Assembly: GCA_016874755.1 (NCBI GenBank)
Contig: VGTH01000022.1
Coordinates: 19,421 to 83,420 of the forward strand
DNA: 64,000 bases
From: Deltaproteobacteria bacterium
GTDB taxonomy: Bacteria; Desulfobacterota; Binatia; UBA9968
Direction of reading: 5' to 3'
The translations under genes were made by a program, and so were the position numbers. Below the pieces are notes generated by a model, which saw nothing but the letters and a program-made list of their open reading frames with translations, had not been told where the DNA came from and did no database searches. Positions 1 to 64,000 of the stretch are shown here, piece by piece (positions within the stretch are counted from its first letter, which is position 1; every line of letters starts with the position of its first letter).

Positions 1-605
1 CCGGTCTCATGCCGGCCGTCACCTGGCTGCACAAGGGCTACGGCCACCATGACTTCGATCCAATCTACGAAGCGGCGGAGAAGCTCGACATGCCGCTCAC
101 GATCCACGGCGCGCCCAGCCGCGGCATGGGCTTCGATTTCTTCAACAAGTTTCTCCACGTCCACACGCTGGAACATCCGTTCGCGATCTTGATTCAATTC
201 ACCCACATGGTTTTCGAAGGTGTCTTCGTGCGCTTTCCCAAACTGCGCGTGGCGTATCTCGAAGCCGGCTGCGGCTGGCTCCCCTACATGATGGACCGCA
301 TGGACGAAGAGATGGAGAAGCCCTACCGCGTTCAGGCGCCGCTGTTGAAACAAAAACCCAGCGAGCTGATCCGCAATGGCCAGATCTGGACCACCTGCGA
401 AGTCGAGGAGAAAGCGCTGCCGTCGGTGCTGAAACTATTCAATCCCAAATGCTTGATGTGGCCCTCGGACTATCCGCACGAGCGGCTGCCGGACATGTTC
501 AAGCGCGATATTCCGGAGTTTCTCGAACGGGACGACATCAGCGACGAAACTAAGAAAGCGATCCTGCACGACAACCCAGTGAACTTTTACCGGCTGAAGA
601 TTTAA
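1..605 (+). CDS. Amidohydrolase-2 (PF04909-like) family metal-dependent hydrolase, 5'-truncated by window edge
   Basis: Open to the window edge. Motifs HGAP...EAGCGWLPY...WPSDYPHE...DNPVNFY are typical of ACMSD/amidohydrolase-2. Paralogous to 43539-44606. Confidence 0.6.
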   Translation, partial: GLMPAVTWLHKGYGHHDFDPIYEAAEKLDMPLTIHGAPSRGMGFDFFNKFLHVHTLEHPFAILIQFTHMVFEGVFVRFPKLRVAYLEAGCGWLPYMMDRMDEEMEKPYRVQAPLLKQKPSELIRNGQIWTTCEVEEKALPSVLKLFNPKCLMWPSDYPHERLPDMFKRDIPEFLERDDISDETKKAILHDNPVNFYRLKI

Positions 606-610
606 GAAAG

Positions 611-681
611 TATCTCGCGCAGAGGCGCAGAGATCGCAGAGAAAAAATATTTTCCGAACTCAGCGCCTCGGCGCGAGATAT
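611..681. repeat. Intergenic hairpin repeat of the GCAGAG family (REP-like); stem begins with the shared 15-mer GTATCTCGCGCAGAG
   Basis: Arm gtatctcgcgcagaggcgcagagatcgcagag is paired with downstream ctcagcgcctcggcgcgagatat. The same 15-mer starts the hairpin at 16853. Confidence 0.6.
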
Positions 682-713
682 TCTTCTGAATTCTCCCCCA
701 CAGGAGGCTCATC

Positions 714-1472
714 ATGCGTTTGAAAGACAAAGTTGCCATCGTCACCGGCGGCGGCGTGGGCATCGGTAAAGCCTATGCCCACGGTCTCGCGAAAGAAGGT
801 GCGAAGGTTGTCGTCGCCGATATTCAAGACACCGAAGCGCAGAAGGTCGCCGCGGAAATCAAAGCCGCCGGCGGCGCAGCGATCGCCGTCGCGGTGGATG
901 TGACGTCGCGAGAAAAAACTCAAGCCATGGCGGCCGCCGCGCTCAAAGCCTACGGCCGCATCGATATTCTCGTCAACAACGCGGGGCTCTATTCCGCGCT
1001 CAAGAAGAAAGCCTTCATGGAAATCGACGGCGACGAGTGGGACCGCGTCATGGCGGTCAATGTCAAAGGACTTTGGCATTGCGTCAAAGCCGTCTATCCG
1101 TCGATGAAACAGCAGGGCAAAGGCAAGATCATCAATATTTCGTCGGGCACGACCCAAACCGGCACGCCGATGTTTTTGCACTACGTCTCGTCGAAGGGTG
1201 CGGTGCTCTCGTTTACCCGCGCCTTGGCGCGCGAGGTGGGCAGCGACAACATCTGCGTCAACTCGATCATGCCCGGCCTGACTATTTCGGGCCCCAACCA
1301 GGAAGGGGTCACCAGCCCCGAGCAGCTCGCCGACCGCAGAAAGCGGCGCGCCTTTCAGCGCGACCAAGTGCCGCAGGATCTCGTCGGCACGGTGATCTTT
1401 CTTGCTTCTGATGACAGCGACTTCATGACCGGCCAGTCGATCGTCGTCGACGGCGGCATGAACATGCATTGA
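714..1472 (+). CDS. SDR-family NAD(P)-dependent oxidoreductase (3-oxoacyl-ACP reductase-like)
   Basis: TGGGVGIGKA Rossmann motif, NNAG motif, and YVSSK catalytic Tyr/Lys. RBS aggagg 7 nt upstream of ATG. Confidence 0.85.
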   Translation: MRLKDKVAIVTGGGVGIGKAYAHGLAKEGAKVVVADIQDTEAQKVAAEIKAAGGAAIAVAVDVTSREKTQAMAAAALKAYGRIDILVNNAGLYSALKKKAFMEIDGDEWDRVMAVNVKGLWHCVKAVYPSMKQQGKGKIINISSGTTQTGTPMFLHYVSSKGAVLSFTRALAREVGSDNICVNSIMPGLTISGPNQEGVTSPEQLADRRKRRAFQRDQVPQDLVGTVIFLASDDSDFMTGQSIVVDGGMNMH

Positions 1473-1499
1473 GGCAACGGGATTAGAGGGTCGCGAGAC

Positions 1500-2747
1500 T
1501 TATTCAAAGACTATACTCGTAAACGTCACCGCCGAGCCGGTCTCCTGCGTGAAGGCTTGGCCGTAGTGCAGGTGATTGCCGCGCGTGTCGTCGAGCAGAT
1601 GAATGAGTGAGTAGAGCGGCGAGAAGCCGCAGATTTTGCGCTTGTCCTGATCTTTGGCGATCTCGTGAAAAAATCCCGGCGCGTCCAGGGCAGCTAAACG
1701 CTCGACCAGTTTGTGGTCTTCGTCTTCAACCCATTTGAGGAACGCTTCATCGACCGGTTCGTGATCGCCGAATTGCTTGCCCACATGGGCTAGGTCGACG
1801 CCGGCAACGAAACAGACTTGCCGGCCGTCGGATTCGGCAAGCCGGCGCAAAACGCTAAGGAACTTGCCGACATCGTTTTGGCTCTCCGGCAGGGTTTTGC
1901 TGATCATCGCTTCGTGAAACGACGACACCAAGATTGGCACGATCTTAAACGGCCGCTCCGGTTTGCCGGAGAGCTCGGCGCGTTTTTGCGCGATGTACTT
2001 CAAATAGAGCACTTGGAATTCGACCGAATGCTCGCCGCGGTGCAGATACTCGTCGACAAAAAAATCGCTGGCACATTGCTCGTGCAAGCGGTTGACAAAT
2101 TCTCGATCGGTCTCGACGACGCCCAGCGGGGTCTCAAAATCTTTCAGCGTTAAAATATACGGCATTTCGCCGCCGCAGTGCGAAGTCCCAAGGATAATGT
2201 AGAGATCCGCCCCTGCGCTTTCCGCCAAGCTCTTGTACGCCCAGGCATAGGCGGGCCCGCCGCGATGGAAATCGATGTGCGGCGCAACGATCGCTTTCGG
2301 CGTCGGCGCAGAGTTTTTGCCCGCCGGCATGCCCGGCCCTTTCGGCGATTGAAAGTAACCGTCGAGCTGGGCTCTGAGCCCACGCGCATCGTTCTTGTAG
2401 CAACCACCCACATGCGCGGCGGCGCGCGTCGGCTGCCGGCGAAACTCTAAGATCAACCCTTTTTGGAACGTCGCGAAGTTCTCACTCTGCAAATAGTGCT
2501 GCTGGTCGAGCATGTCGACGAACTTTTTCAGCTCGTCGCTCAGCAGCAATGTGCCAAACTGTTTGGCATAGGCCTCCTGAATATCGAGCAGCGAATGCTG
2601 GCCGTCGAAGTGAGAAAGAATGAAATAACCCACCGGCGAAAGACCGATGGGGGTGGCGAAGTTGGCGGGATCTTTAAGATAGATAAGGGTCTGCTCCCCC
2701 TCTTTTACCGGGAACGCATCGACATATCGCAGCAGCGGTTTGTCCAT
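1500..2747 (-). CDS. Memo-like / AmmeMemoRadiSam system protein B family enzyme with an N-terminal ~130-aa PqqD-like (RRE) extension
   Basis: C-terminal 270 aa carry APHIDFHRGG...ILGTSHCGG...VAGVDLAHVG...ICGFSP, which is Memo/LigB-superfamily-like. The N-terminus (LSPVGYFILSHFDGQHSLLDIQEAYAKQF...ELKKFVDMLDQQ) follows the PqqD pattern. The track start at 2759 is TTG; the first ATG is at 2747. Confidence 0.65.
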   Translation of the reverse strand: MDKPLLRYVDAFPVKEGEQTLIYLKDPANFATPIGLSPVGYFILSHFDGQHSLLDIQEAYAKQFGTLLLSDELKKFVDMLDQQHYLQSENFATFQKGLILEFRRQPTRAAAHVGGCYKNDARGLRAQLDGYFQSPKGPGMPAGKNSAPTPKAIVAPHIDFHRGGPAYAWAYKSLAESAGADLYIILGTSHCGGEMPYILTLKDFETPLGVVETDREFVNRLHEQCASDFFVDEYLHRGEHSVEFQVLYLKYIAQKRAELSGKPERPFKIVPILVSSFHEAMISKTLPESQNDVGKFLSVLRRLAESDGRQVCFVAGVDLAHVGKQFGDHEPVDEAFLKWVEDEDHKLVERLAALDAPGFFHEIAKDQDKRKICGFSPLYSLIHLLDDTRGNHLHYGQAFTQETGSAVTFTSIVFE

Positions 2748-2762
2748 GGGTCCGAACAAAAA

Positions 2763-3062
2763 TCAGACAATGCCTAATCTCTGCTTCGCCTCCTCGGCGA
2801 TCATGCTCGGATTCCACGGCGGGTCCCAGACCAGATCGACAGTGGCATCGCTCACCCCTTCGAGCGCCATGATTTTCTGTTTGGCGTCGTTGGCGATCAT
2901 CGTCCCCATGCCGCAGCCCGGCGCCGTCAGCGTCATCTTTACCGCCACCTGATCGTCGTTGACTTCGACGTCGTAGACCAAACCGAGGTCGACGATGTTG
3001 ACCGGAATCTCCGGGTCGTAGCAATCTTGCAGCGCTTCGTAAACCTGTTCTTTGGTGACCAT
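2763..3062 (-). CDS. DUF59/MIP18-family Fe-S cluster assembly protein (SufT-like)
   Basis: 99 aa with LTAPGCGMG cysteine motif. RBS agagga. Immediately downstream of mrp, separated from the Memo-like gene by 15 nt. Confidence 0.75.
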   Translation of the reverse strand: MVTKEQVYEALQDCYDPEIPVNIVDLGLVYDVEVNDDQVAVKMTLTAPGCGMGTMIANDAKQKIMALEGVSDATVDLVWDPPWNPSMIAEEAKQRLGIV

Positions 3063-3075
3063 GAGAGTTTTCCTC

Positions 3076-4176
3076 TTAGCTCGAGACGATTTTCAACCCT
3101 TGAACTCTCTGCGCGCGCTCGGAAGCGATCGACAGTTGGCCGGCCAACTTGGCCGCGATATCGAGAAAACTTTTGCTTACGGGTGATTTCGGATCTTGCA
3201 CGAGAATCGGCACGCCGCTGTCGCCGCCCTCGCGCAGCGCCGGTGTGATCGGAATTTCACCGAGATAAGGAATTTGAAATCGATCTGCTGCATTCTTGGC
3301 GCCGCCGCGGGAAAAAATATCGTGCTCCTTGCCGCAGCCGTCGCAGATGAAATAGCTCATGTTCTCAACGATGCCGAGGATCGGAATCATCACTTTGTCG
3401 AACATCGATTTCGCCCGCACGACATCGGCCAACGCGACGTTCTGCGGCGTCGCCACCAACAACGCGCCGCTGACTTTCAATTGCTGCGAAAAAGTAATCT
3501 GCACGTCGCCGGTGCCCGGCGGCATGTCGACGACCAGATAATCCAAGTCGCCCCAATGCACGTCGGCCATCAATTGATGCAGCGCTTTGCCCAACATTGG
3601 GCCGCGCCAGATCACCGCCTGATCGGGGTCGAGAAAAAAGCCGATGGACATGATCGGAATGCCGTGCGCCATGGTCGGCGCGATTTTCTGCGCGCCGGCG
3701 ACGTCGACCTTGGTGGGCTCGCCCTTCACGCCCATGATGATCGGCACCGAGGGGCCGTAAATGTCGGCATCGAGGAGGCCCGTCGCCGCGCCGTGCGCTT
3801 TGAGCGCGACCGCGAGATTGGCGGCCACCGTCGACTTGCCCACGCCGCCCTTGCCCGCAGCGACCAACACGACATTTTTCACCGACGGCAAGAGATCGGT
3901 CTGTCCGGCGCCAGCTTTGCTGCCACGCACCTGAGCGCCGAAGTTAATTTCCAGCCCGGTAATCCCCGCCACGCTGGCCAGGGCCATTTTACAGTCGGTT
4001 TCAATAGTTTCTCGGAGCGGACAGGCTGGCGTCGTCAGCTCCACGGTAAAGCTAACCCTGCCGCCGTTTAGGGCGAGTTGCTTCACCATGCCTAGGCTGA
4101 CAATGTCTCGGTGCAGTTCCGGATCTTGCACGCGGCTTAATGCTTGAAGAATTTGCTCCTGCGTTACAGCTTCCAC
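3076..4176 (-). CDS. apbC: Mrp/ApbC/NBP35-family Fe-S cluster carrier ATPase with N-terminal DUF59 domain
   Basis: Deviant Walker A GKGGVGKST and a CxxC (FICDGCG) motif. The N-terminal 90 aa are DUF59. GTG start with RBS aaagga. Confidence 0.9.
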   Translation of the reverse strand: MEAVTQEQILQALSRVQDPELHRDIVSLGMVKQLALNGGRVSFTVELTTPACPLRETIETDCKMALASVAGITGLEINFGAQVRGSKAGAGQTDLLPSVKNVVLVAAGKGGVGKSTVAANLAVALKAHGAATGLLDADIYGPSVPIIMGVKGEPTKVDVAGAQKIAPTMAHGIPIMSIGFFLDPDQAVIWRGPMLGKALHQLMADVHWGDLDYLVVDMPPGTGDVQITFSQQLKVSGALLVATPQNVALADVVRAKSMFDKVMIPILGIVENMSYFICDGCGKEHDIFSRGGAKNAADRFQIPYLGEIPITPALREGGDSGVPILVQDPKSPVSKSFLDIAAKLAGQLSIASERAQRVQGLKIVSS

Positions 4177-4372
4177 AAGGTTCCTTTCGCGAATGAAAAA
4201 ACTATAGACCTATAAGGTCTATCAGGTCAACGATTCTCCCCGGCCAAAGCGCAGCGCGCAGAGTTTTCATTGCATCTGCCGCTACTTACCTTGCCGCTCT
4301 CGGTTTGCTCTGATAAAATTGAGGTAACTTTTACACCCTTAACAACACTTGCAAATGCGTCAGGAGGTTTCC

Positions 4373-4711
4373 ATGCGAAACGCTGCAAAGAGAGTGGCTT
4401 TGGTATGTCTCATCGGTGCGGTGACAGGCTGCGCTGGCGGTTCGATTACTAAGCGTGAAGCCGGCGCCGGCATTGGCGCGCTCGGCGGCGCCGCAGCGGG
4501 AGGTGCCATCGGGTCGGCGGTAGGCCGCCCAGGAGTGGGGGCGGCGGTCGGGGGGCTATTGGGGTTGGGCGCCGGCGCGTTGATCGGCGACCAAATCCAG
4601 GGAACCGACAACCGACAGATCGACCAACAGCGTCAAATCGACAGCAATCAGGCGGAAATCGAGCGCCAGCGGCGCGAGCTGGAACGTCTGAGAAAACAGG
4701 GCGAATATTAG
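4373..4711 (+). CDS. Glycine-zipper (Rick_17kDa_Anti/YMGG-like) lipoprotein with Q/R-rich coiled-coil tail
   Basis: Lipobox ...AVTGC followed by AGGSITKREAGAGIGALGGAAAGGAIG glycine zipper. RBS aggagg. Paralogous to the N-terminus of the next gene. Confidence 0.6.
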   Translation: MRNAAKRVALVCLIGAVTGCAGGSITKREAGAGIGALGGAAAGGAIGSAVGRPGVGAAVGGLLGLGAGALIGDQIQGTDNRQIDQQRQIDSNQAEIERQRRELERLRKQGEY

Positions 4712-4811
4712 CATCCGGCACAAAAAATCTACTTTTTTTCCGAGTTAAACGTCTAATAGCAAAGCGCCGCCGCCGTGAGTTTCCCGTGGCGCGTGCCAAG
4801 AAGGAGTATCA

Positions 4812-5525
4812 ATGATGAATCTTTCAATGAAAAAGCTTACCGGTGTGGCATTGTCAGCCGCCGTTATTATTTCGGGGTGCGCCGGGGGTGAGATAACCAC
4901 TCGCGAAAAAGGCGCTGCCATTGGCGCGCTAGGTGGAGCCGCGGCCGGTGCGGCCGTCGGAGCTGCGGTCAGACGCCCGGGAACCGGCGCTGCCATCGGC
5001 GGCGTGTTAGGCCTCGGCGCCGGCGCAATCATCGGCGATCAGATTCAAGGCCAGCAAAACAAACAGGCCGAGCAACAGCGCTCCCTCGATCAACAGCGTG
5101 TTGAGATCGAAAAGAACCGCCAATTGATCGAAGAGTTGCGCAAACGCAACATCGACGCGCGCGAAACCGACCGGGGCGTCATGGTCAATCTGCCGGCGGT
5201 CAATTTCGAATTTGACCGCGCCGACCTGACCCGCGACGGTCAAAGCAAAGTCAGCCAAATCGCCAGCATCATTCGCAGAGATGCGCCGGGCCGCAGAATC
5301 TCGGTGGAAGGGCACGCGAGCCGCGAAAGCGCCGCTCAGGAGGATTACAACCAGCGGCTTTCCGAACGACGGGCTAATACAGTGGCCGATGCCCTTGAGC
5401 GCAACGGCGTCGATGGCCGCAATCTTGGCGCCCGCGGCCTTGGCACCCGTTCGCCAATCGCAACCAACGATACGGAATCGGGGCGCAGCCAAAACCGCCG
5501 CGTGGAAGTAATTATCGAGAACTAG
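4812..5525 (+). CDS. OmpA-family lipoprotein with N-terminal glycine-zipper domain and coiled coil
   Basis: Lipobox IISGC and the same AGGEITTREKGAAIGALGGAAAG zipper. C-terminal OmpA/MotB peptidoglycan-binding domain (NRRVEVII). RBS aaggag. Confidence 0.75.
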   Translation: MMNLSMKKLTGVALSAAVIISGCAGGEITTREKGAAIGALGGAAAGAAVGAAVRRPGTGAAIGGVLGLGAGAIIGDQIQGQQNKQAEQQRSLDQQRVEIEKNRQLIEELRKRNIDARETDRGVMVNLPAVNFEFDRADLTRDGQSKVSQIASIIRRDAPGRRISVEGHASRESAAQEDYNQRLSERRANTVADALERNGVDGRNLGARGLGTRSPIATNDTESGRSQNRRVEVIIEN

Positions 5526-6102
5526 CCGAGCCAAAGCGCGGCTCGGTGCCGGCGCGCAGCCGCTGAATATTGCCGCGGTGGCGCCAAACGATCATGACGG
5601 CAAGAAGAACTCCCATGCCGACTAAAACCGGCGGATAGGCTAAAAGCCACAAAGCTATTGGGGCAGCGGCAGCAGCGGCAATCGAGCCCAATGAAACGAT
5701 GCGGCTGCTGCCAATCACCCCAGCGAAAACCCCGACGAAAACCAACGTGGCGAGCGGCGCCAAGGCCAGGAAAACCCCCAACGCCGTGGCCACTCCCTTC
5801 CCACCTTTAAACTTAAGGTAGACTGGATAGAGATGTCCCAGAAACGCCGCGATGCCGGCGCAGGCGATCGCCAGTTCCGCTAAATTCATCCGGCGCCCAA
5901 CCACAACCGGCAGGACTCCTTTGGCGACGTCGATGACTAACGTCAGTATTCCCTGACGCTTGCCGACGACGCGGGCAACGTTCGTGGCGCCGACGTTGCC
6001 GCTGCCGGCACTGCGGACATCGACACCGGCGAGCTTTCCTAACACATAGCCGCTCGGGATCGCACCGATGAAATAGGCGCAAAGAATCAACAAAATTTCC
6101 AT
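5512..6102 (-). CDS. plsY: Glycerol-3-phosphate acyltransferase PlsY
   Basis: N-terminus GAIPSGYVLGKLAGVDVRSAGSGNVGATNVARVVG is a strong PlsY signature. 196 aa membrane protein. Confidence 0.85.
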   Translation of the reverse strand: MEILLILCAYFIGAIPSGYVLGKLAGVDVRSAGSGNVGATNVARVVGKRQGILTLVIDVAKGVLPVVVGRRMNLAELAIACAGIAAFLGHLYPVYLKFKGGKGVATALGVFLALAPLATLVFVGVFAGVIGSSRIVSLGSIAAAAAAPIALWLLAYPPVLVGMGVLLAVMIVWRHRGNIQRLRAGTEPRFGSASSR

Positions 6103-6127
6103 GAGGGAGCAAACAATATGAACCGGT

Positions 6128-6772
6128 TTAAAACATCAAGCGGCTGCGCTTGAGCCGCTCGCGCCGCAGAGAGTGAATACCGCCGCAAATCCACCCTAGA
6201 ACGAAGGTCAGCACTGCAACGCCGAGCCAAATGGCGGTGCCCAAGCCGCCACCGACTAGGAGGTCGATCAACGGCCGCGATTTGCCGGCTGCTGCATTAG
6301 TGCCGACGGTAAGCGGCACCGGCCCCTTTGCCGCCGGAGCGCTTGGCACCAGAGCCGGCGCAGGAGGCACGGCAGTCGGAGTCACCGGTGCTTCTGCGGA
6401 TTTTTTAGGGTTGGCCACCGGCGTGGGTACGTTCGGTGGGACCGGCGTCTTGCCAACTTCTTTGGTTTCGCCGGCCTTCGCCGGCGTCCCGGCCGCTTTC
6501 TGCGGCTCGGAAAACTTCAACAAGTTCTTATGAATAAAGCCCCTTTGCCCTTCGGCGGCCGTCACCTGGTACCATTCGCCGTCTAGTCTTTCAACCATAA
6601 CGGCGTCGCCCTCCTTGAGGGTGACGATGATCGCCTGTTCGACGCTCGGGCCAACGCGCAGGTTCGCCGTCGGAGTGCCAGAGACCAGCGCCTTCTCAGC
6701 GCCGAAGGCTGGCGAACTGCTGAAGAAAGCGATTACTAGCGCAAGAAAAACTCGAACAATTGCGACGTGCAT
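6128..6772 (-). CDS. SH3b-domain secreted/membrane-anchored protein with Pro-rich linker
   Basis: Signal peptide, then SH3b-like EGDAVMVERLDGEWYQV, a Pro/Ala-rich linker and a C-terminal TM helix. Confidence 0.55.
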   Translation of the reverse strand: MHVAIVRVFLALVIAFFSSSPAFGAEKALVSGTPTANLRVGPSVEQAIIVTLKEGDAVMVERLDGEWYQVTAAEGQRGFIHKNLLKFSEPQKAAGTPAKAGETKEVGKTPVPPNVPTPVANPKKSAEAPVTPTAVPPAPALVPSAPAAKGPVPLTVGTNAAAGKSRPLIDLLVGGGLGTAIWLGVAVLTFVLGWICGGIHSLRRERLKRSRLMF

Positions 6773-6876
6773 GGCTTTGACCTAATACGGGTTGTCTCAT
6801 GGCCGCTCTTCGGCCACAAAAAAGCCCCGCATAGCGTGCACCCATGCGAGGCTTTTGCTCTACATCGAAACCAGAA

Positions 6877-7968
6877 CTACGGTCGTTTGTAGAAATTGGG
6901 ATCCATCTTCGTCGTGGTGCCGGACTTAGCGAGTTCTTCTTCGAAGGCTTTGCGAATCCATGGTTGTTCGTCGAAATATTCAATCTGGTTGCCGCCGGCT
7001 TTGACATCCTTGTCGACTTTGGTGATGTCGCCAAAGCCTTCGCCCAGGCTGTATTTGATACCGCCCAAACGCGGCGGCAGATAGCGCGCGCCCTCCGCTC
7101 CCGTGTTGAAATGTTGGTGCCACATCATCGCCGGCGGCGTAAACACGCTGCCGTCCTGCCAGTCGTAGCGTTTCGGCTCTTGTCCTTCTCTCCAGAAGAG
7201 TGAAAAACCTTTGCCTTTGATGATGATCACGTTGAAGCCAGGGCCATGGCGGTGGGCTTTCTTGTAAGTTCCCACGGGAAATTCCGAGATATGTGCCGCC
7301 ATTGAGCCGTTGGCCATTTCCAGGAAAACATTCTTACCGCCGGCGCCGCGCTCTTTCCATTCTTCAAGCGCGAAGTTACGCGCATCGGCGACAAAGTTGG
7401 TGTCCCACACACGCCCCGGATATGCTTTGCCTTTGCCGCTGAAGTATTCCGGGTCGCCGTCGAAGCGTTCAGTAAAATCCTGCGGCGTGTTGAAGACGAA
7501 TTGCTCATTGTGAAACAGGTTCAACACGATCGGCGCGCTGTTAACTGAAAAAAATCGCGCCGGCTCGCTGCCTGAGCCGTTGAAATGCTGGTAGGTGCAG
7601 TTGAGCGGCAGCGCGAATAAGCTGCCTTCGTGCCATTCGAACTGAGTCTTGGCACCTTTGTCATTCCAAATGGTCGTCGCGCCGCTGCCCTTCAAGACAA
7701 AGTGCAGATCTTCATACAGGTGGCGCATCGGGTTCAACTTCTTGCCGCCGGGGATTTCACTCACGTAAGAGCCGGTCGCCCCTTCAGCGCCTTCCATGTT
7801 GATAAAGGCACCACTGCCGCCGGTGCGCGCCCAGGGTTTGACCTCGACTTTCTTTAAGTCTTGAACGAAAAAGGTTTTCATCACCGGGATCCCCTCACCC
7901 AGCTGCCACTTGTCATAGAAGGGGATATTATCCATTATGTTATCGACTTGCTCAGCGGCTTTCGACAT
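6877..7968 (-). CDS. Bicupin protein (gentisate-1,2-dioxygenase-like cupin fold)
   Basis: Two cupin modules. The second has HRHGPG...(G)x5...PPAMMWHQHFN, a cupin motif 2 with H-x3-N. RBS ggagg. Confidence 0.5.
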   Translation of the reverse strand: MSKAAEQVDNIMDNIPFYDKWQLGEGIPVMKTFFVQDLKKVEVKPWARTGGSGAFINMEGAEGATGSYVSEIPGGKKLNPMRHLYEDLHFVLKGSGATTIWNDKGAKTQFEWHEGSLFALPLNCTYQHFNGSGSEPARFFSVNSAPIVLNLFHNEQFVFNTPQDFTERFDGDPEYFSGKGKAYPGRVWDTNFVADARNFALEEWKERGAGGKNVFLEMANGSMAAHISEFPVGTYKKAHRHGPGFNVIIIKGKGFSLFWREGQEPKRYDWQDGSVFTPPAMMWHQHFNTGAEGARYLPPRLGGIKYSLGEGFGDITKVDKDVKAGGNQIEYFDEQPWIRKAFEEELAKSGTTTKMDPNFYKRP

Positions 7969-8139
7969 GATTTTCCTCCGAAAAAAACTATGCCGTTTTC
8001 ATATCGTATCGAACCGGTGAAAGCAAGGTTGTTGGCCGCGTTCTAGAGGCGCCCAAAACCCTCGGAAATCTCCTCGCTGAAAAACTCATAGCATTGACTT
8101 TAAAGTCGAAACTCTTCTAAATGGCGGCTACTATTTTAG

Positions 8140-8379
8140 TTGCAGCAGAAAAGGAGCGACGCCTTGGCGACAACCGTTGAAGCCCCCATGGTGGGCAAGG
8201 TTTTGAAAATCGAGAAGAACGTCGGCGACCATGTGGATGAAGACGATGTGGTGATTGTCATGGAAGCAATGAAAATGGAAATTCCCGTGGTGGCTCCTGC
8301 CGCCGGCACGGTTAAGGAAATCAAGGTGACCGCGGGCCAGGCTGTCGAAGCCGAACAAGTGCTCGCCGTTATCGAATAA
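8140..8379 (+). CDS. Biotin carboxyl carrier subunit of a Na+-translocating decarboxylase (MmdC/OadA-biotin-domain-like)
   Basis: EAMKMEI biotinyl-lysine motif in a 70-aa lipoyl/biotinyl fold. The real start may be the TTG at 8164 after RBS aaaaggag. Confidence 0.8.
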   Translation: MQQKRSDALATTVEAPMVGKVLKIEKNVGDHVDEDDVVIVMEAMKMEIPVVAPAAGTVKEIKVTAGQAVEAEQVLAVIE

Positions 8380-8435
8380 CTCGCCGCTCTGGCGCAAATA
8401 CCCTCTCACTCTATAGCGCTTTCCGAGGAACGCGG

Positions 8436-8588
8436 ATGAATCTAGATAATTGGACGTTTGGCTGGACCCTCGCCCTGATCGGCATGGGCGGCACCATGCT
8501 GGTTTTGTGGCTGATGAGCCTGATGATTTTATTGATCCGCAAAGCCTTCCCCTACAAGCCCGAAGACTCGGGCGCCAAGAAAGGTTAA
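8436..8588 (+). CDS. Small membrane subunit (OadG/MmdD-like) of Na+-translocating decarboxylase; absent from the ORF track because it is under 60 aa
   Basis: 50-aa ORF MNLDNWTFGWTLALIGMGGTMLVLWLMSLMILLIRKAFPYKPEDSGAKKG. It has a single TM helix and sits between the biotin carrier and the beta subunit. Confidence 0.45.
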   Translation: MNLDNWTFGWTLALIGMGGTMLVLWLMSLMILLIRKAFPYKPEDSGAKKG

Positions 8589-8597
8589 TCGGCTAGA

Positions 8598-9746
8598 ATG
8601 GAATCAGCCCTCGCTTATGGTCTACAAGGCCTGTTTCTCGGCGTCGTGAACATCACCTTGCCCAAGGTGATCATGATCTTAATCGGTTCCGGGCTGCTCT
8701 ATCTCGGCATTAAGAAAGGCTACGAGCCGTTGTTGCTCGTGCCCATTGGTTTTGGCGCCATTCTGGTCAACATTCCGCTGTCCGAGATGATGCACGACGG
8801 CGGTTTTCTGAGATTTTTCTACAACATCGGCGTCAGCACGGAAATCTTTCCGCTGCTGATTTTCCTTGGCATCGGCGCCATGACCGACTTTCAGCCGCTC
8901 CTGCAAAATCCGAAAATTATTCTGCTCGGCGCCGCCGGCCAGTTCGGGATTTTCCTAACTCTATTGCTCGCGCTGGCGCTCGGTTTCGACAAGCTCGACG
9001 CCGTCGCCGTCGCGGTCATCGGTGCCTGCGACGGCCCGACGGCGATTTACGTCAGCTCGAAGTTCGCGCCGCATATGCTGGGCGCCGTATCGGTCGCTGC
9101 GTACTCTTACATGTCGCTCGTGCCGCTCATCCAGCCGCCGATCATGCGCGCGCTGACCACCGAGAAAGAACGGCAGATCGTCATGGGCGCGGCCAAGCTC
9201 GAGCCGATCTCAAAGACAACCAAGATCGTTTTCCCCATCGCTGTCACCATATTTGCGTCGATCCTAGCGCCCAAAGGCGCGCCGTTGATCGGCACGGTTA
9301 TGCTTGGCAATTTGCTGCGCGAGTGCGGCGTGGTCGAGCGCTTGAAAAGTGCGTCGGAGAACGAGATCGCCAACATCGTTACCCTGCTCCTCGGTCTGTG
9401 CATCGGCGCGACCATGGAGGCCGACAAATTTCTCAAAACCCAAACCCTGCTCATCCTCGCTTTGGGCTTCATCGCCATCAGCCTCGACACCGCCGTCGGC
9501 GTGCTGTTCGGCAAAGCGATGTGTTTTTTCACCGGCGGCAAAGTCAACCCGCTGATTGGCGCCGCCGGCATCTCGGCGTTTCCGATGTCGGCTCGGGTCG
9601 TGCAGGCGGAAGGACAAAAGTACAATAAGAAGAGCTATCTGCTCATGCATGCCATGAGCGCCAACGCCGGCGGCCAAATCGGTTCGGTGATAGCCGCCGC
9701 GGTCATGCTCTCGGTGCTGCAGGGCATGGGCATTGTCGGCAAATAA
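8598..9746 (+). CDS. Na+-transporting decarboxylase beta subunit (OadB/MmdB/GcdB family)
   Basis: 382-aa polytopic membrane protein with the conserved decarboxylase-beta N-terminus (LGLFLG...IGSGLLYLGIKKGYEPLLLVPIGFG). Confidence 0.85.
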   Translation: MESALAYGLQGLFLGVVNITLPKVIMILIGSGLLYLGIKKGYEPLLLVPIGFGAILVNIPLSEMMHDGGFLRFFYNIGVSTEIFPLLIFLGIGAMTDFQPLLQNPKIILLGAAGQFGIFLTLLLALALGFDKLDAVAVAVIGACDGPTAIYVSSKFAPHMLGAVSVAAYSYMSLVPLIQPPIMRALTTEKERQIVMGAAKLEPISKTTKIVFPIAVTIFASILAPKGAPLIGTVMLGNLLRECGVVERLKSASENEIANIVTLLLGLCIGATMEADKFLKTQTLLILALGFIAISLDTAVGVLFGKAMCFFTGGKVNPLIGAAGISAFPMSARVVQAEGQKYNKKSYLLMHAMSANAGGQIGSVIAAAVMLSVLQGMGIVGK

Positions 9747-9768
9747 AAAATTTTCTATCAGGTGAGCC

Positions 9769-11322
<1,554 letters not shown>

Positions 11323-13188
11323 TTAAAGATCTGCTCTCTGCTCTTCGAGCAGCTCAGCTGGCTCGCCCAGTCCGGCTGGCAACGAAAAGAAGAACGTCGC
11401 TCCGCGCTTTTCTTCGCTCTCAACCCAGAGCACGCCGTCGTGCGCTTCGATGATTTTTTTGCAGATCGCCAGGCCCAGGCCGGTGCCCAGCGGCGCTGAC
11501 TTTTGCCCGCTCGAAACTTGGCGATATTTTTCGAAGATCGAAGCAATTTCGGCTTCAGGAATGCCGACGCCGCTGTCTCTAACCCAGGCGGTGATCTGCG
11601 AGGCGCTCTCGCAGCGCGCGCCGATCTCGATGCGCCCCCCCGGCTGGGTGAACTTAAGCGCATTGTTGAGCAGGTTGTCTAACACCTGATTGATCAAGCG
11701 TGGGTCGAGCGGCACCGGCGGCAAGTCCGGACTCACGACAACGGCCATCTCGATTGATCTTTTGCCAGCCTGAATCGAGTACTGCAGCATGCTCTCGCGC
11801 AGGATGGCGCCCATATCGACCGTTTGCTTGGTCAATTTGATATGGCCGGCTTCCATTTTCGAGAGGTCCAGAAACTGCGTAATATGCTCAACCAGACTCA
11901 TGCAACTGCCGCGCATCTTGCCGAGCCATTGCTTCTGTTCCGCGTTGACTTCGCCGAAGACCTCGTCCTGTAGCGATTCGGCAATGGAGGCAAGGTTCGA
12001 CAGCGGCGCGCGCAGATCGTGCACCACCATGGCGGTGAAATCGGCCAACAGCTTTTCCGTCCGGCGCCGCTCTTCGATCTCGCCCTCGAGATGGGCATTG
12101 ATTTGTAGCGTGTTGCCATAAAGGCTGGCGTTCTCCACCGCCAAGCCAATCTGATGCGCCAGCGCTTGCAAAAATTGACTTTGCTCAGGTGTGTAGTCGC
12201 GCGCCTCGGGATGCATCAGCGTCAGCGCTCCGTGCAGCTGCGCGCTGCGCGGCAGCGGCAAGACAGTGAGGGCCTTCATTCCCGCGGCGCTGTAGACCGC
12301 ACCGATGCGCGGCAACTTGCTGGCGTCCTCAACAAACCACGGTTGGCCGGGGTCGGGCATGCGATCCACCGTCGCCTCGCTCAGGTGCTTCAGGTCGTCG
12401 AGATCTGCTTGCACAACGTTGGGCCGGCTGCTGGCACCGTAGCTGCGCGGCTGGCCATTGGCGTCGTAGAAACGCATAAACGCGTACTCAAAGCCCGCGG
12501 CGGCGACCAAGCGGCGCAGCGCGCGCTCGACGACGTCGCCCAACGCAAGTGTGCCACCGACCTCTTGAGCAACGGTGTAAAGGGTTTCCATATGGCTGGC
12601 GTCAGTGCGCAGCCGTTCTTCAACCATTTTCAGCGAAGTGATATCGCGCGCGATCGTCGACGCGCCGATAATCTTGCCAGCCGGATCCTTGATCGGGGAA
12701 ACCGATGCCGAGACGTAGAGCCGCCGGCCATCTTTGCGGATGCGCTCGGTCTCGTAGCGGTTGATGCCTTTGCCCTGGGCGACCATCACCAGCAAATCGG
12801 GAATCTCGTTGGGCCGGTCGGGGGGATTGAGCAGTGTCACCGGCTGCCCGACGATTTCCTGTTCGCCGTAGCCATAGGTGTTTTCCGCGCCGGCGTTCCA
12901 ACTCGTCACCACGCCATCGAGCGTCATACCGATAATGGCGTCTTCGCAGGACTCGACGATGGCCGCCAGTTGCGACTGCGCTTCGTTGGCACGCCCGCGC
13001 GCTTCCATGAATCGGTTGGCGCTAATCCCGATCGCGGTGGCCAACAGCAAGACGAAACCCAGCACCCAGGCGAGCAAATTCGACCCCGCCGTGTGGTACA
13101 GCAGTTCATGCCCAAGCAATGCCAAAACGCCACAAAGCAAAAGCAGGACGAAAATAAACTTGATGCGCTGTTGGCCGTTGGATGTCAT
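11323..13188 (-). CDS. Sensor histidine kinase (TM-PAS-GAF-HisKA-HATPase_c)
   Basis: PAS (SWNAGAENTYGY), a GAF region, H-box VVHDLRAPL and HATPase_c G-boxes (GTGLGLAICK). The track start at 13206 is TTG; the first ATG is at 13188. Confidence 0.85.
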   Translation of the reverse strand: MTSNGQQRIKFIFVLLLLCGVLALLGHELLYHTAGSNLLAWVLGFVLLLATAIGISANRFMEARGRANEAQSQLAAIVESCEDAIIGMTLDGVVTSWNAGAENTYGYGEQEIVGQPVTLLNPPDRPNEIPDLLVMVAQGKGINRYETERIRKDGRRLYVSASVSPIKDPAGKIIGASTIARDITSLKMVEERLRTDASHMETLYTVAQEVGGTLALGDVVERALRRLVAAAGFEYAFMRFYDANGQPRSYGASSRPNVVQADLDDLKHLSEATVDRMPDPGQPWFVEDASKLPRIGAVYSAAGMKALTVLPLPRSAQLHGALTLMHPEARDYTPEQSQFLQALAHQIGLAVENASLYGNTLQINAHLEGEIEERRRTEKLLADFTAMVVHDLRAPLSNLASIAESLQDEVFGEVNAEQKQWLGKMRGSCMSLVEHITQFLDLSKMEAGHIKLTKQTVDMGAILRESMLQYSIQAGKRSIEMAVVVSPDLPPVPLDPRLINQVLDNLLNNALKFTQPGGRIEIGARCESASQITAWVRDSGVGIPEAEIASIFEKYRQVSSGQKSAPLGTGLGLAICKKIIEAHDGVLWVESEEKRGATFFFSLPAGLGEPAELLEEQRADL

Positions 13189-13232
13189 CGAAGTCTGCTT
13201 AATCAATAATTTCTTGCCACAAACGGCTTTAC

Positions 13233-14858
13233 CTACAGATGGCGCGGCAGCGTCACACTAAAAGTCGAGCCGCGTCCGAGCTCGCTTTCGACTTGTAACT
13301 CGCCGCCCAGCAAGTCGACGAATTTTTTGGCGACGTACAATCCGAGACCGACGCCGCCGTGGCTGCGCGTAATCGAACTGTCCAATTGTCGAAACATTTC
13401 GAAAATATGCGGCAGCGCTTCGGTTGGAATGCCAATGCCGGTATCGCTCACGGAAAAGCGCACGGCGTTACCACCCGCCGCAGCCGACGCAGTGACGACG
13501 ATACGCCCCTGGTCGGTGAACTTGATTGCGTTCTCGATGAGATGCTCAATAACTTCCTTGAGCTTTTCCGGATCGGTTTTCAGATCCGGTAGGTCGGGCT
13601 GGCAGTGCCAGACCAGATCGAGTTCTTTCCCGGCGGGCACCGTGCAAGTCGCTTTGAGCACATCGATCAATTGACTCGCCTCGATGACCTGATGATCCAC
13701 CCGGACTGCGCCCGCTTCGATACTGGTGGCTTGCAAGATACTAATGATCATACCGAGCAGATCGTCGGAGCATTGCATGATGCGGTCGATGCCCCGTTTC
13801 TGCTCGTCGGTCAGATCGCCCAACAAACCTTCCTGCATCATGCCGGCGTAGCCCATGATGAGGTTTAAAGGTGTGCGAAATTCATGGGACATGACGCTGA
13901 GAAATTCGGCTTTGGCTTTATCCGATCGCTCCGCGCTCACTGTCGCGCGCCGCAGATCGAGAGCCTGCAGCGCGTTTTCTTCGCGCAAAAGCGCGTTGTG
14001 CAACGCCACGGTGCTGACGCCGGTCAGTGTTGTTAGCTCGACCCTTTCGTCGCGGGAAAAACCATGCGGCGCCGTAGAATAGTAGCCGATGACGCCGAGA
14101 ATAGTGCCGTCGACAACCAGCGGCACGCCGTAGTAGGCGCGCAGGCCATATTTGCGCAGAAACCGGATGTAGCGCGTACTGGCACGGGCTTGCGCGTTAG
14201 CAATCATGACCGGTTTACCGGTCTCCAAGGCGGTCCTGCTCAGCCCAACGGCACCGCGGGGGATGGTATGCTTCCATTCCTCCTCATCAAGGTTTTTGCA
14301 AGCGATGGCATCCAACGCGCCGGTCTTACGGTTGCGCATGCGTATGGTGATGGCGGAGACCGCGGCGATCGGCGCGGCAGCATCGAATAACGCGTCGAGA
14401 ATTTTATGCAGACCGGGTGCTGTGAGAAAGGTTTGCGCCAGCCGATGCAGGTGCTCCATGCGCTCGATATAGTCTCTTGAGCGCCGCGGCGAAGGCAACA
14501 ACGATGACGGGTTGCTTTTCGCTGTCGGCAGACCGACGACTGGACGCCAACCAGCCGCTTTGCTGCTGCCGGTGCTGGACTTATCGCTCTTGTGCTTGGC
14601 GGCGCGCATGGCGAATTGATGCGTTGCAGCACGGCGGCGCGCGCTCCACAGCGCCGCCGCAGCGGCGCCAAGCACGAGCCCGAAATCGCCCGGCATGAAC
14701 GGCACCGGCGCCGCGGGCCGTGGCCCTGGCGCCACCACGGACGCAGCGACCGGGGCCGCAACGGCCAGTCTTATTAAAGCAATGTTTCCGGGACTATCGA
14801 GAAGCAAAATCGAGAAGACCGCTCCGGGTAGCAACACAGTACGGGTTCGCGGTTTCAT
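13233..14858 (-). CDS. Sensor histidine kinase with GAF domain (signal/TM-GAF-HisKA-HATPase_c)
   Basis: H-box MSHEFRTPLN and HATPase_c G-boxes (GGVGLGLYVAK). GAF-like region in the N-terminal half. Confidence 0.8.
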   Translation of the reverse strand: MKPRTRTVLLPGAVFSILLLDSPGNIALIRLAVAAPVAASVVAPGPRPAAPVPFMPGDFGLVLGAAAAALWSARRRAATHQFAMRAAKHKSDKSSTGSSKAAGWRPVVGLPTAKSNPSSLLPSPRRSRDYIERMEHLHRLAQTFLTAPGLHKILDALFDAAAPIAAVSAITIRMRNRKTGALDAIACKNLDEEEWKHTIPRGAVGLSRTALETGKPVMIANAQARASTRYIRFLRKYGLRAYYGVPLVVDGTILGVIGYYSTAPHGFSRDERVELTTLTGVSTVALHNALLREENALQALDLRRATVSAERSDKAKAEFLSVMSHEFRTPLNLIMGYAGMMQEGLLGDLTDEQKRGIDRIMQCSDDLLGMIISILQATSIEAGAVRVDHQVIEASQLIDVLKATCTVPAGKELDLVWHCQPDLPDLKTDPEKLKEVIEHLIENAIKFTDQGRIVVTASAAAGGNAVRFSVSDTGIGIPTEALPHIFEMFRQLDSSITRSHGGVGLGLYVAKKFVDLLGGELQVESELGRGSTFSVTLPRHL

Positions 14859-14962
14859 AGATCATCAAAAGTAACAGCCAGACCCACCCCCTAAGGCAAT
14901 CGACCCAGGTAGCAGCAGGGTGCTTTCCCGGATCGTTTGGACATTTTTGTCCTTGAACCCAA

Positions 14963-15163
14963 TCACTCTTCGCGGGCTAACTTTTCACGCTGATCGAGCC
15001 AATCGCTCAGCTGCGCTTCGCGCAGACGCCATTGGCCTCCGACCTTGAACGCCGGCAACTGCTTTTGCCGAATCATGCGCTGCAAGGTCCGAGTGGAAAC
15101 CTGAAGCAGTTTGGCAGCCTCGGAGAGGGTCAGAAGACGGATAATTTCAAGCTGTTTTTCCAT
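14963..15163 (-). CDS. Excisionase/MerR-type helix-turn-helix DNA-binding protein
   Basis: LTLSEAAKLLQVSTRTLQRMIRQKQLPAFKVGGQWRL is an HTH_17 excisionase-family motif. ATG at 15163 follows ggggga. The track start at 15184 is GTG. Confidence 0.5.
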   Translation of the reverse strand: MEKQLEIIRLLTLSEAAKLLQVSTRTLQRMIRQKQLPAFKVGGQWRLREAQLSDWLDQREKLAREE

Positions 15164-15507
15164 GGCTAAAAATCCCCCGCGCACTGCGTAGGCAAGTAAA
15201 ATGCCAGCGCCGGGTGCGGCCTAACATGCTGATTTTACAGCACTTGTTACTGACCTGTGTTTGCTTCGAGCACAAAATTGGACATGCCCGGACAAATATT
15301 GACCCATCTGTGCAAGGAGGCCTGCGGGACCGACAACGGCAGCCTGGGAGGTGTATTGATCGTGAATCGAGCCCAAAGGGGTCATTCCTATCTGACGAAA
15401 TTTTGGCGCAATTGACAAGCTAGACGTTTACGGACAGTGATAGGCAAATTGATCGCTGGAGTCTAGCCGAATGAAGCTAGAGAAAGGGTATATCGATTAG
15501 GATTTTT

Positions 15508-15542
15508 CTCGCGCAAAGGCGCAAAGGTTTGCGTCTTTTGCG
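15508..15542. repeat. Intergenic hairpin (GCAAAG family, REP-like) just 3' of the amidohydrolase gene
   Basis: The perfect hairpin is cgcaaaggcgcaaagg/tttgcgtcttttgcg. The interval spans ctcgcgcaaaggcgcaaaggtttgcgtcttttgcg. Confidence 0.55.
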
Positions 15543-15571
15543 TTTTTAGCGGCCATTCTTGTCACCCAAAA

Positions 15572-16828
15572 TCACGCGAACTTTTTGCCGCCAAGATAGA
15601 TCGTATGAATGGCGCGCATGTGCGTGATGTTTTCCAGCGGATTCTTATCCAGCACGAGCAAATCGGCGGCCTTGCCTTTGGCCAGCGTGCCGAAATCTTT
15701 GGCGATGCCGAGCGATTCCGATGCACTCTTCGAGAACGACTGGATCACCTGCATCGGCGTCAATCCCGACTGCACCATCAGCTCCATCTCGCGGTGCTCG
15801 GAAAACCCCTGCACTAAAAATCGGCTGGGCGCGCCGCCGCTGTCGGTGCCCAGGGCGATGCGCACACCGCCATCGGCAAGCTTTTTCAGATTGATTTTAT
15901 TCATCTCGAAACCGGCCTTGAAGAGATCGCGTTGCGGATGCTTGGCCTGAAGCTCGCGCACCTTGGTTCTAAGCGCCGTCATTTGCGCTGCCGACAAAAA
16001 TCTGTGGAAAAACGGATCCTCGATCCAGGCCGGACTATCGCCGTAAGCGAAAAGAAACTCGTCGCGAATCAACGTCGGCGTCAACGTCACGTCGTGCTTT
16101 TTGGCCAGGGCGATAAACTCCGCGTCCACTTCGCGATCGCGCACGTTGTGGCCAAGGATATTGAGACCGCCCTCGATGAGCATCCTGGCATCAACCATCT
16201 CGTAGGCATGGCCCAAAGTGCGCTTGCCGAGCTTACGCGCCTGTTCGAGCACGGCGGCGCAAAACTCGGCGGAAAGCTTGGCGCGGGTGCCGAAGCCGCT
16301 GTCGACCCAGACTTTGATGTAGTCGGCGCCAGCGGCGACGATCTCGTCAACTTTGGCGCGCCCCTGCTCCGGCGTGGCAATTTCCGGGTCGGGCGCAAAG
16401 CGATGCTTGACCGTAGAGACTCGCGCGCCGCGCAGCACCCCTTTCTTCTGCGCCTCGCGAACCTGAACGACTTCGTCCGGATCAGTCTGCATGCTCGTCG
16501 CCGTAGTCACACCGTACAGCGCGTACTGGCGCAGCTGCGGCTCGCTATTCTCACCGACGTGGCCGTGGGCGTTGATACTGCCAGGAACGATGAACTTGCC
16601 GGTGAGATCGATGACGGTGGCACCGGCTGGCGCTTTGATCTTGGACGATGGTCCCAGGTCGCGGATGCGCCCGTTTTCCATCACGACGGTGAAATCTTTT
16701 TGCGGCGGCGCGCCGCTCCCGTCGATGACCGTGGCGCGATTGAGAACGATTACTTGAGCGGCGGCAATCGACGCAAAGAAGATCGCCGCGGCAATCGGCA
16801 CGATGCTTAGCAAGACGCTCTTGCGCAT
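15572..16828 (-). CDS. Secreted amidohydrolase-family metal-dependent hydrolase
   Basis: Signal peptide, then GSINAHGHVG metal-binding motif and a conserved HAYEMV.../GTDSGG amidohydrolase C-terminus. Confidence 0.75.
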   Translation of the reverse strand: MRKSVLLSIVPIAAAIFFASIAAAQVIVLNRATVIDGSGAPPQKDFTVVMENGRIRDLGPSSKIKAPAGATVIDLTGKFIVPGSINAHGHVGENSEPQLRQYALYGVTTATSMQTDPDEVVQVREAQKKGVLRGARVSTVKHRFAPDPEIATPEQGRAKVDEIVAAGADYIKVWVDSGFGTRAKLSAEFCAAVLEQARKLGKRTLGHAYEMVDARMLIEGGLNILGHNVRDREVDAEFIALAKKHDVTLTPTLIRDEFLFAYGDSPAWIEDPFFHRFLSAAQMTALRTKVRELQAKHPQRDLFKAGFEMNKINLKKLADGGVRIALGTDSGGAPSRFLVQGFSEHREMELMVQSGLTPMQVIQSFSKSASESLGIAKDFGTLAKGKAADLLVLDKNPLENITHMRAIHTIYLGGKKFA

Positions 16829-16852
16829 ACCGCCTCCTCAATCGTGCTCGGA

Positions 16853-16931
16853 GTATCTCGCGCAGAGAACGCAGAGGACGCAAAGCTCGGAGGTATTTTT
16901 ACTTTGCGTCCTTTGCGCCTCTGCGCGAGAC
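16853..16931. repeat. Long intergenic hairpin (GCAGAG family, REP-like) sharing its first 15 nt with the hairpin at 611
   Basis: Arm gtatctcgcgcagagaacgcagaggacgcaaag pairs with ctttgcgtcctttgcgcctctgcgcgagac, a stem of about 28 bp. Confidence 0.6.
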
Positions 16932-16939
16932 ATTCCGAA

Positions 16940-19093
16940 TTACTTCGCCAACGGATCCGGCCGCAACTGAAACTGCACCGCCATCGGTTTGGCGCCCTTG
17001 CCGCGCTCGTTTAACCACGGCGCGCGGTCGCCGCTGGCGCTCCACAGGCCGCGCCCCTTCCAGCCAGCGTTGGGATCGTCGATGCGGCCGTCGAAACCTT
17101 TGGCGTAGAAACCCAGCGGATAGGGCACGCGCAGGACCATCATCTTGCCGTCTTTAAAGGCGATCAAACCATCATTCAAGTTACCCGTCGACATCGGCAC
17201 GTCGTTGCCTAAGCCAAACGTATTGTGCTGGTCGACCCAGGTGTAGTAGCTCGACTCGGCGCTGTTATCGCCCAAGCCCTTGAAGCCCGGGCCCGGATAT
17301 TTGTGAAACGCCCAACCCTCCGGGCAGTGATCGCCCGTCGCCTTCGGACCGTTCAAAGGCCCTTTGCACTTGCGCCGATCGAAGCTCGCCAAGTGTCCGC
17401 TCGATAGCGACACCCAAATAACACCTTGCTTATCGATGTCGCCGCCACGCGGGCCGAAGCCGGGCAACGGCACGTTGTAGATTTCCGTCAGCGCCGTCTC
17501 CGAAGGATTACTGCCGGGAGCGACGCGCACCACCGCACCGGGAAAGCTGCGGAACGTGCCCCAGACCGAGCCATCCACCGGGTTCGGCATCACAGCGTAG
17601 AAGCCGGCGACGATGCGCTTATCCTTGGCCGGATCCACCGGCTGGTTGGGCTCGACGTATTCATCGCGCTTGCCGTTACCGTTGGTGTCGAGAATCATCG
17701 GCGTCCAGCCCTGCGAGCGCGCGATATCGCCGGTTTCATCGAACATCTTGGTATTGACCCAACCCACCACCTGGCCCGCACCGCTCGTCCACAGCGTATC
17801 GTTGGCGTCGTAGCCGAACTGCAAATGATGCGAGCCGAAGCAGGTATCGACGAAAGTATATTGGCCGGTCTTGGGATCGAGCATCGTGAGCTGGCGGTTG
17901 TTGCGCTCCACGGGAAAGACTTTTGCCGAAGGATGGCTCGAGCCCTTCTTGCAGAAATCAGGCGCCGGCGCGTCGCGAAAAGCAGCGGCAAACCACACCC
18001 GCCCTTTGCGGTCGAACATCGCGTTGTGATTATTCGACCGAGTGTCCCAGAGTTTTTCCGCGCCCCAGTAGGGCGAAGGCTGCAAGAGTTTATCGCTGGC
18101 TGCATGCCCCGGGCCGAGGGCTTCCGGGGTACCGGGCCGCACCGGCGTTGAGATATGGGTCGCCGTGTGTTTTTTGGGATCGAGCACCGGCATGAGGTCG
18201 GTGCTATACTCCGGTGAGCCGTAAAGCGGTCCGTAGGCGTTGACGGTCGGGTAGCGCCGGTCGGACGCGATCAGGTCGTGCAAATACTTTTTCTCGCTCG
18301 ACCAGTCCCAGGTCGTCACCACGATATTGCGCTCCACACCCTGGGGCCGTGCCGGCTTGCTGTCGGGCAGCTCACCTTTGGCGACCCGGTCAGTCCAGTC
18401 GGCGAAATATTTGATCGGCGCCCCGCCGAGATCCTTCATCAGTGTGTTGAACATCGACTCGCCGGATTGTCCCGACTGGATGCGGCGGAACCATGCCTCC
18501 TGGGAATTTTCAATATTAATCGGATGGGGAATGTCCTTCGGGAACGTGCGCGTCGAGAGTTGGCCCATCTGATGGCAGCCGACACAGCCATTGCTCTTCA
18601 TCGAATTGAGCCAGGCGTTTTGGGTTATCTTGACGGGGACCGCGCCCTTGCCGCCAAACTCGCTCGCTTCGGGGATTTTCAGCATCGAGTACCAATGGAT
18701 CGCCGGATAGTACTTCGCCGCCGCCGCGTCGTTGGGCGCTAGCACCGCGCGCAAGTTCAGGTGCCGCCCCGGCGCCGCTTTCACCTTCGGCGAATCGACC
18801 AGACCGTAGCCGCGCACCCAGATATCGTAGCTCGCCTTCGGCAAATCCGGCAGCACGTAGCGGCCTTGATCGTCGGTGACGACCATGCGCGCAAAACGCG
18901 TCGGCAGATCGTTGGTTTCGGCGATGACCCAAACCCCCGCCTCCGGTCCTTTAGCGCTCGTCACGACGCCGCCGATATCGTTGTTATCGAGAGCGACCGT
19001 TTGCTGACTGCTCAGGGGATGCGGCAAAAGAAAAACCGCCAGCGCCAACCCGGCAATCGTCAAGCATGAGAGCCACGCAATCCTTGATTTCAT
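16940..19093 (-). CDS. Large secreted protein with CarbopepD_reg-like N-terminal domain, one CxxCH heme-c motif and a probable beta-propeller region
   Basis: Signal peptide MKSRIAWLSCLTIAGLALAVF. CarbopepD_reg-like GVWVIAETNDLPTRFARMVVTDDQGRYVLPDLPKASYDIWV. A single CVGCH motif. About 717 aa. Confidence 0.55.
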   Translation of the reverse strand: MKSRIAWLSCLTIAGLALAVFLLPHPLSSQQTVALDNNDIGGVVTSAKGPEAGVWVIAETNDLPTRFARMVVTDDQGRYVLPDLPKASYDIWVRGYGLVDSPKVKAAPGRHLNLRAVLAPNDAAAAKYYPAIHWYSMLKIPEASEFGGKGAVPVKITQNAWLNSMKSNGCVGCHQMGQLSTRTFPKDIPHPINIENSQEAWFRRIQSGQSGESMFNTLMKDLGGAPIKYFADWTDRVAKGELPDSKPARPQGVERNIVVTTWDWSSEKKYLHDLIASDRRYPTVNAYGPLYGSPEYSTDLMPVLDPKKHTATHISTPVRPGTPEALGPGHAASDKLLQPSPYWGAEKLWDTRSNNHNAMFDRKGRVWFAAAFRDAPAPDFCKKGSSHPSAKVFPVERNNRQLTMLDPKTGQYTFVDTCFGSHHLQFGYDANDTLWTSGAGQVVGWVNTKMFDETGDIARSQGWTPMILDTNGNGKRDEYVEPNQPVDPAKDKRIVAGFYAVMPNPVDGSVWGTFRSFPGAVVRVAPGSNPSETALTEIYNVPLPGFGPRGGDIDKQGVIWVSLSSGHLASFDRRKCKGPLNGPKATGDHCPEGWAFHKYPGPGFKGLGDNSAESSYYTWVDQHNTFGLGNDVPMSTGNLNDGLIAFKDGKMMVLRVPYPLGFYAKGFDGRIDDPNAGWKGRGLWSASGDRAPWLNERGKGAKPMAVQFQLRPDPLAK

Positions 19094-19242
19094 ACCGACT
19101 CCTTTAACTCTACACGTGTTTACTGGAAGCGAGCGGAGATTAGCGAGAAAGAAGCATCTCGTCAATCGGCGGGAAGTAGATAGCGCCAGCCGATATCTTA
19201 TGCGGTTCGGTCTGCCCAGGCGGTGGAGCCTATTTGATTTTG

Positions 19243-19530
19243 TCAGATGGCTTCCGCGATGTAGAACCCACCGTGGCTTTTCTCGGTTTGTAAGTGTCCG
19301 ACGGCGGCGCGGAACGATTTGTAGGAATCCGTAAAGCGCCAGCGCGCCAGGTGTTCTTTGCTTTCCCAGAGTAGAATAACGATCACCTGCGACGGATCGT
19401 CGTCGCTGCAGAGAATATGGCCGCCGGTAGAGCCCGCCGACTTACAACCTTGCACGGCGTCACGATAAATCTTGACGTACTCCGCACGCTTGGCTGGATC
19501 GACGGTTTGAAAACGCATTTCGTAGACCAT
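19243..19530 (-). CDS. ABM (antibiotic-biosynthesis-monooxygenase/Dabb) domain protein
   Basis: 95 aa with a ferredoxin-like ABM pattern. RBS gggagg falls inside the CGAAGG repeat immediately upstream. Confidence 0.55.
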   Translation of the reverse strand: MVYEMRFQTVDPAKRAEYVKIYRDAVQGCKSAGSTGGHILCSDDDPSQVIVILLWESKEHLARWRFTDSYKSFRAAVGHLQTEKSHGGFYIAEAI

Positions 19531-19567
19531 CTTCGTTCCTCCCTTCGTGTCCTTCGTGCCTTCGTTG
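19531..19567. repeat. CGAAGG-type short tandem motif (cttcgt x5) forming the 5'-UTR/RBS of the ABM gene
   Basis: Sequence cttcgttcctcccttcgtgtccttcgtgccttcgttg. The same motif family forms an inverted pair at 52837-52933. Confidence 0.5.
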
Positions 19568-19650
19568 AAACAATACTGTTGTTCGGTCGGGGTCGAAACT
19601 GTTCAAAAGGCTCCCGTCATGCTGAGCTTGTCCAAGCGTGTATCTTCGCC

Positions 19651-20865
19651 TTAGCTAATGCCTTTGGCCTTGCGCACGCTTTCGATCAGCGAGGTGCGCA
19701 GTAGAAATTGCTTGTGTCGCTTGGGGTCTTCGGCAATCGCGCGCAGCTCATCAAAGCGCGCCTGGCGCGCGCTCGGGTCTTTTTCTTCCAACCGCTTTTT
19801 ATTGTTGATGGTCTGCTCCTGGACGAACTCGATATTGAGCGTGCGCCGGCGCCGCTCGTAGCGATCCAGTAGCGATCGATCGGCGCCGTTGCGCTCGACT
19901 TCGATCAACGTCTCGACCAGCTCCATAGCGTCGTGAATGCCGCCGTTCAAACCCAGGCCGCCTACCGTATTGTTCACGTGGGCCGAGTCGCCGGCGAGAA
20001 AGGCTCGCCCTTTGCGAAATTTCACCGCTACGCGTTGATGAACTTTATAGAGGTTCTTGTGCATCAAGCGATAGCCCTTGGGCAACGGGCAAATGCGTTC
20101 CAAGCGGCGATAGGCGGATTCGTCGCTGAGCGCTTCGGCGTCAGTTTCTTCAGGCCGCGTCGGACACACCGCGCGCCAGCGGCCTTTGCCGTCATCGCCC
20201 GCTACTTTGAATAAGTTCGTCCACTCGTCGGGATCGGCCATGTAGTTGCGGTAGCACGATCCGGTTAGGATCTGCTGAAAATCGTCGCGTACGGTCAAAA
20301 CCAGAAATTGCTCGGGCCAGGTGTAACCTTCGAACTCGATATCGAGTGCCTTGCGCACGACGCTGCGGCCACCATCGGCGCCGATTAAATAGTCGCCTTC
20401 GATGGACTCAGTGCCGTGGGGTCCGTTGACGGTGGCCGTCACTCGGGCATCGGTTTGCGACAAGTCGGTCAGTTGCGTGTTCATGCGAATTTGCACGTGG
20501 CCATATTGGGTTAATTTCTTTAGTCCCATGTTACATAGCTTGTGCTGCTCGGTCTGCACAACGAAGGGAAACTCGGTCTCGCCACGCAACAGCTCGTGAT
20601 CGAATTCGGTAATCTTAGTTCGCTTCGCTTTGTCCCAGAACTGAAAGTAGCGCGCCACCAAGCCTTCGGCGATGAACTGATCGATCAAGCCGACCCGCGC
20701 GATCATGGCCAGCGTCGAAGGATGGGTGGTCGCCGCCCTTGGGTTGTCATCGATCTTCGCTTCAGCTTCGAGCAGCGTCACGGAAAAATCGTTTTGCGCG
20801 CACGCCAGCGCGGCCACGACGCCAACCGGCCCGGCACCGGCAATAATGATATGAGGAGATTTCAT
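19651..20865 (-). CDS. FAD-dependent monooxygenase (PF01494 aromatic-ring-hydroxylase family)
   Basis: N-terminal IIIAGAGPVGVVAALACA dinucleotide-binding motif. The DG and GD FAD motifs (GADGGRSVVR; FLAGDSAHV) are present. Confidence 0.75.
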   Translation of the reverse strand: MKSPHIIIAGAGPVGVVAALACAQNDFSVTLLEAEAKIDDNPRAATTHPSTLAMIARVGLIDQFIAEGLVARYFQFWDKAKRTKITEFDHELLRGETEFPFVVQTEQHKLCNMGLKKLTQYGHVQIRMNTQLTDLSQTDARVTATVNGPHGTESIEGDYLIGADGGRSVVRKALDIEFEGYTWPEQFLVLTVRDDFQQILTGSCYRNYMADPDEWTNLFKVAGDDGKGRWRAVCPTRPEETDAEALSDESAYRRLERICPLPKGYRLMHKNLYKVHQRVAVKFRKGRAFLAGDSAHVNNTVGGLGLNGGIHDAMELVETLIEVERNGADRSLLDRYERRRRTLNIEFVQEQTINNKKRLEEKDPSARQARFDELRAIAEDPKRHKQFLLRTSLIESVRKAKGIS

Positions 20866-21412
20866 TTCAATCGGCCTTCTATTTCTCTGCAGTGGTAGTG
20901 GCATTGGCCTCGACAATGCTCGTGTCAAATAGCATGCCGCCCGACGGGTAGAGCTACTCCATCAAGTATTGGCCCGACAACTCCGTTAACAGCGGACCCG
21001 CCTTCGTTGACGGCCAAAGTTTTCACGACAATCAACGTCGGCGCCAGCGAGAACGAACAACATGTCGCAAAGCGGACATGGGAACCATTTCGGACTTTTT
21101 CATGAACAATTTCAACTGCGAAACGGTTCTTTCTGACCTCGTCGATGAACTCTAGATGGGTTTTTCAGCAGAGTCTAATATTCTGTTACGACGTCGTCGG
21201 ATCCGGCAGCACCGTGCCGCACTTCTTGCACGTGCGCAGCTCTTGGTTGGCGTTAAACGCCGCGGCAACTTTTACCATCCCCGCCGACAAGCTTAGGCAG
21301 GATGGAAACAGACGGTTCGGTGAATTCAGGGCTAAAATTGTGTTGAGAGAAAACCCGATGAATGAATGAGATCCCTGGTGATTTCGTGCCTGGGACATTA
21401 CGCGACTTCGGC

Positions 21413-21835
21413 TTATCGGTGACCGAGTGCGAACACCCGCAAATACGCCCGCAGCTCGTCGCGCACGCGGCGAAACAGCGCTAACCGTTTTTGCTCGGTT
21501 CCGTCAAGCGCTGCCGGATCGGTGAAATCATGATGCAGCTTCTGCGCTTTGCCCAAAAACACTGGGCAGGATTCGCGCGCGTTGTCGCAAACCGTGATGA
21601 CGTAGTCGAAGGTTTGGCCATGAAACACATCGACATGTTTCGAGCGATGCGCCGAGATGTCGATATTGAGCTCGGCCATGACTGCGATCGCTTCCGGTCG
21701 CACGACGCTCGGCCGGGTGCCGGCGCTGGCTACTGCGAAACGCTCGCCGGCATCGTGGCGCAATAATCCCTCGGCCATTTGGCTGCGCGCCGAATTGCCG
21801 GTGCAAAGTATCAGGACACGTTTTTTGACGCTCAT
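21413..21835 (-). CDS. arsC: Arsenate reductase, LMW-PTP (thioredoxin-coupled) type
   Basis: CTGNSARS P-loop with downstream Cys (VCDNARESCP) and Asp, as in LMW-PTP ArsC. ATG at 21835. Confidence 0.8.
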   Translation of the reverse strand: MSVKKRVLILCTGNSARSQMAEGLLRHDAGERFAVASAGTRPSVVRPEAIAVMAELNIDISAHRSKHVDVFHGQTFDYVITVCDNARESCPVFLGKAQKLHHDFTDPAALDGTEQKRLALFRRVRDELRAYLRVFALGHR

Positions 21836-22118
21836 GGTTTGGCGATGGGCTGAGAAATAGGTGATACAGCGGCGGCAACTTCCTTCGGACACGCGGGCAC
21901 CAGCCAGCGCAACACAAACGTCGCCGCCGCTGCGCCGAGGAGCTGCATCACGACAAAGCCAGCTGCATCGGCGCGCCGCATGCCTGCGAACGTATCGCTG
22001 GCAAAGCTTTCACGCAACAATTATGCTTTCTTGCCGATGCCGTGATTGCCAAGACGGCGGTGCATTTAATAGATTCGTAACGTCCTTGTAACACAACGAT
22101 GATTAATTTTTTGGCACT

Positions 22119-24218
22119 ATGGATTCTTTAACCGACCCCGTTGCGGGCGAGAGCCTTTTCATCAACCGCGAGCTTTCGTGGTTGGAGTTCAATCGCCGGG
22201 TGCTCGAAGAGGCCAAAGACGACTCGGTGCCGCTGCTCGAGCGCATCAAGTTTCTCGCGATTTTTAGCTCCAACCTCGATGAGTTCTTCATGGTTCGCGT
22301 CGCTCGGCTGATGAGACGGGTCCACGACGGCGATCGGCGCCCCGGGCCCGACGGCCTCACCCCCGCCGAGACCCTCACGGCGATGGCGAAGTTGGCGCAC
22401 GAGTTGGTCGATGAGCAGCACCAGTGTTTTCTCGACACGATCTTGCCGCGGCTCACCTATGAAGGCATTTATCTTTGCCGTCCCAAAGAAATGACCGCCG
22501 AACAGGGGCGTTTTCTCGAGGATTATTTTCTCGGCACGCTCTACCCGATTGTCACGCCGTTGGCGATCGACCCGGGCCATCCGTTCCCTTACCTGGCCAA
22601 TCGCTCGCTCTGTCTGGTGGTCTCGCTGCGCGCGGCGATCGCCTCGCGCCTACCCCACACCGATTTGTCCATCGTCCATATTCCCACCCACGTCGCGCCG
22701 CGCTTTATTGCGCTGCCAACCGTTGAGGGCCAACACGCCTTCGTTTTGTTGGAGGATGTGCTGCGCCATTATTTGCCGCGGCTCTATCAGGGCTTTGAAA
22801 TACTTTCCTGCCACGCGATCCGCGTCACCCGCGACGCCGATTTCGGCCTGACGCGCCGGCGCGACGAAGATTTGATGATGCTCATCGAAAAGGGCATTCG
22901 CAAGCGGCGCATGGGCGATGCGGTGCGCTTGCAATACGATCGCGACATGCCGATGGCCATCGTCAACCAGCTGGTCGACGAGTTGGACCTCAGCCCGGCA
23001 AGCCTCTACCCCGGCGAAGGGTTCACCGCGTTCACCGACCTGCTCCAGCTCTACAACGCGCTCAACATTCCGCGTCTGCGCGACCGGCCGCAGCCGCCGC
23101 TGCCAGTGCCGTCCTTCGAACACGCCGCCGATCTATGGAGCGCGATTCGAGCGCGCGACGTGCTGGTGTTTCACCCCTATCAGTCGTTCGACACCGTGAC
23201 CCGCTTTGTCGACGAGGCGGCCAGCGATCCCAAGGTCCTGGCGATCAAGATGACGCTTTATCGCGTCAGTCCGACTTCGCCGATTGCGCCGGCGCTGCGG
23301 CGCGCCGCCGAGGCGGGCAAAGAAGTTTCGGTGTTGGTGGAATTGCAAGCGCGCTTCGATGAGGAAGCCAACATTACCTGGGCACGCGCCCTGGAAGACG
23401 TCGGCGCCCACGTGGTTTATGGCATGGTCGGCTACAAGACTCACTGCAAGATCTGTCTCGTGGTGCGCCAGGAAGCCGACGGCATACGGCGCTACTGTCA
23501 TCTCGCCACCGGCAACTACAACGTGCGCACCGCCGGAGTGTACAGCGATCTCGGCCTGTTCACTTGCCGTGAGAGCTTCGCCCAGGATCTTACCGAGCTG
23601 TTTAACTTACTGACCGGCTACACCCGGCCGCAAAAATTCAACCACATCTTGCTTGCACCGCTGGGCCTGCGCGAGCATTTCATCAATTGCATTCGCGGCG
23701 AAGCCGACCATGCGCGCGCCGGCCGGCCGGCGCGCATCATCGCCAAGGTGAACAGCCTGATCGACCCGGCGATTATCGACGAGCTCTACCGCGCCAGCCA
23801 GGCGGGCGTGCAGATCGACCTGATCGTGCGCGGCATGTGCAGCCTGCGCCCGCGGCTGGTGGGAGTGTCGGAGCATATCGAAGTCGTCTCGATCATCGAC
23901 CGCTATCTCGAGCACGCCCGGGTTTTCTATTTTCACGACGACAACGATCCGAAGTATTGGCTCGCCTCAGCAGACTGGATGGAGCGTAATTTCGATCGCC
24001 GTTTGGAGATCGCCTTTCCCGTGCTCGACCTGCAGCATCAGGCAAGGTTAAAAGAGATTCTCGAAGTGCAGCTGAGCGATTGCCTCAAGAGCTGGCGTCT
24101 GCAGCCCGACGGTACGTGGCGCCGCTCGCCGCCCTGCGGCACGAGGCTGGTTCGTTCTCAGGAAAAACTTTACGAGCTCACCCGCAGCGCCGCCAACGGC
24201 TCGGTCACGCCGTCTTGA
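22119..24218 (+). CDS. ppk: Polyphosphate kinase 1
   Basis: N-terminal FINRELSWLEFNRRVLEEA...FLAIFSSNLDEFFMVRVA and two PLD-like C-terminal domains. 699 aa. Confidence 0.95.
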   Translation: MDSLTDPVAGESLFINRELSWLEFNRRVLEEAKDDSVPLLERIKFLAIFSSNLDEFFMVRVARLMRRVHDGDRRPGPDGLTPAETLTAMAKLAHELVDEQHQCFLDTILPRLTYEGIYLCRPKEMTAEQGRFLEDYFLGTLYPIVTPLAIDPGHPFPYLANRSLCLVVSLRAAIASRLPHTDLSIVHIPTHVAPRFIALPTVEGQHAFVLLEDVLRHYLPRLYQGFEILSCHAIRVTRDADFGLTRRRDEDLMMLIEKGIRKRRMGDAVRLQYDRDMPMAIVNQLVDELDLSPASLYPGEGFTAFTDLLQLYNALNIPRLRDRPQPPLPVPSFEHAADLWSAIRARDVLVFHPYQSFDTVTRFVDEAASDPKVLAIKMTLYRVSPTSPIAPALRRAAEAGKEVSVLVELQARFDEEANITWARALEDVGAHVVYGMVGYKTHCKICLVVRQEADGIRRYCHLATGNYNVRTAGVYSDLGLFTCRESFAQDLTELFNLLTGYTRPQKFNHILLAPLGLREHFINCIRGEADHARAGRPARIIAKVNSLIDPAIIDELYRASQAGVQIDLIVRGMCSLRPRLVGVSEHIEVVSIIDRYLEHARVFYFHDDNDPKYWLASADWMERNFDRRLEIAFPVLDLQHQARLKEILEVQLSDCLKSWRLQPDGTWRRSPPCGTRLVRSQEKLYELTRSAANGSVTPS

Positions 24219-24260
24219 GCAAATAGTTCCCACCCGGGGTTGGTATAGGTAAAAAGCTTT

Positions 24261-25805
24261 ATGCTCGAACATTTCGCCGTCATCGACGTGGGCAGCAACG
24301 CGCTGCGCTTTCAGTTAGCGAGTGTGCCGCAGCCCAAGCGCTATCGGGTTCTCGAACAAGACCGATTGCCCGTGCGCCTGGGCTACCAGGTCTTTCAAAC
24401 CGGCCAGCTCGACAGCCGCGCGGCGGAGCAAGCGCTCACGGCCCTCGCGAAATTCAAAGCCACCGCAGACCGTTACCGAGTCAAAGCGCTGCGTGCCGTC
24501 GGCACCAGCGCGTTGCGCGAAGCCAGCGACGCCAAAGCTTTTACCGACCGGGTGAGAAAACTCGGCGTCCACCTTGAAGTGATCTCGGAAGCCGAAGAGG
24601 CGCGGCTGATCTCGCTCGGCATCATGAGCGGCTTACAGTTTCATTTGCCGCTCGGACTATTTGTCGACATCGGCGGCGGCAGCGTTGAGATGGCGGTGGC
24701 CAACGCCAGCAGCAATTATTGTTTGTTCAGCTTGCCGCTCGGCGCCGTGCGCATAACCGAGCGTTTTTTGCAGGAAGATCCGCCGCGGCGCAAAGGCATC
24801 AAACATCTGCGCTACCACGTCGAAGAGACGCTGCAGGACGTCGTCAAGCGCATCCGCAAAGAAAAGTTCACGATGGCCTTCGGCAGCGGCGGCACTTTGA
24901 CCACCTTGGCCGAGACCGACGCGCGCCTGGCCGGCGACAGCAAGATCGGCTCGCTGGCGGTGCTGCGCCGGCCGCGCTTAAAGACCTTGATCGAAATCTT
25001 AATGCAGCAGCCGGCCGCCGAGCGCGCCAGGTTAATCAGCGGCGATCCGAAGCGCGCCGACATCATCGTCGCCGGCGCTTTAGTCCTGCATGAGATCATG
25101 GTTCAGGCGGAGCTCGATTATCTCTTCGTCTCCAAGCGCGGCCTGCGCGACGGCGTCATGGTCGATCTGCTGCGCAAGAAATACGGCGAGAGCGCGCCCT
25201 GGCAGCAGGAAAGCGAGCGCGCTCAATCGGTGGAGCAGGTGTTTCAGAAATACGACGGCGGCGCCGTCCACTCGGCCCACGTCAGCCAACTCGCGCTCAG
25301 TCTATTTTATCAGCTGCAGCCGCTCCATAAGCTCGGCGAAAAAGATGCCGGCATCCTTCACGCCGCCGCGATGCTGCATGACATCGGCCACTTCATCACC
25401 CAGAAAAAGCATCACAAGCACTCTTACTATCTGATCAAAAGCTCCGGCCTCGAATCCTTCAACAAGCTGGAGCTCGAGCTGGTGGCCAACATCGCCCGCT
25501 ATCATCGCAAAGCCCACCCGAGCCCCAAGCACTTGGGCTTTAGCCAGCTATCGCCGGACAACCAGGACGTGGTGCGCAAATTGAGCGCAGTCCTGCGCGT
25601 CGCCGACGCGCTCGACTTCAAGCGCGCCCAAGCGGTGAAGTCGGTGGCCTGCGCCTACCACGGCGGCAAAGTGATCGACATCGCCTGCAGCGCCGCGGAA
25701 AATGTCAGCGATGAAATTCATTGGGCTTTGCAGAAAGGCAAGCTGATCGAAGAAGTTTTCGACGTCAAGCTATCGTTGAACCGCGCCAAACCACGCAGTT
25801 TGTAA
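24261..25805 (+). CDS. ppx: Exopolyphosphatase / guanosine pentaphosphate phosphohydrolase (Ppx/GppA) with C-terminal HD domain
   Basis: N-terminus AVIDVGSNALRF, an actin-like ATPase fold, and HD-domain motifs (HDIGHFI). Confidence 0.9.
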   Translation: MLEHFAVIDVGSNALRFQLASVPQPKRYRVLEQDRLPVRLGYQVFQTGQLDSRAAEQALTALAKFKATADRYRVKALRAVGTSALREASDAKAFTDRVRKLGVHLEVISEAEEARLISLGIMSGLQFHLPLGLFVDIGGGSVEMAVANASSNYCLFSLPLGAVRITERFLQEDPPRRKGIKHLRYHVEETLQDVVKRIRKEKFTMAFGSGGTLTTLAETDARLAGDSKIGSLAVLRRPRLKTLIEILMQQPAAERARLISGDPKRADIIVAGALVLHEIMVQAELDYLFVSKRGLRDGVMVDLLRKKYGESAPWQQESERAQSVEQVFQKYDGGAVHSAHVSQLALSLFYQLQPLHKLGEKDAGILHAAAMLHDIGHFITQKKHHKHSYYLIKSSGLESFNKLELELVANIARYHRKAHPSPKHLGFSQLSPDNQDVVRKLSAVLRVADALDFKRAQAVKSVACAYHGGKVIDIACSAAENVSDEIHWALQKGKLIEEVFDVKLSLNRAKPRSL

Positions 25806-25878
25806 GCAACGCTAACGGAGGGGCTCACCGTTCATGGACTATTGGCGCAACGTCAGCTGAGAGTTACGCTATTGGCAG

Positions 25879-26397
25879 ATGAACTTGTTTTTTCTGCGCC
25901 ACGGCAGCGCCATCGAGCACGGCGATCCGCGCGTCGAGAGCGACACGGAGCGCTTCCTCACGCCCAAAGGGATCAAGCGCCTGCGCCAAGCGGCGCGCGG
26001 CATGCGCGCGCTCGGTCTGTCCTTCGACGCCATTCTGACGAGCCCGGCCGTGCGCGCGCGCCAGACCGCACAGATCGTCGCGGTCGCGCTCAAGATCGCG
26101 GCCGAGCCACGGGAAATGATGGACTTGGCACCGGAGAGCACGGTGGAGCATCTGATCTTTGGTTTGAGCCGGCTGCCGGCGCAAGACAATTTGCTGCTCG
26201 TCGGCCATGAACCGCTGTTGACGCAAGCCTGTTCATTCTTATTGGCGCTTGAAAGAGATCAGAGCCTGAACCTCACGCTCAAAAAGGCGGGCCTATGCCA
26301 CCTCGAAGTCGATCACCTTCCGCCCTCCGAACCGGCAACGCTGCATTTTTGGCTGACGCCAAAACAGCTGCGCCAACTGGGCGAGACAAAAAAGTAA
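25879..26397 (+). CDS. sixA: Phosphohistidine phosphatase SixA (histidine-phosphatase superfamily)
   Basis: LRHGSA...RFLTPKG, the RHG catalytic motif. 172 aa. Confidence 0.7.
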   Translation: MNLFFLRHGSAIEHGDPRVESDTERFLTPKGIKRLRQAARGMRALGLSFDAILTSPAVRARQTAQIVAVALKIAAEPREMMDLAPESTVEHLIFGLSRLPAQDNLLLVGHEPLLTQACSFLLALERDQSLNLTLKKAGLCHLEVDHLPPSEPATLHFWLTPKQLRQLGETKK

Positions 26398-27299
26398 CCC
26401 GGCGCAAGCCCGACACAAAGCCAGCGCGCGCAGAGACCGACGCCCTCGGCAAGTTGGCGCACAAGCGGCTCGGCGATTTCGCCGCCCTGTTCGCTCAAGC
26501 GATGATTGCCGACGATCCGAAAACTGTCCACGACCTGCGCGTTGCCAGCCGGCGCCTGCAGCAACTGTTGCGCGCTCTGCACTCTGTCAAGAACAAGAAA
26601 CCGGCGAAAAAGGCCGGCGATTTTTTGCGCGCGCTGCGCCAGGCCCTTGGGCCGCTGCGCAACCTGGACGTGATGGCAGAAATGGCGGCAGCCCGCGCCC
26701 AAGCTGGCCACAGCGCGGCGACCCGCGGCACTTGGCTGGGAATTGCGTCGGCCATTGAGAAAGAGCGCGCCGAGGAAAACGCGCGCGCCCGCGAAGCGAT
26801 GAAGGATTTCGATTTGACCGGCTTTCTCGACCGCATGACGCGCACGCTGCACAGTCGGTCGGCCCAGGACTCGGATGCGAAAGACTTGCAAGAGACTACC
26901 GAGCGCCGTTTCCAGTCATGGAGCGATGCGTTGAGCCAGGTCGTTACGGAGCCCACAGTGAAACGCCTGCACGCCTTGCGCATCGCCGGCAAGCGGCTGC
27001 GCTACTCCATCGAGCTGCGCGCCGCAGTGAGCGACGGCACGTTAAAACCGCTGGCGCAATCGCTGGCCAAGCTGCAGGACAACCTCGGCGCCTGGCACGA
27101 CGTGCACACGCTGATGCAGTACGTCGACGCCTATCTCAATCAGAAAGAACTCCGCGCCGAACGTGCCGGCGAAAGCCGCGCACTCCTTTCTGAGGTGGAG
27201 CGCGAGCAAAAACGCGGTCAAACCCAGGCCGACGAAGCGATCGCCGCAGCCCAGTCGCTGCGCAACAGTTGGCCGATCAAGTCCGACCCTGCTGCGTAG
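26349..27299 (+). CDS. CHAD-domain protein (polyphosphate-granule-associated); start codon uncertain
   Basis: HDLRVASRRLQQLLRAL and a second H..R.A.KRLRY repeat are characteristic of CHAD. The ORF overlaps the sixA 3' end, and the true start is probably a TTG at 26349 or downstream. Confidence 0.65.
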   Translation: MADAKTAAPTGRDKKVTRRKPDTKPARAETDALGKLAHKRLGDFAALFAQAMIADDPKTVHDLRVASRRLQQLLRALHSVKNKKPAKKAGDFLRALRQALGPLRNLDVMAEMAAARAQAGHSAATRGTWLGIASAIEKERAEENARAREAMKDFDLTGFLDRMTRTLHSRSAQDSDAKDLQETTERRFQSWSDALSQVVTEPTVKRLHALRIAGKRLRYSIELRAAVSDGTLKPLAQSLAKLQDNLGAWHDVHTLMQYVDAYLNQKELRAERAGESRALLSEVEREQKRGQTQADEAIAAAQSLRNSWPIKSDPAA

Positions 27300-27644
27300 G
27301 ATGGGTTGAGGGTAGCGATACCCATCGTCTCAACACTGTGGGTATCGGCGAAACGCCTCAATCCACCCTACGCTCAATCAAAAGCCTCCGCGGGTCTCCC
27401 CCGCAAGCTCTTCATTATATTGATCCAGAACAAATTTATCCGGCAGTTCACCGAAGCTTCACGCGCCGTTAACAAATCTTCTTTGCCTTCGCGTCGAAAA
27501 AGTAAAACTGACTTTCACAAAGCAGCCCTTCAAGGAGGTGAAGAACAGCTTCAAGTAGAGATCGGTAGTTCATCAACGATTCATGTGGGCGAAACACAGT
27601 TGTAACAAAGCAAACCTATTTTTTGACAAGGAGGAAATAACCAG

Positions 27645-28631
27645 ATGAAGAATACAATTTTAGCGTTTGGGTTGGCCGCCGGCTTAGGGTTCAGCTCCTA
27701 CGCGCGGGCGCAGATTGTTCAAGTCGACGGATCGAGCACGGTGTCTCCGGTCACGGAAGCGGTGGCGGAAGAATTTCAGAAAGCCAAGAAGGGCAAGGTG
27801 AAAGTCACCGTCGGCATCGCCGGCACCGGCGGCGGCTTCAAAAAATTCTGCCGCGGCGAAACCGACGTCAGCAACGCTTCGCGGCCGATCTTGAAACAGG
27901 AAATCGCAGCCTGCAAAGGCAGCGGCGTTGAGTTCATCGAGCTGCCGGTGGCCTATGACGCGCTTACTATTATCGTCAACCCGAAAAACGACTGGGTTAA
28001 ATCACTGACAGTGGCTGACCTCAAGAAGATGTGGGAACCGGGCGCTCAAGGGAAAGTGACCAACTGGAATCAGGTCCGTTCTGAATGGCCGAATGCGCCG
28101 CTCAAGCTTTTCGGTCCTGGCGCCGATTCCGGCACCTTTGACTATTTCACCGAAGCGATCGTCGGCAAGGCCAAATCGAGCCGCGGCGACTTCACCGCCA
28201 GCGAAGACGACAACGTGCTGGTGCAAGGCGTCGCCAACGACCGCAATGCGCTCGGCTACTTTGGTTTCGCCTACTACGTCGAAAACCAAAAGAAACTCAA
28301 AGGCGTTGCCATCGACGGCGGCAAGGGGCCCGTAGCGCCTTCCGCAAAAGCGGTCGAGGACGGCAGCTACCAGCCGCTCTCCCGACCCATCTTCATCTAC
28401 GTCAGCAAAAAGGCCATGGACAGCAAACCGGAAGTGAGGGAGTTCGTTGAGTTCTCCCTCAAAGAAGCCCCCAAGCTCGTGCCGCAGGTCAAGTATGTTG
28501 CCCTTCCGGCTAAAGCCTACAGCATCGGCATGGACCATCTGAAAAAGAATAAGACCGGCACCGTGTTTGACGGCACCGCCGAGATCGGCGTCAAGATCGA
28601 AGATCTCCTGAAGCGCGAAGCCAGACTCTAA
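27645..28631 (+). CDS. pstS: Phosphate ABC transporter substrate-binding protein PstS
   Basis: Signal peptide, then DGSSTVSPV...AGTGGG PstS family motifs. RBS aaggagg. Confidence 0.85.
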
Positions 28632-28696
28632 CCGTCAGGGCGCGCCGCGAGGCAGGGGCCGAGCCGGCTCCTGCTTCTATTATTTATTGAGTCAAA

Positions 28697-28854
28697 ACTT
28701 ACAGGACGTTCGTGCCACCCTTCAAACGATCAGCCGGGCGATCAAGATCAGCTCGATTTCGAAGTACATCGAGCGCATCGCCGACCACGCGACCAACATC
28801 GCCGAGCTGGTGGTCTTTATGGTCAAGGGCAACGAGCGGCCCGCCTACCAGTAA
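28697..28854 (+). pseudogene. phoU: 3'-terminal fragment of phoU (phosphate-transport regulator), remnant
   Basis: Encodes ...ISKYIERIADHATNIAELVVFMVKGNERPAYQ*, a typical PhoU C-terminus. No N-terminal two-thirds and no start codon. Confidence 0.5.
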
Positions 28855-29181
28855 GGTGAGCTGAAAATCGATTATACCACCTACGAAGTTTCAGTCGCCG
28901 GCAGGCCGGTCAAACTGACCCTAAAAGAGTTCGAACTGCTGCGTTTCCTCGTCCAGAATCCCAACCGGGTGTTGAACCGCGATCAACTATTGGATCGCGT
29001 TTGGGGCGGCGACACGTTCGTCACGCCGCGCACAGTCGACGTGCATATTAGGCGTCTGCGCAAAGCCATTGAACAAGACGACAGTAATCCAAAATGGATT
29101 TCGACGCTGCGCGGCGTGGGCTACAAGTTCGATGAGAGGACGCTGGAGGAGCCGCTTCGCGACGAATCCCACCACCGGTAG
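28855..29181 (+). pseudogene. phoB: 3' fragment of phoB-type response regulator (winged-helix DNA-binding domain only), remnant
   Basis: ELKIDYTTYEVSVAGRPVKLTLKEFELLRFLVQNPNRVLNRDQLLDRVWGGDTFVTPRTVDVHIRRLRKA...GYKF is the OmpR/PhoB trans_reg_C domain. No receiver domain. In frame directly after the phoU fragment stop. Confidence 0.55.
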
Positions 29182-29405
29182 TAATGCCATTCAAGGAGCT
29201 TTCTAGGAATTATTTTGATTTGTGAGAGCCTACCGAACATCTACTACAATTTTTACCGCCAATAACGATTTTCCCTCTTGAAAGTTAGTGCAAGAGTCGA
29301 TAAGACTTTCTCCACTTTGGGCCCGGTTTCGCTTTAGGGTGCAAAGAATACAACGGGAGAACATCTAGCCATGGCATCCCCCCCGCAACGGATCCGATTC
29401 TAACG

Positions 29406-29924
29406 TTGGCTAAGCTGATCGCCGAGGAAACGCGCATCAACGAGAAGATCCGCGATACTCAAGCTGCGTTGACTCTTGTCAAGAAGAAGATTTCCGAATC
29501 GCTAGTACAAAACTACACGAGCCAGGGTCCGCGAATACACATGCCGGAGGATCTTATGAACGAAGAACAATCCTACGAACGACTGCTGCAAGCTCTGCAG
29601 GACATGAAAAACGAGATCGCCAAGCAAATTCGGCCGGTCGAAGAGCAAATCATTCACGCCAACCGCGAGCACATTCGCGTCTCTTTTACCCAGGAAAGCC
29701 AACGGCTGCACAAGTGTCTCGAACAAATCGATAACAACATCTTGGCTTGCCGCCAAGCTTTGGATGAATACAACAGCATCCGCTCGGGCCTGTCGGGCTT
29801 AAATGAAAAGCTCACCCAAGTGGGCTCGCCGGTGATGGAAATCCCTGACAGCCTGCAGAGCCAAGACCTGGCGGAAATCGTCCAATCACGCCTCGACCAT
29901 CTCAAAGCGCACGGTAAGATCTAA
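29406..29924 (+). CDS. Hypothetical coiled-coil protein in a low-GC island (start uncertain, TTG in track)
   Basis: Heptad-rich, charged sequence with no recognisable domain. Local GC is visibly lower than the flanks. Confidence 0.3.
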   Translation: MAKLIAEETRINEKIRDTQAALTLVKKKISESLVQNYTSQGPRIHMPEDLMNEEQSYERLLQALQDMKNEIAKQIRPVEEQIIHANREHIRVSFTQESQRLHKCLEQIDNNILACRQALDEYNSIRSGLSGLNEKLTQVGSPVMEIPDSLQSQDLAEIVQSRLDHLKAHGKI

Positions 29925-29979
29925 TCTTCAGCCAAGCGGGCCCGCCTCCCAGACTTCGGGCTGGGGCGCGGGCTCTTTT

Positions 29980-31209
29980 TTAGCTCTCGCCAATCGGTTG
30001 CGCCGCACGTAGCGCCGGTTGACGGCGAATGATGTAAGCCACCAACACAACGGTCAGCACACCGCAACCCGCCACCGTCCACGGCGCGCCAATCCAGCTC
30101 GCCAACAGGCCAAACGGGAAACTCCCCATCGGTCCCAGCCCACGGTTGATCAAACCGAACAGCGACATGACGCGGCCGCGATTTTTTTCGTCGGTGTGCA
30201 CTTGCAACAGCGTCGCCGTCGATGACAGAAATGTCGTCTGAAACGCGCCGGCGATAAACAAGAACACTAGCGATAGCGCAAACACCTGAGAAACTGCGAA
30301 CAGCAGAATCGCCACGCCAAAACCGGTGGCGAGAAAGATCAGCTGCCGGTGCGGTTTTGGAAAGCGCCGCACCGAAGCCAAAGTCAGCCCGCCGAGAATC
30401 GCCCCAGCTCCGGGCGCCATCAACAACATCCCCAGACCTGGAGCGCCGACGTTGAGAATATCGCGCGCAAAGACCGGCATGAACTGCGTGTAAGGTTTGG
30501 TGCAGAAGCTGACGACGCCGAGCCCCAACAGAAGCGCCAGAAAGATCGGCGTGTTCCATGCCAGCGATAGACCTTGCATCATATCCTGCAGCAGACTGGC
30601 GCGCCGCTCCACAGGCTTGGTCTTTGGGATGCGGATCATGAAGATCGTCACCAGCACGATCAGGTTGCCGATCGCCGCGGCGAAGAAACAGCCCTGGGTG
30701 TCGATGATCGGAATCAGCAAACCGCCGATCGACGGACCGAAGAGCATCGAGCCATTGAAGATCATCTGATAGAGCGCCACGGCGTTGGGCAGATCACTGC
30801 GCGGTACGACGTCGTGCAAGATCGATTGGCGCACCGGCTGCTCGAAGGAAACCGAGAAGCCCGTCAACGCCGAAACCAGCAAGATATGCCAGACCTGAAT
30901 GGTGCCCAAATAATTCATAATGCCGAGAAACAAGGCCATCAGGAAAAACGCGCTTTGCGTAATTACGAAAAGCTGTTTGCGATCGGCGCGGTCGACCACT
31001 GCACCGCCAAACGCCGAGAAAAGCACGCGCGGCAGGCCGAGGCACAAGCCGTCGAGGCCCAAGTAAAATGGCGAGTTGGTCAGTTGAAAAATCAGCCATG
31101 CCTGCGCCGTGGTCTGCACCAACGTGCCCGAATGGCCGAGAAACAGGCCGCACCAGAAAATAAAATAATCGCGATGGCGAAACGCCCGAAAAGTGTTCTT
31201 GAGAAACAT
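29980..31209 (-). CDS. MFS transporter (EntS/YbdA-like efflux family)
   Basis: 12-TM pattern. N-terminal FRHRDYFIFWCGLFLGHSGTLVQTTAQAWLIF is typical of the MFS_3/enterobactin-exporter family. Confidence 0.8.
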   Translation of the reverse strand: MFLKNTFRAFRHRDYFIFWCGLFLGHSGTLVQTTAQAWLIFQLTNSPFYLGLDGLCLGLPRVLFSAFGGAVVDRADRKQLFVITQSAFFLMALFLGIMNYLGTIQVWHILLVSALTGFSVSFEQPVRQSILHDVVPRSDLPNAVALYQMIFNGSMLFGPSIGGLLIPIIDTQGCFFAAAIGNLIVLVTIFMIRIPKTKPVERRASLLQDMMQGLSLAWNTPIFLALLLGLGVVSFCTKPYTQFMPVFARDILNVGAPGLGMLLMAPGAGAILGGLTLASVRRFPKPHRQLIFLATGFGVAILLFAVSQVFALSLVFLFIAGAFQTTFLSSTATLLQVHTDEKNRGRVMSLFGLINRGLGPMGSFPFGLLASWIGAPWTVAGCGVLTVVLVAYIIRRQPALRAAQPIGES

Positions 31210-31291
31210 GGTAGTTCAGGCCGACGACCCACGGCGTGAGTCGCTGCGGGGGAAACCAAACGCGGCGGCGAGAGGGGTAAAGAAAACCCGG

Positions 31292-31630
31292 TCAGTTTTT
31301 CTTTTGCTCGGCCAATTGCCGTTTCCAACCCAGGGTGCGCGCTTGCGCGGCGACCTGCTCGGCTTCGACGATCATGCCTTTTTGTTGGTAGAAAATCGAC
31401 AGGCTGGTGTAGGCCAACTCATCGTCGGGCGCAACTTCGATAAGTTTTTTCCCGACCGCGATGGCGTCATCGAACTTTTCTTGATGCGCGTAGGTCATCG
31501 CCAGCGCGTGCAGCGCGTCGGCGTAGGCGGGGTCTTCATCGAGCGCCTGCCGGTAGCAGCGAATCGCTTCGCCAAGATTTTCCTGGGCGAAAAACTCCAT
31601 TCCCTGGTTGTACAGGTCTTCTTTATTCAC
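31292..31630 (-). CDS. Tetratricopeptide-repeat protein
   Basis: Three TPR-like units (LGEAIRCYRQALDEDPAYADALHALAMTY...). Immediately downstream of the PAS-REC gene. Confidence 0.55.
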   Translation of the reverse strand: MNKEDLYNQGMEFFAQENLGEAIRCYRQALDEDPAYADALHALAMTYAHQEKFDDAIAVGKKLIEVAPDDELAYTSLSIFYQQKGMIVEAEQVAAQARTLGWKRQLAEQKKN

Positions 31631-31639
31631 GGTAAATTG

Positions 31640-32779
31640 TTAGGCGACTTTGTTAGCGGCGAGCGGCACTTTGGCCGATTGCAAGGATTCGGCGACTTCG
31701 GGGCGGCATTGCTTGAGCAAAACCTTTTTCAGCATGGTTGGATTGACCGGCTTTTTAAAGATCACGCCTTGCAGACCCTCCAAGCAGCTGCGCTTGATGA
31801 TGTGATCTTTGTCGTAGTTGAAAGCGGTCATCAGCACGACCGGTAATTCGGGCGTGGTTTGTTTGACGGTCTGGTAGAGTTGATAGCCGTCCATGTCGGG
31901 CATGACGACGTCGCTCAACACGAGATCGAACTTTTGTTTGCCGAGCCAATCCATGGCGTAGACGCCCGAGGCAGCGGTCTCGATGCAGCAGCGTTCGGCT
32001 TCGAGCAGCTCGCGCAACGAGCTGCAAATGCCGGCGTCGTCGTCGACGACCAGAATGCGCAAGCCGCCTAACGGGAAGCGCGCGTCCGGCTTTGGCCGCT
32101 CGCATGGCTTTTCGTCACCGTCGACATGCAGATCGGTCATCAACTTGCCGCCGATATACTCTTTGGTCCCGTATTCCCCTTCTTCGGCCATGCTGCCGAT
32201 GCGCGTAGTAATGTCCTGAATTTTTTTCACTTGCGAAGCGATCGACTCGACGCGATCCGACTCGACGATATAATCCTCATCGGTCGCCACCCGCTCGACG
32301 TATTTCTTGACCATCTCGGTCTGGTTGACCAAGACCTCGAGCGAGTTGTTGATCTCATGCGACAGACCGATGGCGATCTCACCGAGCGTTACTAAACGAT
32401 CGCGCCGGCGAATTTCGCGAATATCCTTGGCAAAACCGATGGAGCCGACCTCTTTGCCTTTATCGTCATAGATGATCGACGCCGAGATCGTCACCGGAAT
32501 CTTCTCGCCCTTTTTGGTTTTAAACGCGGTCTCGAAGTTGCGCAGCCGCCCCTTGCCAGCTTCGTTGTCGGCGCGCATGGCCGACATCACCCGGCGCGCT
32601 TCATCGATGCTCGGGTAGATTTCCAAAACGTTCTTACCCAGCACCTCTTCATAGGCAAAACCGAGGTTTTGCCGCGCGCCGTCGTTGTAGAACGTGATCG
32701 TGCCCTGATTATCGACGGAGATGATTATGTCTGGGCAACTCTCGACGAGCTTTTGAAAGTATTGTACAGGTAAGGCCAT
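31640..32779 (-). CDS. PAS - HisKA-like (DHp) - receiver-domain signal transduction protein lacking an HATPase_c domain
   Basis: N-terminal PAS (ISVDNQGTITFYN). H-box-like LGEIAIGLSHEINNSL. C-terminal REC with DD...D (ILVVDDDAGI; DLVLSDVVMPDMDGY; K in IFKKP). No G1/G2 ATP-binding boxes. Confidence 0.75.
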   Translation of the reverse strand: MALPVQYFQKLVESCPDIIISVDNQGTITFYNDGARQNLGFAYEEVLGKNVLEIYPSIDEARRVMSAMRADNEAGKGRLRNFETAFKTKKGEKIPVTISASIIYDDKGKEVGSIGFAKDIREIRRRDRLVTLGEIAIGLSHEINNSLEVLVNQTEMVKKYVERVATDEDYIVESDRVESIASQVKKIQDITTRIGSMAEEGEYGTKEYIGGKLMTDLHVDGDEKPCERPKPDARFPLGGLRILVVDDDAGICSSLRELLEAERCCIETAASGVYAMDWLGKQKFDLVLSDVVMPDMDGYQLYQTVKQTTPELPVVLMTAFNYDKDHIIKRSCLEGLQGVIFKKPVNPTMLKKVLLKQCRPEVAESLQSAKVPLAANKVA

Positions 32780-32906
32780 AGATCGTTGGCGTTCCGCGTA
32801 TCTTAATTCTAACCATTGAGGGAATGCAAGAGTCTTAGCTTAGACGTCTCTTATCTGCGATCCTTCGGATTGCATCGTCATTCCCAGATCACCCTATTTC
32901 ACGCAC

Positions 32907-34745
32907 ATGGCCGCAACCTCTGACACTCGACAGCTTAGCTGGACGCTCGCTTGGGCCGTGGTTTTCTGCGACATAGGCACTTCGGTCTACTACGTCCCGG
33001 GTATTTTGTACGGCAACGTCGGCGACAAGACTCCGTTTTTCATTCTTCTGACCACCCTCGGCTTCATTCCGCTAGCGCTCAAGTACATTGAGATTACCTG
33101 GCGCAACCCAGAGGGCGGCGGCGTCGTCACGATCACGACTAAGGCCTTTGGTCCCATGTGGGGTTGCCTGGGCGGCATGCTGATCACTACCAGTTACTTT
33201 CTCACGGCGGCGATCTCAGCGGTTTCCGGGTTCCACTATATCGCCTCGGTGGTGCATGCGCTCGATAACTATATCGTCATATTGGCTTGCACCGGCCTGG
33301 TCGCACTGGCGATCTTGAACGTCATCGGCATTCGCGAAAGCGCCATGGCCGCGCTGATCATGGCGGTGGCGGCGTTTGGCGTCGATATTCTGGTCATTTT
33401 GTTTTCGGTCAAAGATTTCTCCGCAAGCCAGTGGACCCAGATGCTGCAGAGCCTCCAGCCTGGTCGTGAAATGCCGTTCCATAGTTTGCTCGTCGGCTTC
33501 GCCGCAGCGTGGCTGGCTTTCTCCGGCCTGGAAAGCATCAGCCAGCTGAGCCCAGCCATGCGCCTGCCGCTGCGCAAAACAACCCGCTGGGCGATGTACG
33601 GCGTCATGGCGAGCATGCTGATCACGGCGCCCATGTTAAGCCTGCTATCGATCAATCTGCTCGCGCCGGAGTTCAAGGCAACCCAGAGCGAGCGATTCAT
33701 TTCGCAAATCGCTTCGGTATCCGGCGGCTTTGGCTTGCAGCTGGCCGTGGTCGTCAGCGCTTCCAGCCTGCTGCTGTTTGCCGCCAACACCGCGATCATC
33801 GGCGCCTACCATGTCTTTCTCGCGCTCGCCAACACCGACTTTCTGCCGCGCGTCATCGCGCTGCGCAGCATTCGCTTTAACAGCCCGCACATCGCCATCA
33901 TCGTCGCCACCGTGGTGCCGATCGCGGTCATCGTCGCCACCAGCGGCGAGCTCGGCATCTTGGGCGAGATGTACGCGTTTGGATTGCTCGGTGCGTTTGT
34001 TTTTTCCTCGCTCAGCCTGGACATCATCCGCTGGCGCCTCGGCCGCCGCGACGTCGGCTTTTGGATCGGCGCACTGACCACGGTCATGCTTGCGGTGGCG
34101 TGGTGCGTCAATTTGGTCGAGAAAGAGCTGGCCACCCTCTTCGGCGGCGCGCTCACAATCCTGGGCATGCTCATCGCGGTGGGTGTGCGGCGTGCCTGGT
34201 TTGTCGATTTGCTCTCGCGGGTTCCCGCCATCCAGCGGCTGCAGGCACGCGCCTATCTCGCTTCGGAAGCGTTGGTGGATGACGAGCTCAAGGGCTTGGT
34301 CACACTGGCCGATGCCGCCGAGCTGAAAGCGCTTTATCCCGGCTCCACGCTCGTGGCGCTGCGCGGCGAGACCCCGGCGCTGCTCCAACAGGCGATCCAC
34401 ATCGCCAAGGGCAAAGGCGAAACCGCGCTGTATTGCATCTACGTCGAGGAGTGGCCCGGTTTGCTTAACGGCAACACGCCGCACCGTCCCAATGAGGAAG
34501 GCATTCGCACGCTGCGTTTCGCAGTCCAGCATCTGCGCGGCAAGAACGTCGAAGTGATACCCATCTGGATGGTGTCGCACAACGCCGCCGACGCCATTGC
34601 TTCGGCCGCCAAAGCACTCGACGTCGAGAGTGTTTTGATCGGCCAGTCGCGCCGCTCGGCGTTTTATCACATGCTGCGCGGCCATGTCGTCAAAGGGCTC
34701 ACCAGGAAACTGCCGCGCGATTGCCACCTGATGATCTTCAACTGA
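32907..34745 (+). CDS. APC-family amino-acid permease fused to C-terminal universal stress protein (UspA) domain
   Basis: 12 TM helices. About 150-aa USP C-terminus (ALYCIYVEE...LIGQSRRSAFYHMLRGHV). 612 aa. Confidence 0.8.
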   Translation: MAATSDTRQLSWTLAWAVVFCDIGTSVYYVPGILYGNVGDKTPFFILLTTLGFIPLALKYIEITWRNPEGGGVVTITTKAFGPMWGCLGGMLITTSYFLTAAISAVSGFHYIASVVHALDNYIVILACTGLVALAILNVIGIRESAMAALIMAVAAFGVDILVILFSVKDFSASQWTQMLQSLQPGREMPFHSLLVGFAAAWLAFSGLESISQLSPAMRLPLRKTTRWAMYGVMASMLITAPMLSLLSINLLAPEFKATQSERFISQIASVSGGFGLQLAVVVSASSLLLFAANTAIIGAYHVFLALANTDFLPRVIALRSIRFNSPHIAIIVATVVPIAVIVATSGELGILGEMYAFGLLGAFVFSSLSLDIIRWRLGRRDVGFWIGALTTVMLAVAWCVNLVEKELATLFGGALTILGMLIAVGVRRAWFVDLLSRVPAIQRLQARAYLASEALVDDELKGLVTLADAAELKALYPGSTLVALRGETPALLQQAIHIAKGKGETALYCIYVEEWPGLLNGNTPHRPNEEGIRTLRFAVQHLRGKNVEVIPIWMVSHNAADAIASAAKALDVESVLIGQSRRSAFYHMLRGHVVKGLTRKLPRDCHLMIFN

Positions 34746-34827
34746 ACGCTGCCAGCCCCTACGCCTTTAGTGCGATTGAATCTCAATGCCGGCGATTCTA
34801 TATTGCCAGTCCACGCGTGCACACGTC

Positions 34828-36666
34828 ATGCAGCCGACTCACGACACTCGCCAGCTCAATTGGTTTTTGGCTTGGGCCGTTGTCTTTTGCGACATTGGCA
34901 CTTCGGTCTACTACGTTCCCGGCATCATGTATGGCCATGTCAAAGATGCCACGCCGTTCTTTGTGCTGCTGACAACCGCCGGCTTCATTCTACTCTCGTT
35001 CAAATACATCGAAATCTCCTGGCGCAACCCCGAGGGCGGTGGCGTCGTGACGATCACCTCGAAAGCCTTCGGCCCCATGTGGGGTTGCCTGGGCGGCATG
35101 CTGATAACCGTCGATTATTTTCTTACGACCGCGATCTCGGCGGTCTCGGGCTTTCAATATCTCGGCAGCGCCTTCCCTGCCCTCGATTCACATATCGTCC
35201 TTTTGTCCTGCGCCGGCGTCGGCGTGCTCGCGGCATTGAATATCGTCGGCATCCGCGAGAGCGCCGCGGTCTCGCTGGTGATGGCCTGCGCGTCTTTTCT
35301 CGTTAATCTCGTCGTCATGGGCGCGGCGTTTGCCTATATGGATGGCGCCCAATGGCAGACAGGTCTCAGCAAGCTCGGCACCGCCAAGGGGATATCTTCC
35401 TACGAACTGCTGGTCGGCTTTGCATCGGCCTGGCTGGCGTTCTCAGGCCTCGAAAGCATCAGCCAGTTGAGCCCGACCATGCGCCTGCCGCTGCGCAAAA
35501 CTACTCGTTGGGCGATGGGCGCCGTGATGTTTACCATGGTGGTCACTTCGCCGATGTTGACCGCGCTTTCGATCGGCCTTTTGCCGGAACATTTCAAAGC
35601 CACCGAAAGCGAGCGCTTCATCTCCGAACTCGGCTCCATCGTCGGCGGGTTGGGCGTGAAATTGGCGGTGGTGTTGACCGCTACTAGCTTGCTGCTGTTT
35701 GCCGCCAACACGGCGATCATCGGCGCCTATCACGTGTTTCTCGCCTTGGTCAAAGGCGACTTCATGCCGCGCATCTTGGCGGTGCGCAACACCACATTTA
35801 ATTCTCCACACATCGCCGTGGGAATAGCTACGATTGTCCCGGTGCTGATCATCCTCATGAGCGGCGGCCAGATGAAAATTTTGGGCGACATGTACGCCTT
35901 CGGTTTGCTTGGCGCGTTTGTCTTTTCTTCGCTCAGCCTCGACAAGATTCGTTGGAACCTGGGCCGGCGCGATATCGGGTTTTGGCTGGGATTTTTAACC
36001 ACAGTAATGGTGATCGTGGCATGGGGCGTAAACCTGATCGAAAAACAGCTCGCCACTTGGTTCGGCGGCGGCGTCACACTGCTCGGCCTATTGATCGCCA
36101 TGGGCGTGCGGCGCGCCTGGTTCGTCGATCTACTCGTCCAGATTCCGTTTATTCAGAAGCTACAAGCGCGCGCCTATCGCGCCTCGGAAGACTTGGTCGA
36201 AGATGAGCTCAAAGGTCTGATGACGCTCACCGAAGCGGTGGAAGTAAAGCCGCTCTACTCGTCGACCACGTTGCTGGCGGTGCGCGACGATAGCCCGAGC
36301 CTGGTCCAAGAAGCGGTCACGCGCGTCAAGGGCAAAGGCGAAGCGGCGCTTTATTGCATTTACGTCGAGGAATGGCCGGGCTTGTTTGCCGGCGAGACGC
36401 CCCATGTCCCTAACGAGCAAGGCGTGCAGACGCTCAAGGCCGTGCTGCAAAACGCGCGCGCCAAGGGCGTCGAGATCGTGCCGATCTGGGCAGTGTCGCA
36501 CAACGCCGCCGAAGCGATCGCCAACGCCGCCAAAGCGCTCGACGTCGACTCGGTGATCATCGGCCAGTCGCGCCGCTCGGCGTTTTATCACATGCTGCGC
36601 GGCCACGTGATCAAGGGATTGATGAAAAGACTGCCGCGGGATGTTCACTTGATGATCTGCAATTGA
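34828..36666 (+). CDS. APC-family permease-USP fusion, tandem paralogue of 32907-34745
   Basis: Roughly 65-70% identical by eye, including the shared RNPEGGGVVTIT...KAFGPMWGCLGGMLIT and USP tail. ATG at 34828. Confidence 0.8.
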   Translation: MQPTHDTRQLNWFLAWAVVFCDIGTSVYYVPGIMYGHVKDATPFFVLLTTAGFILLSFKYIEISWRNPEGGGVVTITSKAFGPMWGCLGGMLITVDYFLTTAISAVSGFQYLGSAFPALDSHIVLLSCAGVGVLAALNIVGIRESAAVSLVMACASFLVNLVVMGAAFAYMDGAQWQTGLSKLGTAKGISSYELLVGFASAWLAFSGLESISQLSPTMRLPLRKTTRWAMGAVMFTMVVTSPMLTALSIGLLPEHFKATESERFISELGSIVGGLGVKLAVVLTATSLLLFAANTAIIGAYHVFLALVKGDFMPRILAVRNTTFNSPHIAVGIATIVPVLIILMSGGQMKILGDMYAFGLLGAFVFSSLSLDKIRWNLGRRDIGFWLGFLTTVMVIVAWGVNLIEKQLATWFGGGVTLLGLLIAMGVRRAWFVDLLVQIPFIQKLQARAYRASEDLVEDELKGLMTLTEAVEVKPLYSSTTLLAVRDDSPSLVQEAVTRVKGKGEAALYCIYVEEWPGLFAGETPHVPNEQGVQTLKAVLQNARAKGVEIVPIWAVSHNAAEAIANAAKALDVDSVIIGQSRRSAFYHMLRGHVIKGLMKRLPRDVHLMICN

Positions 36667-36732
36667 AGTTGGCTGTGTTGCAACGCAGCTAACTTCATCC
36701 TGAACGAAGCGAAGGATCTAAACCGCCCCCTC

Positions 36733-37884
36733 CTACAACCCCAACCATCGGGCAATAATATTGCGCTGTATCTCCGAGGTGCCCGAGTAGAGCGTGCTGC
36801 CGATGGCGTCGCGCAGCGCCCGTTCCATTTCGTATTCCACCATGTAGCCATTGCCGCCGTGAATCTGCACGGTGCCTAAAGCGGTTTGCACGAGGGATTC
36901 GCTGACAAACAGCTTGGCCATCGCCGCGTCGAGGGAAACCGTTTTGGTTTTATCCAAGAGCGAAGCGGCTTTGTAGACCAACAGGCGCGCCGCTTCGAGC
37001 TGCACTTTCATATCGGCGATGCGATGGGAAATCGCCTGATACTTGGCGATGGTCTGACCGAACTGTTTGCGTGACTTCGCGAAGGAGATGCTCTGCTCCA
37101 TCAGCCGCTGCGTCGTGCCGACGTGGCTGGCAAATAGACAAACCCTCTCCCAATCCATCGCGTGGGTAAAAATCGCCGTGCCGGCGCCGAGTCCGCCGAG
37201 GATCGCCTCCGGCCCGACCCTGACGTCGTCAAACACCAGCGCGCCCAGCGGCGCCGTGCGCAGGCCCATTTTCTCGAACGTCTGGGTGCACTGGAAACCG
37301 GGCGCGCCCTTTTCGACCAGAAAAGCGCTGATGCCGCCGTAGTAGCCCTTTCCCGGATTGGTGACGGCAAAGACGATGACAATGTCGGCGACCGGCGCGT
37401 TGGAGATAAAAGTCTTGGTGCCTTTGATGCGGTAGCCGCCGTTGCCGTCGGGCTCGGCTTTGGTTCGCATGGCAAATGCGTCCGAGCCGGACTCCGCTTC
37501 GGTCATGGCGTGGACACCAATCAACTTGCCATTGCAAAGATCGGCGAGATAGCGTTTTTTCTGTTCGGCGTTGCCGAACTGCCAGATCGGAATAACGCAG
37601 GAGAGCAGATGCGCGCAGATGGAAAAGACCAGGCCGCTGTCGCGGCAGCCATGGCCCAGCGCTTCGAGCGCGATCGCCGTCGTCAGTGGATCCAAGCCGC
37701 TGCCGCCGTCCTCCTCGGGCACCGGCAAACCTTGCAAGCGCATTTCTCCGGCTTTGAGCCAAAGCTCGCGCGCAAACACATGATCGCGATCGCGCTCGAG
37801 ATTGTCGCGGTTAAGCTCTTTGGCAGCGAACCTGTCGATGGTCTCGCTTAAGATTTGCTGTTCTTCTGAAAGGGAGAAATCCAT
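36733..37884 (-). CDS. Acyl-CoA-dehydrogenase-family flavoenzyme
   Basis: Full ACAD fold, 383 aa (ESGSDA...; GTSEIQRNIIARWLGL C-terminus). The usual YEG catalytic-Glu position reads YSG. RBS aaggag. Confidence 0.9.
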   Translation of the reverse strand: MDFSLSEEQQILSETIDRFAAKELNRDNLERDRDHVFARELWLKAGEMRLQGLPVPEEDGGSGLDPLTTAIALEALGHGCRDSGLVFSICAHLLSCVIPIWQFGNAEQKKRYLADLCNGKLIGVHAMTEAESGSDAFAMRTKAEPDGNGGYRIKGTKTFISNAPVADIVIVFAVTNPGKGYYGGISAFLVEKGAPGFQCTQTFEKMGLRTAPLGALVFDDVRVGPEAILGGLGAGTAIFTHAMDWERVCLFASHVGTTQRLMEQSISFAKSRKQFGQTIAKYQAISHRIADMKVQLEAARLLVYKAASLLDKTKTVSLDAAMAKLFVSESLVQTALGTVQIHGGNGYMVEYEMERALRDAIGSTLYSGTSEIQRNIIARWLGL

Positions 37885-39443
37885 CCAGGGCGCTCCTTGA
37901 GCTTCTGGTAATCGATTTTATCAGTGGAAGTCTTCGGCAGCGCGGCCTCAAAGACGAACTCGTCCGGCGCCATGTAGGGCGGCAAGACGTCGACACAGAA
38001 TTTTTTTAGCTGAATGATCGACGGCCGTTTACCGTCGTGGCAGCTCAGAAACGCGCGGATGCGCACGCCGGCCTCTTGATCGGCCAGCGCCAGCACCGCC
38101 ACTTCCTTCAGCATCGGATGGCGATAAAGACCCGCTTCGATCTCGCCCAGCTCGACCCGGTAGCCGCGCCGTTTCACCATGCGGTCGCGCCGCCCGGCAA
38201 AAAGGTAATCGCCGTCGGGCTGCTCGACGACGATATCGCCGGTGCGATACCACGGCCCATCGGCGCGATCGAGAAAAGCGCGCGCGGTGTTTTCGGCAAG
38301 ATTCCAATAACCTGCGGTAACCGCCGGCCCGGCGATGCACAGCTCGCCGCGCTCACCGGCTTTGACGACCGCACCGACTTCGTCCACCGCGACGGCGCGC
38401 AAGTGCTCGCAGGTTTTGCCGATGGGAAACGGCTCGGTCCGCTCTGGCGGTATTTGCGACGGCACTTCGTAGTAGGTGCAAACATTGGTTTCCGTCGGCC
38501 CGTAAAGATTGAAATAGCGCGGCCTGGGCCAGCGCTCGCACAACGCGCGCAGGTGCTTGACCGGAAACACTTCGCCGGCAAACAACACCAGGCGCAGTGC
38601 GCTGTAGTCATGGTTTTCCAGGCGGCCGTACTGCACGAGAAAGCTCAAAATCGACGGTGCCGAGTACCAAATCGAAATGCGTTCGGCGGCGATCAGCGGC
38701 GCAAGCTTTTCCGGCTCCTTGCCGATGTCCTCAGGGATCAACACCAGCGTGGCGCCGCTCGACAAGCTGAGAAAGATATCAAGAATCGATAGGTCGAAAT
38801 GAAACGGCGCGTGGGACGAAAAGCGATCCGCCGCCCTCGGATCAAACGCATCGGCGCACCAATCGACGAAACTCATGGCGTTGCGGTGCGAGATCATCAC
38901 CCCTTTGGGTTTGCCGGTGGAGCCCGACGTGTAAAGGATATAGGCGAGTTCGTCTAGCTGCGGCACAGCAACAGCGCGCACCTTGTTCAGAGCTTCGGCC
39001 GCGATGCCTGCCACAACGTTGTTCAGCCCTTGCCCGGCGCCGACGTCATCGACGGCGATAAACTCCGGCTGGCCGCCCAGGGCCGCGATTTCCTTCGCCA
39101 GGCCGTCGGCAAGTTGCCTTTCGCAAACCACGACTTTGACGCCGCAATCGTTGAGGATATAGCCGCCGCGCGCGAGCGGCGCGTTGAGGTCGACGGGCAC
39201 GTAAGCCGCGCCCGCTTTCAAAATGGCCAAAAGCGTCGCCAGCGAGTCGATGGACTTATGCAGAATGAAGCCGACACGGTCGCCGGGCGCGACACCCAAC
39301 TGCAACAAGCGAGCGGCGAGCGCAGTGCTCAGTCGATCGAGCGCCCCATAGCTCATCGAGCCGCGTCCCGGCGCGACCACCGCGAGCGCTGCCGGGTGCG
39401 CCCGAGCACTCTCGGCAAAATATTCGTGCAACGACCTTTTCAC
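37848..39443 (-). CDS. Amino-acid adenylation enzyme (DltA-like stand-alone A domain)
   Basis: A3 motif YTSGSTGKPKGV, A5 FNLYGPTE and A10 core. About 531 aa with no FAAL-type insertion. GTG start with RBS gaggtgg. Overlaps the ACAD start by 37 nt. Confidence 0.85.
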   Translation of the reverse strand: MKRSLHEYFAESARAHPAALAVVAPGRGSMSYGALDRLSTALAARLLQLGVAPGDRVGFILHKSIDSLATLLAILKAGAAYVPVDLNAPLARGGYILNDCGVKVVVCERQLADGLAKEIAALGGQPEFIAVDDVGAGQGLNNVVAGIAAEALNKVRAVAVPQLDELAYILYTSGSTGKPKGVMISHRNAMSFVDWCADAFDPRAADRFSSHAPFHFDLSILDIFLSLSSGATLVLIPEDIGKEPEKLAPLIAAERISIWYSAPSILSFLVQYGRLENHDYSALRLVLFAGEVFPVKHLRALCERWPRPRYFNLYGPTETNVCTYYEVPSQIPPERTEPFPIGKTCEHLRAVAVDEVGAVVKAGERGELCIAGPAVTAGYWNLAENTARAFLDRADGPWYRTGDIVVEQPDGDYLFAGRRDRMVKRRGYRVELGEIEAGLYRHPMLKEVAVLALADQEAGVRIRAFLSCHDGKRPSIIQLKKFCVDVLPPYMAPDEFVFEAALPKTSTDKIDYQKLKERPGWISPFQKNSKS

Positions 39444-39454
39444 GACGCTCCACC

Positions 39455-39712
39455 TCAGCCCAATTTGCTTTCCACCAGTTTGCCGATGCGTGCGATCGAG
39501 TCGAGATGCTCGATGTCGACCTCGTGGGCTTGAAGCTTGATTTTGTAGCGGTCCTCGACGAAGGCAACCAATTTCAACGTCGCCAGAGAGTCCAAAATAC
39601 CGCCGCTGATCAGCGGCGTCGCCTCGGTCAACTCTTCGGGATCTTCGCCGGGCAAAAATTCTTTAAGAATGTAATCTTTTAGTCCTTTGACAATTGCTTG
39701 GGTTTCCGCCAC
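39455..39712 (-). CDS. Carrier protein (DltC/PCP-like) with phosphopantetheine attachment Ser
   Basis: GGILDSLATLKLV has the DSL attachment motif. 85 aa. GTG start with RBS aaaggag. Confidence 0.7.
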   Translation of the reverse strand: MAETQAIVKGLKDYILKEFLPGEDPEELTEATPLISGGILDSLATLKLVAFVEDRYKIKLQAHEVDIEHLDSIARIGKLVESKLG

Positions 39713-39724
39713 TGGGGGCTCCTT

Positions 39725-42247
39725 TTACCGGGTGCTCTTGGAAAACAGCGCTGCCACACGTTGATCTTTGTGCTCTTTCAGAATCGTGTAAAGCCGTTCG
39801 GCCACCAGGCGGTGGCCGTTGGCATTTGGGTGATTGTCCCAATCGGCAATCCGCAGCGTATTGATCTCGTGGCCTTGATAGACGTCGCTGAGATCGGCAA
39901 CGACAAACCCCGCGGCGCGCGCGATGCGCAGAATTTCCGGGGTCTCCTCGACCCAATCGCCCTGTTCGACCTGGGGTAAAAACAAGAACAGCGGCACGAT
40001 GCCGCGCTCACGGCACTCGTCGACGATGTAGCGATAGGTCCAGGTGAGAATTTCATGGCGAAACGGCATCAGCCGGCGCGTGCCGATGGCCTCGGCCGTT
40101 TTCGGCGGCACCGCCGCTTTAGCGATGATTTCGCGCAGCGGCGCGAACGGCACGGCGATGTTCTTCGCGGTCACTTCCGCCAGATATGACGCCGATCGTG
40201 ACGCCTCGCGGCCTGTGGCCACGTAGAGCACCGCGTTGGGCGCAAAGGAATAAGCTTTTTCGACCACCAGCAGCTGCTGCACCGGCTGATAGCCCGGCAC
40301 CGCCATATTGAGAATTTCGTAGCGTTGATACGGTTTGCCCACGTTATTTTGATTGAGACGTTCTTCAACCAACGCTTCGAAGGTTTCATTATCGCGCACG
40401 CCCCAGCCCATCACGGACGAGGCGCCGAGTAGTGCAATCCGATAAGTGTTCGGCGCCGGTTTGGCTTCGTAGTCTTGGTCGCGCATGCCCCAACGGTTGG
40501 TGCGCACTGGGCCGTGGCTCGACATCGCGACAAAGGACGGAACCAATTCCCTATGAAGAAAATCTCCGGTAAAGCGATCCAACCCAGTGCCAGCCACGTC
40601 GAGCCAGGTCGACGGCCGGTTCATATACAACTCCCAGAGTTGGCTATTGAAGCGCTCCACCCGGTTCAAGTTTTCGTAGTAGCCTTTTTCCATCATCGCC
40701 ACGTCGAGCCGGCTCAGCCGTCCCGAGCGCAAGGTGTTGACGAAAGTAGCCGCCTGCGGCCCCAGATGCAGGTAAACCTCCTGAATGCCGGCCAGCGCAA
40801 GCGCCGCAAGAAACACCACATTGCCCACCGTCGCGCGGTTAAATAGCGTGGCGGGCGGGCGCTTGAGCTTCGACTGTTTGTCGCGGTACACGGAATATTC
40901 AGCGCCCAGCGACAGCACCAAAACGATGGCGAGCAAAAGCCCAACGGTCTTCACGGTTATCTTGTTTGCGGTCTCCCACAACGCGAGCCACTCCTCCACG
41001 GTTTCGCTCGACCACAGCGACCACAAAACGCAAATCAAAAGAAACATGCCGGTCGTGTTGAGCGCGCGCCGCAGGAACGGCACGAACTGGAAGCGGTACT
41101 TGCCCACGCTGCGCTCACGGCCGTGCTTCATCTCGTAAAGCGAATTGCCGACGACAAACAGCGCGAGGATGCCCCAGAACAACGCATCGGGGCCGGACAA
41201 CAACACCGTGCCGCGCAGCCAGAACCACTGGTAAGCGTGCAGCACCCAGGTCATGAAAAAAACAAAAAGCGTCGACAGCACGATGGCGCGTAGATCGCCT
41301 TTGGCGCGCAGTTTGAAATAGACCGGGTAGTAGAAAAGCTTCATCATGAAGTCTTTCCAATAGATGTTAATTCGGCGCCAAAAATCGGTAAAGCTCGACG
41401 ACAGATAATAAAGGTGGTGCGTCTCCGGCAGGTTGAAGCCGAACAAACGCAATAGACCGATGATCAGGTGGAACTGGCCGGAGATTCGCAGATAAAGCAG
41501 AAAGTTCGAGACGATGAATTGGAGCAAATCCCCTGAGTTGGCGATCTCCGTGGGTGCTACGGTCAGATAATAATAGACCAGACGGTAAAGGATCAGATGG
41601 ACGACACCGCGCGTCATCCAGACAATCGCCTGCTGGTAGCTGGCATGTTCTTCGGCATCGAAATAGTTGCGGCGAAAGGCCTTGTAGTCCACCACCGGAT
41701 ACATGGGAAAGCACACGTTGGGCAGCATGAAAAAGTAGGAGAATGCGCGCGGCCAGGAAAATGGTTCGTTTTCATGGGCCTGATCGTAAACGTAGATCAT
41801 CAAGCGAAACATGAACATGGCGCCTAGAATCGGCCAAATCGCCGGCGACCACGGAGCCGGCAACCAACCGACCCGCAGCAACGCTAGAAGAGCGGTGGCG
41901 CACAAAAGCAAGCCCACCCGCGCCCGCATACTGAACGGGAGATGACAGATCGTGATCAACATGCAGCCCAGGCCAATTAACCAAGCCGCTTGAACCGGCC
42001 CGAAAATAAGGCCAATACCGACAACAGAAAGGAGGGCAAAAAAGGGCAGCTTTAGGGACAACGGCAGAAAGTAGTGAACAGCGAACCCACCGAAAGCCAA
42101 AACGATAATACGAACAAATGCGCTGCTTTCGATCTGAAACTGCCGGATCGTGACCAGCAGTAAGAAAAGCTGCAGACCAAGTAGGATGAACCGTGACAGT
42201 CGATCACGAAGGGTGGAACTACTCGCAGTAGATTCACGGTTGTCCAT
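39725..42247 (-). CDS. Fusion of MBOAT-family membrane O-acyltransferase (DltB/AlgI-like) with C-terminal SGNH/DltD-like periplasmic domain
   Basis: N-terminal ~480 aa are polytopic with FGFNLPE...SSSFTDFWRRINIYWKDFMMKLFYYP, an MBOAT core (WRRWH reads WRRIN). C-terminal ~350 aa have SGNH blocks (LLGASSVMGWG ... DWDNHPNANGH). Confidence 0.75.
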   Translation of the reverse strand: MDNRESTASSSTLRDRLSRFILLGLQLFLLLVTIRQFQIESSAFVRIIVLAFGGFAVHYFLPLSLKLPFFALLSVVGIGLIFGPVQAAWLIGLGCMLITICHLPFSMRARVGLLLCATALLALLRVGWLPAPWSPAIWPILGAMFMFRLMIYVYDQAHENEPFSWPRAFSYFFMLPNVCFPMYPVVDYKAFRRNYFDAEEHASYQQAIVWMTRGVVHLILYRLVYYYLTVAPTEIANSGDLLQFIVSNFLLYLRISGQFHLIIGLLRLFGFNLPETHHLYYLSSSFTDFWRRINIYWKDFMMKLFYYPVYFKLRAKGDLRAIVLSTLFVFFMTWVLHAYQWFWLRGTVLLSGPDALFWGILALFVVGNSLYEMKHGRERSVGKYRFQFVPFLRRALNTTGMFLLICVLWSLWSSETVEEWLALWETANKITVKTVGLLLAIVLVLSLGAEYSVYRDKQSKLKRPPATLFNRATVGNVVFLAALALAGIQEVYLHLGPQAATFVNTLRSGRLSRLDVAMMEKGYYENLNRVERFNSQLWELYMNRPSTWLDVAGTGLDRFTGDFLHRELVPSFVAMSSHGPVRTNRWGMRDQDYEAKPAPNTYRIALLGASSVMGWGVRDNETFEALVEERLNQNNVGKPYQRYEILNMAVPGYQPVQQLLVVEKAYSFAPNAVLYVATGREASRSASYLAEVTAKNIAVPFAPLREIIAKAAVPPKTAEAIGTRRLMPFRHEILTWTYRYIVDECRERGIVPLFLFLPQVEQGDWVEETPEILRIARAAGFVVADLSDVYQGHEINTLRIADWDNHPNANGHRLVAERLYTILKEHKDQRVAALFSKSTR

Positions 42248-42504
42248 CTCGGTGCCTTTGGCTCAGGTGATTGCAGGTCACCAAAGTTGCGAAAATATCG
42301 GTCGAACGGACTAGACCGACCTGCTGAATAATACGGTCGAACAGGTAGAGCTAAAGCCCTGCTGCGGCTCCTATTCCTATTCAAACTGAAGAGGCGATGT
42401 CAAGTGTAAACGAATGGGCAGGACGATAGTCTGTAAGCCGACAGAACGAGAAGGAGTCGCGCCATAAAAGCAAGCGCATGGCAGGCCAAGCGCGAGCGGC
42501 AGGT

Positions 42505-43194
42505 CTAATCACTTGCCTTGGCCGATTGCTCGATCAGCTCGTGTGCCTCTTCAGCGCCCAGGAAGCGATCAATCACAGCATGGCCGGCATAGAGGAGCGG
42601 TGTCACCGACAAAGCTACTATCAATTTAAATGAATAGTTCGACGCCGCCACGGTAAGAAACTCGGAGGTCTGGACTTTCCCCGGCAGCCAGAATGCAATA
42701 CCGATAATGACGATACTATCGATTAGTTGTGATACTACCGTAGAGCCGGTGGCGCGCATCCAAAGGTAGCGTCCACCGGTCTTATTGCGCACCAGCCAAA
42801 AAATAAACACGTCGACCAATTGGCTTATGGCAAACGCCGCGACGCTGCCGACGATGATCCACAAAGATTGGCCGAATACCGCGGTAAACTGCGCGTCGGT
42901 CACCGGCGAAAACGAAGCGGCCGGCACCTGCATGGCGAGAAACAGCACGACAAAAGCGTAGACGATCAGCGCAATGGTCATGAAGGTCAGGCGCTTGACG
43001 CCTTCGCGGCCGAAGTATTCGTTGATCAAATCGGTGGCGATGAACACCACCGGCCACGGGATCACGCCGATGCTCAACGTAAACGGACCCAAGGTAAACA
43101 GCTTGCCGCCGGTGAGCTCACCGAGGATGGCGTTGGTGACGAAGAAGCCGGCCAACGCGAGGTAAACGATATCTCTGCGGGTTTGCACTCCCAT
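42505..43194 (-). CDS. Queuosine-precursor transporter (YhhQ/VUT, DUF165 family)
   Basis: 229 aa, 6 TM helices. N-terminal LALAGFFVTNAILGELTGGKLF...PWPVVFIATDLINEYFG matches the YhhQ family. Confidence 0.7.
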   Translation of the reverse strand: MGVQTRRDIVYLALAGFFVTNAILGELTGGKLFTLGPFTLSIGVIPWPVVFIATDLINEYFGREGVKRLTFMTIALIVYAFVVLFLAMQVPAASFSPVTDAQFTAVFGQSLWIIVGSVAAFAISQLVDVFIFWLVRNKTGGRYLWMRATGSTVVSQLIDSIVIIGIAFWLPGKVQTSEFLTVAASNYSFKLIVALSVTPLLYAGHAVIDRFLGAEEAHELIEQSAKASD

Positions 43195-43219
43195 GGTTAT
43201 ATTTCCGGTTAGCCGCGCC

Positions 43220-43399
43220 CTATTTCATGCCAAGATTCTTGAGAAAGCCAGAATTCGCGAGAGCATCGACTAACGAGTTGTCGTAGAAGTCGTTGGGATC
43301 GGCGGTTTTCACCTTGCGAAACTCTTTCTCGTCGAGATAGGCAAACTGGCCGCGGATCGCCGCCGGCCGCGCCGATTTGATTGACCAACGATTTCCCAT
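43220..43399 (-). CDS. Hypothetical small protein (start uncertain)
   Basis: ORF with no recognisable domain. Divergent from the amidohydrolase gene. Retained only on length. Confidence 0.2.
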   Translation of the reverse strand: MGNRWSIKSARPAAIRGQFAYLDEKEFRKVKTADPNDFYDNSLVDALANSGFLKNLGMK

Positions 43400-43538
43400 A
43401 ACGCGCTCCAGCTCATCGGACTTGTTAAATTTCGCACACACTGCCACGAGCCGTTTCCCGGCGCAACCGCTCCTTATTGACCAACCTATCGCTTTGAGTA
43501 TTATAACCATGAACGATCGCCGAGCCAGAGGAGCACTT

Positions 43539-44606
43539 ATGATTATCGACGCCGACGCCCACGTGGTGGAAACCGAACAGACCTGGAGCTACATGGATGG
43601 TTCCGACAAGAAGTTTCGCCCGCAGCTTTTCAGTTCCACCGATAACCCCAACATGCAGTACTGGTTCTGCGAAGGGAAATCGGTGGGCTTCCGTCCGCCG
43701 ACGTTGACCGAGCAGGAATTGATCGCGCTCTCAAAAGAAACCGGCCGCGAATTGAAGACCGCCGCAGGCGCGCGCGAGCTGCGCGATGTCGAACTGCGGT
43801 TATCGCACATGGACCGGCTCGGCATCGACGTGCAGGTGCTATTCAACACCATGTGGATCGCCCGCGTCGCCGACAAACCTGACGCGGAGATCGCCCTGTG
43901 CGGCTCGTGGAACCGCTGGATGGCCGACATGTGGAAGGCGGGCAAGAATCGGCTGCGCTATTCGTGTGTCGTGCCGGCGATGACGCCAAGCGAGGCAGTT
44001 CAGCAAATGCGCTTCGCCAAAGAGAACGGCGCGGTGGCAGTCAGTCTGCGCCCCTTCGAAAACGATCGGCATCTGGTCGACCCCTATTTTTATCCGATCT
44101 ACGAAGAAGCAAGCCGGCTCGATATGGCCATCGCGGTGCACATTGCCAACGGCAGTCCGGCGCTGATGGATCAGTTCAAACCGCGCTATGATAAAATGGG
44201 CGGCTTCGCGCAGTTCCGGGTGCCGACGGTGATCACCTGTTTGTCGCTGATGATGAGCGAGCTGCCGAAAGTTTTCCCCAAACTGCGCTGGAGCTTCGTC
44301 GAAGCGTCGGCACAATGGGTCCCCTGGGTGGTCAAAGAAGCGACGCGCCGCAGTGGCAGCAAAGGCTTTCCCAAACTGCCGTTCAAAGACTTCAATATCT
44401 ACGTCACGACGGAGACCAACGACGACTTCGACTTCGTGCTGCGCTACGCCAGCGAAGACAACGTCGTCATCGGCACCGACTATGGCCATACCGACGCTTC
44501 GAGCGAGGTCGACGCCATCGATATCTTTCGCGCCAACCCAGAAGTCACCGACCCGGTGAAAAAGAAAATTTTGGACGACAACCCGCGGCGGCTCTACGGG
44601 CTATGA
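43539..44606 (+). CDS. Amidohydrolase-2 family metal-dependent hydrolase
   Basis: MIIDADAHV, a conserved HxH metal site at the N-terminus. C-terminal ...DDNPRRLYGL parallels the ORF at 1-605. RBS gaggag 7 nt upstream. Confidence 0.75.
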   Translation: MIIDADAHVVETEQTWSYMDGSDKKFRPQLFSSTDNPNMQYWFCEGKSVGFRPPTLTEQELIALSKETGRELKTAAGARELRDVELRLSHMDRLGIDVQVLFNTMWIARVADKPDAEIALCGSWNRWMADMWKAGKNRLRYSCVVPAMTPSEAVQQMRFAKENGAVAVSLRPFENDRHLVDPYFYPIYEEASRLDMAIAVHIANGSPALMDQFKPRYDKMGGFAQFRVPTVITCLSLMMSELPKVFPKLRWSFVEASAQWVPWVVKEATRRSGSKGFPKLPFKDFNIYVTTETNDDFDFVLRYASEDNVVIGTDYGHTDASSEVDAIDIFRANPEVTDPVKKKILDDNPRRLYGL

Positions 44607-44610
44607 AAAG

Positions 44611-44683
44611 CTAGCCCGAATTATTCATGCGACGGGGAAAACCCATGACACTGCGTCGATCGAAGTGGAACTCTGGAGGAGCG
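44611..44683 (+). repeat. 73-bp intergenic repeat element, copy 1 (REP/MITE-like)
   Basis: ctagcccgaattattcatgcgacggggaaaacccatgacactgcgtcgatcgaagtggaactctggaggagcg is about 95% identical to 57897-57969 and to the reverse complement of 62791-62863. Confidence 0.8.
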
Positions 44684-44814
44684 CAGGCATCAGCGCAAAT
44701 CGTTCGGTTTAATGCGCCGATGCTGGGCATCTCTTCGGCCTTTTCACTGCGATTCGCAGAGCAGGGCGACCGGCGGTCGCCCCTACAAGGCGGCGTCGCA
44801 GCGGATATCTGTTG

Positions 44815-44873
44815 CCTTCGCTCCGGAAGAGTTTCACTTCGATCGCGCCGCAGCGATGAATAGTCCGGGCTGG
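44815..44873 (-). repeat. Degenerate, internally deleted inverted copy of the 73-bp element (forms inverted pair with copy 1)
   Basis: gccttcgctccggaagagtttcacttcgatcgcgccgcagcgatgaatagtccgggctgg aligns with the reverse complement of the 73-mer. It lacks about 22 bp. Confidence 0.55.
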
Positions 44874-44992
44874 GGGCGTTTAGGGAGGGGTCTATTGGGC
44901 GACTCGGGGGTATTCAATTTTTCATCGTCTGCCCTTGCTAAAGCGAGGAAACCATCTGAGGAGAAGTCAGACTACCGCATTCCCAAGCTCCA

Positions 44993-45841
44993 CTACGGAT
45001 TCTTCCGGCAGAACTCCAACACCCAATCGCAAATCTTCCGGGTCGTCTGCTCCGGCGGCATGACGTTGCGAAAATCACTTTTCGGCAACAGCTCGCGCAG
45101 ATAGTGCGCGCCGGAGGTGGCGTGCGAGGCATCGTCGCCGGGAATAATCAGCGCCGGCGCTTTGACGCCCAGCACTTCTTCAGGTTCGGCGCCGGTGGCG
45201 GTATCGCGGTCATATAATGTCCGGCCACTGGTGACGATCAAGCTCAAATAGCGATCGAGATCTTGCTTGGCGAAACTCTCGGCGAACTCTTTACTGCGCG
45301 CGATGCTGGTCGCCCACGGCCCAGCTTCCGGGTCGAGCCAAAACGATTTACCGCCGCGCGCCCGTTCGATGACACCATTGATGCCATTCTGCTTGGCGAA
45401 CTCGTAATGGCGCATGAAGCGCGCCTGGCTGTTCACTTTCCAACGATAACCGCCCACCGGCCAGTGTAAAATCAGACCGCGCGTCGCCTCGGGATAATGC
45501 ACACCGACGGCCAGCGCCACCGAACAGCCCATGCAGCCACCCATGACGTAGGCGGAGCCCAGCTTCAAATGATCGAGCAGCGCTTTGCCGTGCTGCGTGT
45601 AGCTCGCCCAGCTCAGCCGCTCGACTCGACCGCCCGACTGGCCGCACTCGCGCCGGTCGTAGAGAATGACAGCATGCTCCCGCGCCAGCGCCGCGATGGC
45701 ATCGATGCCGGTCCAGGCGCTGGCAACACGCCACTTATCGATGGTCGCGTCAAAGCCGCCTGGCGCGCACATCAAGATCGGCGTCCCCGAGCCGTGAACT
45801 TCATAGTAAGTTTCGATGCCATCGACCGTCACTGTCGGCAT
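44993..45841 (-). CDS. Alpha/beta-hydrolase fold protein
   Basis: HGSGTPILMCAPGG oxyanion region and nucleophile elbow GGCMGCS. 282 aa. Confidence 0.75.
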   Translation of the reverse strand: MPTVTVDGIETYYEVHGSGTPILMCAPGGFDATIDKWRVASAWTGIDAIAALAREHAVILYDRRECGQSGGRVERLSWASYTQHGKALLDHLKLGSAYVMGGCMGCSVALAVGVHYPEATRGLILHWPVGGYRWKVNSQARFMRHYEFAKQNGINGVIERARGGKSFWLDPEAGPWATSIARSKEFAESFAKQDLDRYLSLIVTSGRTLYDRDTATGAEPEEVLGVKAPALIIPGDDASHATSGAHYLRELLPKSDFRNVMPPEQTTRKICDWVLEFCRKNP

Positions 45842-46082
45842 AACGCATGCACCTTTCTATTCTTCTGGACATCAATTTAGCGGGCACGTAATATCAACTG
45901 CTCGCGCCAGTTGCATAACATGGAAACCGTGCATGTGAAAAGTTCGCGCAGCAGAGCGGAAGAATTCACCACCGAGACACCGAGAACACAGAGTTCGCAA
46001 GAGTGGTTCCAGGATTTCATAGCTCTTCACTCCGCGCCCCCAGCGCCCCTGCGCGAGATAATCCGCATCCGAGAGGTTCAAT

Positions 46083-46898
46083 GTGAGCGATCGCGACACC
46101 GAACAGAAATTCACTGAACTACTGAACGTCATGGCGCGCTTGCGCAGTGAGACGGGCTGCCCGTGGGACAAAGAACAAACCCACGCTTCGCTCAAGCCCT
46201 GCCTGCTCGAAGAAACCTACGAATTGCTCGACGCCATCGACGATGGCGAGACCAAAAAACTCAAGGAAGAACTGGGCGATGTGCTGCTGCAGGTGATTTT
46301 TCACGCGCAGATCGCCCGCGAAGAGAGCCGTTTCACCATCAAAGATGTCATCGAAATCCTTACTGACAAACTGGTACGGCGCCATCCATACGTTTTCGCC
46401 GGCGAACCACTGCCCGAAGATCCGGCGGCGGCGCTCAAACAGCGCGCTCAACTCAAGGCAAACGAAAAAAAAGAGGGCGAAAGCAAATCGGCACTGGGCA
46501 ATGTTCCCAGAGCGATGCCGGCACTGGCGCGGGCGCAGTCGATTTCGCGCCGCGCCGCCCATCTCGGCTTCGAGTGGCCCAACGTCGATGAGGTCTGGGG
46601 CAAGTTCGATGAGGAAGTGCGTGAATTACGAGAAGCCGCGCAGAGCGGCGACCAGACTCGCACTGGAGAGGAGCTCGGAGACTTGCTCTTCACCGCGGTG
46701 AATCTGGCGCGCTTCTTCGACGTGGAAGCAGAAGAGGTTCTAGCCCAGACCGTCGATCGCTTTACCAAACGCTTTCATCACATCGAAGCGCGGCTGCGTG
46801 CGGCCGACAAGCGCATCGAAGATGCCAATCTCGCCGAGATGGACCGCTACTGGGACGAAGCCAAGCAGCTCGAAAAACAGGAGAAGCCGGGGAAATGA
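46083..46898 (+). CDS. mazG: Nucleoside triphosphate pyrophosphohydrolase MazG
   Basis: Two MazG domains (LRSETGCPWDKEQTHASLKPCLLEETYELLDAI...EELGDVLLQV and a second EELGDLLF). GTG start. Confidence 0.85.
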   Translation: MSDRDTEQKFTELLNVMARLRSETGCPWDKEQTHASLKPCLLEETYELLDAIDDGETKKLKEELGDVLLQVIFHAQIAREESRFTIKDVIEILTDKLVRRHPYVFAGEPLPEDPAAALKQRAQLKANEKKEGESKSALGNVPRAMPALARAQSISRRAAHLGFEWPNVDEVWGKFDEEVRELREAAQSGDQTRTGEELGDLLFTAVNLARFFDVEAEEVLAQTVDRFTKRFHHIEARLRAADKRIEDANLAEMDRYWDEAKQLEKQEKPGK

Positions 46899-47866
46899 CC
46901 GTGGCGCCCAAAATCGTTTTTCTCGACGCCGCGACGTTCGGCGACATGTCGCTAGCACAGTTCACCGACCGCTGGCCGTGCACCGTGCATCAAGTGACGC
47001 AAGCCACTGAGACAGCAGCGCGGATTACCGGACATAACATCGCGGTCACGAATAAAGTCGCCTTCGACAAAACGATTCTGAACAGTCCGGCAGCGGAAGA
47101 GCTCAAACTGATCGCCGTCGCAGCTACGGGCACCGATGTCATCGACAAAGACGCAGCAACCAAGCGCGGCGTCAAAGTCTGCAACGTGCCGGGCTACGCC
47201 GCCCAAGCGGTGGGTCAATTCACCATTGCGCTGCTCCTAGAGTTGGCCAGCCGTATTGGCAGCAACAGCGCCGACGTCAAAGCCGGCGCCTGGCAAAGTA
47301 GTCCTGTCTACACACTCCTCACCTACCCGCAGGTCGAATTGCACGGCAAAAAACTCGGCATCATCGGCTACGGCAACATCGGCAAAACCGTCGCCAAGAT
47401 CGCCGGCGCGCTGGGCATGGAAATTCTCGTCGGCGCTCGCCCCGGCGGCTCGGCACCACCCAGCGATCGAGTGCCTCTCGATCGCCTGTTCCGCGAAGCC
47501 GATGTCATCACCCTGCACTGTCCGCTGACGCCGCAAACAAAAAACCTGATCAACGGGCAAACGTTAGCGTCCATGAAATCGACCGCGTTTCTGATCAACA
47601 CCGCCCGCGGCGCCTTGGTCGACGAAGCCGCGCTGATCGAAACCCTGCGCCACAAACGCATCGCCGGCGCCGCCGTCGACGTTATCACCCAAGAGCCGCC
47701 GCCCGCCGATCACCCGATGATCGTTGCCGCAAGAGAACTCTCCAACCTGATGGTCACACCGCACACGGCGTGGAGCGCGCGCGAAGCGCGCGAACGGCTG
47801 CTCAGCGAAGTCAAAGAAAACATCGCAGCGTTTCTCGCGGGACAACACCGCAATCGCGTCGCCTGA
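46895..47866 (+). CDS. D-isomer-specific 2-hydroxyacid dehydrogenase (glycerate dehydrogenase/hydroxypyruvate reductase-like)
   Basis: GIIGYGNIGKTVA NAD-binding motif. The catalytic R/E/H triad region (TPHTAW) is present. ATGA overlap with the mazG stop. Confidence 0.85.
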   Translation: MTVAPKIVFLDAATFGDMSLAQFTDRWPCTVHQVTQATETAARITGHNIAVTNKVAFDKTILNSPAAEELKLIAVAATGTDVIDKDAATKRGVKVCNVPGYAAQAVGQFTIALLLELASRIGSNSADVKAGAWQSSPVYTLLTYPQVELHGKKLGIIGYGNIGKTVAKIAGALGMEILVGARPGGSAPPSDRVPLDRLFREADVITLHCPLTPQTKNLINGQTLASMKSTAFLINTARGALVDEAALIETLRHKRIAGAAVDVITQEPPPADHPMIVAARELSNLMVTPHTAWSAREARERLLSEVKENIAAFLAGQHRNRVA

Positions 47867-47902
47867 ACAGGAGGAGCTAAAAGCGGGAGCGAAAGCGGAC
47901 GA

Positions 47903-48334
47903 TCAGAACGGCACGTCGTCATCCATCGGCGGCTGGCCGCCGCCCATCCCACCAGCCATGCCCATGTCGTCGCCCATCTGCTGCTGGGGCACGCGCGTGC
48001 CGCCGCCGCTGCCGAGAAACCTGACGTTTTGCGCGACGATTTCGGTGATGTAGCGTTTTGCTCCGGTGTTTTTATCGTCGTAGCTCCGGGTGCGGATGCT
48101 GCCCTCGATGTAAACCTCGCGGCCTTTGGAGAGATATTGGCCGCAGGTCTCGGCCTGCTTGCCCCAGACCACGATGTTGTGCCACTCGGTGCGCTCCTGA
48201 CGTTTGCCATCGCGGTCGTTCCACTGTTCGGAGGTGGCCAGCGAGAAATTGGCGACGGCACTGCCGGTGTTGGTGAAACGCACTTCGGGATCTTTGCCCA
48301 AGCGACCGACGAGAATGACTTTGTTAACCGACAT
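47903..48334 (-). CDS. ssb: Single-stranded DNA-binding protein
   Basis: OB-fold N-terminus [21 protein letters not shown]...W..VV.WGK, a Gly/Met-rich linker, and the acidic tail DDDVPF. Confidence 0.9.
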
Positions 48335-48546
48335 GCTTGCCTCCGACGGCGCTAAAACTTAGCCGCAAGTTATCGCCGGCGATTTGCAGAGTCAAACAAC
48401 TACAAAGCGGGATTCCCCGTAGAGAGCCCGGCGCGGCGCGATTGGAATCTTTGTCGGCAACAAGATTTGCGCAAGCCGCGCGACTCCGAAATACCGCCCC
48501 CTTGCGACTGTCGCGCTCTTATGTCCCAATAGATGCTTCACCCGTC

Positions 48547-50265
48547 ATGCCGACCATTGAGCAGTTATTGGAAGAGAAAGTCTCAGCCGCGCTGAGCGCC
48601 GCCTGTGGCGCGCCGACGGCGGCGCAAGTCAGTGCCACCGGCGATCCGCAGCGCGGCGATTACTCGGCGAGCGGTGTCATGGCGGCGGCCAAGGCGCACA
48701 AGATGAATCCGCGCCAATTGGCGCAGGATGCTTTGGCGCACTTGAACCCTAGCGACGTGCCCGCCAGCTGGGAAGTCGCCGGTCCGGGCTTCATCAATTT
48801 GCGCCTGCATGCCGAGTGGCTCGCCAAGGCGATTCTAACCGCGGCGCTCGATCAGCGTTTAGGCGTTGAAACTGTCGCCAAACCCGAAACCATCGTCGTC
48901 GACTACAGCGCGCCGAATATTGCCAAGCCGATGCATGTCGGCCATATCCGCTCGACCATCATCGGCGCCGCCTTGGCGCGCGTGCTGCGCTTTCTCGGTC
49001 ACCGAGTCATCACCGACAACCATGTTGGGGACTGGGGCACGCAGTTTGGCATGTTGATCGTTGGCTATCGCACGCTCCTCGACAAAGCGGCCTTCGAACG
49101 CGATCCGCTGGCGGAAATGGAGCGTATCTACAAAGCGATCCAGGCCAAGACTAAAACCGAGCCCGCGATTGCCGCACAGGCGCGCGAGGAGTTGGCCAAA
49201 CTACAAAAGGGCGACCCCGACAACACCCTTCTGTGGCAGGAGTTCATGGCCGTGTCACGCCAAGCTTTCGAACGGGTTTACTCGCGCCTCAAGGTCACGT
49301 TCGACCACTGGCTCGGTGAGAGTTTTTACAACCCGCAGCTCGCCAACGTCGTTCAAGAGTTGCTCGACAAGGGGCTGGCGAAACCGAGCGAAGGGGCGAT
49401 CTGCGTTTTTTACGAAGACCAACCCGAGCTCGCCGGCACACCGTTCTTGATTCAGAAGCAGGACGGCGCTTTTCTCTACGCCACCACCGATCTGGCGACG
49501 CTCAAATATCGCGCCGAAACTTTTCACGCCGACCGGGTGATCTACGTCGTCGACAATCGCCAGCAGCTCCATTTTAAGCAGCTCTTCAGCGCGGCGCGCC
49601 GCTGGGGATTGAAAATGTCGATGGAACACGTCGGCTTCGGCACCATCTTGGGCGACGACGGCAAGCCGATCAAAACCCGCGAGGGCGAGCCGATCAAGCT
49701 CGAAGCGCTGCTCGACGAAGCCGAAGAACGTGCTCAGGCGATCGCCCGCAGCAAGAACCCGGACTTACTGGAAGCCGATCTGGCGCGCATCGCCCACGTC
49801 GTCGGCATGGGCGCGGTGAAATACGCCGACCTGATGCAAAACCGCACCACCGACTATCGCTTTAGCTGGGACAAGATGCTCGCCCTCGACGGCAACACCG
49901 GGCCCTATCTGCAATATGTCTACGCGCGCATCCGCTCAGTCTTTCGCCGCGGCGAGCTGGAGACCTGGCAGCCGTCCGGCGACATGAAAATCCAGCTGCG
50001 TGAACCGCAGGAGTTGGACCTGGCCAAGCAGATGATCCGCCTGGGCGACACCTTGCTTGGCGTCGAGCGCACGCTCAGGCCACATCTGCTGGCGAGCTAT
50101 CTCTACGACCTGGCGACCCGATTCAATATCTTTTATCAATCGCAGCCCGTCCTCAAAGCGGACGACGAGATCCGCCCGACCCGGCTGCTGCTCTGTTACC
50201 TCACCGCCCGATACATCAAAGCTGGCCTCGACCTGCTCGGCATCGACACCCTTGAAACGATGTGA
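48547..50265 (+). CDS. argS: Arginine--tRNA ligase
   Basis: PNIAKPMHVGHIRS HIGH motif, anticodon-binding DALR C-terminus. The ATG at 48547 gives about 572 aa; the upstream part of the track ORF is probably untranslated. Confidence 0.95.
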   Translation: MPTIEQLLEEKVSAALSAACGAPTAAQVSATGDPQRGDYSASGVMAAAKAHKMNPRQLAQDALAHLNPSDVPASWEVAGPGFINLRLHAEWLAKAILTAALDQRLGVETVAKPETIVVDYSAPNIAKPMHVGHIRSTIIGAALARVLRFLGHRVITDNHVGDWGTQFGMLIVGYRTLLDKAAFERDPLAEMERIYKAIQAKTKTEPAIAAQAREELAKLQKGDPDNTLLWQEFMAVSRQAFERVYSRLKVTFDHWLGESFYNPQLANVVQELLDKGLAKPSEGAICVFYEDQPELAGTPFLIQKQDGAFLYATTDLATLKYRAETFHADRVIYVVDNRQQLHFKQLFSAARRWGLKMSMEHVGFGTILGDDGKPIKTREGEPIKLEALLDEAEERAQAIARSKNPDLLEADLARIAHVVGMGAVKYADLMQNRTTDYRFSWDKMLALDGNTGPYLQYVYARIRSVFRRGELETWQPSGDMKIQLREPQELDLAKQMIRLGDTLLGVERTLRPHLLASYLYDLATRFNIFYQSQPVLKADDEIRPTRLLLCYLTARYIKAGLDLLGIDTLETM

Positions 50266-50372
50266 CCTGCCTCAATTCGTGAGTGCCTGCCAGATTGCTT
50301 TTTGCTCTACCCTGCATTAAGCTTTATTTCTGTTTTTCGCAGATTTGCCACTAACAAATTAACTAAATCTTG

Positions 50373-51149
50373 ATGATCTACGGGCTCAAGCTGATGTTCT
50401 TTGCAGCGGTCACGATTGTGTTGGCGTTAACGACCATCACGATCGGGCTGTTCGAGCGCCATGGCAAGGTCGCCTATCGCGTCAATCGTTTTTGGACCTG
50501 GATCATTCTATGGGCCGGCGGCGTGTCGCTCAAAGTCCGAGGGCTGGAGCATATCGACCCGCGCCAACCATATATTTTCATGGTCAATCATCAGAGCAAC
50601 GTCGACATCCCGGTGCTGGTGCAAAGCTTGCCGCAGTTTCAGCTGCGCTGGGTCGCCAAAAAAGAACTACTAAAGGTGCCCTTCTTCGGTTGGGCCATGT
50701 GGGCGACCAAACACGTAACGGTGGATCGCAACGATCCGCAGGGCGCGGTGCGCAGCTTGAAAGTAGCCCAGGAACGAATGGCCGCCGGCATCTCGATTGT
50801 GGTTTTCCCCGAAGGCACGCGCAGCCGCGACGGCAAGCTGCAGCGCTTCAAGAAAGGCGGCTTTTTGTTGGCGGCCCAGGCGGGTAAGCCGATCGTGCCG
50901 GTGACGATCAACGGCAGCGGACGGCTGCTGCCCTCCGGCGCGTTCCAGCTCCGCCCCGGAACCATCGAAGTAACCGTGGATAAACCGGTGTCGGTGGTAG
51001 GTTTTCGCGCCGGCAACCTGCGCCTGCTGTCGAACCAGGTGCGCGACACGATCCAGTCGCATCTCAACGGCAGAGACGCGAACACCACCGCCAATCGGCG
51101 CGAACAAGGCGATCTGGCCGCAATGCCGCTGGAGAAACCGACAACTTAA
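50373..51149 (+). CDS. plsC: 1-acyl-sn-glycerol-3-phosphate acyltransferase
   Basis: NHQSNVD (HX4D) and FPEGTRS acyltransferase motifs. N-terminal TM helix. Confidence 0.85.
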   Translation: MIYGLKLMFFAAVTIVLALTTITIGLFERHGKVAYRVNRFWTWIILWAGGVSLKVRGLEHIDPRQPYIFMVNHQSNVDIPVLVQSLPQFQLRWVAKKELLKVPFFGWAMWATKHVTVDRNDPQGAVRSLKVAQERMAAGISIVVFPEGTRSRDGKLQRFKKGGFLLAAQAGKPIVPVTINGSGRLLPSGAFQLRPGTIEVTVDKPVSVVGFRAGNLRLLSNQVRDTIQSHLNGRDANTTANRREQGDLAAMPLEKPTT

Positions 51150-51154
51150 TTATT

Positions 51155-52810
51155 ATGGAACCGATCCGAATCATCCCCCTCGGCGGCCTGGGCGAGTTTG
51201 GCCTCAACATGATGTTGGTCGAGTATGGCGACGACGCCATCGCCATCGATTGCGGCCTGATGTTTCCCGGCGCCGATCTTTTGGGCATCGACCTGGTCAT
51301 CCCCGACATCGGCTACCTGCTCGAACAGCGCGACAAGCTCAAAGCGATCATTTTGACCCACGCCCACGAAGACCACGTCGGCGCCCTGCCCTACGTTTTG
51401 AAGCATTTTGACGTGCCGATCTACGGCTCGCGTCTGACGCTGGGTTTACTAGCTAACAAACTCAAAGAACACGACCTCGAAGACGGCGCCGATATCCACG
51501 AAATCACCGCCGGCGAACCCTGGGCCGTCGGCCCGTTCAAGATCGAAGGCATCCGCGTCACCCACAGTCTGGTCGATTGCCTGGCGCTCGCCATCGAAAC
51601 CCCGGCCGGCGTCATTATTCACACCGGCGATTTCAAAATCGACAACACGCCCATGGAAGGCGAAATGTTCGACTTCCAGCGCTTTGCCGCCTACGGCGAA
51701 AAGGGCGTGCTCTTATTGCTGTCGGATTCGACCAACGTCGAGCGGCGCGGCCACACGCCATCGGAGCGCGAGGTCGCCAGCAATTTAGAACAGATCATCG
51801 CCGGCAGCACCGGCAAAGTGCTGGTCTCGACTTTTTCGTCGAGCATCCCGCGCATTCAGCAAGTGATGGAAATTTCCGAGCGCTGCGATCGGCGCGTGGT
51901 CTTGAGCGGCCGGAGCATGATTCGCAACTGCCAGGTGGCCAGCGATCTCGGCTATCTCCACCTGCCGCGCGGCATCATGAACGACAGCGAGCGCTGGTCG
52001 GATTTGCCGCCGGACCGCGTAACTCTATTGACCACCGGCAGCCAGGGCGAACCCTTGTCCGTTTTGCACCGGGTTGCGCTGGACGATCACAAGACCATCA
52101 AAGTCACGAGCGGCGATACAGTAATATTGTCGTCGAAGTTTATTCCCGGCAACGAAAAGACCATTTCCAACATGATCAACCACCTCTACCGGCGGGGCGC
52201 CGAGGTGCACTACGAAAAGGTTTCCGAGATCCATGTTTCCGGCCATGCCAGCCAAGAAGAGTTGAAGATCATGCTGCAGTTGACCCGGCCGCGCTACTTC
52301 GTGCCGATCCACGGCGAGTACCGCCATCTGTGCAAGCATCGCCAGCTCGCCCAGGACGTCGGTGTGCCGGTGGAAAACTGCTTCATCCTTGAAGACGGCG
52401 ACGTGTTGGAAATTGACAAACACCGCGCCGCAAAGACCAAGCCCATACAAGTGGGCCGGGTTTTCGTCGACGGCAACAGCGTCGGCGACGTCGGCGACAT
52501 CGTCATCCGCGACCGCCGCCATTTATCGGAAGACGGCATGGTGCTAGCGGTCATGGCGATCCATCAACAGACCGGCGAGCTGGTCGCCGGGCCGGACCTG
52601 ATTTCGCGCGGCTTCATGAGCCCGGAAGAGAGCGAAGAAGTGCTGGAGCAGGCGCGCAAAGCCGTGCTGGAAACGTTGAACGGGCTAAACAAAGAAAGCC
52701 GCACCGACCCGGCCGAGCTGCAAGAAGAAGTGCGCAAGACGCTGCGGCGCTATTTCCGCAAGAAACTGGAACGGCGGCCCGTGGTGCTGCCTTATATCAT
52801 CGAAACGTGA
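51155..52810 (+). CDS. rnj: Ribonuclease J
   Basis: IPLGGLGEFGLNMMLVEYGDDAIAIDCG...HAHEDHVGALPY beta-lactamase/beta-CASP fold. 551 aa. Confidence 0.9.
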   Translation: MEPIRIIPLGGLGEFGLNMMLVEYGDDAIAIDCGLMFPGADLLGIDLVIPDIGYLLEQRDKLKAIILTHAHEDHVGALPYVLKHFDVPIYGSRLTLGLLANKLKEHDLEDGADIHEITAGEPWAVGPFKIEGIRVTHSLVDCLALAIETPAGVIIHTGDFKIDNTPMEGEMFDFQRFAAYGEKGVLLLLSDSTNVERRGHTPSEREVASNLEQIIAGSTGKVLVSTFSSSIPRIQQVMEISERCDRRVVLSGRSMIRNCQVASDLGYLHLPRGIMNDSERWSDLPPDRVTLLTTGSQGEPLSVLHRVALDDHKTIKVTSGDTVILSSKFIPGNEKTISNMINHLYRRGAEVHYEKVSEIHVSGHASQEELKIMLQLTRPRYFVPIHGEYRHLCKHRQLAQDVGVPVENCFILEDGDVLEIDKHRAAKTKPIQVGRVFVDGNSVGDVGDIVIRDRRHLSEDGMVLAVMAIHQQTGELVAGPDLISRGFMSPEESEEVLEQARKAVLETLNGLNKESRTDPAELQEEVRKTLRRYFRKKLERRPVVLPYIIET

Positions 52811-52836
52811 GCGTGGCAGAAGAGCAAAAAACGGTT

Positions 52837-52933
52837 CACCACCAAGACACCAAGGACACGAAGTTTGGCACCAGAAGTTTTTTGAAACTTTTTTCTTTTC
52901 TTCCCTTCGTGCTCTTCGTGCCGCTTCGTGGTG
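52837..52933. repeat. CGAAGG-family inverted repeat between rnj and ftsK
   Basis: Arm caccaccaagacaccaaggacacgaag and arm cttcgtgctcttcgtgccgcttcgtggtg flank a T-rich spacer. Same motif family as 19531-19567. Confidence 0.5.
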
Positions 52934-52952
52934 AAATTGGATTGAAGTGATC

Positions 52953-55211
52953 ATGGAAAAAGGACGTTTAACTCGCGAAATCTGGGGCGTGGTGCTGTTT
53001 CTCACAGTGCTGCTCATCACCATTAGCCTCCTGTCGTTCGACGTCAAGGACCGCTCGTTCAACACCCCGTCGGGCTTGGTGCAGACCCATAATTGGGGCG
53101 GTTTTTTGGGCGCCTACCTCGCCGATATGCTGCTCCAAGGCTTCGGCCTGTCGTCGTTTTTGTTTCCGGTGTTTGGCGCCATGATCGCTTTTCAGCTCTT
53201 TCGCGCCCAGTTTAAAGGCATCTCGTGGCTCAAGACTTTGGGCTACGGGGTGTTTTTTCTCAGCGTAGCGGTGACGATCAGCATTTTCATCGATGCCGAA
53301 AACGCCCGCGAAGCCGGCGGCATTGTCGGCGGCTTTTTCAAAGAAGCGATTCTGGTGCCTTGGTTCGGCCGCATCAGCGCGACGTTGATTACGCTTGCGG
53401 CGCTGTTGCTCTCGCTCATGCTGCTGACGCAGAACTCTTTGGCGGACCTGTTCGATCGCACCTCGAAAAATATTCTCCAGCTGCGCAAATCGGTGCTGCC
53501 GGCGGTCGGCGAAAAAATCAAAGACCTCAAAGAGAAACAGGAAAAGCGCAAAGCCGAAACCTCCAAAGAGAACGCCAAGAAAGAACGGCCCGATTACACA
53601 CCGCCGCAGATCGTCGTCAAAGATGAGCTGCGCGACGAGCCGGGCAAGAAAGCGCCGAAAAAGAGCGCCGTGCCGCCCGAGCAATTCAAGCTGCCGGTCA
53701 TCAGCGAAGAAGGCTACAAAGTGCCGCCGCCGGAGCTGCTCGACATGCCCGAAGAGCAGCCGTCTAAAATTGACAAAGAAACGCTGCAAGCCAACTCGAT
53801 CATTCTGCAAAAAAAGCTCGCCGACTTTGGCGTCGAGGGCGAAGTGGTGGCGGTGCGCCCCGGGCCGGTCATCACCATGTACGAGTTCAAGCCCGCACCG
53901 GGTGTCAAAGTCCGGCGCATCGTCATGTTGGCCGACGACCTGGCGATGGCGCTGCGCGCCGTCAGCGTGCGCATTTTGGCGCCGATTCCCGGCGAATCGG
54001 TGGTCGGCATCGAGATTCCCAACCCGCGCCGCGAAACGGTCTATCTGCGCGAGATGATCGAGGGCGAGGCCTATCAAGCCTCCGAATCGAAGATAACCTT
54101 GGCGTTAGGCAAGGACATCGGCGGCACCCCCTTCGCCGCCGATCTGGCGCGCATGCCGCATCTGCTGGTCGCCGGCGCCACCGGCACCGGTAAATCGGTG
54201 TCGATCAACGCGATGATTTTGAGCATCCTTTTCAAATCGTCGCCTTCGGACGTCAAATTCATCATGGTCGACCCCAAGATGCTCGAGTTGACGGTTTATG
54301 AAGATATTCCGCATTTGCTCGTGCCGGTGGTCACCGATCCCAAAAAGGCCGCCGCGGCGCTGTTCTGGGCGATGGATGAAATGGACCGCCGCTATCGTCT
54401 AATGAGAGACAAGGGCGTGCGCAACATCGACAGCTACAACAAGAGTTCGGAAAAGGAGAACGCCGGTCGGAGCCCGACGGTCAGCGCGCAAGAAGGACCA
54501 TCGGGCGACGCCGCGGAGCTCGGCGGCGACTTGAGCGAAGCGGCGCCGATCGTCCATGAAAAAATGCCGCGCATCGTTATTATCGTCGACGAGCTGGCCG
54601 ACCTCATGATGACCGTCGGGCGCGACATCGAGGAGTACATCACCCGCCTGGCGCAAAAAGCGCGCGCCGCCGGCATCCATCTGATTCTCGCCACGCAGCG
54701 GCCCTCGGTCGACGTCATCACCGGTCTGATCAAGGCCAACTTTCCGGCGCGGGTTTCGTTTCAAGTCACTTCGCGCATCGATTCGCGGACGATCTTGGAT
54801 TCCATGGGCGCGGAAAAGCTTCTGGGCAACGGCGATTTGCTCTATTTGCCGCCGGGAACGGCGCGCCTGACCCGCGTCCACGGCGCCTTTGTCTCGGACC
54901 AGGAAGTGCGCCGGGTCATGAAGTTCATCAAGGCCCAGGGCCGGCCGCAGTACCGCACCGATGTCCTGCAAGCCAAAAAAGAGATGGAGGCAGCGGCGGC
55001 GGCGGACGAAGAATATGACGAGATGTACGACCAGGCAGTGGCCATCGTCACCGAAACCCAGCAAGCGTCGATCTCGATGGTCCAGCGCCGGCTGCGCGTC
55101 GGCTACAACCGCGCCGCCCGCATGATCGAACAAATGGAGCGCGACGGGGTGGTAGGCCCAGCCGACGGCGCCAAACCGCGCGAAGTCTATGCAAGAAAAA
55201 TTGAAGAATAG
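52953..55211 (+). CDS. ftsK: DNA translocase FtsK
   Basis: N-terminal TM region, Pro/Lys-rich linker, motor domain with Walker A GATGTGKS, and a C-terminal gamma winged helix. Confidence 0.9.
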   Translation: MEKGRLTREIWGVVLFLTVLLITISLLSFDVKDRSFNTPSGLVQTHNWGGFLGAYLADMLLQGFGLSSFLFPVFGAMIAFQLFRAQFKGISWLKTLGYGVFFLSVAVTISIFIDAENAREAGGIVGGFFKEAILVPWFGRISATLITLAALLLSLMLLTQNSLADLFDRTSKNILQLRKSVLPAVGEKIKDLKEKQEKRKAETSKENAKKERPDYTPPQIVVKDELRDEPGKKAPKKSAVPPEQFKLPVISEEGYKVPPPELLDMPEEQPSKIDKETLQANSIILQKKLADFGVEGEVVAVRPGPVITMYEFKPAPGVKVRRIVMLADDLAMALRAVSVRILAPIPGESVVGIEIPNPRRETVYLREMIEGEAYQASESKITLALGKDIGGTPFAADLARMPHLLVAGATGTGKSVSINAMILSILFKSSPSDVKFIMVDPKMLELTVYEDIPHLLVPVVTDPKKAAAALFWAMDEMDRRYRLMRDKGVRNIDSYNKSSEKENAGRSPTVSAQEGPSGDAAELGGDLSEAAPIVHEKMPRIVIIVDELADLMMTVGRDIEEYITRLAQKARAAGIHLILATQRPSVDVITGLIKANFPARVSFQVTSRIDSRTILDSMGAEKLLGNGDLLYLPPGTARLTRVHGAFVSDQEVRRVMKFIKAQGRPQYRTDVLQAKKEMEAAAAADEEYDEMYDQAVAIVTETQQASISMVQRRLRVGYNRAARMIEQMERDGVVGPADGAKPREVYARKIEE

Positions 55212-55917
55212 CTTTTTGGGGAAATTGCTGGCAGCGCTCCTCCTAAAATTCCCGCCTTTGAAAAAGGGGGGTCAAATCATCACGGCTGCGGTTCTCGCCG
55301 CATTCGCACTGACGGCGCAACTCCACAGCGCCGAACCGAGCGCCGATGCCATCGTCGACGCGCTGCAAAAAAACTACGACGCGACCGGCGATTTCGTCGC
55401 CGACTTCAGCCAGGAGACCGCGGTCAAAACCCTCAACCGCAGCCTCAAGGCCAGCGGCAAAATCACCTACAAACGGCCGGGCAAGATGCTCTGGCGCTAC
55501 GAAGAGCCCAAGGGCCAATTCGTCCTGGCCGACGGCAAGCATCTTTACTTCTTTCAGCCCGAGCAAAACCAGGTGATCAAAAGCCCGCTGAAGAACGCCT
55601 TTCGCGGCGACATCCCGCTGTCGTTTTTGCTCGGCTTGGGCAACTTGAAAAAAGACTTCAACGCCGCGCTCCAATCCAGTGAGGGCAATCAGTACACCCT
55701 GCGTCTGGAACCCAAGGGCGAAGCGGGCGGCTACAGCGAAATCCTCATCAGCGTCAACAAGAACAGCTTCGACATCCAATCGGTCAGCGTGCGCGACGCC
55801 GCCAGCAATGTGACGACATTGCGCTTTGCTGCGATGCAGAAGGGCACCGGCGTCAAAGATTCCCTGTTTCAATTCCAAGTTCCCGCCGGCGCCGACGTAG
55901 TGGAGCTGGGCCAGTGA
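55189..55917 (+). CDS. lolA: Outer-membrane lipoprotein carrier protein LolA-like (start uncertain)
   Basis: LolA-family motifs (ITYKRPGKMLWRYEEP...LYFFQPEQNQV). A signal-peptide-like stretch begins at the in-frame TTG at 55258. The ATG at 55189 overlaps the ftsK end. Confidence 0.6.
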   Translation: MQEKLKNSFLGKLLAALLLKFPPLKKGGQIITAAVLAAFALTAQLHSAEPSADAIVDALQKNYDATGDFVADFSQETAVKTLNRSLKASGKITYKRPGKMLWRYEEPKGQFVLADGKHLYFFQPEQNQVIKSPLKNAFRGDIPLSFLLGLGNLKKDFNAALQSSEGNQYTLRLEPKGEAGGYSEILISVNKNSFDIQSVSVRDAASNVTTLRFAAMQKGTGVKDSLFQFQVPAGADVVELGQ

Positions 55918-57266
55918 GCCAGACGCCGAAAAAACTTAGCATCGTCAGCCTGGGCTGCGCCCGCAACCTGGTCGATTCCGAGGTCATGGCCGGCTTGTTG
56001 AAGCAGCATGACTACGAAATCGTCGAGGAGCCAAGCAGCGCTGACATCGTCATGGTCAACACCTGCGGCTTCATCGGCGCTGCCAAGGAAGAGTCCATCG
56101 ACACGATATTGGAAATCTCCAAACTCAAGGATGCTGGCCAGGTAAAAAAGCTCATCGTCGCCGGCTGCCTGTCGCAGCGCTACCCGGAGGCCATGGCGAG
56201 CGAGCTGCCCGAGGTCGACCTGTTTATCGGCACCGGCGAGGTGCCGCGCATCGTCGACATCCTGCGCGAGCACGAGGCCAACCGGAGCCGGCGACAGTAT
56301 GTCGGCTTGCCCAGCTATCTCTACGACCATGCCACCCCCCGGCTGCGCACCACCGCGTCCCACACGACCTATTTAAAGGTCTCCGAAGGGTGCGACCACA
56401 AGTGTGCTTTTTGCATCATCCCCCAGCTGCGCGGCCCGTCGCGCAGCCGTTCGATCGACTCGGTAGTCGCCGAGGCACGGATGCTGAGCCAAAGCGGCGT
56501 CAAGGAAATCAACCTGATCGCCCAGGACCTGACCGCCTACGGCCGCGACCGCAAGGACGGCACGACGCTTTACGGTCTTTTGCGCGAGCTGGACCGCCTT
56601 CCCGAAGTCGTCTGGCTCCGGCTCTTGTACTCCTATCCCAATTTCCTCGACGCTCCCCTGCTCGACCTGATCCGCAACAGCGACAAGATTTGCAAGTACA
56701 TCGACATCCCGTTCCAGCACATCAGCAAGCGCTTATTGACCAAGATGCGCCGCGGCAAGAGCGGCAGCGCCGTCCGCGAAGCCATCGCCAAGCTGCGCGG
56801 CGCCATCCCCGCCCTGACACTGCGGACATCTTTGATCGTCGGCTTTCCCGGCGAGACCGAAGACGATTTCGACGAACTGTGCGATTTTGTCGAGGAAGCG
56901 GGCTTCGAGCGCCTTGGCGTTTTCAAGTATTCGGAAGAGGAAGGCACCGCAGCCGCGACAATGGGCGACAAGATAGACGAGCAGGAGAAAGAAAGGCGCT
57001 GGCAGGAAGTCATGGACCTGCAAGCGGACATTTCAAGAAAAAAAAATGAGGCCTTGATTGGCTCCATTCAGCGGGTTATGATCGACAGGATCGATTCAGA
57101 AACGGGGATGATTTGCGGGCGCACCCAAGCCCACGCTCCGGAAGTTGACGGGGTCGTGCACATCGGCCCCACTGAGAAGGAACTCGCACCCGGATCGATG
57201 CTAGACATCAGAATTACTTCCGCCCTGGACTACGACCTGATTGGTGAGCAAACCCATGGCAACTAA
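55914..57266 (+). CDS. rimO: Ribosomal protein S12 methylthiotransferase RimO (radical-SAM MiaB family)
   Basis: MTTase N-domain LGCARNLVDSEVM, radical-SAM CxxxCxxC (CDHKCAFC) and a TRAM domain. GTG start. Confidence 0.85.
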   Translation: MSQTPKKLSIVSLGCARNLVDSEVMAGLLKQHDYEIVEEPSSADIVMVNTCGFIGAAKEESIDTILEISKLKDAGQVKKLIVAGCLSQRYPEAMASELPEVDLFIGTGEVPRIVDILREHEANRSRRQYVGLPSYLYDHATPRLRTTASHTTYLKVSEGCDHKCAFCIIPQLRGPSRSRSIDSVVAEARMLSQSGVKEINLIAQDLTAYGRDRKDGTTLYGLLRELDRLPEVVWLRLLYSYPNFLDAPLLDLIRNSDKICKYIDIPFQHISKRLLTKMRRGKSGSAVREAIAKLRGAIPALTLRTSLIVGFPGETEDDFDELCDFVEEAGFERLGVFKYSEEEGTAAATMGDKIDEQEKERRWQEVMDLQADISRKKNEALIGSIQRVMIDRIDSETGMICGRTQAHAPEVDGVVHIGPTEKELAPGSMLDIRITSALDYDLIGEQTHGN

Positions 57267-57783
57267 AGTCGACCCCGAAAAAGAAAAAAAACAACGCCGC
57301 GACCTCCTAGAAAAAGAAAAAAAACAACGCCGCGACTTCCTAGAAAAAGAAAAAAAACAACGCCGCGACTTCCTAAAACAGGCCTCTCTCATGTTAAACG
57401 GCATGAAAAAGCAGCTGATGAAGGAAATGCAGGGCCGCGTCAAAGGCGAAACCGAAGGCCTCAAAGACGAGGGCCGCGACACCTACGACTTGGCCAGCGA
57501 CGAGCGCGATCGCGAAATCAATTTTATCCTAAACGACCGCGAGCGCGAGAAGCTGCTGGCCATCGACGAAGCCCTGCAGCGGATCAAAGAAAAGTCCTAC
57601 GGGATCTGTGAGAGCTGCGAAGGAGAGATTCAGCTAGGCCGCCTGAAGGTCTTACCCTTCACCCGTCTCTGCGTCAAATGCCAGGAAGAAAACGAGAAAG
57701 AAAGCAAACGGCAGAAGACCCTCGAGGATGAACGGGGTTATCGCAAGCTGGTGGTCAATGACTTCGAAGAAGAGGGGTTTTAG
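57256..57783 (+). CDS. DksA/TraR-family C4 zinc-finger protein with N-terminal 3x(EKEKKQRRDFL) tandem repeat
   Basis: CESCEGEI...CVKCQ zinc finger and the DksA-like coiled-coil region. The N-terminus is encoded by a perfect 3 x 33-bp repeat. Confidence 0.7.
   Translation: MATKVDPEKEKKQRRDLLEKEKKQRRDFLEKEKKQRRDFLKQASLMLNGMKKQLMKEMQGRVKGETEGLKDEGRDTYDLASDERDREINFILNDREREKLLAIDEALQRIKEKSYGICESCEGEIQLGRLKVLPFTRLCVKCQEENEKESKRQKTLEDERGYRKLVVNDFEEEGF
57277..57375 (+). repeat. Perfect 3 x 33-bp in-frame tandem repeat, each unit containing an A8 homopolymer
   Basis: Unit gaaaaagaaaaaaaacaacgccgcgac[c/t]tccta is repeated three times head to tail. Confidence 0.9.
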
Positions 57784-57826
57784 AACGATATTTCTGTAAC
57801 CGAGTCAAAGCGGCTATCAATAAAAA

Positions 57827-57859
57827 GGGGGCAAGGTTGTGAAACCTGCCCCCTTTTCT
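57827..57859 (+). terminator. Rho-independent terminator downstream of the DksA-like gene
   Basis: Hairpin GGGGGCAAGG ttgtgaaa CCTGCCCCC followed by TTTTCT. Confidence 0.7.
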
Positions 57860-57896
57860 ATTAAAACTATAAACCTTATTCGCCCTTGGCCGGAAC

Positions 57897-57969
57897 CTAG
57901 CCCGAATTATTCATGCGACCGGGAAAACCCATGACACTGTGTCGATCGAAGTGGAACTCTGGAGGAGCG
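57897..57969 (+). repeat. 73-bp intergenic repeat element, copy 2
   Basis: ctagcccgaattattcatgcgaccgggaaaacccatgacactgtgtcgatcgaagtggaactctggaggagcg. Confidence 0.8.
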
Positions 57970-58079
57970 ACAATCTCAGTCGCTTGGTCTCGGCATAACT
58001 CACTATTTTCACTTGTTTGAGTTTGATGTAACCTACTCAGGTACTAGGCCCTGCTGACAGAAATATGGAGACAACCACT

Positions 58080-58748
58080 ATGACTGAGATAAGAGTTGTC
58101 ATCGCCGATGACCATGCGCTGTTCCGCGACGGATTGCGCAAGATTCTTGCCCTGGAAAAAGACATCTTGGTCGTAGGCGAAGCCGCCAATGGCGACGAGG
58201 CGACCAAAGTCGCAGAGCGCACAAAACCCGATGTCCTGCTCTTGGATTTGAAAATGCCCAAAGGTGAGCTTGTGCAAAACTTGCTCGACGTCACGGCGCG
58301 CACGCCGGCCACCCGAGTCGTAGTCTTAACCGCGTTTTCCGACGACGAGAACGTTCTCAACGCCGCTAAGAGCGGCGCGAAAGGCTATGTCTCGAAGGGC
58401 GTTCCCTCGGCGACACTGGTGCAAGCGATCAAGAGTGTCCACGGCGGGAGTCCATGGATCGACAAGGAAATTCCCTCATGGGAAACTTTCCTGGAAATCG
58501 CCAGCGGCCAAACCGAGGCTCGCCCCATGCCGACGCCGCGCACGGACAACGCCATCGGCACCTTAACTAAAAGGGAGCTGGAAATTCTCCGCCTGGTCGC
58601 TGAGGGTCTGACCAACGAAGAGATCGGCAAAAAAATCTTCATCAGCGAGAAGACCGTCAAAACCCATTTGACCAACATTTTCGACAAGCTGAAAGTCAAT
58701 AACCGCTTTAAGGCGGCCTTAATGCTGCGTGGTCGGACGACTCACTAG
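58080..58748 (+). CDS. NarL/FixJ-family response regulator (REC + LuxR-type HTH) with ~40-aa insert between domains
   Basis: REC motif VVIADDH...DVLLLDLKMP. LuxR HTH LTKRELEILRLVAEGLTNEEIGKKIFISEKTVKTHLTNIF. RBS ggaga. Confidence 0.85.
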   Translation: MTEIRVVIADDHALFRDGLRKILALEKDILVVGEAANGDEATKVAERTKPDVLLLDLKMPKGELVQNLLDVTARTPATRVVVLTAFSDDENVLNAAKSGAKGYVSKGVPSATLVQAIKSVHGGSPWIDKEIPSWETFLEIASGQTEARPMPTPRTDNAIGTLTKRELEILRLVAEGLTNEEIGKKIFISEKTVKTHLTNIFDKLKVNNRFKAALMLRGRTTH

Positions 58749-58765
58749 TCGGGAGTGCGTCGACC

Positions 58766-59968
58766 ATGGCGAGCGACATCAAGACCCCACTCGAAGAAGG
58801 CTGGATCATCGAGCGCGAGAAGGCGCTCGCGTGGCTGCGGCTGGCCTTTGCCATACTGGCGGTGATTGTCATCCAACTCAATCCATCGCGGGTCGCGCGC
58901 TTCCCGGCGCTGTCAACTTTTTCTCTGGCAACGTTTCTGCTCTACAGCACCTCGATATTGTACCTCCTCCGCAAAAACCGGGTGAGATCGACTCGCCTCA
59001 TCCTCGTGACCACGCCCCTCGATGTGCTTTGGATCGCGCTGATCGTGCTCTCCACCGGCGGCTCACGCACGCCGTTTTTCACGTATTATTCTTTCCCGGT
59101 CATCAGCGCGAGCCTGCGCTGGGGCATCAAGGGAAGTCTGCCGGTGGCATTCACCGGCGTCGCCATCTATTTCACCATTCGTTTAACTTTGCGGGCAGAG
59201 TCGGGCGGCGAGCCGATCGGCATCGACACCGTTGTCGTGCGTTGCTTCTATTTAATCGCTCTAGCTTGCATCTTCGGCTACATCAGCGAATTCGAAAAGC
59301 GCCAGAATCAAAAACTCCTGGCGCTGTCGCGCACAGCGGGCCAAATCTCCGCGCTCCAAGAGCGGCGCCGGATCATGTTCGACCTGCACGACGGCATTCT
59401 ACAGTCGCTGGCAACCCTCATTCTGCGCTTGGAGAGTTGCCGAGGAAAGTTGGCAGACAGACCCAAAGACTCGGAAATCGAAAGCGATCTGCGCTCAATG
59501 GAAGAGCTGACCCGCGACTCCATGAACGAGATTCGCCAGTTCCTCTCCGGCAAGGAAACCAAGCCACTGGTGCATGGGACACTGTTGAAGCGGTTGCGCG
59601 AAGAGCTGCGCTTCCTGCAGCAAGGCTTGAATATGGAAGTTATTTTGGGAACCGACCCCGAAGATGTGGACCTGCCCGAGACGGTGGAGACCGAAATCTA
59701 CTACGTTTTGCGCGAAGGTTTGGCCAACGTCACGCGCCATTCGCACGCGTCACGCATCGATCTGCAACTGATTCAAAAGATCATCTCTTTGGAAGGAAAT
59801 ATCGAGGACAACGGCGCCGGCATGAACCTAGCCAGCATGCAAAACGGACAGGGCTTGGGGCTGCAAAGCATGCGCGAACGCATAAAGAAAATCGGGGGAG
59901 AACTCCTGGTTAAGTCCTCCCCCGGTGGTGGCACAAAAATTTCGTTTACGGTGCCACTAACGAACTAA
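58766..59968 (+). CDS. Sensor histidine kinase, HisKA_3 (NarX/DesK-type) with multi-TM N-terminal domain
   Basis: H-box HDGILQSLATL, HATPase_c (GQGLGLQSMRERI...GG) and 4-6 predicted TM helices. Confidence 0.8.
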   Translation: MASDIKTPLEEGWIIEREKALAWLRLAFAILAVIVIQLNPSRVARFPALSTFSLATFLLYSTSILYLLRKNRVRSTRLILVTTPLDVLWIALIVLSTGGSRTPFFTYYSFPVISASLRWGIKGSLPVAFTGVAIYFTIRLTLRAESGGEPIGIDTVVVRCFYLIALACIFGYISEFEKRQNQKLLALSRTAGQISALQERRRIMFDLHDGILQSLATLILRLESCRGKLADRPKDSEIESDLRSMEELTRDSMNEIRQFLSGKETKPLVHGTLLKRLREELRFLQQGLNMEVILGTDPEDVDLPETVETEIYYVLREGLANVTRHSHASRIDLQLIQKIISLEGNIEDNGAGMNLASMQNGQGLGLQSMRERIKKIGGELLVKSSPGGGTKISFTVPLTN

Positions 59969-59993
59969 AGTGGGCACCCGCCAACGCTCAGCC

Positions 59994-60362
59994 TTACTCA
60001 CCTTTCGCAGGAACGAATGTCATTTTTGTCAGGAAATTCTTTTCGCCCTTGGTCACGTATTCGACCGTCGCTGAAGAGCCCAATCCCACGTTGGCCATTT
60101 TCACTTTGGTCTCTCCGATTCCCACGACCTTCGTCTTGGCGTTGAAATCCAGCGTCACCAGCTTGCCATCCTTCGTCACGACGATCATATAGTTTTTCTC
60201 GGTGTCGAGTAAACCGATATCACCGCCAACTTTCTCTGCTTTGGCTTTCGCGGGCTCCGCTTTTTTCGCCTCGGCCTTTTTCTCCTGCGCGATGACCGGC
60301 ATGCTCAAACTCGCTGCAAGTACAATCGCCAGACCGCCCCCTAAATTCAGTTTCTTTGTCAT
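59994..60362 (-). CDS. Small exported protein, paralogue A (unknown function)
   Basis: Signal peptide, (K/A/E)-rich linker, then GDIGLLDTEKNYMIVVTKDGKLVTLDF...LGSSATVEYVTKGEKNF...PAKGE. RBS aaggag. Confidence 0.45.
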   Translation of the reverse strand: MTKKLNLGGGLAIVLAASLSMPVIAQEKKAEAKKAEPAKAKAEKVGGDIGLLDTEKNYMIVVTKDGKLVTLDFNAKTKVVGIGETKVKMANVGLGSSATVEYVTKGEKNFLTKMTFVPAKGE

Positions 60363-60416
60363 TTCCCGTTCTCCTTGCTCGTTCGCTCTCGATTCTCTCT
60401 AACCGCCGCCTAAGGT

Positions 60417-60818
60417 TTACTCACCCTTTGCCGGTAGGTACTCAATGTTGGATGCAATATTCTTGTCACCGTCCTTGGTGTAGGTGACGGTCGCCGACGA
60501 TCCCAAACCGATGTTACCCATCTTGCTGGCCTGCAAAATGCGCTGCGTCGGCTGAAACTTTGCGTCATAATCGATGGTCACCAGCTTGCCTTCTTTGGTA
60601 ACGATGATCATGTAGTTCTTTTCCGTGTCCAATAAACCGACGTCGCCAGCTACCTTGGTTGCCTTGGCCGGCTCTGCTTTTGTTTCGGCTTTGGCCGGCG
60701 CAGGCGCAGGCGCCGGTGCCGGTGCCGGCGCGGGCTTTTCATCCTGCGTTGAACAAGCTGCCAGCGCAAACAACCCGGATGCTACGATAATATTCGTAAT
60801 CAGAGAACCCTTTTGCAT
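60417..60818 (-). CDS. Small lipoprotein, paralogue B, with (PA)n linker
   Basis: Lipobox LAACS, a (PA)7 repeat, then GDVGLLDTEKNYMIIVTKEGKLVTIDY...LGSSATVTYTKDGDKN...PAKGE. RBS ggaggt. Confidence 0.45.
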   Translation of the reverse strand: MQKGSLITNIIVASGLFALAACSTQDEKPAPAPAPAPAPAPAKAETKAEPAKATKVAGDVGLLDTEKNYMIIVTKEGKLVTIDYDAKFQPTQRILQASKMGNIGLGSSATVTYTKDGDKNIASNIEYLPAKGE

Positions 60819-60941
60819 TGAGACCTCCACGGTATATTTAGGACTTTGGTGATAATTAGAAGTCTAAAGTCCTATACTTTAGCCGCGCGTTAATTGTCAA
60901 GCAGAAAATCCTCGCGCGTAAATATTTTTGTTTGAAGAGAC

Positions 60942-60975
60942 AAAAAAAGGGGAGCCGGCTGGCTCCCCTTTTTCC
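60942..60975. terminator. Bidirectional rho-independent terminator 3' of the porin gene
   Basis: AAAAAAA GGGGAGCC ggct GGCTCCCC TTTTTCC. Confidence 0.7.
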
Positions 60976-60993
60976 ATGTCGGTGGTCGCCCGT

Positions 60994-62448
60994 TTAGAAC
61001 GAGGCCCGGAAGTTCAGTTGCACGTTGGTCCAATCGCAGCTCTTGCCCCGCGTCGAACGGCCAGCGCTGCTGCAACCCAGGTTCTCTTGCGCTTCGGTTC
61101 TGCCGCTGCGCAGGTTCGACGCGTCATACCACTGCACCGTACCGCCCACGCTGATCCGGTTCGGCAGGAAGTAAAACAAGTCCCACTCACGAATCAGAAC
61201 ACGGTTGCGCGAGAATTCACTGCCCGTCGCACAGTTCGACCGGCCGCAGCTGACATCGTTGCGCTCGAAGTGCGTGCCGAACAGGATCGACCCCGGCGTC
61301 CCGGTGTCTCCCGTAAACCAGCCCTTCGGGCTCCACAGAAACAGGTCATGGCCGATCAGGAAGTTGCGTCCTTTGGCACCAGATCCCTGGCTGTTGCGGC
61401 CAGCATCAAGATCCCAGGCGCCGCGGATGGCACGCAGCCAGTACGGCCCCACTTTCCAACCTATACCCGTTAAGTTGTAGTCAGTCGTCCCTCGGCCGCC
61501 ACTACTCGACGGCGAGAATATAAACAGCGTCTGCCGCCCACCGCTGCCATGATCCCGAAGCCGTAGCCGGCTGCAAGCACTAAAGACCCCGGAGCCATTA
61601 GAGCTGGTGGAGTTCGTATTGCGCGGATCGTTGTTACACCAGTAGTGCATGTTCTCAAGACCAAAACCCTGGATCCATTTGTTTTTGGTCTTCGAAAACG
61701 GTTCGATCCGGGCGTAGAGCACGAAGTCCTTGCGGTCCGTGTTATTGCTATATCCGTCGCCCGCTTCGCCAAAACTCGCCATGCCGAAGTTCACTTGAAT
61801 GCGTCCCGTCGGAATATTGATGTTATCCCAGTTGAGCGTGAAGCCGTTGCCGTAGCTGCCCGTGTTCAAGCCGTTCTCGCGCGACATGATGTCGTATTCG
61901 GCCTGTGAGCCGGTGGTGCCGGAGCCTTGCCGGTAGGCGCTGACAGGCATTTCGCCGTCCATGCCAAACGCCACGCGAGGCAGCCAAGGATTGATCTTCT
62001 CAAAATGCACTTGCATCTGGCCACGCTGCAAGTCGGTTTGCCCACCGAAACCGTCGTTGTCGTAGTGCAGGTTGAATTCATAGAAGCAGTTGTTGATGCA
62101 GTAATTAAATCGCGAACGGAAGCGCCGCCCTTCGACCTCGCCGTTGGTCCGCCCAGCGTGGTCGCGGCCAGCTTGGAAGTTCATCCTCATGTGGCCTTCA
62201 AGGCTAAAGTTAATGCTCCAGCCTTTGTCCGCGGCTTCGATTGTCAAACCGGCGCCCGGACGATAACTAAAATTCGGCAGCACCACAGCGGCCGCCGTCG
62301 CTTCTTTCTTGAGCTCGATCTGCTGCTCTTTGAGCTGAGTCAGCTCCTGCTCCATCGCCTTGATCTTTTCATCAACGCTCTGGGCGGATGCTGGTGCGCC
62401 AGCAAAAAGCGCTGCCGAGAGCAGTGCCAATCCGATCCCTTTCTTCAT
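60994..62448 (-). CDS. Outer-membrane beta-barrel porin (phosphate-selective OprO/P-like or related family) with N-terminal coiled coil
   Basis: Signal peptide, an N-terminal coil (KIKAMEQELTQLKEQQIELKKE), alternating beta-strand pattern, and a C-terminal ...NFRASF with terminal Phe. Confidence 0.5.
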   Translation of the reverse strand: MKKGIGLALLSAALFAGAPASAQSVDEKIKAMEQELTQLKEQQIELKKEATAAAVVLPNFSYRPGAGLTIEAADKGWSINFSLEGHMRMNFQAGRDHAGRTNGEVEGRRFRSRFNYCINNCFYEFNLHYDNDGFGGQTDLQRGQMQVHFEKINPWLPRVAFGMDGEMPVSAYRQGSGTTGSQAEYDIMSRENGLNTGSYGNGFTLNWDNINIPTGRIQVNFGMASFGEAGDGYSNNTDRKDFVLYARIEPFSKTKNKWIQGFGLENMHYWCNNDPRNTNSTSSNGSGVFSACSRLRLRDHGSGGRQTLFIFSPSSSGGRGTTDYNLTGIGWKVGPYWLRAIRGAWDLDAGRNSQGSGAKGRNFLIGHDLFLWSPKGWFTGDTGTPGSILFGTHFERNDVSCGRSNCATGSEFSRNRVLIREWDLFYFLPNRISVGGTVQWYDASNLRSGRTEAQENLGCSSAGRSTRGKSCDWTNVQLNFRASF

Positions 62449-62790
62449 CTTTTCTGCCTCCTTTTTTCCTTCTGAAATTTTTTACTAAATATGGACCAAT
62501 TCTCACTACTTTCGGCGTGTTTTAGACCACAATACCCATATTGTCAAGTCTAAAGTTAGATCTTTTATCTGAATGTCCACGACAAATCGCGAAAAACTAA
62601 GACTTTATGGGAATAGTGGCCCATTTTCGCAACTTGAAGGGGCACCAAAGGCCGTAGGCGGAGTCGTAGCAGCGGGACTACCCGCCGAAACGGGATTGTG
62701 TCGCAATTGTCATTTTGCGGCAAAGCCGAAGAATCTGCTTCATGCAATTGCGCGAAAAAGCAGATCCCTCGCTTGCGCTCAGGATGCCTT

Positions 62791-62863
62791 CGCTCCTCCA
62801 GAGTTCCACTTCGATCGACGCAGTGTCATGGGTTTTCCCGGTCGCATGAATAATTCGGGCTAG
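62791..62863 (-). repeat. 73-bp intergenic repeat element, copy 3 (reverse orientation)
   Basis: cgctcctccagagttccacttcgatcgacgcagtgtcatgggttttcccggtcgcatgaataattcgggctag is the reverse complement of copies 1 and 2. Confidence 0.8.
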
Positions 62864-62879
62864 AGACGAAGCCGTGCGG

Positions 62880-63734
62880 CTAACTTGATGTGGTGGGCTC
62901 AGCGTCGCCGATGACAGAGCACACCGGCATGTGCGTCGTGTTGCGGTCAAAGCCGATGTTGCCGTTGCGGTCGATCAGAATGATGCCACCGCTAGCACTT
63001 AGTTTGGCGCCGAGCAAGGCGATCACCTTTTGCGCGGCTGTGGGCGCGTCGAGCCCATCTTCGAGATGGCCAACTGCGCGCTTGGCGAGCAGCAAACGGA
63101 TAAACGCCTCGCCGTGCCCCGTCCCGGAGGCGGCGCCGAACTCGTCGGCGTAGGTGCCGCAGCCGATCAGCGGCGAATCGCCGACACGGCCCGGAAGTTT
63201 TTTGAAAACACCACCGGTGGAGGTTGCGGCAGCGAGTTTGCCGCCACGGTCGCACGCCACACAGCCGACGGTGCCATGTTTGCTCTCCCAATGGCGCTTT
63301 TCACTCTCAACGATCAGCGCGTCGGGCGAACATTCGGCGAACCCGATTGAGCGAGCAAACAGGTTCGCGCCGTCGCCCGCAAGCAGCACGTGCCGGCCGT
63401 CTTCCATCACCCGCCGCGCCAGACGAACCGGATTTTTGATGCCGCAGACCGCCGCCACCGCGCCGACGCGCAGCGTATCGCCTTCCATCAGCGCGGCGTC
63501 GCATTCGACACAACCGAGACTGTTGAGGGTGGAGCCGGTGCCGGCGTTGAACAACGGATTGTCTTCGAGGATAACCACGGCCGCTTCCACGGCGTCGAGC
63601 GCCGAGCCGCCGGCGTTGAGAATTTTCTGCCCAGCCAACACGGCTTCCCTGCAGCCGGCGAGCCGCGCCGGCAGACTATCGTCCTTGATTGGACCGGCGC
63701 CGCCGTGAACGATGATCGAGGGTAGGTGTTTCAT
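62880..63734 (-). CDS. iaaA: Isoaspartyl peptidase / L-asparaginase (Ntn-hydrolase, Asparaginase_2 family)
   Basis: HGGAG N-terminus and the autoprocessing GTVG motif (HGTVGCVA). ATG at 63734. Confidence 0.8.
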   Translation of the reverse strand: MKHLPSIIVHGGAGPIKDDSLPARLAGCREAVLAGQKILNAGGSALDAVEAAVVILEDNPLFNAGTGSTLNSLGCVECDAALMEGDTLRVGAVAAVCGIKNPVRLARRVMEDGRHVLLAGDGANLFARSIGFAECSPDALIVESEKRHWESKHGTVGCVACDRGGKLAAATSTGGVFKKLPGRVGDSPLIGCGTYADEFGAASGTGHGEAFIRLLLAKRAVGHLEDGLDAPTAAQKVIALLGAKLSASGGIILIDRNGNIGFDRNTTHMPVCSVIGDAEPTTSS

Positions 63735-63796
63735 TGGCCGATCCTTTGGAAACTTTCGCATGCCAGGGCGCGATGAATCGCGTCCTATGAGGTTTT

Positions 63797-63830
63797 CGAA
63801 CTTTGCGAACTTTGCGTCTGGGCGCGAGAC
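63797..63830. repeat. Half-element of the GCAAAG/GCGCGAGAC hairpin repeat family
   Basis: cgaactttgcgaactttgcgtctgggcgcgagac closely matches the second arm of the 16853-16931 hairpin. Confidence 0.45.
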
Positions 63831-63846
63831 AATCCGAACATTCTCA

Positions 63847-64000
63847 CGCCAGCTCGCGCAGCACCGCCCGGCACGGCGAGCCGTCAGAACCCGCAAGTTT
63901 CACCGGCGGACAGAAAAGCTCGTATCGTCCCGGCGGCACTTCGGACAAATCCACGCCTTCGAGCAAGATCACACCGTGGTCGAGAAACGCCCGGTGCACC
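63847..64000 (-). CDS. 3' end of a CDS continuing beyond the window (unknown function)
   Basis: Open frame on the minus strand through the right edge (…VHRAFLDHGVILLEGVDLSEVPPGRYELFCPPVKL…). It ends at 63847. Confidence 0.3.

Follow-up and report, generated by a model that had tools for sequence, protein, structure and literature searches.

A Memo domain fused to a divergent PqqD-type RRE-like fold in a putative stand-alone metalloenzyme of the Memo_RRE family

A gene on the minus strand at 1500..2747 of the window (the whole stretch of 64,000 nucleotides that was analyzed) encodes a protein of 415 residues plus stop in which a PqqD/RRE-like domain precedes a Memo domain. This fusion protein (NCBI MBM4262629.1, named there 'AmmeMemoRadiSam system protein B') is most likely a cytoplasmic metalloenzyme with two domains, a stand-alone member of the Memo_RRE family, and we hold with high confidence its architecture, its stand-alone status, and its lack of coupling to the Fe-S genes beside it. 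The RRE-like domain spans residues 1-88 (2484..2747), the linker helix residues 89-105 (2433..2483), and the Memo domain residues 106-415 (1503..2432), all on the minus strand. An alternative in-frame TTG at 2759 would give a 419-residue product, but the ATG start was preferred because gene callers and the N-termini of orthologues back it. An earlier note on this DNA had placed a PqqD/RRE-like domain ahead of a Memo domain, and this call was right: an intact Memo domain follows a βββ-ααα fold. The protein contains all four Memo motifs that the note quoted (APHIDFHRGG at residue 155, GTSHCG at 187, DLAHVG at 318, and CGFSP at 373) and both of the quoted N-terminal strings, which lie at residues 36 and 72. 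The N-terminal extension that the note described exists, but it is about 105 residues long rather than ~130, consisting of the RRE-like fold (1-88) and a helix predicted by AlphaFold2 (AF2) at residues 89-104 with a pLDDT of about 90.

The Memo domain was delimited by Pfam, alignment with human MEMO1, Foldseek, and conservation. Its match to the Pfam Memo profile (PF01875), one of the checks proposed in the earlier note, lies well above the gathering threshold (141.3 bits versus a cutoff of 27, E=4.3e-41) and runs over residues 110-412 and profile positions 2-268 of 269; the same profile matches all 73 relatives of the fusion protein. Foldseek aligned the AF2 model with MEMO1 (3bcz/7kq8) at E=1e-15 and a TMt of 0.77. 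MEMO1 has a mononuclear His/His/Asp/His/Cys site that holds Fe or Cu in solved structures. All five of these residues have aligned counterparts in the window protein, encoded on the minus strand: H157 (2277-2279, aligned with MEMO1 H49), H190 (2178-2180, H81), D318 (1794-1796, D189), H321 (1785-1787, H192), and C373 (1629-1631, C244). Among the 73 relatives, which share 32-67% identity, each of the five is either invariant or conserved to at least 90%, and family conservation marks H240 (2028-2030, minus strand) as invariant too. Since the complete MEMO1-type metal site is kept, the Memo domain most likely has catalytic or redox activity. The LigB-type extradiol dioxygenase profile (PF02900) gave no match in the window protein and a weak one (E=0.002) in 2 of the 73 relatives; likeness to the LigB fold is at the superfamily level only (Foldseek E=1e-7, TM about 0.5). 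We know of no Memo protein with an established enzymatic activity.

The N-terminal domain was assigned from AF2 models, Foldseek, weak PqqD HMM matches, conservation, and charge. AF2 gave a pLDDT of 90.7 and a pTM of 0.89 for the full-length protein and a pLDDT of 87.6 for the N-terminal domain modeled alone, the pLDDT of this domain being about 85-91 across the two models. Both place the strands at residues 10-16, 19-25, and 34-36 and the helices at 38-44, 53-64, and 70-82. A βββ-ααα order in a confident model is the RRE definition used in PMC12710340, and residues 1-88 have this order. The predicted-structure comparison that the earlier note had suggested thus came out in favor of its domain call, with RRE or RRE-like proteins as the best matches. 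All of the 30 best PDB matches found by Foldseek carry an RRE or RRE-like domain, among them TbiB1, TruD, TglI, ThcOx, PKMT1/2, Rv2067c, GdmN, and NovN. The match to TbiB1 with its bound leader peptide had a probability of 1.0 and a TMt of 0.65, and that to TruD a probability of 0.99; for this small domain, the E-values of the best 30 were 0.05-0.9. GdmN and NovN are carbamoyltransferases whose substrates, to our knowledge, are small molecules; having this fold is therefore no proof that a protein binds peptides.

At the sequence level, the profile of PqqD (PF05402) matches weakly at residues 34-85 (18.9 bits, E=0.0019), and this match, which the earlier note had also proposed as a check, does not reach the gathering score of 23.4 bits. 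The NCBIfam models of PqqD type (TIGR03859, ScmD, and ApyI) give weak matches to the same stretch, and PF05402 reaches E<=0.01 in only 6 of the 73 relatives. When the family was aligned by hhalign with three PqqDs (two taken from PDB alignments and a third that matches PDB PqqDs at E=2e-8), family and PqqDs fell into the same register, though weakly (P=7e-4, probability 26%). A profile built from the N-domain alignment retrieved no significant match among PDB sequences; PKMT2 came closest (5doo, E=0.24). The PqqD-like sequence pattern is kept along the whole length of the domain, and the family conserves the motifs PKLRP, LRDP, FDGxHSxxDIQ, and LD. The domain is acidic, with a family mean net charge of -4.4, which makes DNA binding unlikely; a DNA-binding winged helix was rejected on this ground. 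On the models, the N-terminal ~88 residues are predicted to be a divergent PqqD-type RRE fold, joined by a helix to Memo.

The fusion is not peculiar to the window. At E<=1e-10, a profile of the N-terminal domain retrieved 435 clusters built at 50% identity, the full-length matches being nearly all 400-430 residues long with the domain at the N-terminus, and each of the best 80 genome loci, which cover many phyla, contains a full-length match to the fusion (80/80). So far these relatives come only from metagenome-assembled genomes. Among the short matches (<340 residues) there was no clear case of a discrete RRE. Most of them are contig-end fragments or frameshifted reads, and 11 that end inside or at the N-terminal domain have the same appearance as fragments. 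One 986-residue protein (P0173), in which the domain and the start of Memo are followed by unrelated sequence, was taken as a probable chimera or frameshift. The fusion is already on record: the RRE-Finder update (Bregman et al., mSystems 2025, PMC12710340) names RRE fusions to Memo-like PF01875 proteins, terms them "unprecedented in RiPPs," and provides a 'Memo_RRE' HMM (RREFam044). According to that work, Memo_RRE was found by structure search, its sequence being too divergent for PF05402. The paper gives no function, substrate, or context, in agreement with the earlier note's remark that the activity of such a fusion is uncharacterized. From its architecture, we infer that the window protein belongs to this family.

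Upstream of the fusion gene, and likewise on the minus strand, HMMs identified a 99-residue DUF59/FeS_assembly_P protein (2763..3062), which is SufT-like but under the equivalog cutoffs, and a 366-residue Mrp/ApbC-type Fe-S carrier ATPase with an N-terminal DUF59 domain (3076..4176). The order mrp, DUF59, and fusion on one strand is as the earlier note had described it, with gaps of 13 nt between mrp and DUF59 and 15 nt between DUF59 and the fusion. A sigma-70-like match (TTGACC-18-TATAGT; 4201..4230, minus strand) upstream of mrp is a possible operon promoter, judged from its match to the consensus. This compact layout, with its single promoter-like site, would suit a dedicated operon in which Mrp/ApbC and DUF59 load or maintain RRE-Memo, or vice versa, and PMC12710340 also mentions RRE-DUF59 fusions. 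DUF59 and Mrp adjoin the fusion in 17 of the 23 informative close Binatia loci (at least 60% identity). However, neither lies within ±10 kb of the fusion in any of the 56 distant orthologue loci (38-48% identity), and the absence of the linkage from all of them argues that there is no conserved functional association. Even among close relatives, the gap between DUF59 and Memo varies from about 5 to about 490 nt, the intact Mrp-DUF59 pair is 8 kb from the fusion in one locus (L018), and it is missing in five others (L017, L020, L022, L023, and L026). The conserved Memo residues, moreover, form a mononuclear His/Asp/Cys site with no cluster-binding Cys motif. The coupling to Fe-S carrier genes proposed in the earlier note therefore reduces to synteny of one Binatia sub-clade, and we regard dedicated Fe-S coupling as the least probable explanation of all. 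The gene arrangement suggests that mrp and DUF59 are a single unit that is probably cotranscribed with the fusion in the window organism and that appears to be its neighbor, not its functional partner.

The name under which databases list the protein, like its homologues, raises another explanation, namely that this is an ordinary AmmeMemoRadiSam system protein B whose partners are encoded elsewhere and whose N-terminal extension is incidental. The NCBIfam model of that protein (TIGR04336) does match the fusion protein with 101 bits against a cutoff of 26. Nevertheless, the extension has a confidently predicted fold and has been conserved in no fewer than 435 clusters (50% identity), and the expected partner genes are absent from the window and from 79 of the 80 related loci. 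In the stretches of the window that were annotated, AMMECR1 and the AmmeMemoRadiSam-type radical-SAM partner are both lacking, as the earlier note had said. A scan of 1.34 Mb for the AMMECR1 motif LRGCIG, which took in the whole window, found none there and one among the 80 related loci, in L082. The only radical-SAM enzyme found in the window is of the MiaB/RimO type (55914-57266); those seen near the related loci and in the window are HemN-type or MiaB-type, and none of the AmmeMemoRadiSam type occurred among the sampled neighbors of related loci. In L082, the fusion comes immediately after the genes for a canonical Memo (279 residues) and AMMECR1, all on one strand. Since it coexists there with canonical Memo and scores far lower with the Memo HMM (140 versus 229 bits), the L082 fusion is a distinct paralogue. 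An ordinary protein B with an incidental extension is thus quite improbable.

In the explanation that we favor, the RRE-like domain would take hold of a segment, in extended form, of a peptide or protein whose gene lies elsewhere in the genome and would present it to the Memo metal center, which would then carry out a metal-dependent, probably oxidative, modification of the segment. We give this explanation as a whole, including its peptide- or protein-directed mechanism, a probability of about 0.45. Its gene context was searched for partners. The earlier note had suggested looking for short precursor ORFs near the fusion in other genomes; in the related loci, this search yielded no conserved precursor-like small ORF, and no conserved RiPP-type neighbor was found either. 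In the window, the fusion sits among housekeeping genes, and an exact look-up of the window protein at 32907-34745 gave no record. Across the 56 distant loci, no neighbor family exceeds 6 of the ~105 nearest neighbors. An ABC exporter family is the commonest neighbor within ±8 kb (11/56), and it was judged nonspecific and rejected as a partner because it sits at varying distances and on either strand. Six loci of Methylomirabilota have an M20 peptidase immediately upstream of the fusion, and a DUF2946/PCYCGC-like protein lies downstream in that clade; both associations are clade-specific and were set aside. With neither a precursor ORF nor a RiPP-type neighborhood conserved, context lends peptide binding no support. 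The analysis thus shows the domain architecture, the folds, the conserved metal site, the wide distribution, and the lack of conserved neighbors, whereas binding of a peptide or protein, its peptide-directed modification, catalysis as such, and the kind of substrate are inferred.

The same lack of RiPP-type context would fit a different role, in which the RRE-like domain serves for docking or regulation and holds a partner such as AMMECR1, a radical-SAM enzyme, or another enzyme, while Memo acts on a small molecule. PqqD itself docks onto PqqE, and Burroughs et al. reportedly proposed in 2019 a nucleotide base or an isoprenoid lipid as the substrate of Memo-AMMECR1 systems. The position of the L082 fusion right behind Memo and AMMECR1 would also suit docking, as would the TIGR04336 membership of the Memo part and the presence, among the best fold matches, of GdmN, NovN, ThcOx, PKMT1/2, and Rv2067c, which are not known to bind leader peptides. 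Yet the candidate partners are hardly ever at hand, with AMMECR1 confined to that one locus and the nearby radical-SAM enzymes being of other types, and the domain retains the PqqD-like pattern from end to end. We consider docking with a small-molecule substrate somewhat unlikely. Taking both accounts together, the probable job of the RRE-like domain is to bring in part of a peptide or protein whose gene lies elsewhere, or else to bind a partner protein.

Speculatively, and with a chance that we would put well below even, RRE-Memo may be a widespread, housekeeping-type enzyme of post-translational modification in uncultured soil and sediment phyla, its PqqD-like domain recruiting a tail encoded elsewhere that Memo oxidizes. 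Memo proteins are conserved from archaea to humans, and MEMO1 has been linked to disease. According to a review (PMC7694686), no enzymatic activity has been established for any Memo protein. Were the proposal true, it would give the Memo family its first defined reaction and substrate class, offer a lead for human MEMO1, and reveal an RRE-dependent pathway without a gene cluster. Nothing in nature hints more clearly that some Memo proteins act on peptides or proteins than this permanent fusion of a Memo domain to a peptide-recognition fold. As guides to function, the database name of the protein and its seeming Fe-S operon both mislead. To the published Memo_RRE entry, our analysis adds a large multi-phylum family, a strictly conserved metal site, and the lack of a conserved gene cluster, for which reason hunting for adjacent precursors will not work for RRE-Memo.

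Among known systems, the closest is Memo_RRE (RREFam044) itself, which has the same architecture of a predicted RRE fold and a Memo-like PF01875 domain; in contrast to the catalogue entry, context was examined here and found not to be conserved. AmmeMemoRadiSam system protein B shares the TIGR04336 model and the database name, but its AMMECR1-like protein A and radical-SAM enzyme were not found locally (AMMECR1 occurring in L082 only among the related loci examined), and L082 carries canonical B and the fusion side by side as separate paralogues. Human MEMO1 (PF01875; 3bcz, 7kq8, and 7l5c) has the same fold and all five metal-site residues at an identity of only 22-25%, whereas the window protein is bacterial, carries the additional RRE-like domain and linker helix, and has a Memo domain of about 305 residues against about 270 in MEMO1. 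With PqqD (5sxy/3g2b) and the lasso RRE TbiB1 (5v1v), the N-terminal domain shares the βββ-ααα winged-helix topology, and the motifs P-x-L-R, LxxP[ED], and xDGxxS/TxxxI are in register with those of PqqD. It differs from PqqD and lasso-peptide RREs in being sub-threshold on Pfam and fused instead of discrete, with no precursor, radical-SAM enzyme, cyclase, or protease near the window gene. The RRE-like domains of Rickettsia PKMT1/2 and M. tuberculosis Rv2067c are top Foldseek matches to the N-terminal domain (8hkr, probability 0.99). Their catalytic part, a methyltransferase, is unrelated to Memo, and the module occupies another place in the protein, but they show that a PqqD-like module can belong to an enzyme whose substrates are whole proteins.

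Three tightly packed genes occupy 1500-4176 on the minus strand: mrp/apbC (3076-4176; 366 aa; DUF59 at its N-terminus and a Pfam NUBPL/ParA match at E=3.5e-99), a SufT-like DUF59/FeS_assembly_P gene (2763-3062; 99 aa; under equivalog cutoffs), and the gene encoding the RRE-Memo fusion (1500-2747; 415 aa), an exact protein match to NCBI MBM4262629.1. Mrp/ApbC scored 336 bits on the NCBIfam ApbC model, slightly below the 348-bit cutoff. The gene order and 15-nt spacing described in the earlier note were correct, with gaps of 13 and 15 nt on the same strand, and the motifs it quoted were all found in place in the RRE-Memo protein. The single promoter-like site found was upstream of mrp (4230-4201, minus strand). 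The DUF59 gene has a clear ribosome-binding site (AAGAGGA) and the RRE-Memo gene a weak GGA alone; gene callers in public assemblies chose the identical ATG start for the latter. A simple terminator scan of 600-4800 gave 19 terminator-like sites versus 5.5 ± 2.5 expected from shuffles, mostly within coding sequence and on both strands, which may be a composition effect.

The annotated genes of the window were all housekeeping, among them those for an amidohydrolase, an SDR, Gly-zipper/OmpA lipoproteins, PlsY, sensor kinases, ArgRS, RNase J, and FtsK. The oxaloacetate-decarboxylase-type Na+ pump cluster (8140-11322, plus strand; biotin carrier, gamma, beta, and carboxyltransferase) and the phosphate cluster (22119-28631, plus strand; polyphosphate kinase [PPK], Ppx/GppA [PPX], histidine phosphatase, and a PstS-like binding protein) are likewise ordinary housekeeping content. 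At 36733-42247 (minus strand), four genes in a row resemble an acylation or lipid-modification cassette: an acyl-CoA dehydrogenase, an adenylating enzyme of the AMP-binding type, an 85-aa ORF that lacks a Pfam match and whose position makes it a possible carrier protein, and a membrane protein of 840 aa whose C-terminal domain is weakly GDSL-like. Two tandem paralogues of 612 and 626 aa (32907-36666, plus strand) each consist of an AA_permease_2 amino-acid permease with a universal stress protein (Usp) domain fused at the C-terminus. Two large predicted secreted/outer-membrane proteins, of 484 aa (60994-62448, minus strand) and 741 aa (16940-19165, minus strand), had no Pfam match and only a sub-threshold CarboxypepD_reg match, respectively.

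Consistent with the C-terminal Memo domain claimed previously, residues 110-412 of the fusion matched Pfam Memo (E=4.3e-41), and the protein scored 101 bits on TIGR04336 (cutoff, 26). Its only phmmer match among PDB sequences was MEMO1 (E=3e-9), and the alignment paired H49/H81/D189/H192/C244 of MEMO1 (numbers derived from PDB chain indices, offset by 3) with H157/H190/D318/H321/C373 of the fusion; the title of PDB 7m8h independently assigns C244 to the metal site. An AF2 full-length model with 64 homologues as input (pLDDT 90.7, pTM 0.89) had MEMO1 structures, iron- and copper-bound forms included, as its top PDB matches (E=1e-15, TMt 0.77), followed at superfamily distance by LigB-type extradiol dioxygenases (E=1e-7 and weaker). 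Over 73 relatives (32-67% identity), H157, H190, and H240 were invariant, and D318, H321, and C373 were conserved in at least 90%. Because of this MEMO1-type fold match and the conserved metal-site residues, the Memo domain looks functional rather than vestigial.

The sequence evidence for an RRE in the N-terminal domain was marginal. PF05402 (PqqD) gave 18.9 bits, below its gathering score of 23.4; TIGR03859 (PqqD), ScmD, and ApyI matched the same stretch weakly, and PqqD reached E<=0.01 in 6 of 73 relatives. A profile search of PDB sequences with the domain gave no significant match, and hhalign placed the family against three PqqDs in the correct register (β3-α1-α2, "DGxxS/TxxxI") with P=7e-4 and 26% probability. 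The predicted structure offered better evidence. The domain-only model (pLDDT 87.6) and the full-length model had alike secondary structure (β10-16, β19-25, β34-36, α38-44, α53-64, and α70-82, then a linker helix at 89-104), matching the βββ-ααα order by which RREs are defined in PMC12710340. An RRE or RRE-like module was present in all of the domain's 30 best Foldseek matches in the PDB, which included TruD, TglI, ThcOx, the carbamoyltransferases GdmN and NovN, and the protein-lysine methyltransferases PKMT1/2 and Rv2067c. TbiB1 with its bound lasso leader peptide matched with probability 1.0 and TMt 0.65, and it also appeared in the full-length structure search. The Foldseek E-values were no better than 0.05 to 0.9, as expected for a domain of 85 residues. 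The PqqD/RRE claim failed at the profile threshold but stood on the modeled fold, and we concluded that the domain has a divergent PqqD-type RRE fold. With a mean net charge of -4.4 across 73 members, the domain is acidic and hence unlikely to be a DNA-binding winged helix. Separately, a domain of PKMT1/2 and Rv2067c came up twice, in the N-domain profile search of sequences (5doo, E=0.24) and in the Foldseek search (8hkr, 5dnk, 5dpl); these whole-protein-modifying enzymes may carry a PqqD-like module.

The fusion is kept across phyla, with both domains strongly conserved. The closest 120 database proteins were all 402-419 aa, and the few source-named ones came mostly from Binatia MAGs. An N-domain-only profile against 1.84 billion cluster representatives gave 1084 matches at E<=1e-3 (435 at E<=1e-10); among the matches listed, the full-length proteins measured 400-430 aa and carried the domain at positions ~1-105, i.e., the RRE-Memo fusion again, and the shorter ones were mostly fragments or frameshifted reads, none clearly a discrete RRE. 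One cluster representative, P0173 (986 aa), shares with the fusion its RRE-like domain and initial ~140 residues and continues with ~850 unrelated ones; an assembly chimera or frameshift is the probable cause, although a different architecture is possible. At least 596 Memo relatives were found among GTDB species genomes; the best 80 loci, all MAGs, belonged to Binatia, Methylomirabilota/Rokubacteria, Sumerlaeota, Poribacteria, Latescibacterota, Syntrophales, Planctomycetota, Acidobacteriota, Verrucomicrobiota, Spirochaetaceae, Nitrospinota, Tectomicrobia, and others. Practically the entire protein was matched in these, from residues 1-4, save at one truncated locus (L028). Mean identity among close relatives was 62% for the N-domain and 75% for Memo.

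The neighborhood did not bear out the coupling to Fe-S carrier genes proposed earlier. In tblastn searches with DUF59 and Mrp of the window as queries, 17 of the 23 informative loci with >=60% identity had both genes directly upstream of the fusion (DUF59-Memo gaps of about 5 to about 490 nt); the pair was intact but 8 kb away at one further locus (L018) and absent at L017, L020, L022, L023, and L026. Neither gene was within ±10 kb in any of 56 loci at 38-48% identity, which leaves Fe-S coupling poorly supported and the link incidental. Unbiased clustering of neighbor ORFs found no broadly shared neighbor among these distant loci. Among ~105 neighbors (two nearest on either side), the top Pfam counts were M20 peptidase (6) and Rieske (5), then Lon, P-type ATPase, luciferase-like, DctP, and SSF (3 each), and these commonest families are all clade-specific. 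Within ±8 kb, the commonest family was a generic ABC exporter (11/56, at varying distance and strand); RmuC, TrmA-like methyltransferase, HemN-like, and TPP enzymes also occurred. In Methylomirabilota/Rokubacteria, an M20 peptidase lies 3-29 nt upstream on the same strand (L057, L061, L062, L067, L072, L079), and at L038, L059, L062, L063, and L071 the fusion is directly followed by a gene for a ~170-aa DUF2946/PCYCGC-like protein, which overlaps its end by ~45 nt in 4 of 5; L062 has both. This clade-specific arrangement could be a local operon of possible metal relevance. When ORFs of 20-110 aa within ±3 kb were clustered, no precursor-like peptide recurred across the distant loci.

The reported absence of AMMECR1 and a radical-SAM activase held: the AMMECR1 motif LRGCIG was absent from the window, whose one annotated radical-SAM gene was of MiaB/RimO type, and the 1.34 Mb of 86 loci plus the window gave one match, at L082. 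This locus (8414-11224; Deltaproteobacteria MAG Go_SlDig_bin_103), alone among 80 related loci in having AMMECR1 close by, has the order FtsY, canonical Memo (279 aa, 229 bits), AMMECR1, RRE-Memo (140 bits), and RadC, with canonical Memo, AMMECR1, and RRE-Memo in tandem on one strand. Since the canonical Memo stands beside it, the fusion is a paralogue distinct from the B protein of the canonical system, and a plain "AmmeMemoRadiSam B" identity is poorly supported. The arrangement may hint at a functional link. For the Memo-AMMECR1 system, the cited reference is Burroughs et al. 2019.

Taken together, the fusion is a cytoplasmic two-domain protein in which the Memo metal-site residues are all intact and the N-terminal fold is of the PqqD type, and its gene has no conserved neighbors; the observation in the earlier note was confirmed, and its interpretation partly supported. 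The RRE-like domain would recruit an extended peptide or protein segment, the product of a gene elsewhere, and deliver it to the Memo metal center, which would carry out a metal-dependent, probably oxidative, modification. In the main rival explanation, the RRE-like fold docks a partner protein or is structural, and the substrate of Memo is a small molecule; this explanation is kept plausible by the lack of a precursor, by the adjoining AMMECR1 in L082, and by the RRE-like folds of enzymes that are not known to be leader-peptide binders. Recruitment of a segment by the fusion is harder to test than in a typical RiPP enzyme because there is no co-located substrate.

Bregman et al. (mSystems, November 2025, PMC12710340) detected sequence-divergent RREs with Foldseek, and their Table S1 includes RREFam044 "Memo_RRE" as a dedicated model (72% true positives; cutoff, 20 bits), with no substrate, context, or function stated. 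Our full-text literature search found no other papers tying Memo to RREs or RiPPs. The fusion is thus a member of a catalogued, biochemically uncharacterized family: the earlier view of its activity as uncharacterized holds, and its architecture is on record in the literature. This architecture is a real lead toward the function of Memo. Its Memo domain has in common with MEMO1 the fold and all five aligned metal-site residues (His/His/Asp/His/Cys), and the family N-domain consensus (PKLRP..EAFPV...LI.LRDP...V....FI...FDGxHSxxDIQ.A..RxFG.LL......LDE..LLD.) runs parallel to PqqD over the full length of the domain.

Follow-up and report, generated by a model that had tools for sequence, protein, structure and literature searches.

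The 64,000-nt stretch of DNA analyzed here (the window) contains a compact four-gene operon that raises two questions: which acyl group does it prepare, and where is that group placed? A sequence-only reading had described the operon as dlt-like, with an added flavoenzyme of the acyl-CoA dehydrogenase (ACAD) family, and had proposed that an amino acid is loaded onto a carrier protein, dehydrogenated there and handed to an MBOAT/SGNH acyltransferase. Homology, fold and synteny together support this route computationally.

Layout and conservation of the operon

ORF analysis exactly reproduced the coordinates given previously for four co-directional ORFs on the minus strand, which are packed tightly or overlapping.

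39725-42247, minus strand: MBOAT–SGNH fusion gene, first of the operon (840 aa, ATG start)
39455-39712, minus strand: type II peptidyl carrier protein gene (85 aa, GTG start)
37848-39443, minus strand: stand-alone adenylation enzyme gene, PltF-like (531 aa, GTG start)
36733-37884, minus strand: ACAD-family flavoenzyme gene (383 aa, ATG start)

The fusion and carrier genes are separated by 12 nt and the carrier and adenylation genes by 11 nt, and the start of the ACAD gene lies within the adenylation gene, as had been noted, with an overlap of 37 nt. More than 3,400 homologs of the fusion protein were found, the best 120 of which are near full length at 53-89% identity; clustering at 50% identity divides the family into 1,080 or more groups (E<=1e-30), and the fusion is present in at least 594 species from more than ten phyla. 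The 57 related loci that were informative come from many phyla, and all four genes occur together in 50 of them, in the same order in 35 and permuted or divergent yet adjacent in 15, an arrangement far beyond chance. Two loci, L084 and L069, contain the fusion, carrier and adenylation genes and no ACAD gene within the sequence covered (10 kb downstream for L084, ~6 kb for L069).

Within the window, the operon's neighbors are housekeeping genes. The flanking permeases and YhhQ transporter have the domains previously ascribed to them, but they lend no support to an envelope function, since none recurs beside the cassette in 80 related loci. The 99 immediate neighbor genes matched 114 Pfam families, none of them more than three times.

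The adenylation enzyme, carrier protein and flavoenzyme

The 531-aa protein has Pfam AMP-binding and AMP-binding_C domains and, at 373 bits, clears the cut-off (317) of TIGR01733, a model for amino-acid adenylation domains. This identifies it as an amino-acid-type enzyme and not the fatty-acyl-AMP ligase that had been raised as an alternative. Its earlier assignment as DltA-like was not upheld. On the DltA equivalog models the protein reaches 287 and 298 bits, well short of the required 560 and 476, and the best single-domain PDB match is PltF (6o6e), at 362 bits compared with ~226 for the best DltA. PltF is an L-proline ligase. For the specificity region alone, the PltF match reaches 141.8 bits and the runner-up 83, and the Stachelhaus residues (D-L-L-Y-L-A-L-V-C-K) are identical to those of PltF at 9/9 comparable positions and unlike those of the aligned DltA. 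Of the 58 adenylation-family ORFs aligned from related loci, 43 share this code; a further 11 are single-position variants, and the remaining 4 are unrelated second ligases within those loci. On these sequence grounds, we predict that the enzyme is specific for L-proline.

The carrier has the conserved Ser context claimed for it (GGILDS42LATL), coupled with a weak Pfam PP-binding match.

39587-39589, minus strand: Ser42 codon, phosphopantetheine site of the carrier (from the translation)

Its best PDB matches are 6cxt_A, which was co-crystallized with the dehydrogenase chain 6cxt_B, followed by PltL and PigG; DltC is weaker, and the DltC model scores 21.8 bits (cut-off 68). By sequence comparison, its best relatives in the PDB are thus pyrrole-pathway carriers. 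The carrier passes no PCP-specific NCBIfam model, and its nearest curated family is an ornithine-lipid ACP (ACP_for_OlsHI; 120.6 bits, cut-off 130), a resemblance that could point to lipid chemistry.

All three Pfam ACAD domains are present in the 383-aa flavoenzyme. In NCBIfam it matches PigA best, at 455.7 bits (equivalog cut-off 500), and RedW next, at 415.5 bits (cut-off 650), reaching neither cut-off, and its best PDB matches are AnaB (4irn, 351 bits), a PigA-type enzyme (5zw0, 328) and 6cxt_B (296), each of which outscores every acyl-CoA dehydrogenase. These matches bear out the proposed membership in the PigA/PltE/RedW class. PltE, PigA, RedW and Bmp3 convert a prolyl-S-carrier to a pyrrolyl-2-carbonyl-S-carrier, whereas AnaB is a prolyl-ACP oxidase that stops after two electrons. 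The flavoenzyme is accordingly best described as a predicted prolyl-S-carrier dehydrogenase, and its Glu246 aligns with the Glu that we take to be the catalytic base of AnaB.

37147-37149, minus strand: Glu246 codon of the ACAD, aligned to the AnaB Glu

ACAD domains occur widely, and this protein also matches generic butyryl-CoA dehydrogenases at 250-270 bits, as might be expected of a housekeeping enzyme of beta-oxidation, a role that the sequence-only reading had itself named as a possible objection. The four genes would then be neighbors by chance or in this genome only. This explanation is contradicted by the 37-nt overlap with the adenylation gene, by linkage in 50 of 57 loci spanning more than ten phyla and by best matches that are all carrier-protein-dependent prolyl dehydrogenases. 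Moreover, the protein reads YSGT, with Ser at the place of the Glu in YEGT, presumably the motif that holds the catalytic Glu of medium-chain acyl-CoA dehydrogenase (MCAD). We consider a housekeeping role very improbable.

Six related loci encode flavin-dependent halogenases with GxGxxG and WxWxIP motifs, and one of these, in L065, scores 562 bits to Mpy16 and 559 bits to PltA. Halogenases of the PltA/Mpy16 type require a pyrrolyl-S-carrier substrate, and their occurrence therefore provides independent support for this intermediate. In a Methylomonas locus, a B12-radical SAM enzyme and a Rieske dioxygenase lie within the cassette. The group transferred might instead be something other than pyrrole, with a two-electron ACAD yielding a pyrroline- or dehydroprolyl-carrier, and with plain L-proline used in the ACAD-less loci. 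Such a prolyl or dehydroprolyl ester would be a cationic aminoacyl modification, its effect closer to that of D-alanylation. The two-electron AnaB is indeed the best solved match of the ACAD, L084 and L069 retain the proline code, and no halogenase is encoded in the 64,000-nt window. However, PltA/Mpy16-type halogenases accompany the cassette in several lineages, the top two NCBIfam matches are four-electron enzymes and the ACAD is kept in 50 of 57 informative loci; we regard a non-pyrrole group as improbable.

The MBOAT–SGNH fusion protein

Both folds of the fusion claimed for the single 840-aa polypeptide were found by Foldseek searches with an AlphaFold2 model (pLDDT 83.7, pTM 0.74).

40853..42247, minus strand: MBOAT membrane domain, aa 1-465 (Foldseek matches on the AlphaFold2 model)
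41237..41239, minus strand: His337 codon, candidate catalytic MBOAT His, in the motif LHAYQWFWLRG (invariant in 84/84; codon checked)
40583..40762, minus strand: segment aa 496-555, from the last membrane helix to the SGNH domain
40673-40684, minus strand: G522-Y523-Y524-E525, candidate acyl-shuttle tyrosine(s) (invariant GYYE)
39758..40582, minus strand: SGNH/GDSL domain, aa 556-830 (Pfam Lipase_GDSL_2, Foldseek)
40418-40420, minus strand: Ser610 codon of the SGNH domain (invariant in 84 sequences)
39830-39838, minus strand: Asp804/His806 codons of the SGNH domain (present in 80/80 sequences covering those positions)

The top matches of the model are DltB structures (8jem, 6bug; E 7e-7 to 2e-6), followed by HHAT, PORCN, LPCAT3, DGAT1 and MBOAT7. 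Pfam gave no match to the N-terminal 465 aa, MBOAT included, even at E=10, and a profile of the fusion family did not retrieve DltB from the PDB. The MBOAT identity thus rests on fold, sequence profiles having failed to confirm it. To our knowledge, DltB is the only bacterial MBOAT that depends on a carrier protein. Three residues, H260, N294 (WRRxN294) and H337, are invariant in 84 fusion sequences from many phyla. MBOAT enzymes share a universally conserved His (PMC12148441), which makes His337 the candidate catalytic residue.

A loop that precedes the linker (aa 449-467) contains five K/R in 19 residues, which by the positive-inside rule puts both the aa 496-555 segment and the SGNH domain on the extracytoplasmic side. 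In the linker, Y523 and Y524 are invariant in 84/84 fusion sequences, and aa 511-553 of the model, GYYE included, are of low confidence. These tyrosines may act as an intermediate acyl carrier, a possible counterpart of the FXYXXF acyl-shuttle tyrosine in DltX and PatA; the exact FXYXXF motif is not present in the fusion protein.

That the C-terminal half adopts an SGNH fold, as previously claimed, is supported by Foldseek matches to SGNH esterases (the best) and PatB, as well as by the invariant Ser/Asp/His set. N647 is also invariant in 84 sequences. The Lipase_GDSL_2 match (aa 607-814) scores 30.6 bits in the whole protein and 33.5 bits in the isolated half, on either side of the cut-off (32.9).

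The combination of an adenylation enzyme, a small carrier, an MBOAT and an SGNH protein is the architecture of true dlt-type D-alanylation, which could operate in a diderm as at the Bordetella dra locus, with the ACAD merely adjacent. DltB as the best fold match, sub-threshold matches to the DltA and DltC models and the label "DltB (MBOAT superfamily)" that JGI gives many fusion homologs would all suit this explanation. It is contradicted by the missed DltA and DltC cut-offs, the PltF-type specificity residues and the retention of the ACAD alongside its three partner genes in many phyla, even where their order is permuted. Additionally, the fusion protein is matched by neither Pfam DltD nor MBOAT, and no conserved DltX-like microprotein is present with the cassette. 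D-alanylation is in our view scarcely credible here. "Dlt-like" consequently fits the architecture of the operon and not the identity of its genes, three of which belong to thiotemplated pyrrole biosynthesis. Judged by sequence, the four genes are an MBOAT–SGNH acylation system joined to a thiotemplated-pyrrole module.

Proposed pathway and acceptor

Taken as a whole, the system probably places a proline-derived heteroaromatic acyl group outside the cytoplasmic membrane, on a component of the envelope. Every step of the pathway that we propose draws on homology, fold and synteny. The PltF-like enzyme would use ATP to activate L-proline and attach it in thioester linkage to the carrier's phosphopantetheine arm, a step strongly supported by homology. 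The ACAD would then convert the prolyl-S-carrier to pyrrolyl-2-carbonyl-S-carrier, most likely in a four-electron oxidation, as homology and halogenase co-occurrence suggest. Fold, invariant residues and gene linkage are consistent with docking of the loaded carrier on the MBOAT domain from the cytoplasmic side, in the manner of DltC on DltB, where His337 would catalyze passage of the acyl group through the membrane to an extracytoplasmic residue that may be Tyr523/Tyr524. Finally, Ser610 of the periplasmic SGNH domain would accept the acyl group and deliver it to the envelope component, at a hydroxyl or an amine; we infer that the last step is esterification of a polymer. Candidate acceptors are a surface glycan (exopolysaccharide or another type), peptidoglycan and the head group of a membrane lipid.

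The same donor chemistry might have another fate: acylation of a diffusible small molecule or a membrane lipid, with a secreted pyrrole ester or a pyrrole-capped lipid as the product, or hydrolysis by the SGNH domain to export free pyrrole-2-carboxylate. Elsewhere, pyrrole modules such as those matched here (PltF, PigA, RedW, 6cxt) serve in the biosynthesis of small-molecule natural products, and the halogenase, radical SAM and Rieske genes of some loci recall secondary metabolism. The carrier's nearest curated family is from a lipid pathway, many SGNH proteins are hydrolases with esterases the best fold matches here, and most loci, the window included, are without nearby glycan genes. Against this, no PKS, NRPS condensation domain or thioesterase is recurrent beside the cassette, and a transmembrane acyl relay appears too elaborate for export of a simple acid. 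About a quarter of loci (about 21/85) have glycan genes near the cassette, and some lie inside glycosyltransferase-rich or XrtA/PEP-CTERM polysaccharide clusters. Characterized bacterial MBOAT–SGNH pairs all acylate cell-envelope polymers (PMC12148441). We therefore view a non-polymer target or free-acid export as unlikely and favor envelope acylation. The union of pyrrole-acid enzymes with a surface-polymer acyltransferase predicts a surface modification in hundreds of bacterial species, of which we found no earlier description in the literature searched. The cassette is also carried on a Microvirga megaplasmid.

Operon layout and predicted donor chemistry

ORF calling recovered four minus-strand genes at exactly the positions proposed in a sequence-only reading, which had described a dlt-like operon with an added acyl-CoA dehydrogenase family enzyme (ACAD). 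Consecutive genes are separated by 12 nt and 11 nt, followed by a 37-nt overlap between the adenylation and ACAD genes. The base composition of this cassette is ordinary relative to the rest of the window. Our promoter and terminator scan was uninformative, with promoter matches close to the shuffled expectation, and an Rfam scan of the window (1-64000) returned no family at gathering score.

Genes of the cassette in the window
39725-42247, minus strand: MBOAT–SGNH fusion gene, 840 aa, ATG start
41962-42247, minus strand: first 95 codons of the fusion gene, missing from the deposited NCBI protein
39455-39712, minus strand: carrier protein gene, 85 aa, GTG start
37848-39443, minus strand: adenylation enzyme gene, 531 aa, GTG start
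36733-37884, minus strand: ACAD gene, 383 aa, ATG start

The deposited protein for the fusion gene (P0002, 745 aa) begins at Met96 of the 840-aa ORF. Because family-invariant positions (R35, Q36, F37, E40, F55, L61, F70, and G94) fall within residues 35-95, the public annotation of this gene appears to be truncated at its N terminus.

We found that the adenylation enzyme contains the Pfam domains AMP-binding and AMP-binding_C and passes the amino-acid adenylation model TIGR01733, and we rejected its identification as a fatty-acyl-AMP ligase. It falls well short of the DltA models (TIGR01734, 287.4 against a cut-off of 559.85; NF003417, 298.5 against 476). Its best single-domain relative of solved structure is PltF (362 bits; best DltA, approximately 226 bits), the L-proline–[L-prolyl-carrier protein] ligase from the pyoluteorin pathway, which ranks above every DltA in the PDB. 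Over the specificity-determining stretch alone, PltF scores 141.8 bits and the next match 83. Anchoring on core motifs gave the ten specificity residues D-L-L-Y-L-A-L-V-C-K; in the HMMER alignment, PltF is identical at nine of the nine positions covered, and the aligned DltA differs. The same code is found in 43 of 58 aligned adenylation-family ORFs from related loci, with 11 more differing at one position and the remaining four representing unrelated second ligases within the same loci. By sequence, this is a stand-alone adenylation enzyme bearing a PltF-type proline specificity code, with a predicted substrate of L-proline rather than D-alanine.

The carrier contains the motif GGILDS42LATL, in which Ser42 is the phosphopantetheinyl serine, and scores 18.7 bits against Pfam PP-binding, under the cut-off of 20.8. 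Its best PDB matches are the carrier chain 6cxt_A, PltL, and PigG, with DltC weaker, and it fails the DltC models NF003464 (21.8, cut-off 68) and TIGR01688 (16.2, cut-off 52). These features identify it as a predicted type II peptidyl carrier protein.

The nearest curated family of the carrier is a different one, NF052616 ("ACP_for_OlsHI"), the acyl carrier protein (ACP) of ornithine lipid biosynthesis, raising the possibility that the cassette belongs to the OlsHI pathway. Against this model, the window carrier reaches 120.6 bits and those of nine cassettes in other phyla reach 98-126 bits, far above other ACP models and all under the cut-off of 130. Membership in the pathway would call for a carrier that passes this cut-off and for adjacent genes encoding OlsI, an alpha/beta hydrolase, and OlsH, a GH3-like protein. 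No GH3-family gene was found in the gene calls of four related loci or among the window genes scanned. Alpha/beta hydrolases occur nearby in one related locus (L081) and in the window (ORF 44993-45841, approximately 2.7 kb away), neither adjacent to the cassette nor accompanied by a GH3 gene. The OlsHI operon is described as comprising three genes without an ACP, and its acyl donor is left unassigned (PMC12493201); neither the OlsHI literature consulted nor a carrier homolog search linked OlsH or OlsI to the cassette. OlsHI membership is not supported, since the carrier scores lie under the cut-off and the genes scanned include no adjacent OlsH/OlsI pair; the carrier nevertheless remains closest to the ACP family of that pathway.

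The ACAD has all three Pfam ACAD domains. In NCBIfam it scores highest with PigA, at 455.7 bits for an equivalog cut-off of 500, and next with RedW, at 415.5 bits for one of 650, so that it falls short of both. Among distinct PDB proteins AnaB leads (351 bits), with a PigA-type L-prolyl-PCP dehydrogenase (328 bits) and the dehydrogenase chain 6cxt_B (296 bits) next, and all three outrank every true acyl-CoA dehydrogenase. In medium-chain acyl-CoA dehydrogenase, the motif YEGT holds the catalytic Glu; the cassette enzyme reads YSGT at this position, as does AnaB. Glu246 of the cassette enzyme aligns with Glu244 of AnaB, presumably the catalytic base of that enzyme. A housekeeping role for the ACAD was rejected.

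The MBOAT–SGNH fusion protein

Sequence searches are nearly silent on the membrane portion of the fusion. Pfam assigned no family to residues 1-465, even at E=10, and a 20-sequence family profile searched against PDB sequences recovered no DltB and just one marginal SGNH match. We turned to structure prediction with AlphaFold2. A model based on the 20-sequence alignment was poor (pLDDT 64.9, pTM 0.40); the model used was built from 119 homologs (pLDDT 83.7, pTM 0.74). Foldseek searches of the PDB with this model placed DltB first (8jem/6bug; E 7e-7 to 2e-6, probability 1.0), followed by HHAT, PORCN, LPCAT3, DGAT1, and MBOAT7, all of them MBOATs; HHAT, PORCN, and other MBOATs likewise match at probability 1.0. 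The N-terminal domain combines a fold nearest to DltB with no sequence-profile match to DltB or Pfam MBOAT, and a linked carrier gene always accompanies it. The C-terminal half matched SGNH esterases and PatB in Foldseek and Lipase_GDSL_2 (GDSL/SGNH) in Pfam; Pfam DltD gave no match on the fusion.

Residues H260, N294 (within WRRxN), H337, Y523, Y524, S610, and N647 are invariant in 84 homologs from more than ten phyla, and every one of the 80 sequences extending over positions 804 and 806 has D804 and H806. H337 corresponds to the universal MBOAT histidine (84/84). Together, the fold matches and invariant residues bear out the proposal that a single polypeptide joins an MBOAT to an SGNH domain, the latter with a predicted Ser-His-Asp triad of S610, H806, and D804. 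Because the loop preceding the last membrane helix (residues 449-467) contains five Lys/Arg in 19 residues, the positive-inside rule would put the chain beyond residue 495, SGNH domain included, on the extracytoplasmic side.

Characterized bacterial pairs consist of separate MBOAT and SGNH proteins, and known SGNH fusions involve AT3 domains (PMC12148441). The relay between the two is expected to proceed via a tyrosine situated between both active sites. The PatA/PatB, AlgI/AlgJ/AlgX, and WssH/WssI systems carry an FXYXXF motif at the MBOAT C terminus, and DltB and PatA hand the acyl group to the tyrosine of such a hexapeptide before the SGNH partner takes over (PMC12148441). The exact hexapeptide is absent from the fusion. 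An invariant motif, GYYE(N)L, is present; its G-Y-Y-E directly follows the last membrane helix and lies in a predicted extracytoplasmic stretch between the two domains that is modeled as flexible, and Y523 or Y524 is a candidate acyl-shuttle residue that may replace the FXYXXF tyrosine. No small ORF encoding a DltX-like microprotein is conserved across the related loci. At one locus only, in an Anaerolineaceae MAG (L070 1537-1719, plus strand), a 60-aa membrane microprotein is encoded just upstream of the carrier gene and ends GPFIYTLF, an exact FXYXXF as in DltX and PatA.

Distribution, variant loci, and neighborhood

Scanning a single genome for each species with a sequence pattern identified the fusion protein in at least 594 species. 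A HMMER search returned at least 1,080 fusion clusters at 50% identity (E<=1e-30), and the best 150 of these are nearly all near full-length fusions, about ten being shorter and partial. Hosts include Acidobacteriota, Burkholderiales (many of them Accumulibacter), other Gammaproteobacteria, Alphaproteobacteria, Gemmatimonadota, Anaerolineales, Planctomycetota, Verrucomicrobiota, Binatia, Calditrichota, and Rhodothermales. Among cultured hosts are Pseudothauera rhizosphaerae, Methylomonas subterranea, Paraglaciecola arctica, Pelomicrobium sp. G1, and Microvirga sp. VF16.

All four genes were found at 50 of 57 loci with sufficient flanking sequence, 35 of these in the window order and 15 permuted or divergent yet still adjacent. 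That linkage survives rearrangement across phyla is strong genomic evidence that the four genes form a functional unit. All-against-all ORF clustering of 80 loci yielded no extra conserved gene, only the four cassette genes and shadow ORFs. One locus lies on a 1.39-Mb megaplasmid of the cultured rhizobial strain Microvirga sp. VF16 (pMVF16-2, 705248-711495); there, the fusion gene is divergent from carrier–adenylation–ACAD, and the PLSDB gene table shows no gene at this position.

When the neighboring ORFs were clustered, a single further family emerged, found at six loci, and of the seven proteins in it six have the flavin-dependent halogenase motifs GxGxxG and WxWxIP. The window contains no halogenase gene.

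Tailoring genes at related loci
L065 10890-12233, plus strand: flavin-dependent halogenase, GxGxxG and WxWxIP, Pirellulales
L070 7986-9296: flavin-dependent halogenase, GxGxxG and WxWxIP
L079 13343-14647: flavin-dependent halogenase, GxGxxG and WxWxIP
L058 13910-15289: flavin-dependent halogenase, GxGxxG and WxWxIP
L068 8553-9905: flavin-dependent halogenase, GxGxxG and WxWxIP
L025 4891-6117: flavin-dependent halogenase, GxGxxG and WxWxIP
L025 10829-14405: Rieske dioxygenase alpha and beta subunits and B12-binding radical SAM enzyme, between carrier and adenylation genes, Methylomonas subterranea SURF-2

The Pirellulales halogenase scores 562 bits to Mpy16 and 559 to PltA, enzymes that chlorinate pyrrolyl-S-carrier proteins, and its locus additionally encodes two carriers and two fusion paralogs. 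The Rieske dioxygenase and B12-radical SAM enzyme of Methylomonas are possibly pyrrole-tailoring enzymes as well; a radical SAM enzyme methylates pyrrole in the clorobiocin pathway. Such genes make sense only with an aromatic pyrrole on the carrier, and they favor a pyrrolyl-carrier intermediate. Because of their presence, we favor a four-electron oxidation over an AnaB-like two-electron oxidation, at least in those lineages.

Two loci from Acidobacteria MAGs (L084 10001-14905 and L069 1-4194) encode the fusion, the carrier, and an adenylation enzyme with the same proline code. No ACAD was found in the sequence covered (10 kb downstream in the first, approximately 6 kb in the second); a hexapeptide-repeat transferase gene follows instead, within a sugar-nucleotide/glycosyltransferase cluster. 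At seven loci (L018, L056, L062, L063, L065, L073, and L076), two paralogous fusion genes lie close together, their products sharing 42-49% identity with the window protein, with a single adenylation/ACAD set where visible. This arrangement suggests one donor serving two acceptors.

In the window, the operon is surrounded by housekeeping genes encoding arginyl-tRNA synthetase, RNase J, FtsK, and a MiaB-like enzyme. Tandem paralogous permeases also flank it:

32907-34745, plus strand: APC-family amino-acid permease with C-terminal universal stress protein domain
34786-36666, plus strand: APC-family amino-acid permease with C-terminal universal stress protein domain

The sequence-only reading had described these domains correctly. 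It had also considered the permeases and a YhhQ transporter consistent with an envelope/transport setting, and this part did not hold: neither the permeases, nor YhhQ, nor an amidohydrolase of the window recurs beside the cassette in related loci, and we rejected the functional relevance of the permeases and YhhQ.

Some related loci lie within glycosyltransferase-rich clusters, and a limited tblastn survey detected glycan genes close to approximately 21 of 85 loci. An XrtA/PEP-CTERM priming glycosyltransferase is encoded at four loci. One cassette, on a 2.5-Mb JGI contig (L081 969-9023), adjoins an exosortase-A-type gene set that includes a second AMP-ligase, a PLP-dependent decarboxylase, a second PP-binding protein, two alpha/beta hydrolases, and a polysaccharide pyruvyl transferase. 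When 99 immediate neighbors from 68 loci were assigned to Pfam, 114 families emerged, none occurring more than three times. No PKS, NRPS, or condensing enzyme recurs among the cassette neighbors or is present in the window ORFs scanned within approximately 15 kb on each side. Because its immediate neighbors share no recurring family, the cassette behaves as an autonomous module. This autonomy is as compatible with an acceptor that many bacteria share (peptidoglycan, a common lipid, or a glycan) as with a strain-specific exopolysaccharide, and we assign a polymer as the acceptor with low to moderate confidence.

Relation to known systems and proposed pathway

The Dlt system of Firmicutes (DltA, DltC, DltB, DltX, and DltD), which D-alanylates teichoic acids, follows the same logic of adenylation, carrier loading, MBOAT transfer, and SGNH transfer, and its DltB is the top structural match of the fusion N-terminal domain. 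Among characterized bacterial MBOAT systems, only Dlt draws its acyl group from a carrier protein, and no such protein takes part in the other MBOAT/SGNH pathways (PMC12148441, 2025). The cassette differs from Dlt in its predicted use of L-proline rather than D-alanine, in a predicted additional on-carrier oxidation, in joining MBOAT and SGNH in one polypeptide, in lacking DltX and an exact FXYXXF, and in its mostly diderm host phyla. Its proteins also miss the DltA, DltC, and DltD models. The cassette thus fails every test for Dlt membership except fold, and we rejected its assignment as a true dlt system.

The adenylation enzyme, carrier, and ACAD find their best PDB and NCBIfam relatives in thiotemplated pyrrole pathways, which use the same three-protein set (PltF/PltL/PltE(/PltA) of pyoluteorin; PigI/PigG/PigA; RedM/RedO/RedW; Bmp1-4; AnaC/AnaD/AnaB). 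Halogenases of the PltA/Mpy16 type are likewise common to these pathways and some cassette loci. In pyrrole pathways, the pyrrolyl-carrier feeds a cytoplasmic PKS, NRPS, or condensing enzyme that leads to a small molecule, whereas the only conserved partner in the cassette is the MBOAT–SGNH fusion, and the cassette ACAD remains below the PigA and RedW equivalog cut-offs. On sequence grounds, the donor half would be a member-like relative of the PltF/PltL/PltE class without the downstream small-molecule assembly enzymes.

A chemical parallel comes from CloN1-7/CouN1-7 of clorobiocin and coumermycin biosynthesis, in which an adenylation enzyme, a carrier, and an ACAD lead to a pyrrolyl-2-carbonyl ester on a sugar hydroxyl. 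There, transfer is cytoplasmic and performed by soluble acyltransferases onto a small-molecule deoxysugar, with no MBOAT. The radical SAM pyrrole methylation of these pathways is comparable to the B12-radical SAM gene of Methylomonas.

The transfer half resembles PatA/PatB (peptidoglycan O-acetylation), AlgI/AlgJ/AlgX (alginate), and WssH/WssI (cellulose), which share with the cassette the invariant MBOAT His and the SGNH Ser/His/Asp triad. Those systems draw on acetyl-CoA without a carrier and keep MBOAT and SGNH as separate proteins, whereas the cassette fuses them and would use an acyl-carrier donor. OatA and OafA/OafB (AT3–SGNH) also combine a membrane acyl-translocating domain and an extracytoplasmic SGNH domain in one chain, and an acyl-tyrosine intermediate has been described for OatA (PMC12148441); they differ in employing AT3 rather than MBOAT and acetyl-CoA as donor, without a carrier or adenylation enzyme. 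The fusion family breaks both generalizations, that MBOAT and SGNH are separate and that no carrier operates outside Dlt.

The sequence-only reading had proposed carrier-bound dehydrogenation followed by envelope esterification. Our analysis supports this mechanism and refines it to a proline/pyrrole rather than an alanine-type system. Proline would be adenylated and loaded onto the carrier, a step that is well supported, and a supported second step would have the ACAD oxidize prolyl-S-carrier to pyrrolyl-2-carbonyl-S-carrier. The DltB-like fold and the obligatory presence of a linked carrier gene lead us to infer that the MBOAT domain moves the acyl group across the membrane via His337. Y523 or Y524 could then act as an intermediate shuttle, and Ser610 of the SGNH domain would pass the group to an extracytoplasmic acceptor. 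We regard the donor chemistry of the cassette as highly probable and transmembrane transfer by the fusion as likely; the explanation as a whole is one we moderately favor.

More tentatively, bacteria of more than ten phyla, including Accumulibacter, methanotrophs, Acidobacteriota, Planctomycetota, and Anaerolineales, may place pyrrole-2-carbonyl esters on an extracytoplasmic envelope component, halogenated or methylated in some lineages, a possibility we rate at slightly under even. In the open full-text literature searched, neither the cassette nor pyrrole-2-carboxylate on envelope polymers is described, and the cassette, which is widespread and apparently uncharacterized, would represent a new form of MBOAT–SGNH envelope acylation. 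Known bacterial envelope acyl groups include acetyl, D-alanyl, glycyl, and succinyl; the cassette, if correctly interpreted, would add an aromatic heterocycle built on a carrier protein, and a Dlt-style carrier-to-MBOAT relay would not be limited to Firmicutes or to D-alanine. It would be the first MBOAT system besides Dlt to depend on a carrier protein, and its fusion the first natural one of MBOAT and SGNH with an assigned role, with "natural-product" pyrrole chemistry recruited wholesale for cell-surface modification. With the two active sites and the putative shuttle tyrosines on a single polypeptide, the fusion would be a convenient model for acyl transfer across the membrane.

The cassette is common in poorly studied bacteria of environmental and technical importance, among them the polyphosphate accumulator Accumulibacter, methanotrophs, soil Acidobacteriota, and marine Gammaproteobacteria, and could therefore affect their surface hydrophobicity, phage or predator recognition, metal binding, and biofilm matrix properties. 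Our survey further points to hundreds of "orphan" pyrrole modules, which could otherwise be labeled natural-product clusters in genome mining.

What the first reader, a model, noticed from the sequence alone, without database searches (positions are those of the whole stretch)
44611..44873. Novel 73-bp intergenic repeat family (3 full copies + 1 degenerate inverted copy) at gene 3' ends
Near-identical 73-mers occur at 44611-44683 (+), 57897-57969 (+) and 62791-62863 (−). Each lies immediately downstream of a stop codon or terminator. At the first locus a truncated copy in opposite orientation lies ~130 bp away (44815-44873), giving a MITE/BIME-like inverted pair. The flanks also share the short motif gccttcgctcc. 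No transposase is nearby. This looks like a REP/MITE-type element family specific to this lineage, and it could be useful as a strain marker or as a recombination hotspot.
Basis: seen in the sequence. Interest (0 to 1): 0.55.

Follow-up and report, generated by a model that had tools for sequence, protein, structure and literature searches.

The report
Small non-coding transposon (MITE) family
The repeated 73-mer is one arm of a roughly 263-bp non-coding "hitch-hiker" transposon (a MITE) scattered between genes of an uncultured Binatia-like bacterium; it is real, but it is an ordinary kind of mobile DNA, not a new type of element.

Summary
Near-identical copies lie at 44611-44691 (+), 57897-57970 (+) and 62783-62863 (-), with 0 expected by chance. 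A diverged inverted copy lies at 44809-44873.

The interpretation needs sharpening. The 73-mer is not a unit by itself. It is the left arm of a 263-bp element (44611-44873) with terminal inverted repeats of about 83 and 70 nt and CTAG at both tips. Two JGI metagenome contigs carry the same complete element in unrelated contexts, at about 96% identity.

A single arm does not fold into a hairpin, so this is not a REP/BIME-type repeat and a RAYT is not expected. The element shows no sign of coding and matches no Rfam family.

Window copies 2 and 3 are truncated solo left arms. At copy 2, a syntenic relative lacks the repeat and has two small genes there instead. Homology stops exactly at TAG|CCCGAATT, so this is an insertion followed by a deletion of about 965 bp.

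Independent Logan assemblies break exactly k-1 nt inside every copy. They also reveal a fourth locus about 3.9 kb past the window end.

I found no transposase, no copies in 185,579 reference genomes, and none in about 110 kb from relatives.

Verdict: a lineage-restricted MITE family, a new member of a known kind. The parent IS and the target duplication (TA or CTAG) remain unresolved.

The parts
44611..44873 (+). Complete 263-bp MITE: CTAG-left arm-internal region-right arm-CTGG (the right-hand CTAG is mutated). It sits between the convergent amidohydrolase and alpha/beta-hydrolase genes.
   Evidence: About 96% identical over 261-263 nt to L002 6194-5932 and L003 1278-1541, which have unrelated flanks. 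The L003 copy folds as one long hairpin, z = -6.0. Logan contigs L019 and L001 end and start 29-30 nt inside its two tips.
44611..44693 (+). Left terminal inverted repeat (arm) of the complete element. This is the '73-mer' of the finding.
   Evidence: (I1, I5).
44764..44786 (.). Internal GC-rich palindrome GGGCGACCGGCGGTCGCCCCTAC. The same palindrome also occurs as a free-standing short repeat in other loci.
   Evidence: Free-standing copies lie in L002 at 5907-5933 and 9685-9711 and in L015 at 4038-4065.
44803..44873 (-). Right terminal inverted repeat (arm). It is shorter than the left arm by an 18-nt central gap, and its tip reads CCAG instead of CTAG.
   Evidence: I5; nhmmer hit at 44871-44803, E = 1.8e-17.
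57897..57970 (+). Solo left arm (copy 2), truncated after element position 74. It is 100% identical to the L003 arm and lies about 110 nt upstream of the response-regulator gene.
   Evidence: Logan contigs L007, L008 and L009 start at 57941, which is 30 nt inside the arm's inner boundary.
57876..57900 (-). Remnant of the last codons (..VPAKGE*) of a small gene that is intact in relatives. It is cut off at the element tip and marks the insertion junction.
   Evidence: The window reads TTATTCGCCCTTGGCCGGAACCTAG|CCCGAATT. L011 reads TTATTCGCCCTTGGCGGGCACGTAG|GTCAT, which is the 3' end of its 127-aa gene. Homology resumes at window ~57979, equivalent to L011 ~2813, so about 965 bp and two genes are missing.
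62783..62863 (-). Solo left arm (copy 3), 81 nt, with weak similarity continuing to 62773. It lies 16 nt after the asparaginase stop codon, about 335 nt upstream of a porin-like gene, and abuts an unrelated palindromic repeat.
   Evidence: (I1). Logan contigs L006-L008 end at 62812 and L016-L018 end at 62834/62835.

Best explanation

The intact element is about 263 bp. It consists of a long left arm (~83 nt), a ~115-nt internal region that contains a GC-rich palindrome, and a right arm (~70 nt) that is the inverted repeat of the left. Both tips read CTAG.

The element encodes nothing. Inferred: a DDE-type transposase encoded elsewhere in the genome moves it in trans. That enzyme would recognise two blocks that are conserved between the arms: the terminal block (C)TAGCCCGRAYTATTCAT and the inner block CGATCGAAGTGRAACTCT...GGAGCGAAGGCA. 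Insertion would be at TA or CTAG sites, and CTAG is 5-fold under-represented in this DNA.

The window holds one intact copy (44611-44873) and two decayed copies, which are solo left arms truncated at positions 74 and ~81.

Shown: the copy at 57.9 kb lies at a site where relatives have no repeat, and it is associated with loss of about 965 bp and two small genes.

Inferred: transposition as the copying mechanism, the transposase family, and any effect on neighbouring genes. One possible effect is that read-through transcripts would carry a long hairpin.
For: 1. Terminal inverted repeats. Arms 44657-44693 and 44809-44845 are 84% complementary, and the terminal block matches at 16-17 of 18 positions. 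The whole element folds into a single hairpin at -70 kcal/mol, z = -6.0, whereas single arms do not fold.
2. Complete copies in three unrelated contexts. These are window locus 1, L002 and L003, at about 96% identity, with sharp boundaries at CTAG...CTAG.
3. Further copies. Solo arms lie at 57897-57970 and 62783-62863, and a fourth locus sits at the start of Logan contig L016, about 3.9 kb past copy 3.
4. Insertion polymorphism. Relatives L011, L012 and L013 are syntenic (MiaB-DksA-...-RR-HK-...-porin-asparaginase) but carry no repeat. Homology with the window ends exactly at the element tip.
5. No evidence of coding. Every variable site among the three full copies that falls in the longest ORF changes the amino acid. 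Peptides translated from the element have no homologue among 5.8 billion proteins. There is no Rfam match.
6. The copies are intergenic and the genes between them are housekeeping genes (ArgRS, RNase J, FtsK, LolA, DksA), so they are not the ends of a composite transposon.
7. Independent assemblies of two sequencing runs break k-1 nt inside each copy, as expected for a dispersed repeat.
8. The family is lineage-restricted. There are 0 hits in the GTDB representatives with two different patterns, and none in about 110 kb from relatives whose checked proteins are 74-90% identical at the amino-acid level.
Against: No autonomous partner was found. None of the 38 long ORFs scanned from across the window or the 8 from L002 has a transposase domain, and no longer element with these tips turned up.

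A target-site duplication is not demonstrated. CTAG at both tips could be a TSD, TA within a preferred CTAG target, or part of the repeat. At the one empty site the relative has GTAG, and the reading frame shows that the window's C cannot be ancestral coding sequence.

The genome-wide copy number is unknown. One JGI scan found only two further copies.

Two of the three window loci are one-armed. That needs a secondary deletion at each, which is documented only at copy 2.
Confidence: 0.75

Rival explanations
1. It is a REP/BIME-type repeat: short extragenic palindromes, alone or in inverted pairs, spread by a RAYT (IS200/IS605-like tyrosine transposase).
For: The repeats are intergenic, lie at gene 3' ends, and form an inverted pair at locus 1.
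Against: The unit is 73-91 nt, not 20-40 nt, and is not palindromic. On both strands it folds no better than shuffled sequence (z +0.3 to +2.0). The pair at locus 1 recurs as one fixed 263-bp unit with a conserved internal sequence in three contexts, unlike variable BIME arrangements. No RAYT-like ORF was seen in the window.
Confidence: 0.03
2. It is a functional non-mobile element, such as a small RNA gene, a regulatory leader or a protein-binding module. On this reading it was duplicated and kept by selection next to certain genes, and the solo arms are the functional unit.
For: The solo arms are 97-100% conserved. All three lie co-oriented between same-strand genes, with the GGAGGAGCG end facing the downstream gene. 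Copy 2 is about 110 nt upstream of a response regulator, copy 3 about 335 nt upstream of a porin-like gene, and the fourth locus has its tip 22 nt upstream of a start codon.
Against: There is no Rfam match, no stable fold of the arm and no promoter-like or terminator-like site within the arms. The repeat is absent from the orthologous sites of relatives. The arms are truncated at different internal points and abut unrelated DNA. One substitution in an arm (L003 right arm, A to C) is not compensated in its partner.
Confidence: 0.07
3. It is a remnant of another kind of mobile element that uses a non-DDE recombinase, for example ends of a site-specific or targeted element that inserts without a target duplication. 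The 263-bp unit would be an internally deleted relic rather than an element that is mobilised as such.
For: No direct repeat is visible outside CTAG at any of the three complete copies. One-armed copies are frequent. The arms are unusually long for a bacterial IS.
Against: The architecture of terminal inverted repeats with palindromic tips is the standard DDE-transposon architecture. Three near-identical 263-bp copies in different contexts imply that the short form itself was copied.
Confidence: 0.1
4. It is an assembly artefact or a duplicated gene fragment.
For: The source is a metagenome-assembled contig. The reverse strand of the arm is open in one frame and ends in TAG.
Against: The same junctions appear in independent Logan assemblies of SRR7990526, SRR7053297, ERR14789951 and SRR16108669. 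Gene order across copies 2 and 3 matches the relatives. The translated peptides match no protein.
Confidence: 0.02

Closest known systems
Correia repeat-enclosed elements (CREE / nemis) of Neisseria
   Same: Both are short (100-160 bp versus 263 bp), non-coding, intergenic elements with terminal inverted repeats and a TA-containing target, and in both no transposase is encoded within the element. Transcripts that include the element fold into a long hairpin. For Correia elements, promoter, IHF-site and RNase III effects are documented (review PMC10969869).
   Different: There is no sequence similarity. The arms here are about 70-83 nt rather than about 26 nt. No promoter-like site was detected. 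The copy number seen here is a handful, not hundreds. RNase III processing was not tested.
MITEPsy1 of Pseudomonas syringae (IS5-family derived; PMC3189936)
   Same: It is a MITE that inserts at CTAG (or YTAA) and duplicates those 4 nt. The element here carries CTAG at both tips of all intact copies.
   Different: MITEPsy1 is 100 nt long with 18-nt TIRs that begin GGAAGG, and it has an identified parent, ISPsy2. Here the tips read CCCGAATT, the arms are 4 times longer, no parent is known, and the one empty site has GTAG rather than CTAG.
IS630/Tc1-mariner family elements and their MITEs
   Same: IS630-family elements duplicate TA, and IS630 prefers TA within 5'-CTAG-3' (Tenzen & Ohtsubo 1991, cited in PMC2170065). 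C-TA-[GCCCG...CGGGC]-TA-G fits every intact copy, and the TA/TAG at the empty site is host sequence.
   Different: No IS630-type transposase was found and there is no TIR similarity that I could test. TA versus CTAG cannot be distinguished because CTAG is palindromic.
REP / BIME elements mobilised by RAYTs
   Same: Both are intergenic and occur at 3' ends of genes, sometimes in inverted pairs.
   Different: The unit here is not a hairpin-forming palindrome, is 2-3 times longer, and forms a fixed 263-bp element.

Membership tests
MITE (non-autonomous TIR transposon) | Small size (tens to a few hundred bp) and no transposase gene | tested here: met
   The element is 263 bp. Variable sites in its longest ORF all change the amino acid. 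Translated peptides have no homologue.
MITE (non-autonomous TIR transposon) | Terminal inverted repeats | tested here: met
   Arms of about 83 and 70 nt. The terminal block matches at 16-17 of 18 positions and the inner 37 nt are 81-86% complementary. The whole element forms a hairpin with z = -6.0.
MITE (non-autonomous TIR transposon) | Several copies in unrelated genomic contexts | tested here: met
   Four loci lie on or next to the window contig and two more lie on JGI contigs, all with different flanks. The genome-wide count is unknown.
MITE (non-autonomous TIR transposon) | Presence/absence polymorphism with a precise junction (evidence of insertion) | tested here: met
   Copy 2 is absent from syntenic L011, L012 and L013, and homology ends exactly at the element tip. 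This is one site and one junction only.
MITE (non-autonomous TIR transposon) | Target-site duplication flanking the element | tested here: inconclusive
   CTAG is present at both tips of the intact copies, and no direct repeat lies outside it. The empty site in L011 reads GTAG. TA, CTAG or no TSD are all possible.
MITE (non-autonomous TIR transposon) | A cognate autonomous IS with matching TIRs in the same or a related genome | tested here: inconclusive
   No transposase domain was found in the 38 long window ORFs or 8 L002 ORFs scanned. No longer element with these tips was found in the genome, metagenome, viral or plasmid collections.
REP/BIME (RAYT-associated) | The unit is a short imperfect palindrome that forms a stable hairpin | tested here: not met
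   All six arm foldings (three copies, both strands) have z between +0.33 and +1.96 against shuffles.
REP/BIME (RAYT-associated) | A RAYT gene in the genome, often flanked by the repeats | not testable with these tools
   Only the 64-kb window and a few kb of flanks from this genome were available. No such gene was seen there.
IS630/Tc1-mariner-derived MITE | TA duplication and TIRs matching an IS630-family transposase gene | tested here: inconclusive
   The flanks are compatible with C-TA/TA-G. No transposase was found.
IS5-family-derived MITE (MITEPsy1-like) | 4-nt CTAG/YTAR duplication and TIRs matching an IS5-family element | tested here: inconclusive
   CTAG is present at both tips, but the empty site in the relative is GTAG, and CTAG would be an in-frame stop codon in the ancestral gene. 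No parent IS was found.
Any Rfam RNA family | Covariance-model match at or near the gathering score | tested here: not met
   There were 0 matches at gathering thresholds over the whole window. Only chance-level hits (E >= 0.56) appeared around locus 1.

The most novel reading that the evidence does not exclude
The long, two-block arm is itself a functional module. On this reading, solo arms do not arise from random decay. They come from a one-ended or abortive transposition and repair process that deletes adjacent DNA, as with the ~965 bp and two genes lost at copy 2. They then persist, always co-oriented with the downstream gene, as cis-regulatory inserts. The clustering of four loci within 22 kb, against none in the first 44 kb of the window, would reflect local hopping.
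Probability: 0.1. Interest if true: 0.45.

Novelty: new member of a known kind. Interest (0 to 1): 0.25.

Why it matters
This MITE family was not found in Rfam or in 185,579 reference genomes. It marks one uncultured Binatia-like population, so it could serve as a strain or population marker.

It explains why short-read assemblies of this organism fragment at these points. It also documents one case where an insertion is associated with loss of two genes. None of this changes what is known about bacterial mobile DNA.

The practical value is for annotation, because these stretches should be masked and not called as ORFs. It is also a lead to an unidentified transposase with unusually long recognition arms.

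Tried and rejected
- Exact 22-mer scan of the GTDB representative genomes: 0 hits.
- Degenerate two-block arm pattern that matches both left and right arms: 0 hits in the genomes and 0 in viral contigs.
- blastn of the full element against PLSDB plasmids: no match.
- Protein searches with peptides translated from the element, once with a single frame and once with five further open stretches from three other frames concatenated, hoping that gene callers had called ORFs on other copies: nothing. These two searches produced no information beyond 'not called, not coding'.
- Empty-site comparison for locus 1 using relatives with a >=90% identical alpha/beta-hydrolase (L004, L005): gene order differs beyond that gene and nothing aligns.
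- Empty-site comparison for copy 3 and for the fourth locus against L011, L014 and L015: the intergenic DNA is too diverged.
- Test of whether copy 3 is a complete but diverged element: the rest of the region scores no better than shuffles. Part of it is instead a different palindromic repeat that is also present in L005.
- Composite-transposon idea (inverted copies 1 and 3 bracketing 18 kb): rejected, because the genes between them are core housekeeping genes.
- DGR, CRISPR and att-site ideas: rejected on the sequence. The differences between copies are not adenine-specific, there is no array, and the genes between the direct copies are core genes.
- The last contig look-up, on an 84%-identical relative (L020), did not reach the relevant sites.

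Full report
**Observation**

The three near-identical copies are real. A 72-mer search with up to 3 mismatches finds exactly 44612-44683 (+), 57898-57969 (+) and 62791-62862 (-), and none in 100 shuffles. Gap-free extension gives 81 nt at 98% for copies 1 and 3, and 74 nt at 99% for copies 2 and 3. The degenerate inverted copy at 44809-44873 is also real.

**What the unit really is**

A scan of JGI metagenome contigs with the invariant 22-mer returned two contigs of sample Ga0194131, L002 and L003. Both carry the whole stretch corresponding to window 44611-44873, not just the 73-mer. They are about 96% identical over 261-263 nt. Their flanks are unrelated, and the boundaries are sharp at CTAGCCCGAATTATTCAT...ATGAATA(A/G)TCCGGGCTAG.

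The element is therefore about 263 bp. It has a left arm of about 83 nt and an internal region of about 115 nt that contains the palindrome GGGCGACCGSCGGTCGCCCC. Its right arm of about 70 nt is the inverted repeat of the left, with an 18-nt gap.

A single arm does not fold. The z-scores are +0.3 to +2.0 against shuffles on both strands for all three copies. The whole element folds into one long hairpin at -70 kcal/mol with z = -6.0. This is the architecture of a transposon with terminal inverted repeats, not of a REP hairpin.

**Not coding, not a known RNA**

Several frames are open across the element. In the longest ORF (78 codons), the sites that vary among the three full copies all change the amino acid. 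Peptides from the element have no homologue among 5.8 billion predicted proteins. Rfam gives nothing at gathering thresholds for the window and only chance-level hits around locus 1. No promoter-like site lies in the arms. The one terminator-like hit at locus 1 that touches an arm is a fortuitous pairing between the end of the amidohydrolase gene and the element tip.

**Context**

The organism is a MAG deposited as 'Deltaproteobacteria bacterium' (protein MBM4262674.1, contig of 89,943 bp). The more distant named homologues of its histidine kinase (about 61% identity) come from Candidatus Binatia.

The genes between the copies are ordinary core genes: MazG, a 2-hydroxyacid dehydrogenase, ArgRS, an acyltransferase, RNase J, FtsK, LolA, a MiaB-like enzyme, DksA, a two-component pair, a porin-like protein and an asparaginase. 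The inverted copies 1 and 3 therefore do not bracket a composite transposon. None of the 38 long ORFs scanned from across the window, and none of the 8 scanned from L002, has a transposase domain.

**Evidence for insertion**

The closest relatives with long contigs are L011, L012 and L013, whose histidine kinase is 77% identical. They share the gene order MiaB-DksA-...-RR-HK-two small genes-porin-asparaginase-cyclase-EamA-TPP enzyme.

Between DksA and the response regulator, these relatives have two small genes of 127 and 137 aa. These are paralogues of the pair downstream of the kinase. The window lacks them. It keeps only the last 21-25 nt of the 127-aa gene, TTATTCGCCCTTGGCCGGAACCTAG, against L011 TTATTCGCCCTTGGCGGGCACGTAG. 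Homology stops exactly where the arm begins: window TAG|CCCGAATT against L011 TAG|GTCAT. It resumes at window ~57979, equivalent to L011 ~2813.

Copy 2 is therefore an insertion into the 3' end of that gene. It was followed by a deletion running from element position 74 through about 965 bp of host DNA.

Copy 3 sits in an intergenic region that is 431 nt in the window and 246 nt in L011, but the DNA is too diverged to define an empty site. Its arm ends after about 81 nt. There it abuts a different ~79-nt palindromic repeat, which also occurs in L005 in an unrelated place at 80% identity.

**Independent confirmation and a fourth locus**

Logan assemblies break at branch points of a k=31 graph.
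- L007 and L008, contigs from two different runs, are exactly window 57941-62812. They begin and end 30 nt inside copies 2 and 3.
- L001 starts 30 nt inside the right tip of locus 1.
- L019 ends 29 nt inside the left tip of locus 1.
- L016 covers window 62835-64000 plus 2,748 nt beyond the window. It ends in copy 3 and begins with another arm tip, TTCCCGGTCGCATGAATAATTCGGGCTAG|ACGTTTCGAG.

The tip at the start of L016 lies 22 nt upstream of a 169-aa gene. This is a fourth locus about 3.9 kb past copy 3. That makes four loci within about 22 kb, against none in the first 44.6 kb of the window.

**Distribution**

Two patterns were scanned: the exact 22-mer, and a degenerate two-block pattern that every known left and right arm satisfies. 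Both give 0 hits in one genome for each of 185,579 species. The two-block pattern also gives 0 hits in viral contigs, and the full element has no match in plasmids. A profile of the eight arms finds nothing in about 110 kb from relatives whose checked proteins are 74-90% identical at the amino-acid level. The family is therefore narrow, and by present evidence its copy number is low to moderate.

**Target site**

All intact tips read CTAG, and the right tip in the window has mutated to CTGG. No direct repeat lies outside CTAG. CTAG is strongly avoided in this DNA: 46 observed against 237 expected.

Two known behaviours fit. IS630-type elements duplicate TA and prefer TA within CTAG (Tenzen & Ohtsubo 1991, cited in PMC2170065). 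IS5-type elements and their MITEs, such as MITEPsy1, duplicate CTAG (PMC3189936).

At the one empty site the relative has GTAG, so TA or TAG is host sequence. The C cannot be ancestral there, because it would create an in-frame TAG stop in the small gene. That slightly favours TA, or a C that belongs to the element, but a single site cannot decide. From memory only, IS1380- and IS701-type elements also make 4-bp duplications. This is a lead, not a test.

**Mechanism**

- Shown: the architecture of terminal inverted repeats, dispersal of identical short copies into unrelated intergenic sites, insertion at one site relative to relatives, no sign of coding capacity, and decay to solo arms with an adjacent deletion.
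- Inferred: mobilisation in trans by a DDE transposase encoded elsewhere, which would bind the two blocks conserved between the arms.
- Inferred: any regulatory consequence. By analogy with Correia and ERIC elements (PMC10969869), one would be a long hairpin in read-through transcripts at locus 1.

**Verdict**

This is a genuine, lineage-restricted MITE family and a new member of a well-known kind. Interest is low to moderate. The open points are the parent transposase, the target duplication, the genome-wide copy number, and why one-armed copies are so frequent.

Noticed in passing
just outside the window: L016 1-29 (window-equivalent ~66720-66748, + orientation): A fourth locus of the same repeat. 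Logan contig L016 begins with the 29-nt arm tip ...GGGCTAG, followed by unique DNA, 22 nt upstream of a 169-aa gene that precedes a TPP-enzyme gene. This gives four loci within about 22 kb and none in window 1-44600.
   Followed up: partly
window 62707-62785 (and L005 10498-10573): A different ~79-nt imperfect palindromic repeat (TTGTCATTTTGCGGCAAAGCCGAAGAATCTGCTTC...AAGCAGATCCCTCGCTTGCGCTCAGGATGCC) directly abuts copy 3. It recurs at 80% identity in an unrelated context in a relative's contig, so it looks like a second, more widespread REP-like family.
   Followed up: partly
window 44764-44786; L002 5907-5933 and 9685-9711; L015 4038-4065; L005 ~4050-4070: The GC-rich palindrome GGGCGACCGSCGGTCGCCCCTAC inside the MITE also stands alone in other contigs, including relatives that lack the MITE. 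It may be an independent REP-like repeat that became part of the MITE's interior.
   Followed up: partly
window 613-632 (+), 659-678 (-), 15507-15526 (+), 16911-16930 (-), 46039-46058 (-): A third short repeat family, TCTCGCGCAGAGGCGCAGAG, has five hits at up to 3 mismatches against 0.03 expected. The pair at 613/659 is inverted around an AT-rich spacer. All hits are intergenic.
   Followed up: partly
window 57876-58079 compared with L011 1821-2911: The window lineage has lost two small secreted or lipoprotein-like genes (127 and 137 aa, ending ..VPAKGE) between dksA and the response regulator. A paralogous pair survives at 59994-60362 and 60417-60830.
   Followed up: yes
whole window: CTAG is 5-fold under-represented (46 observed, 237 expected from base composition), and GTAC and TATA are similarly low. 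Three of the 46 CTAG sites are tips of the MITE.
   Followed up: partly
window 57277-57378: Three tandem 33-nt repeats (94-100% identical) inside the N-terminal part of the DksA-like ORF encode EKEKKQRRD(L/F)L three times. The relatives' DksA is shorter (153 aa).
   Followed up: no
window 32907-34745 and 34786-36666: Two tandem paralogous genes (amino-acid permease plus Usp domain) are 75-78% identical at the DNA level.
   Followed up: no
window 44597-44618: The last codons of the amidohydrolase gene (CGGGCTA) pair with the MITE tip (TAGCCCG) and are followed by a T-rich run, which creates a terminator-like hairpin at the junction. This could be coincidence or a hint of a target preference.
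   Followed up: no
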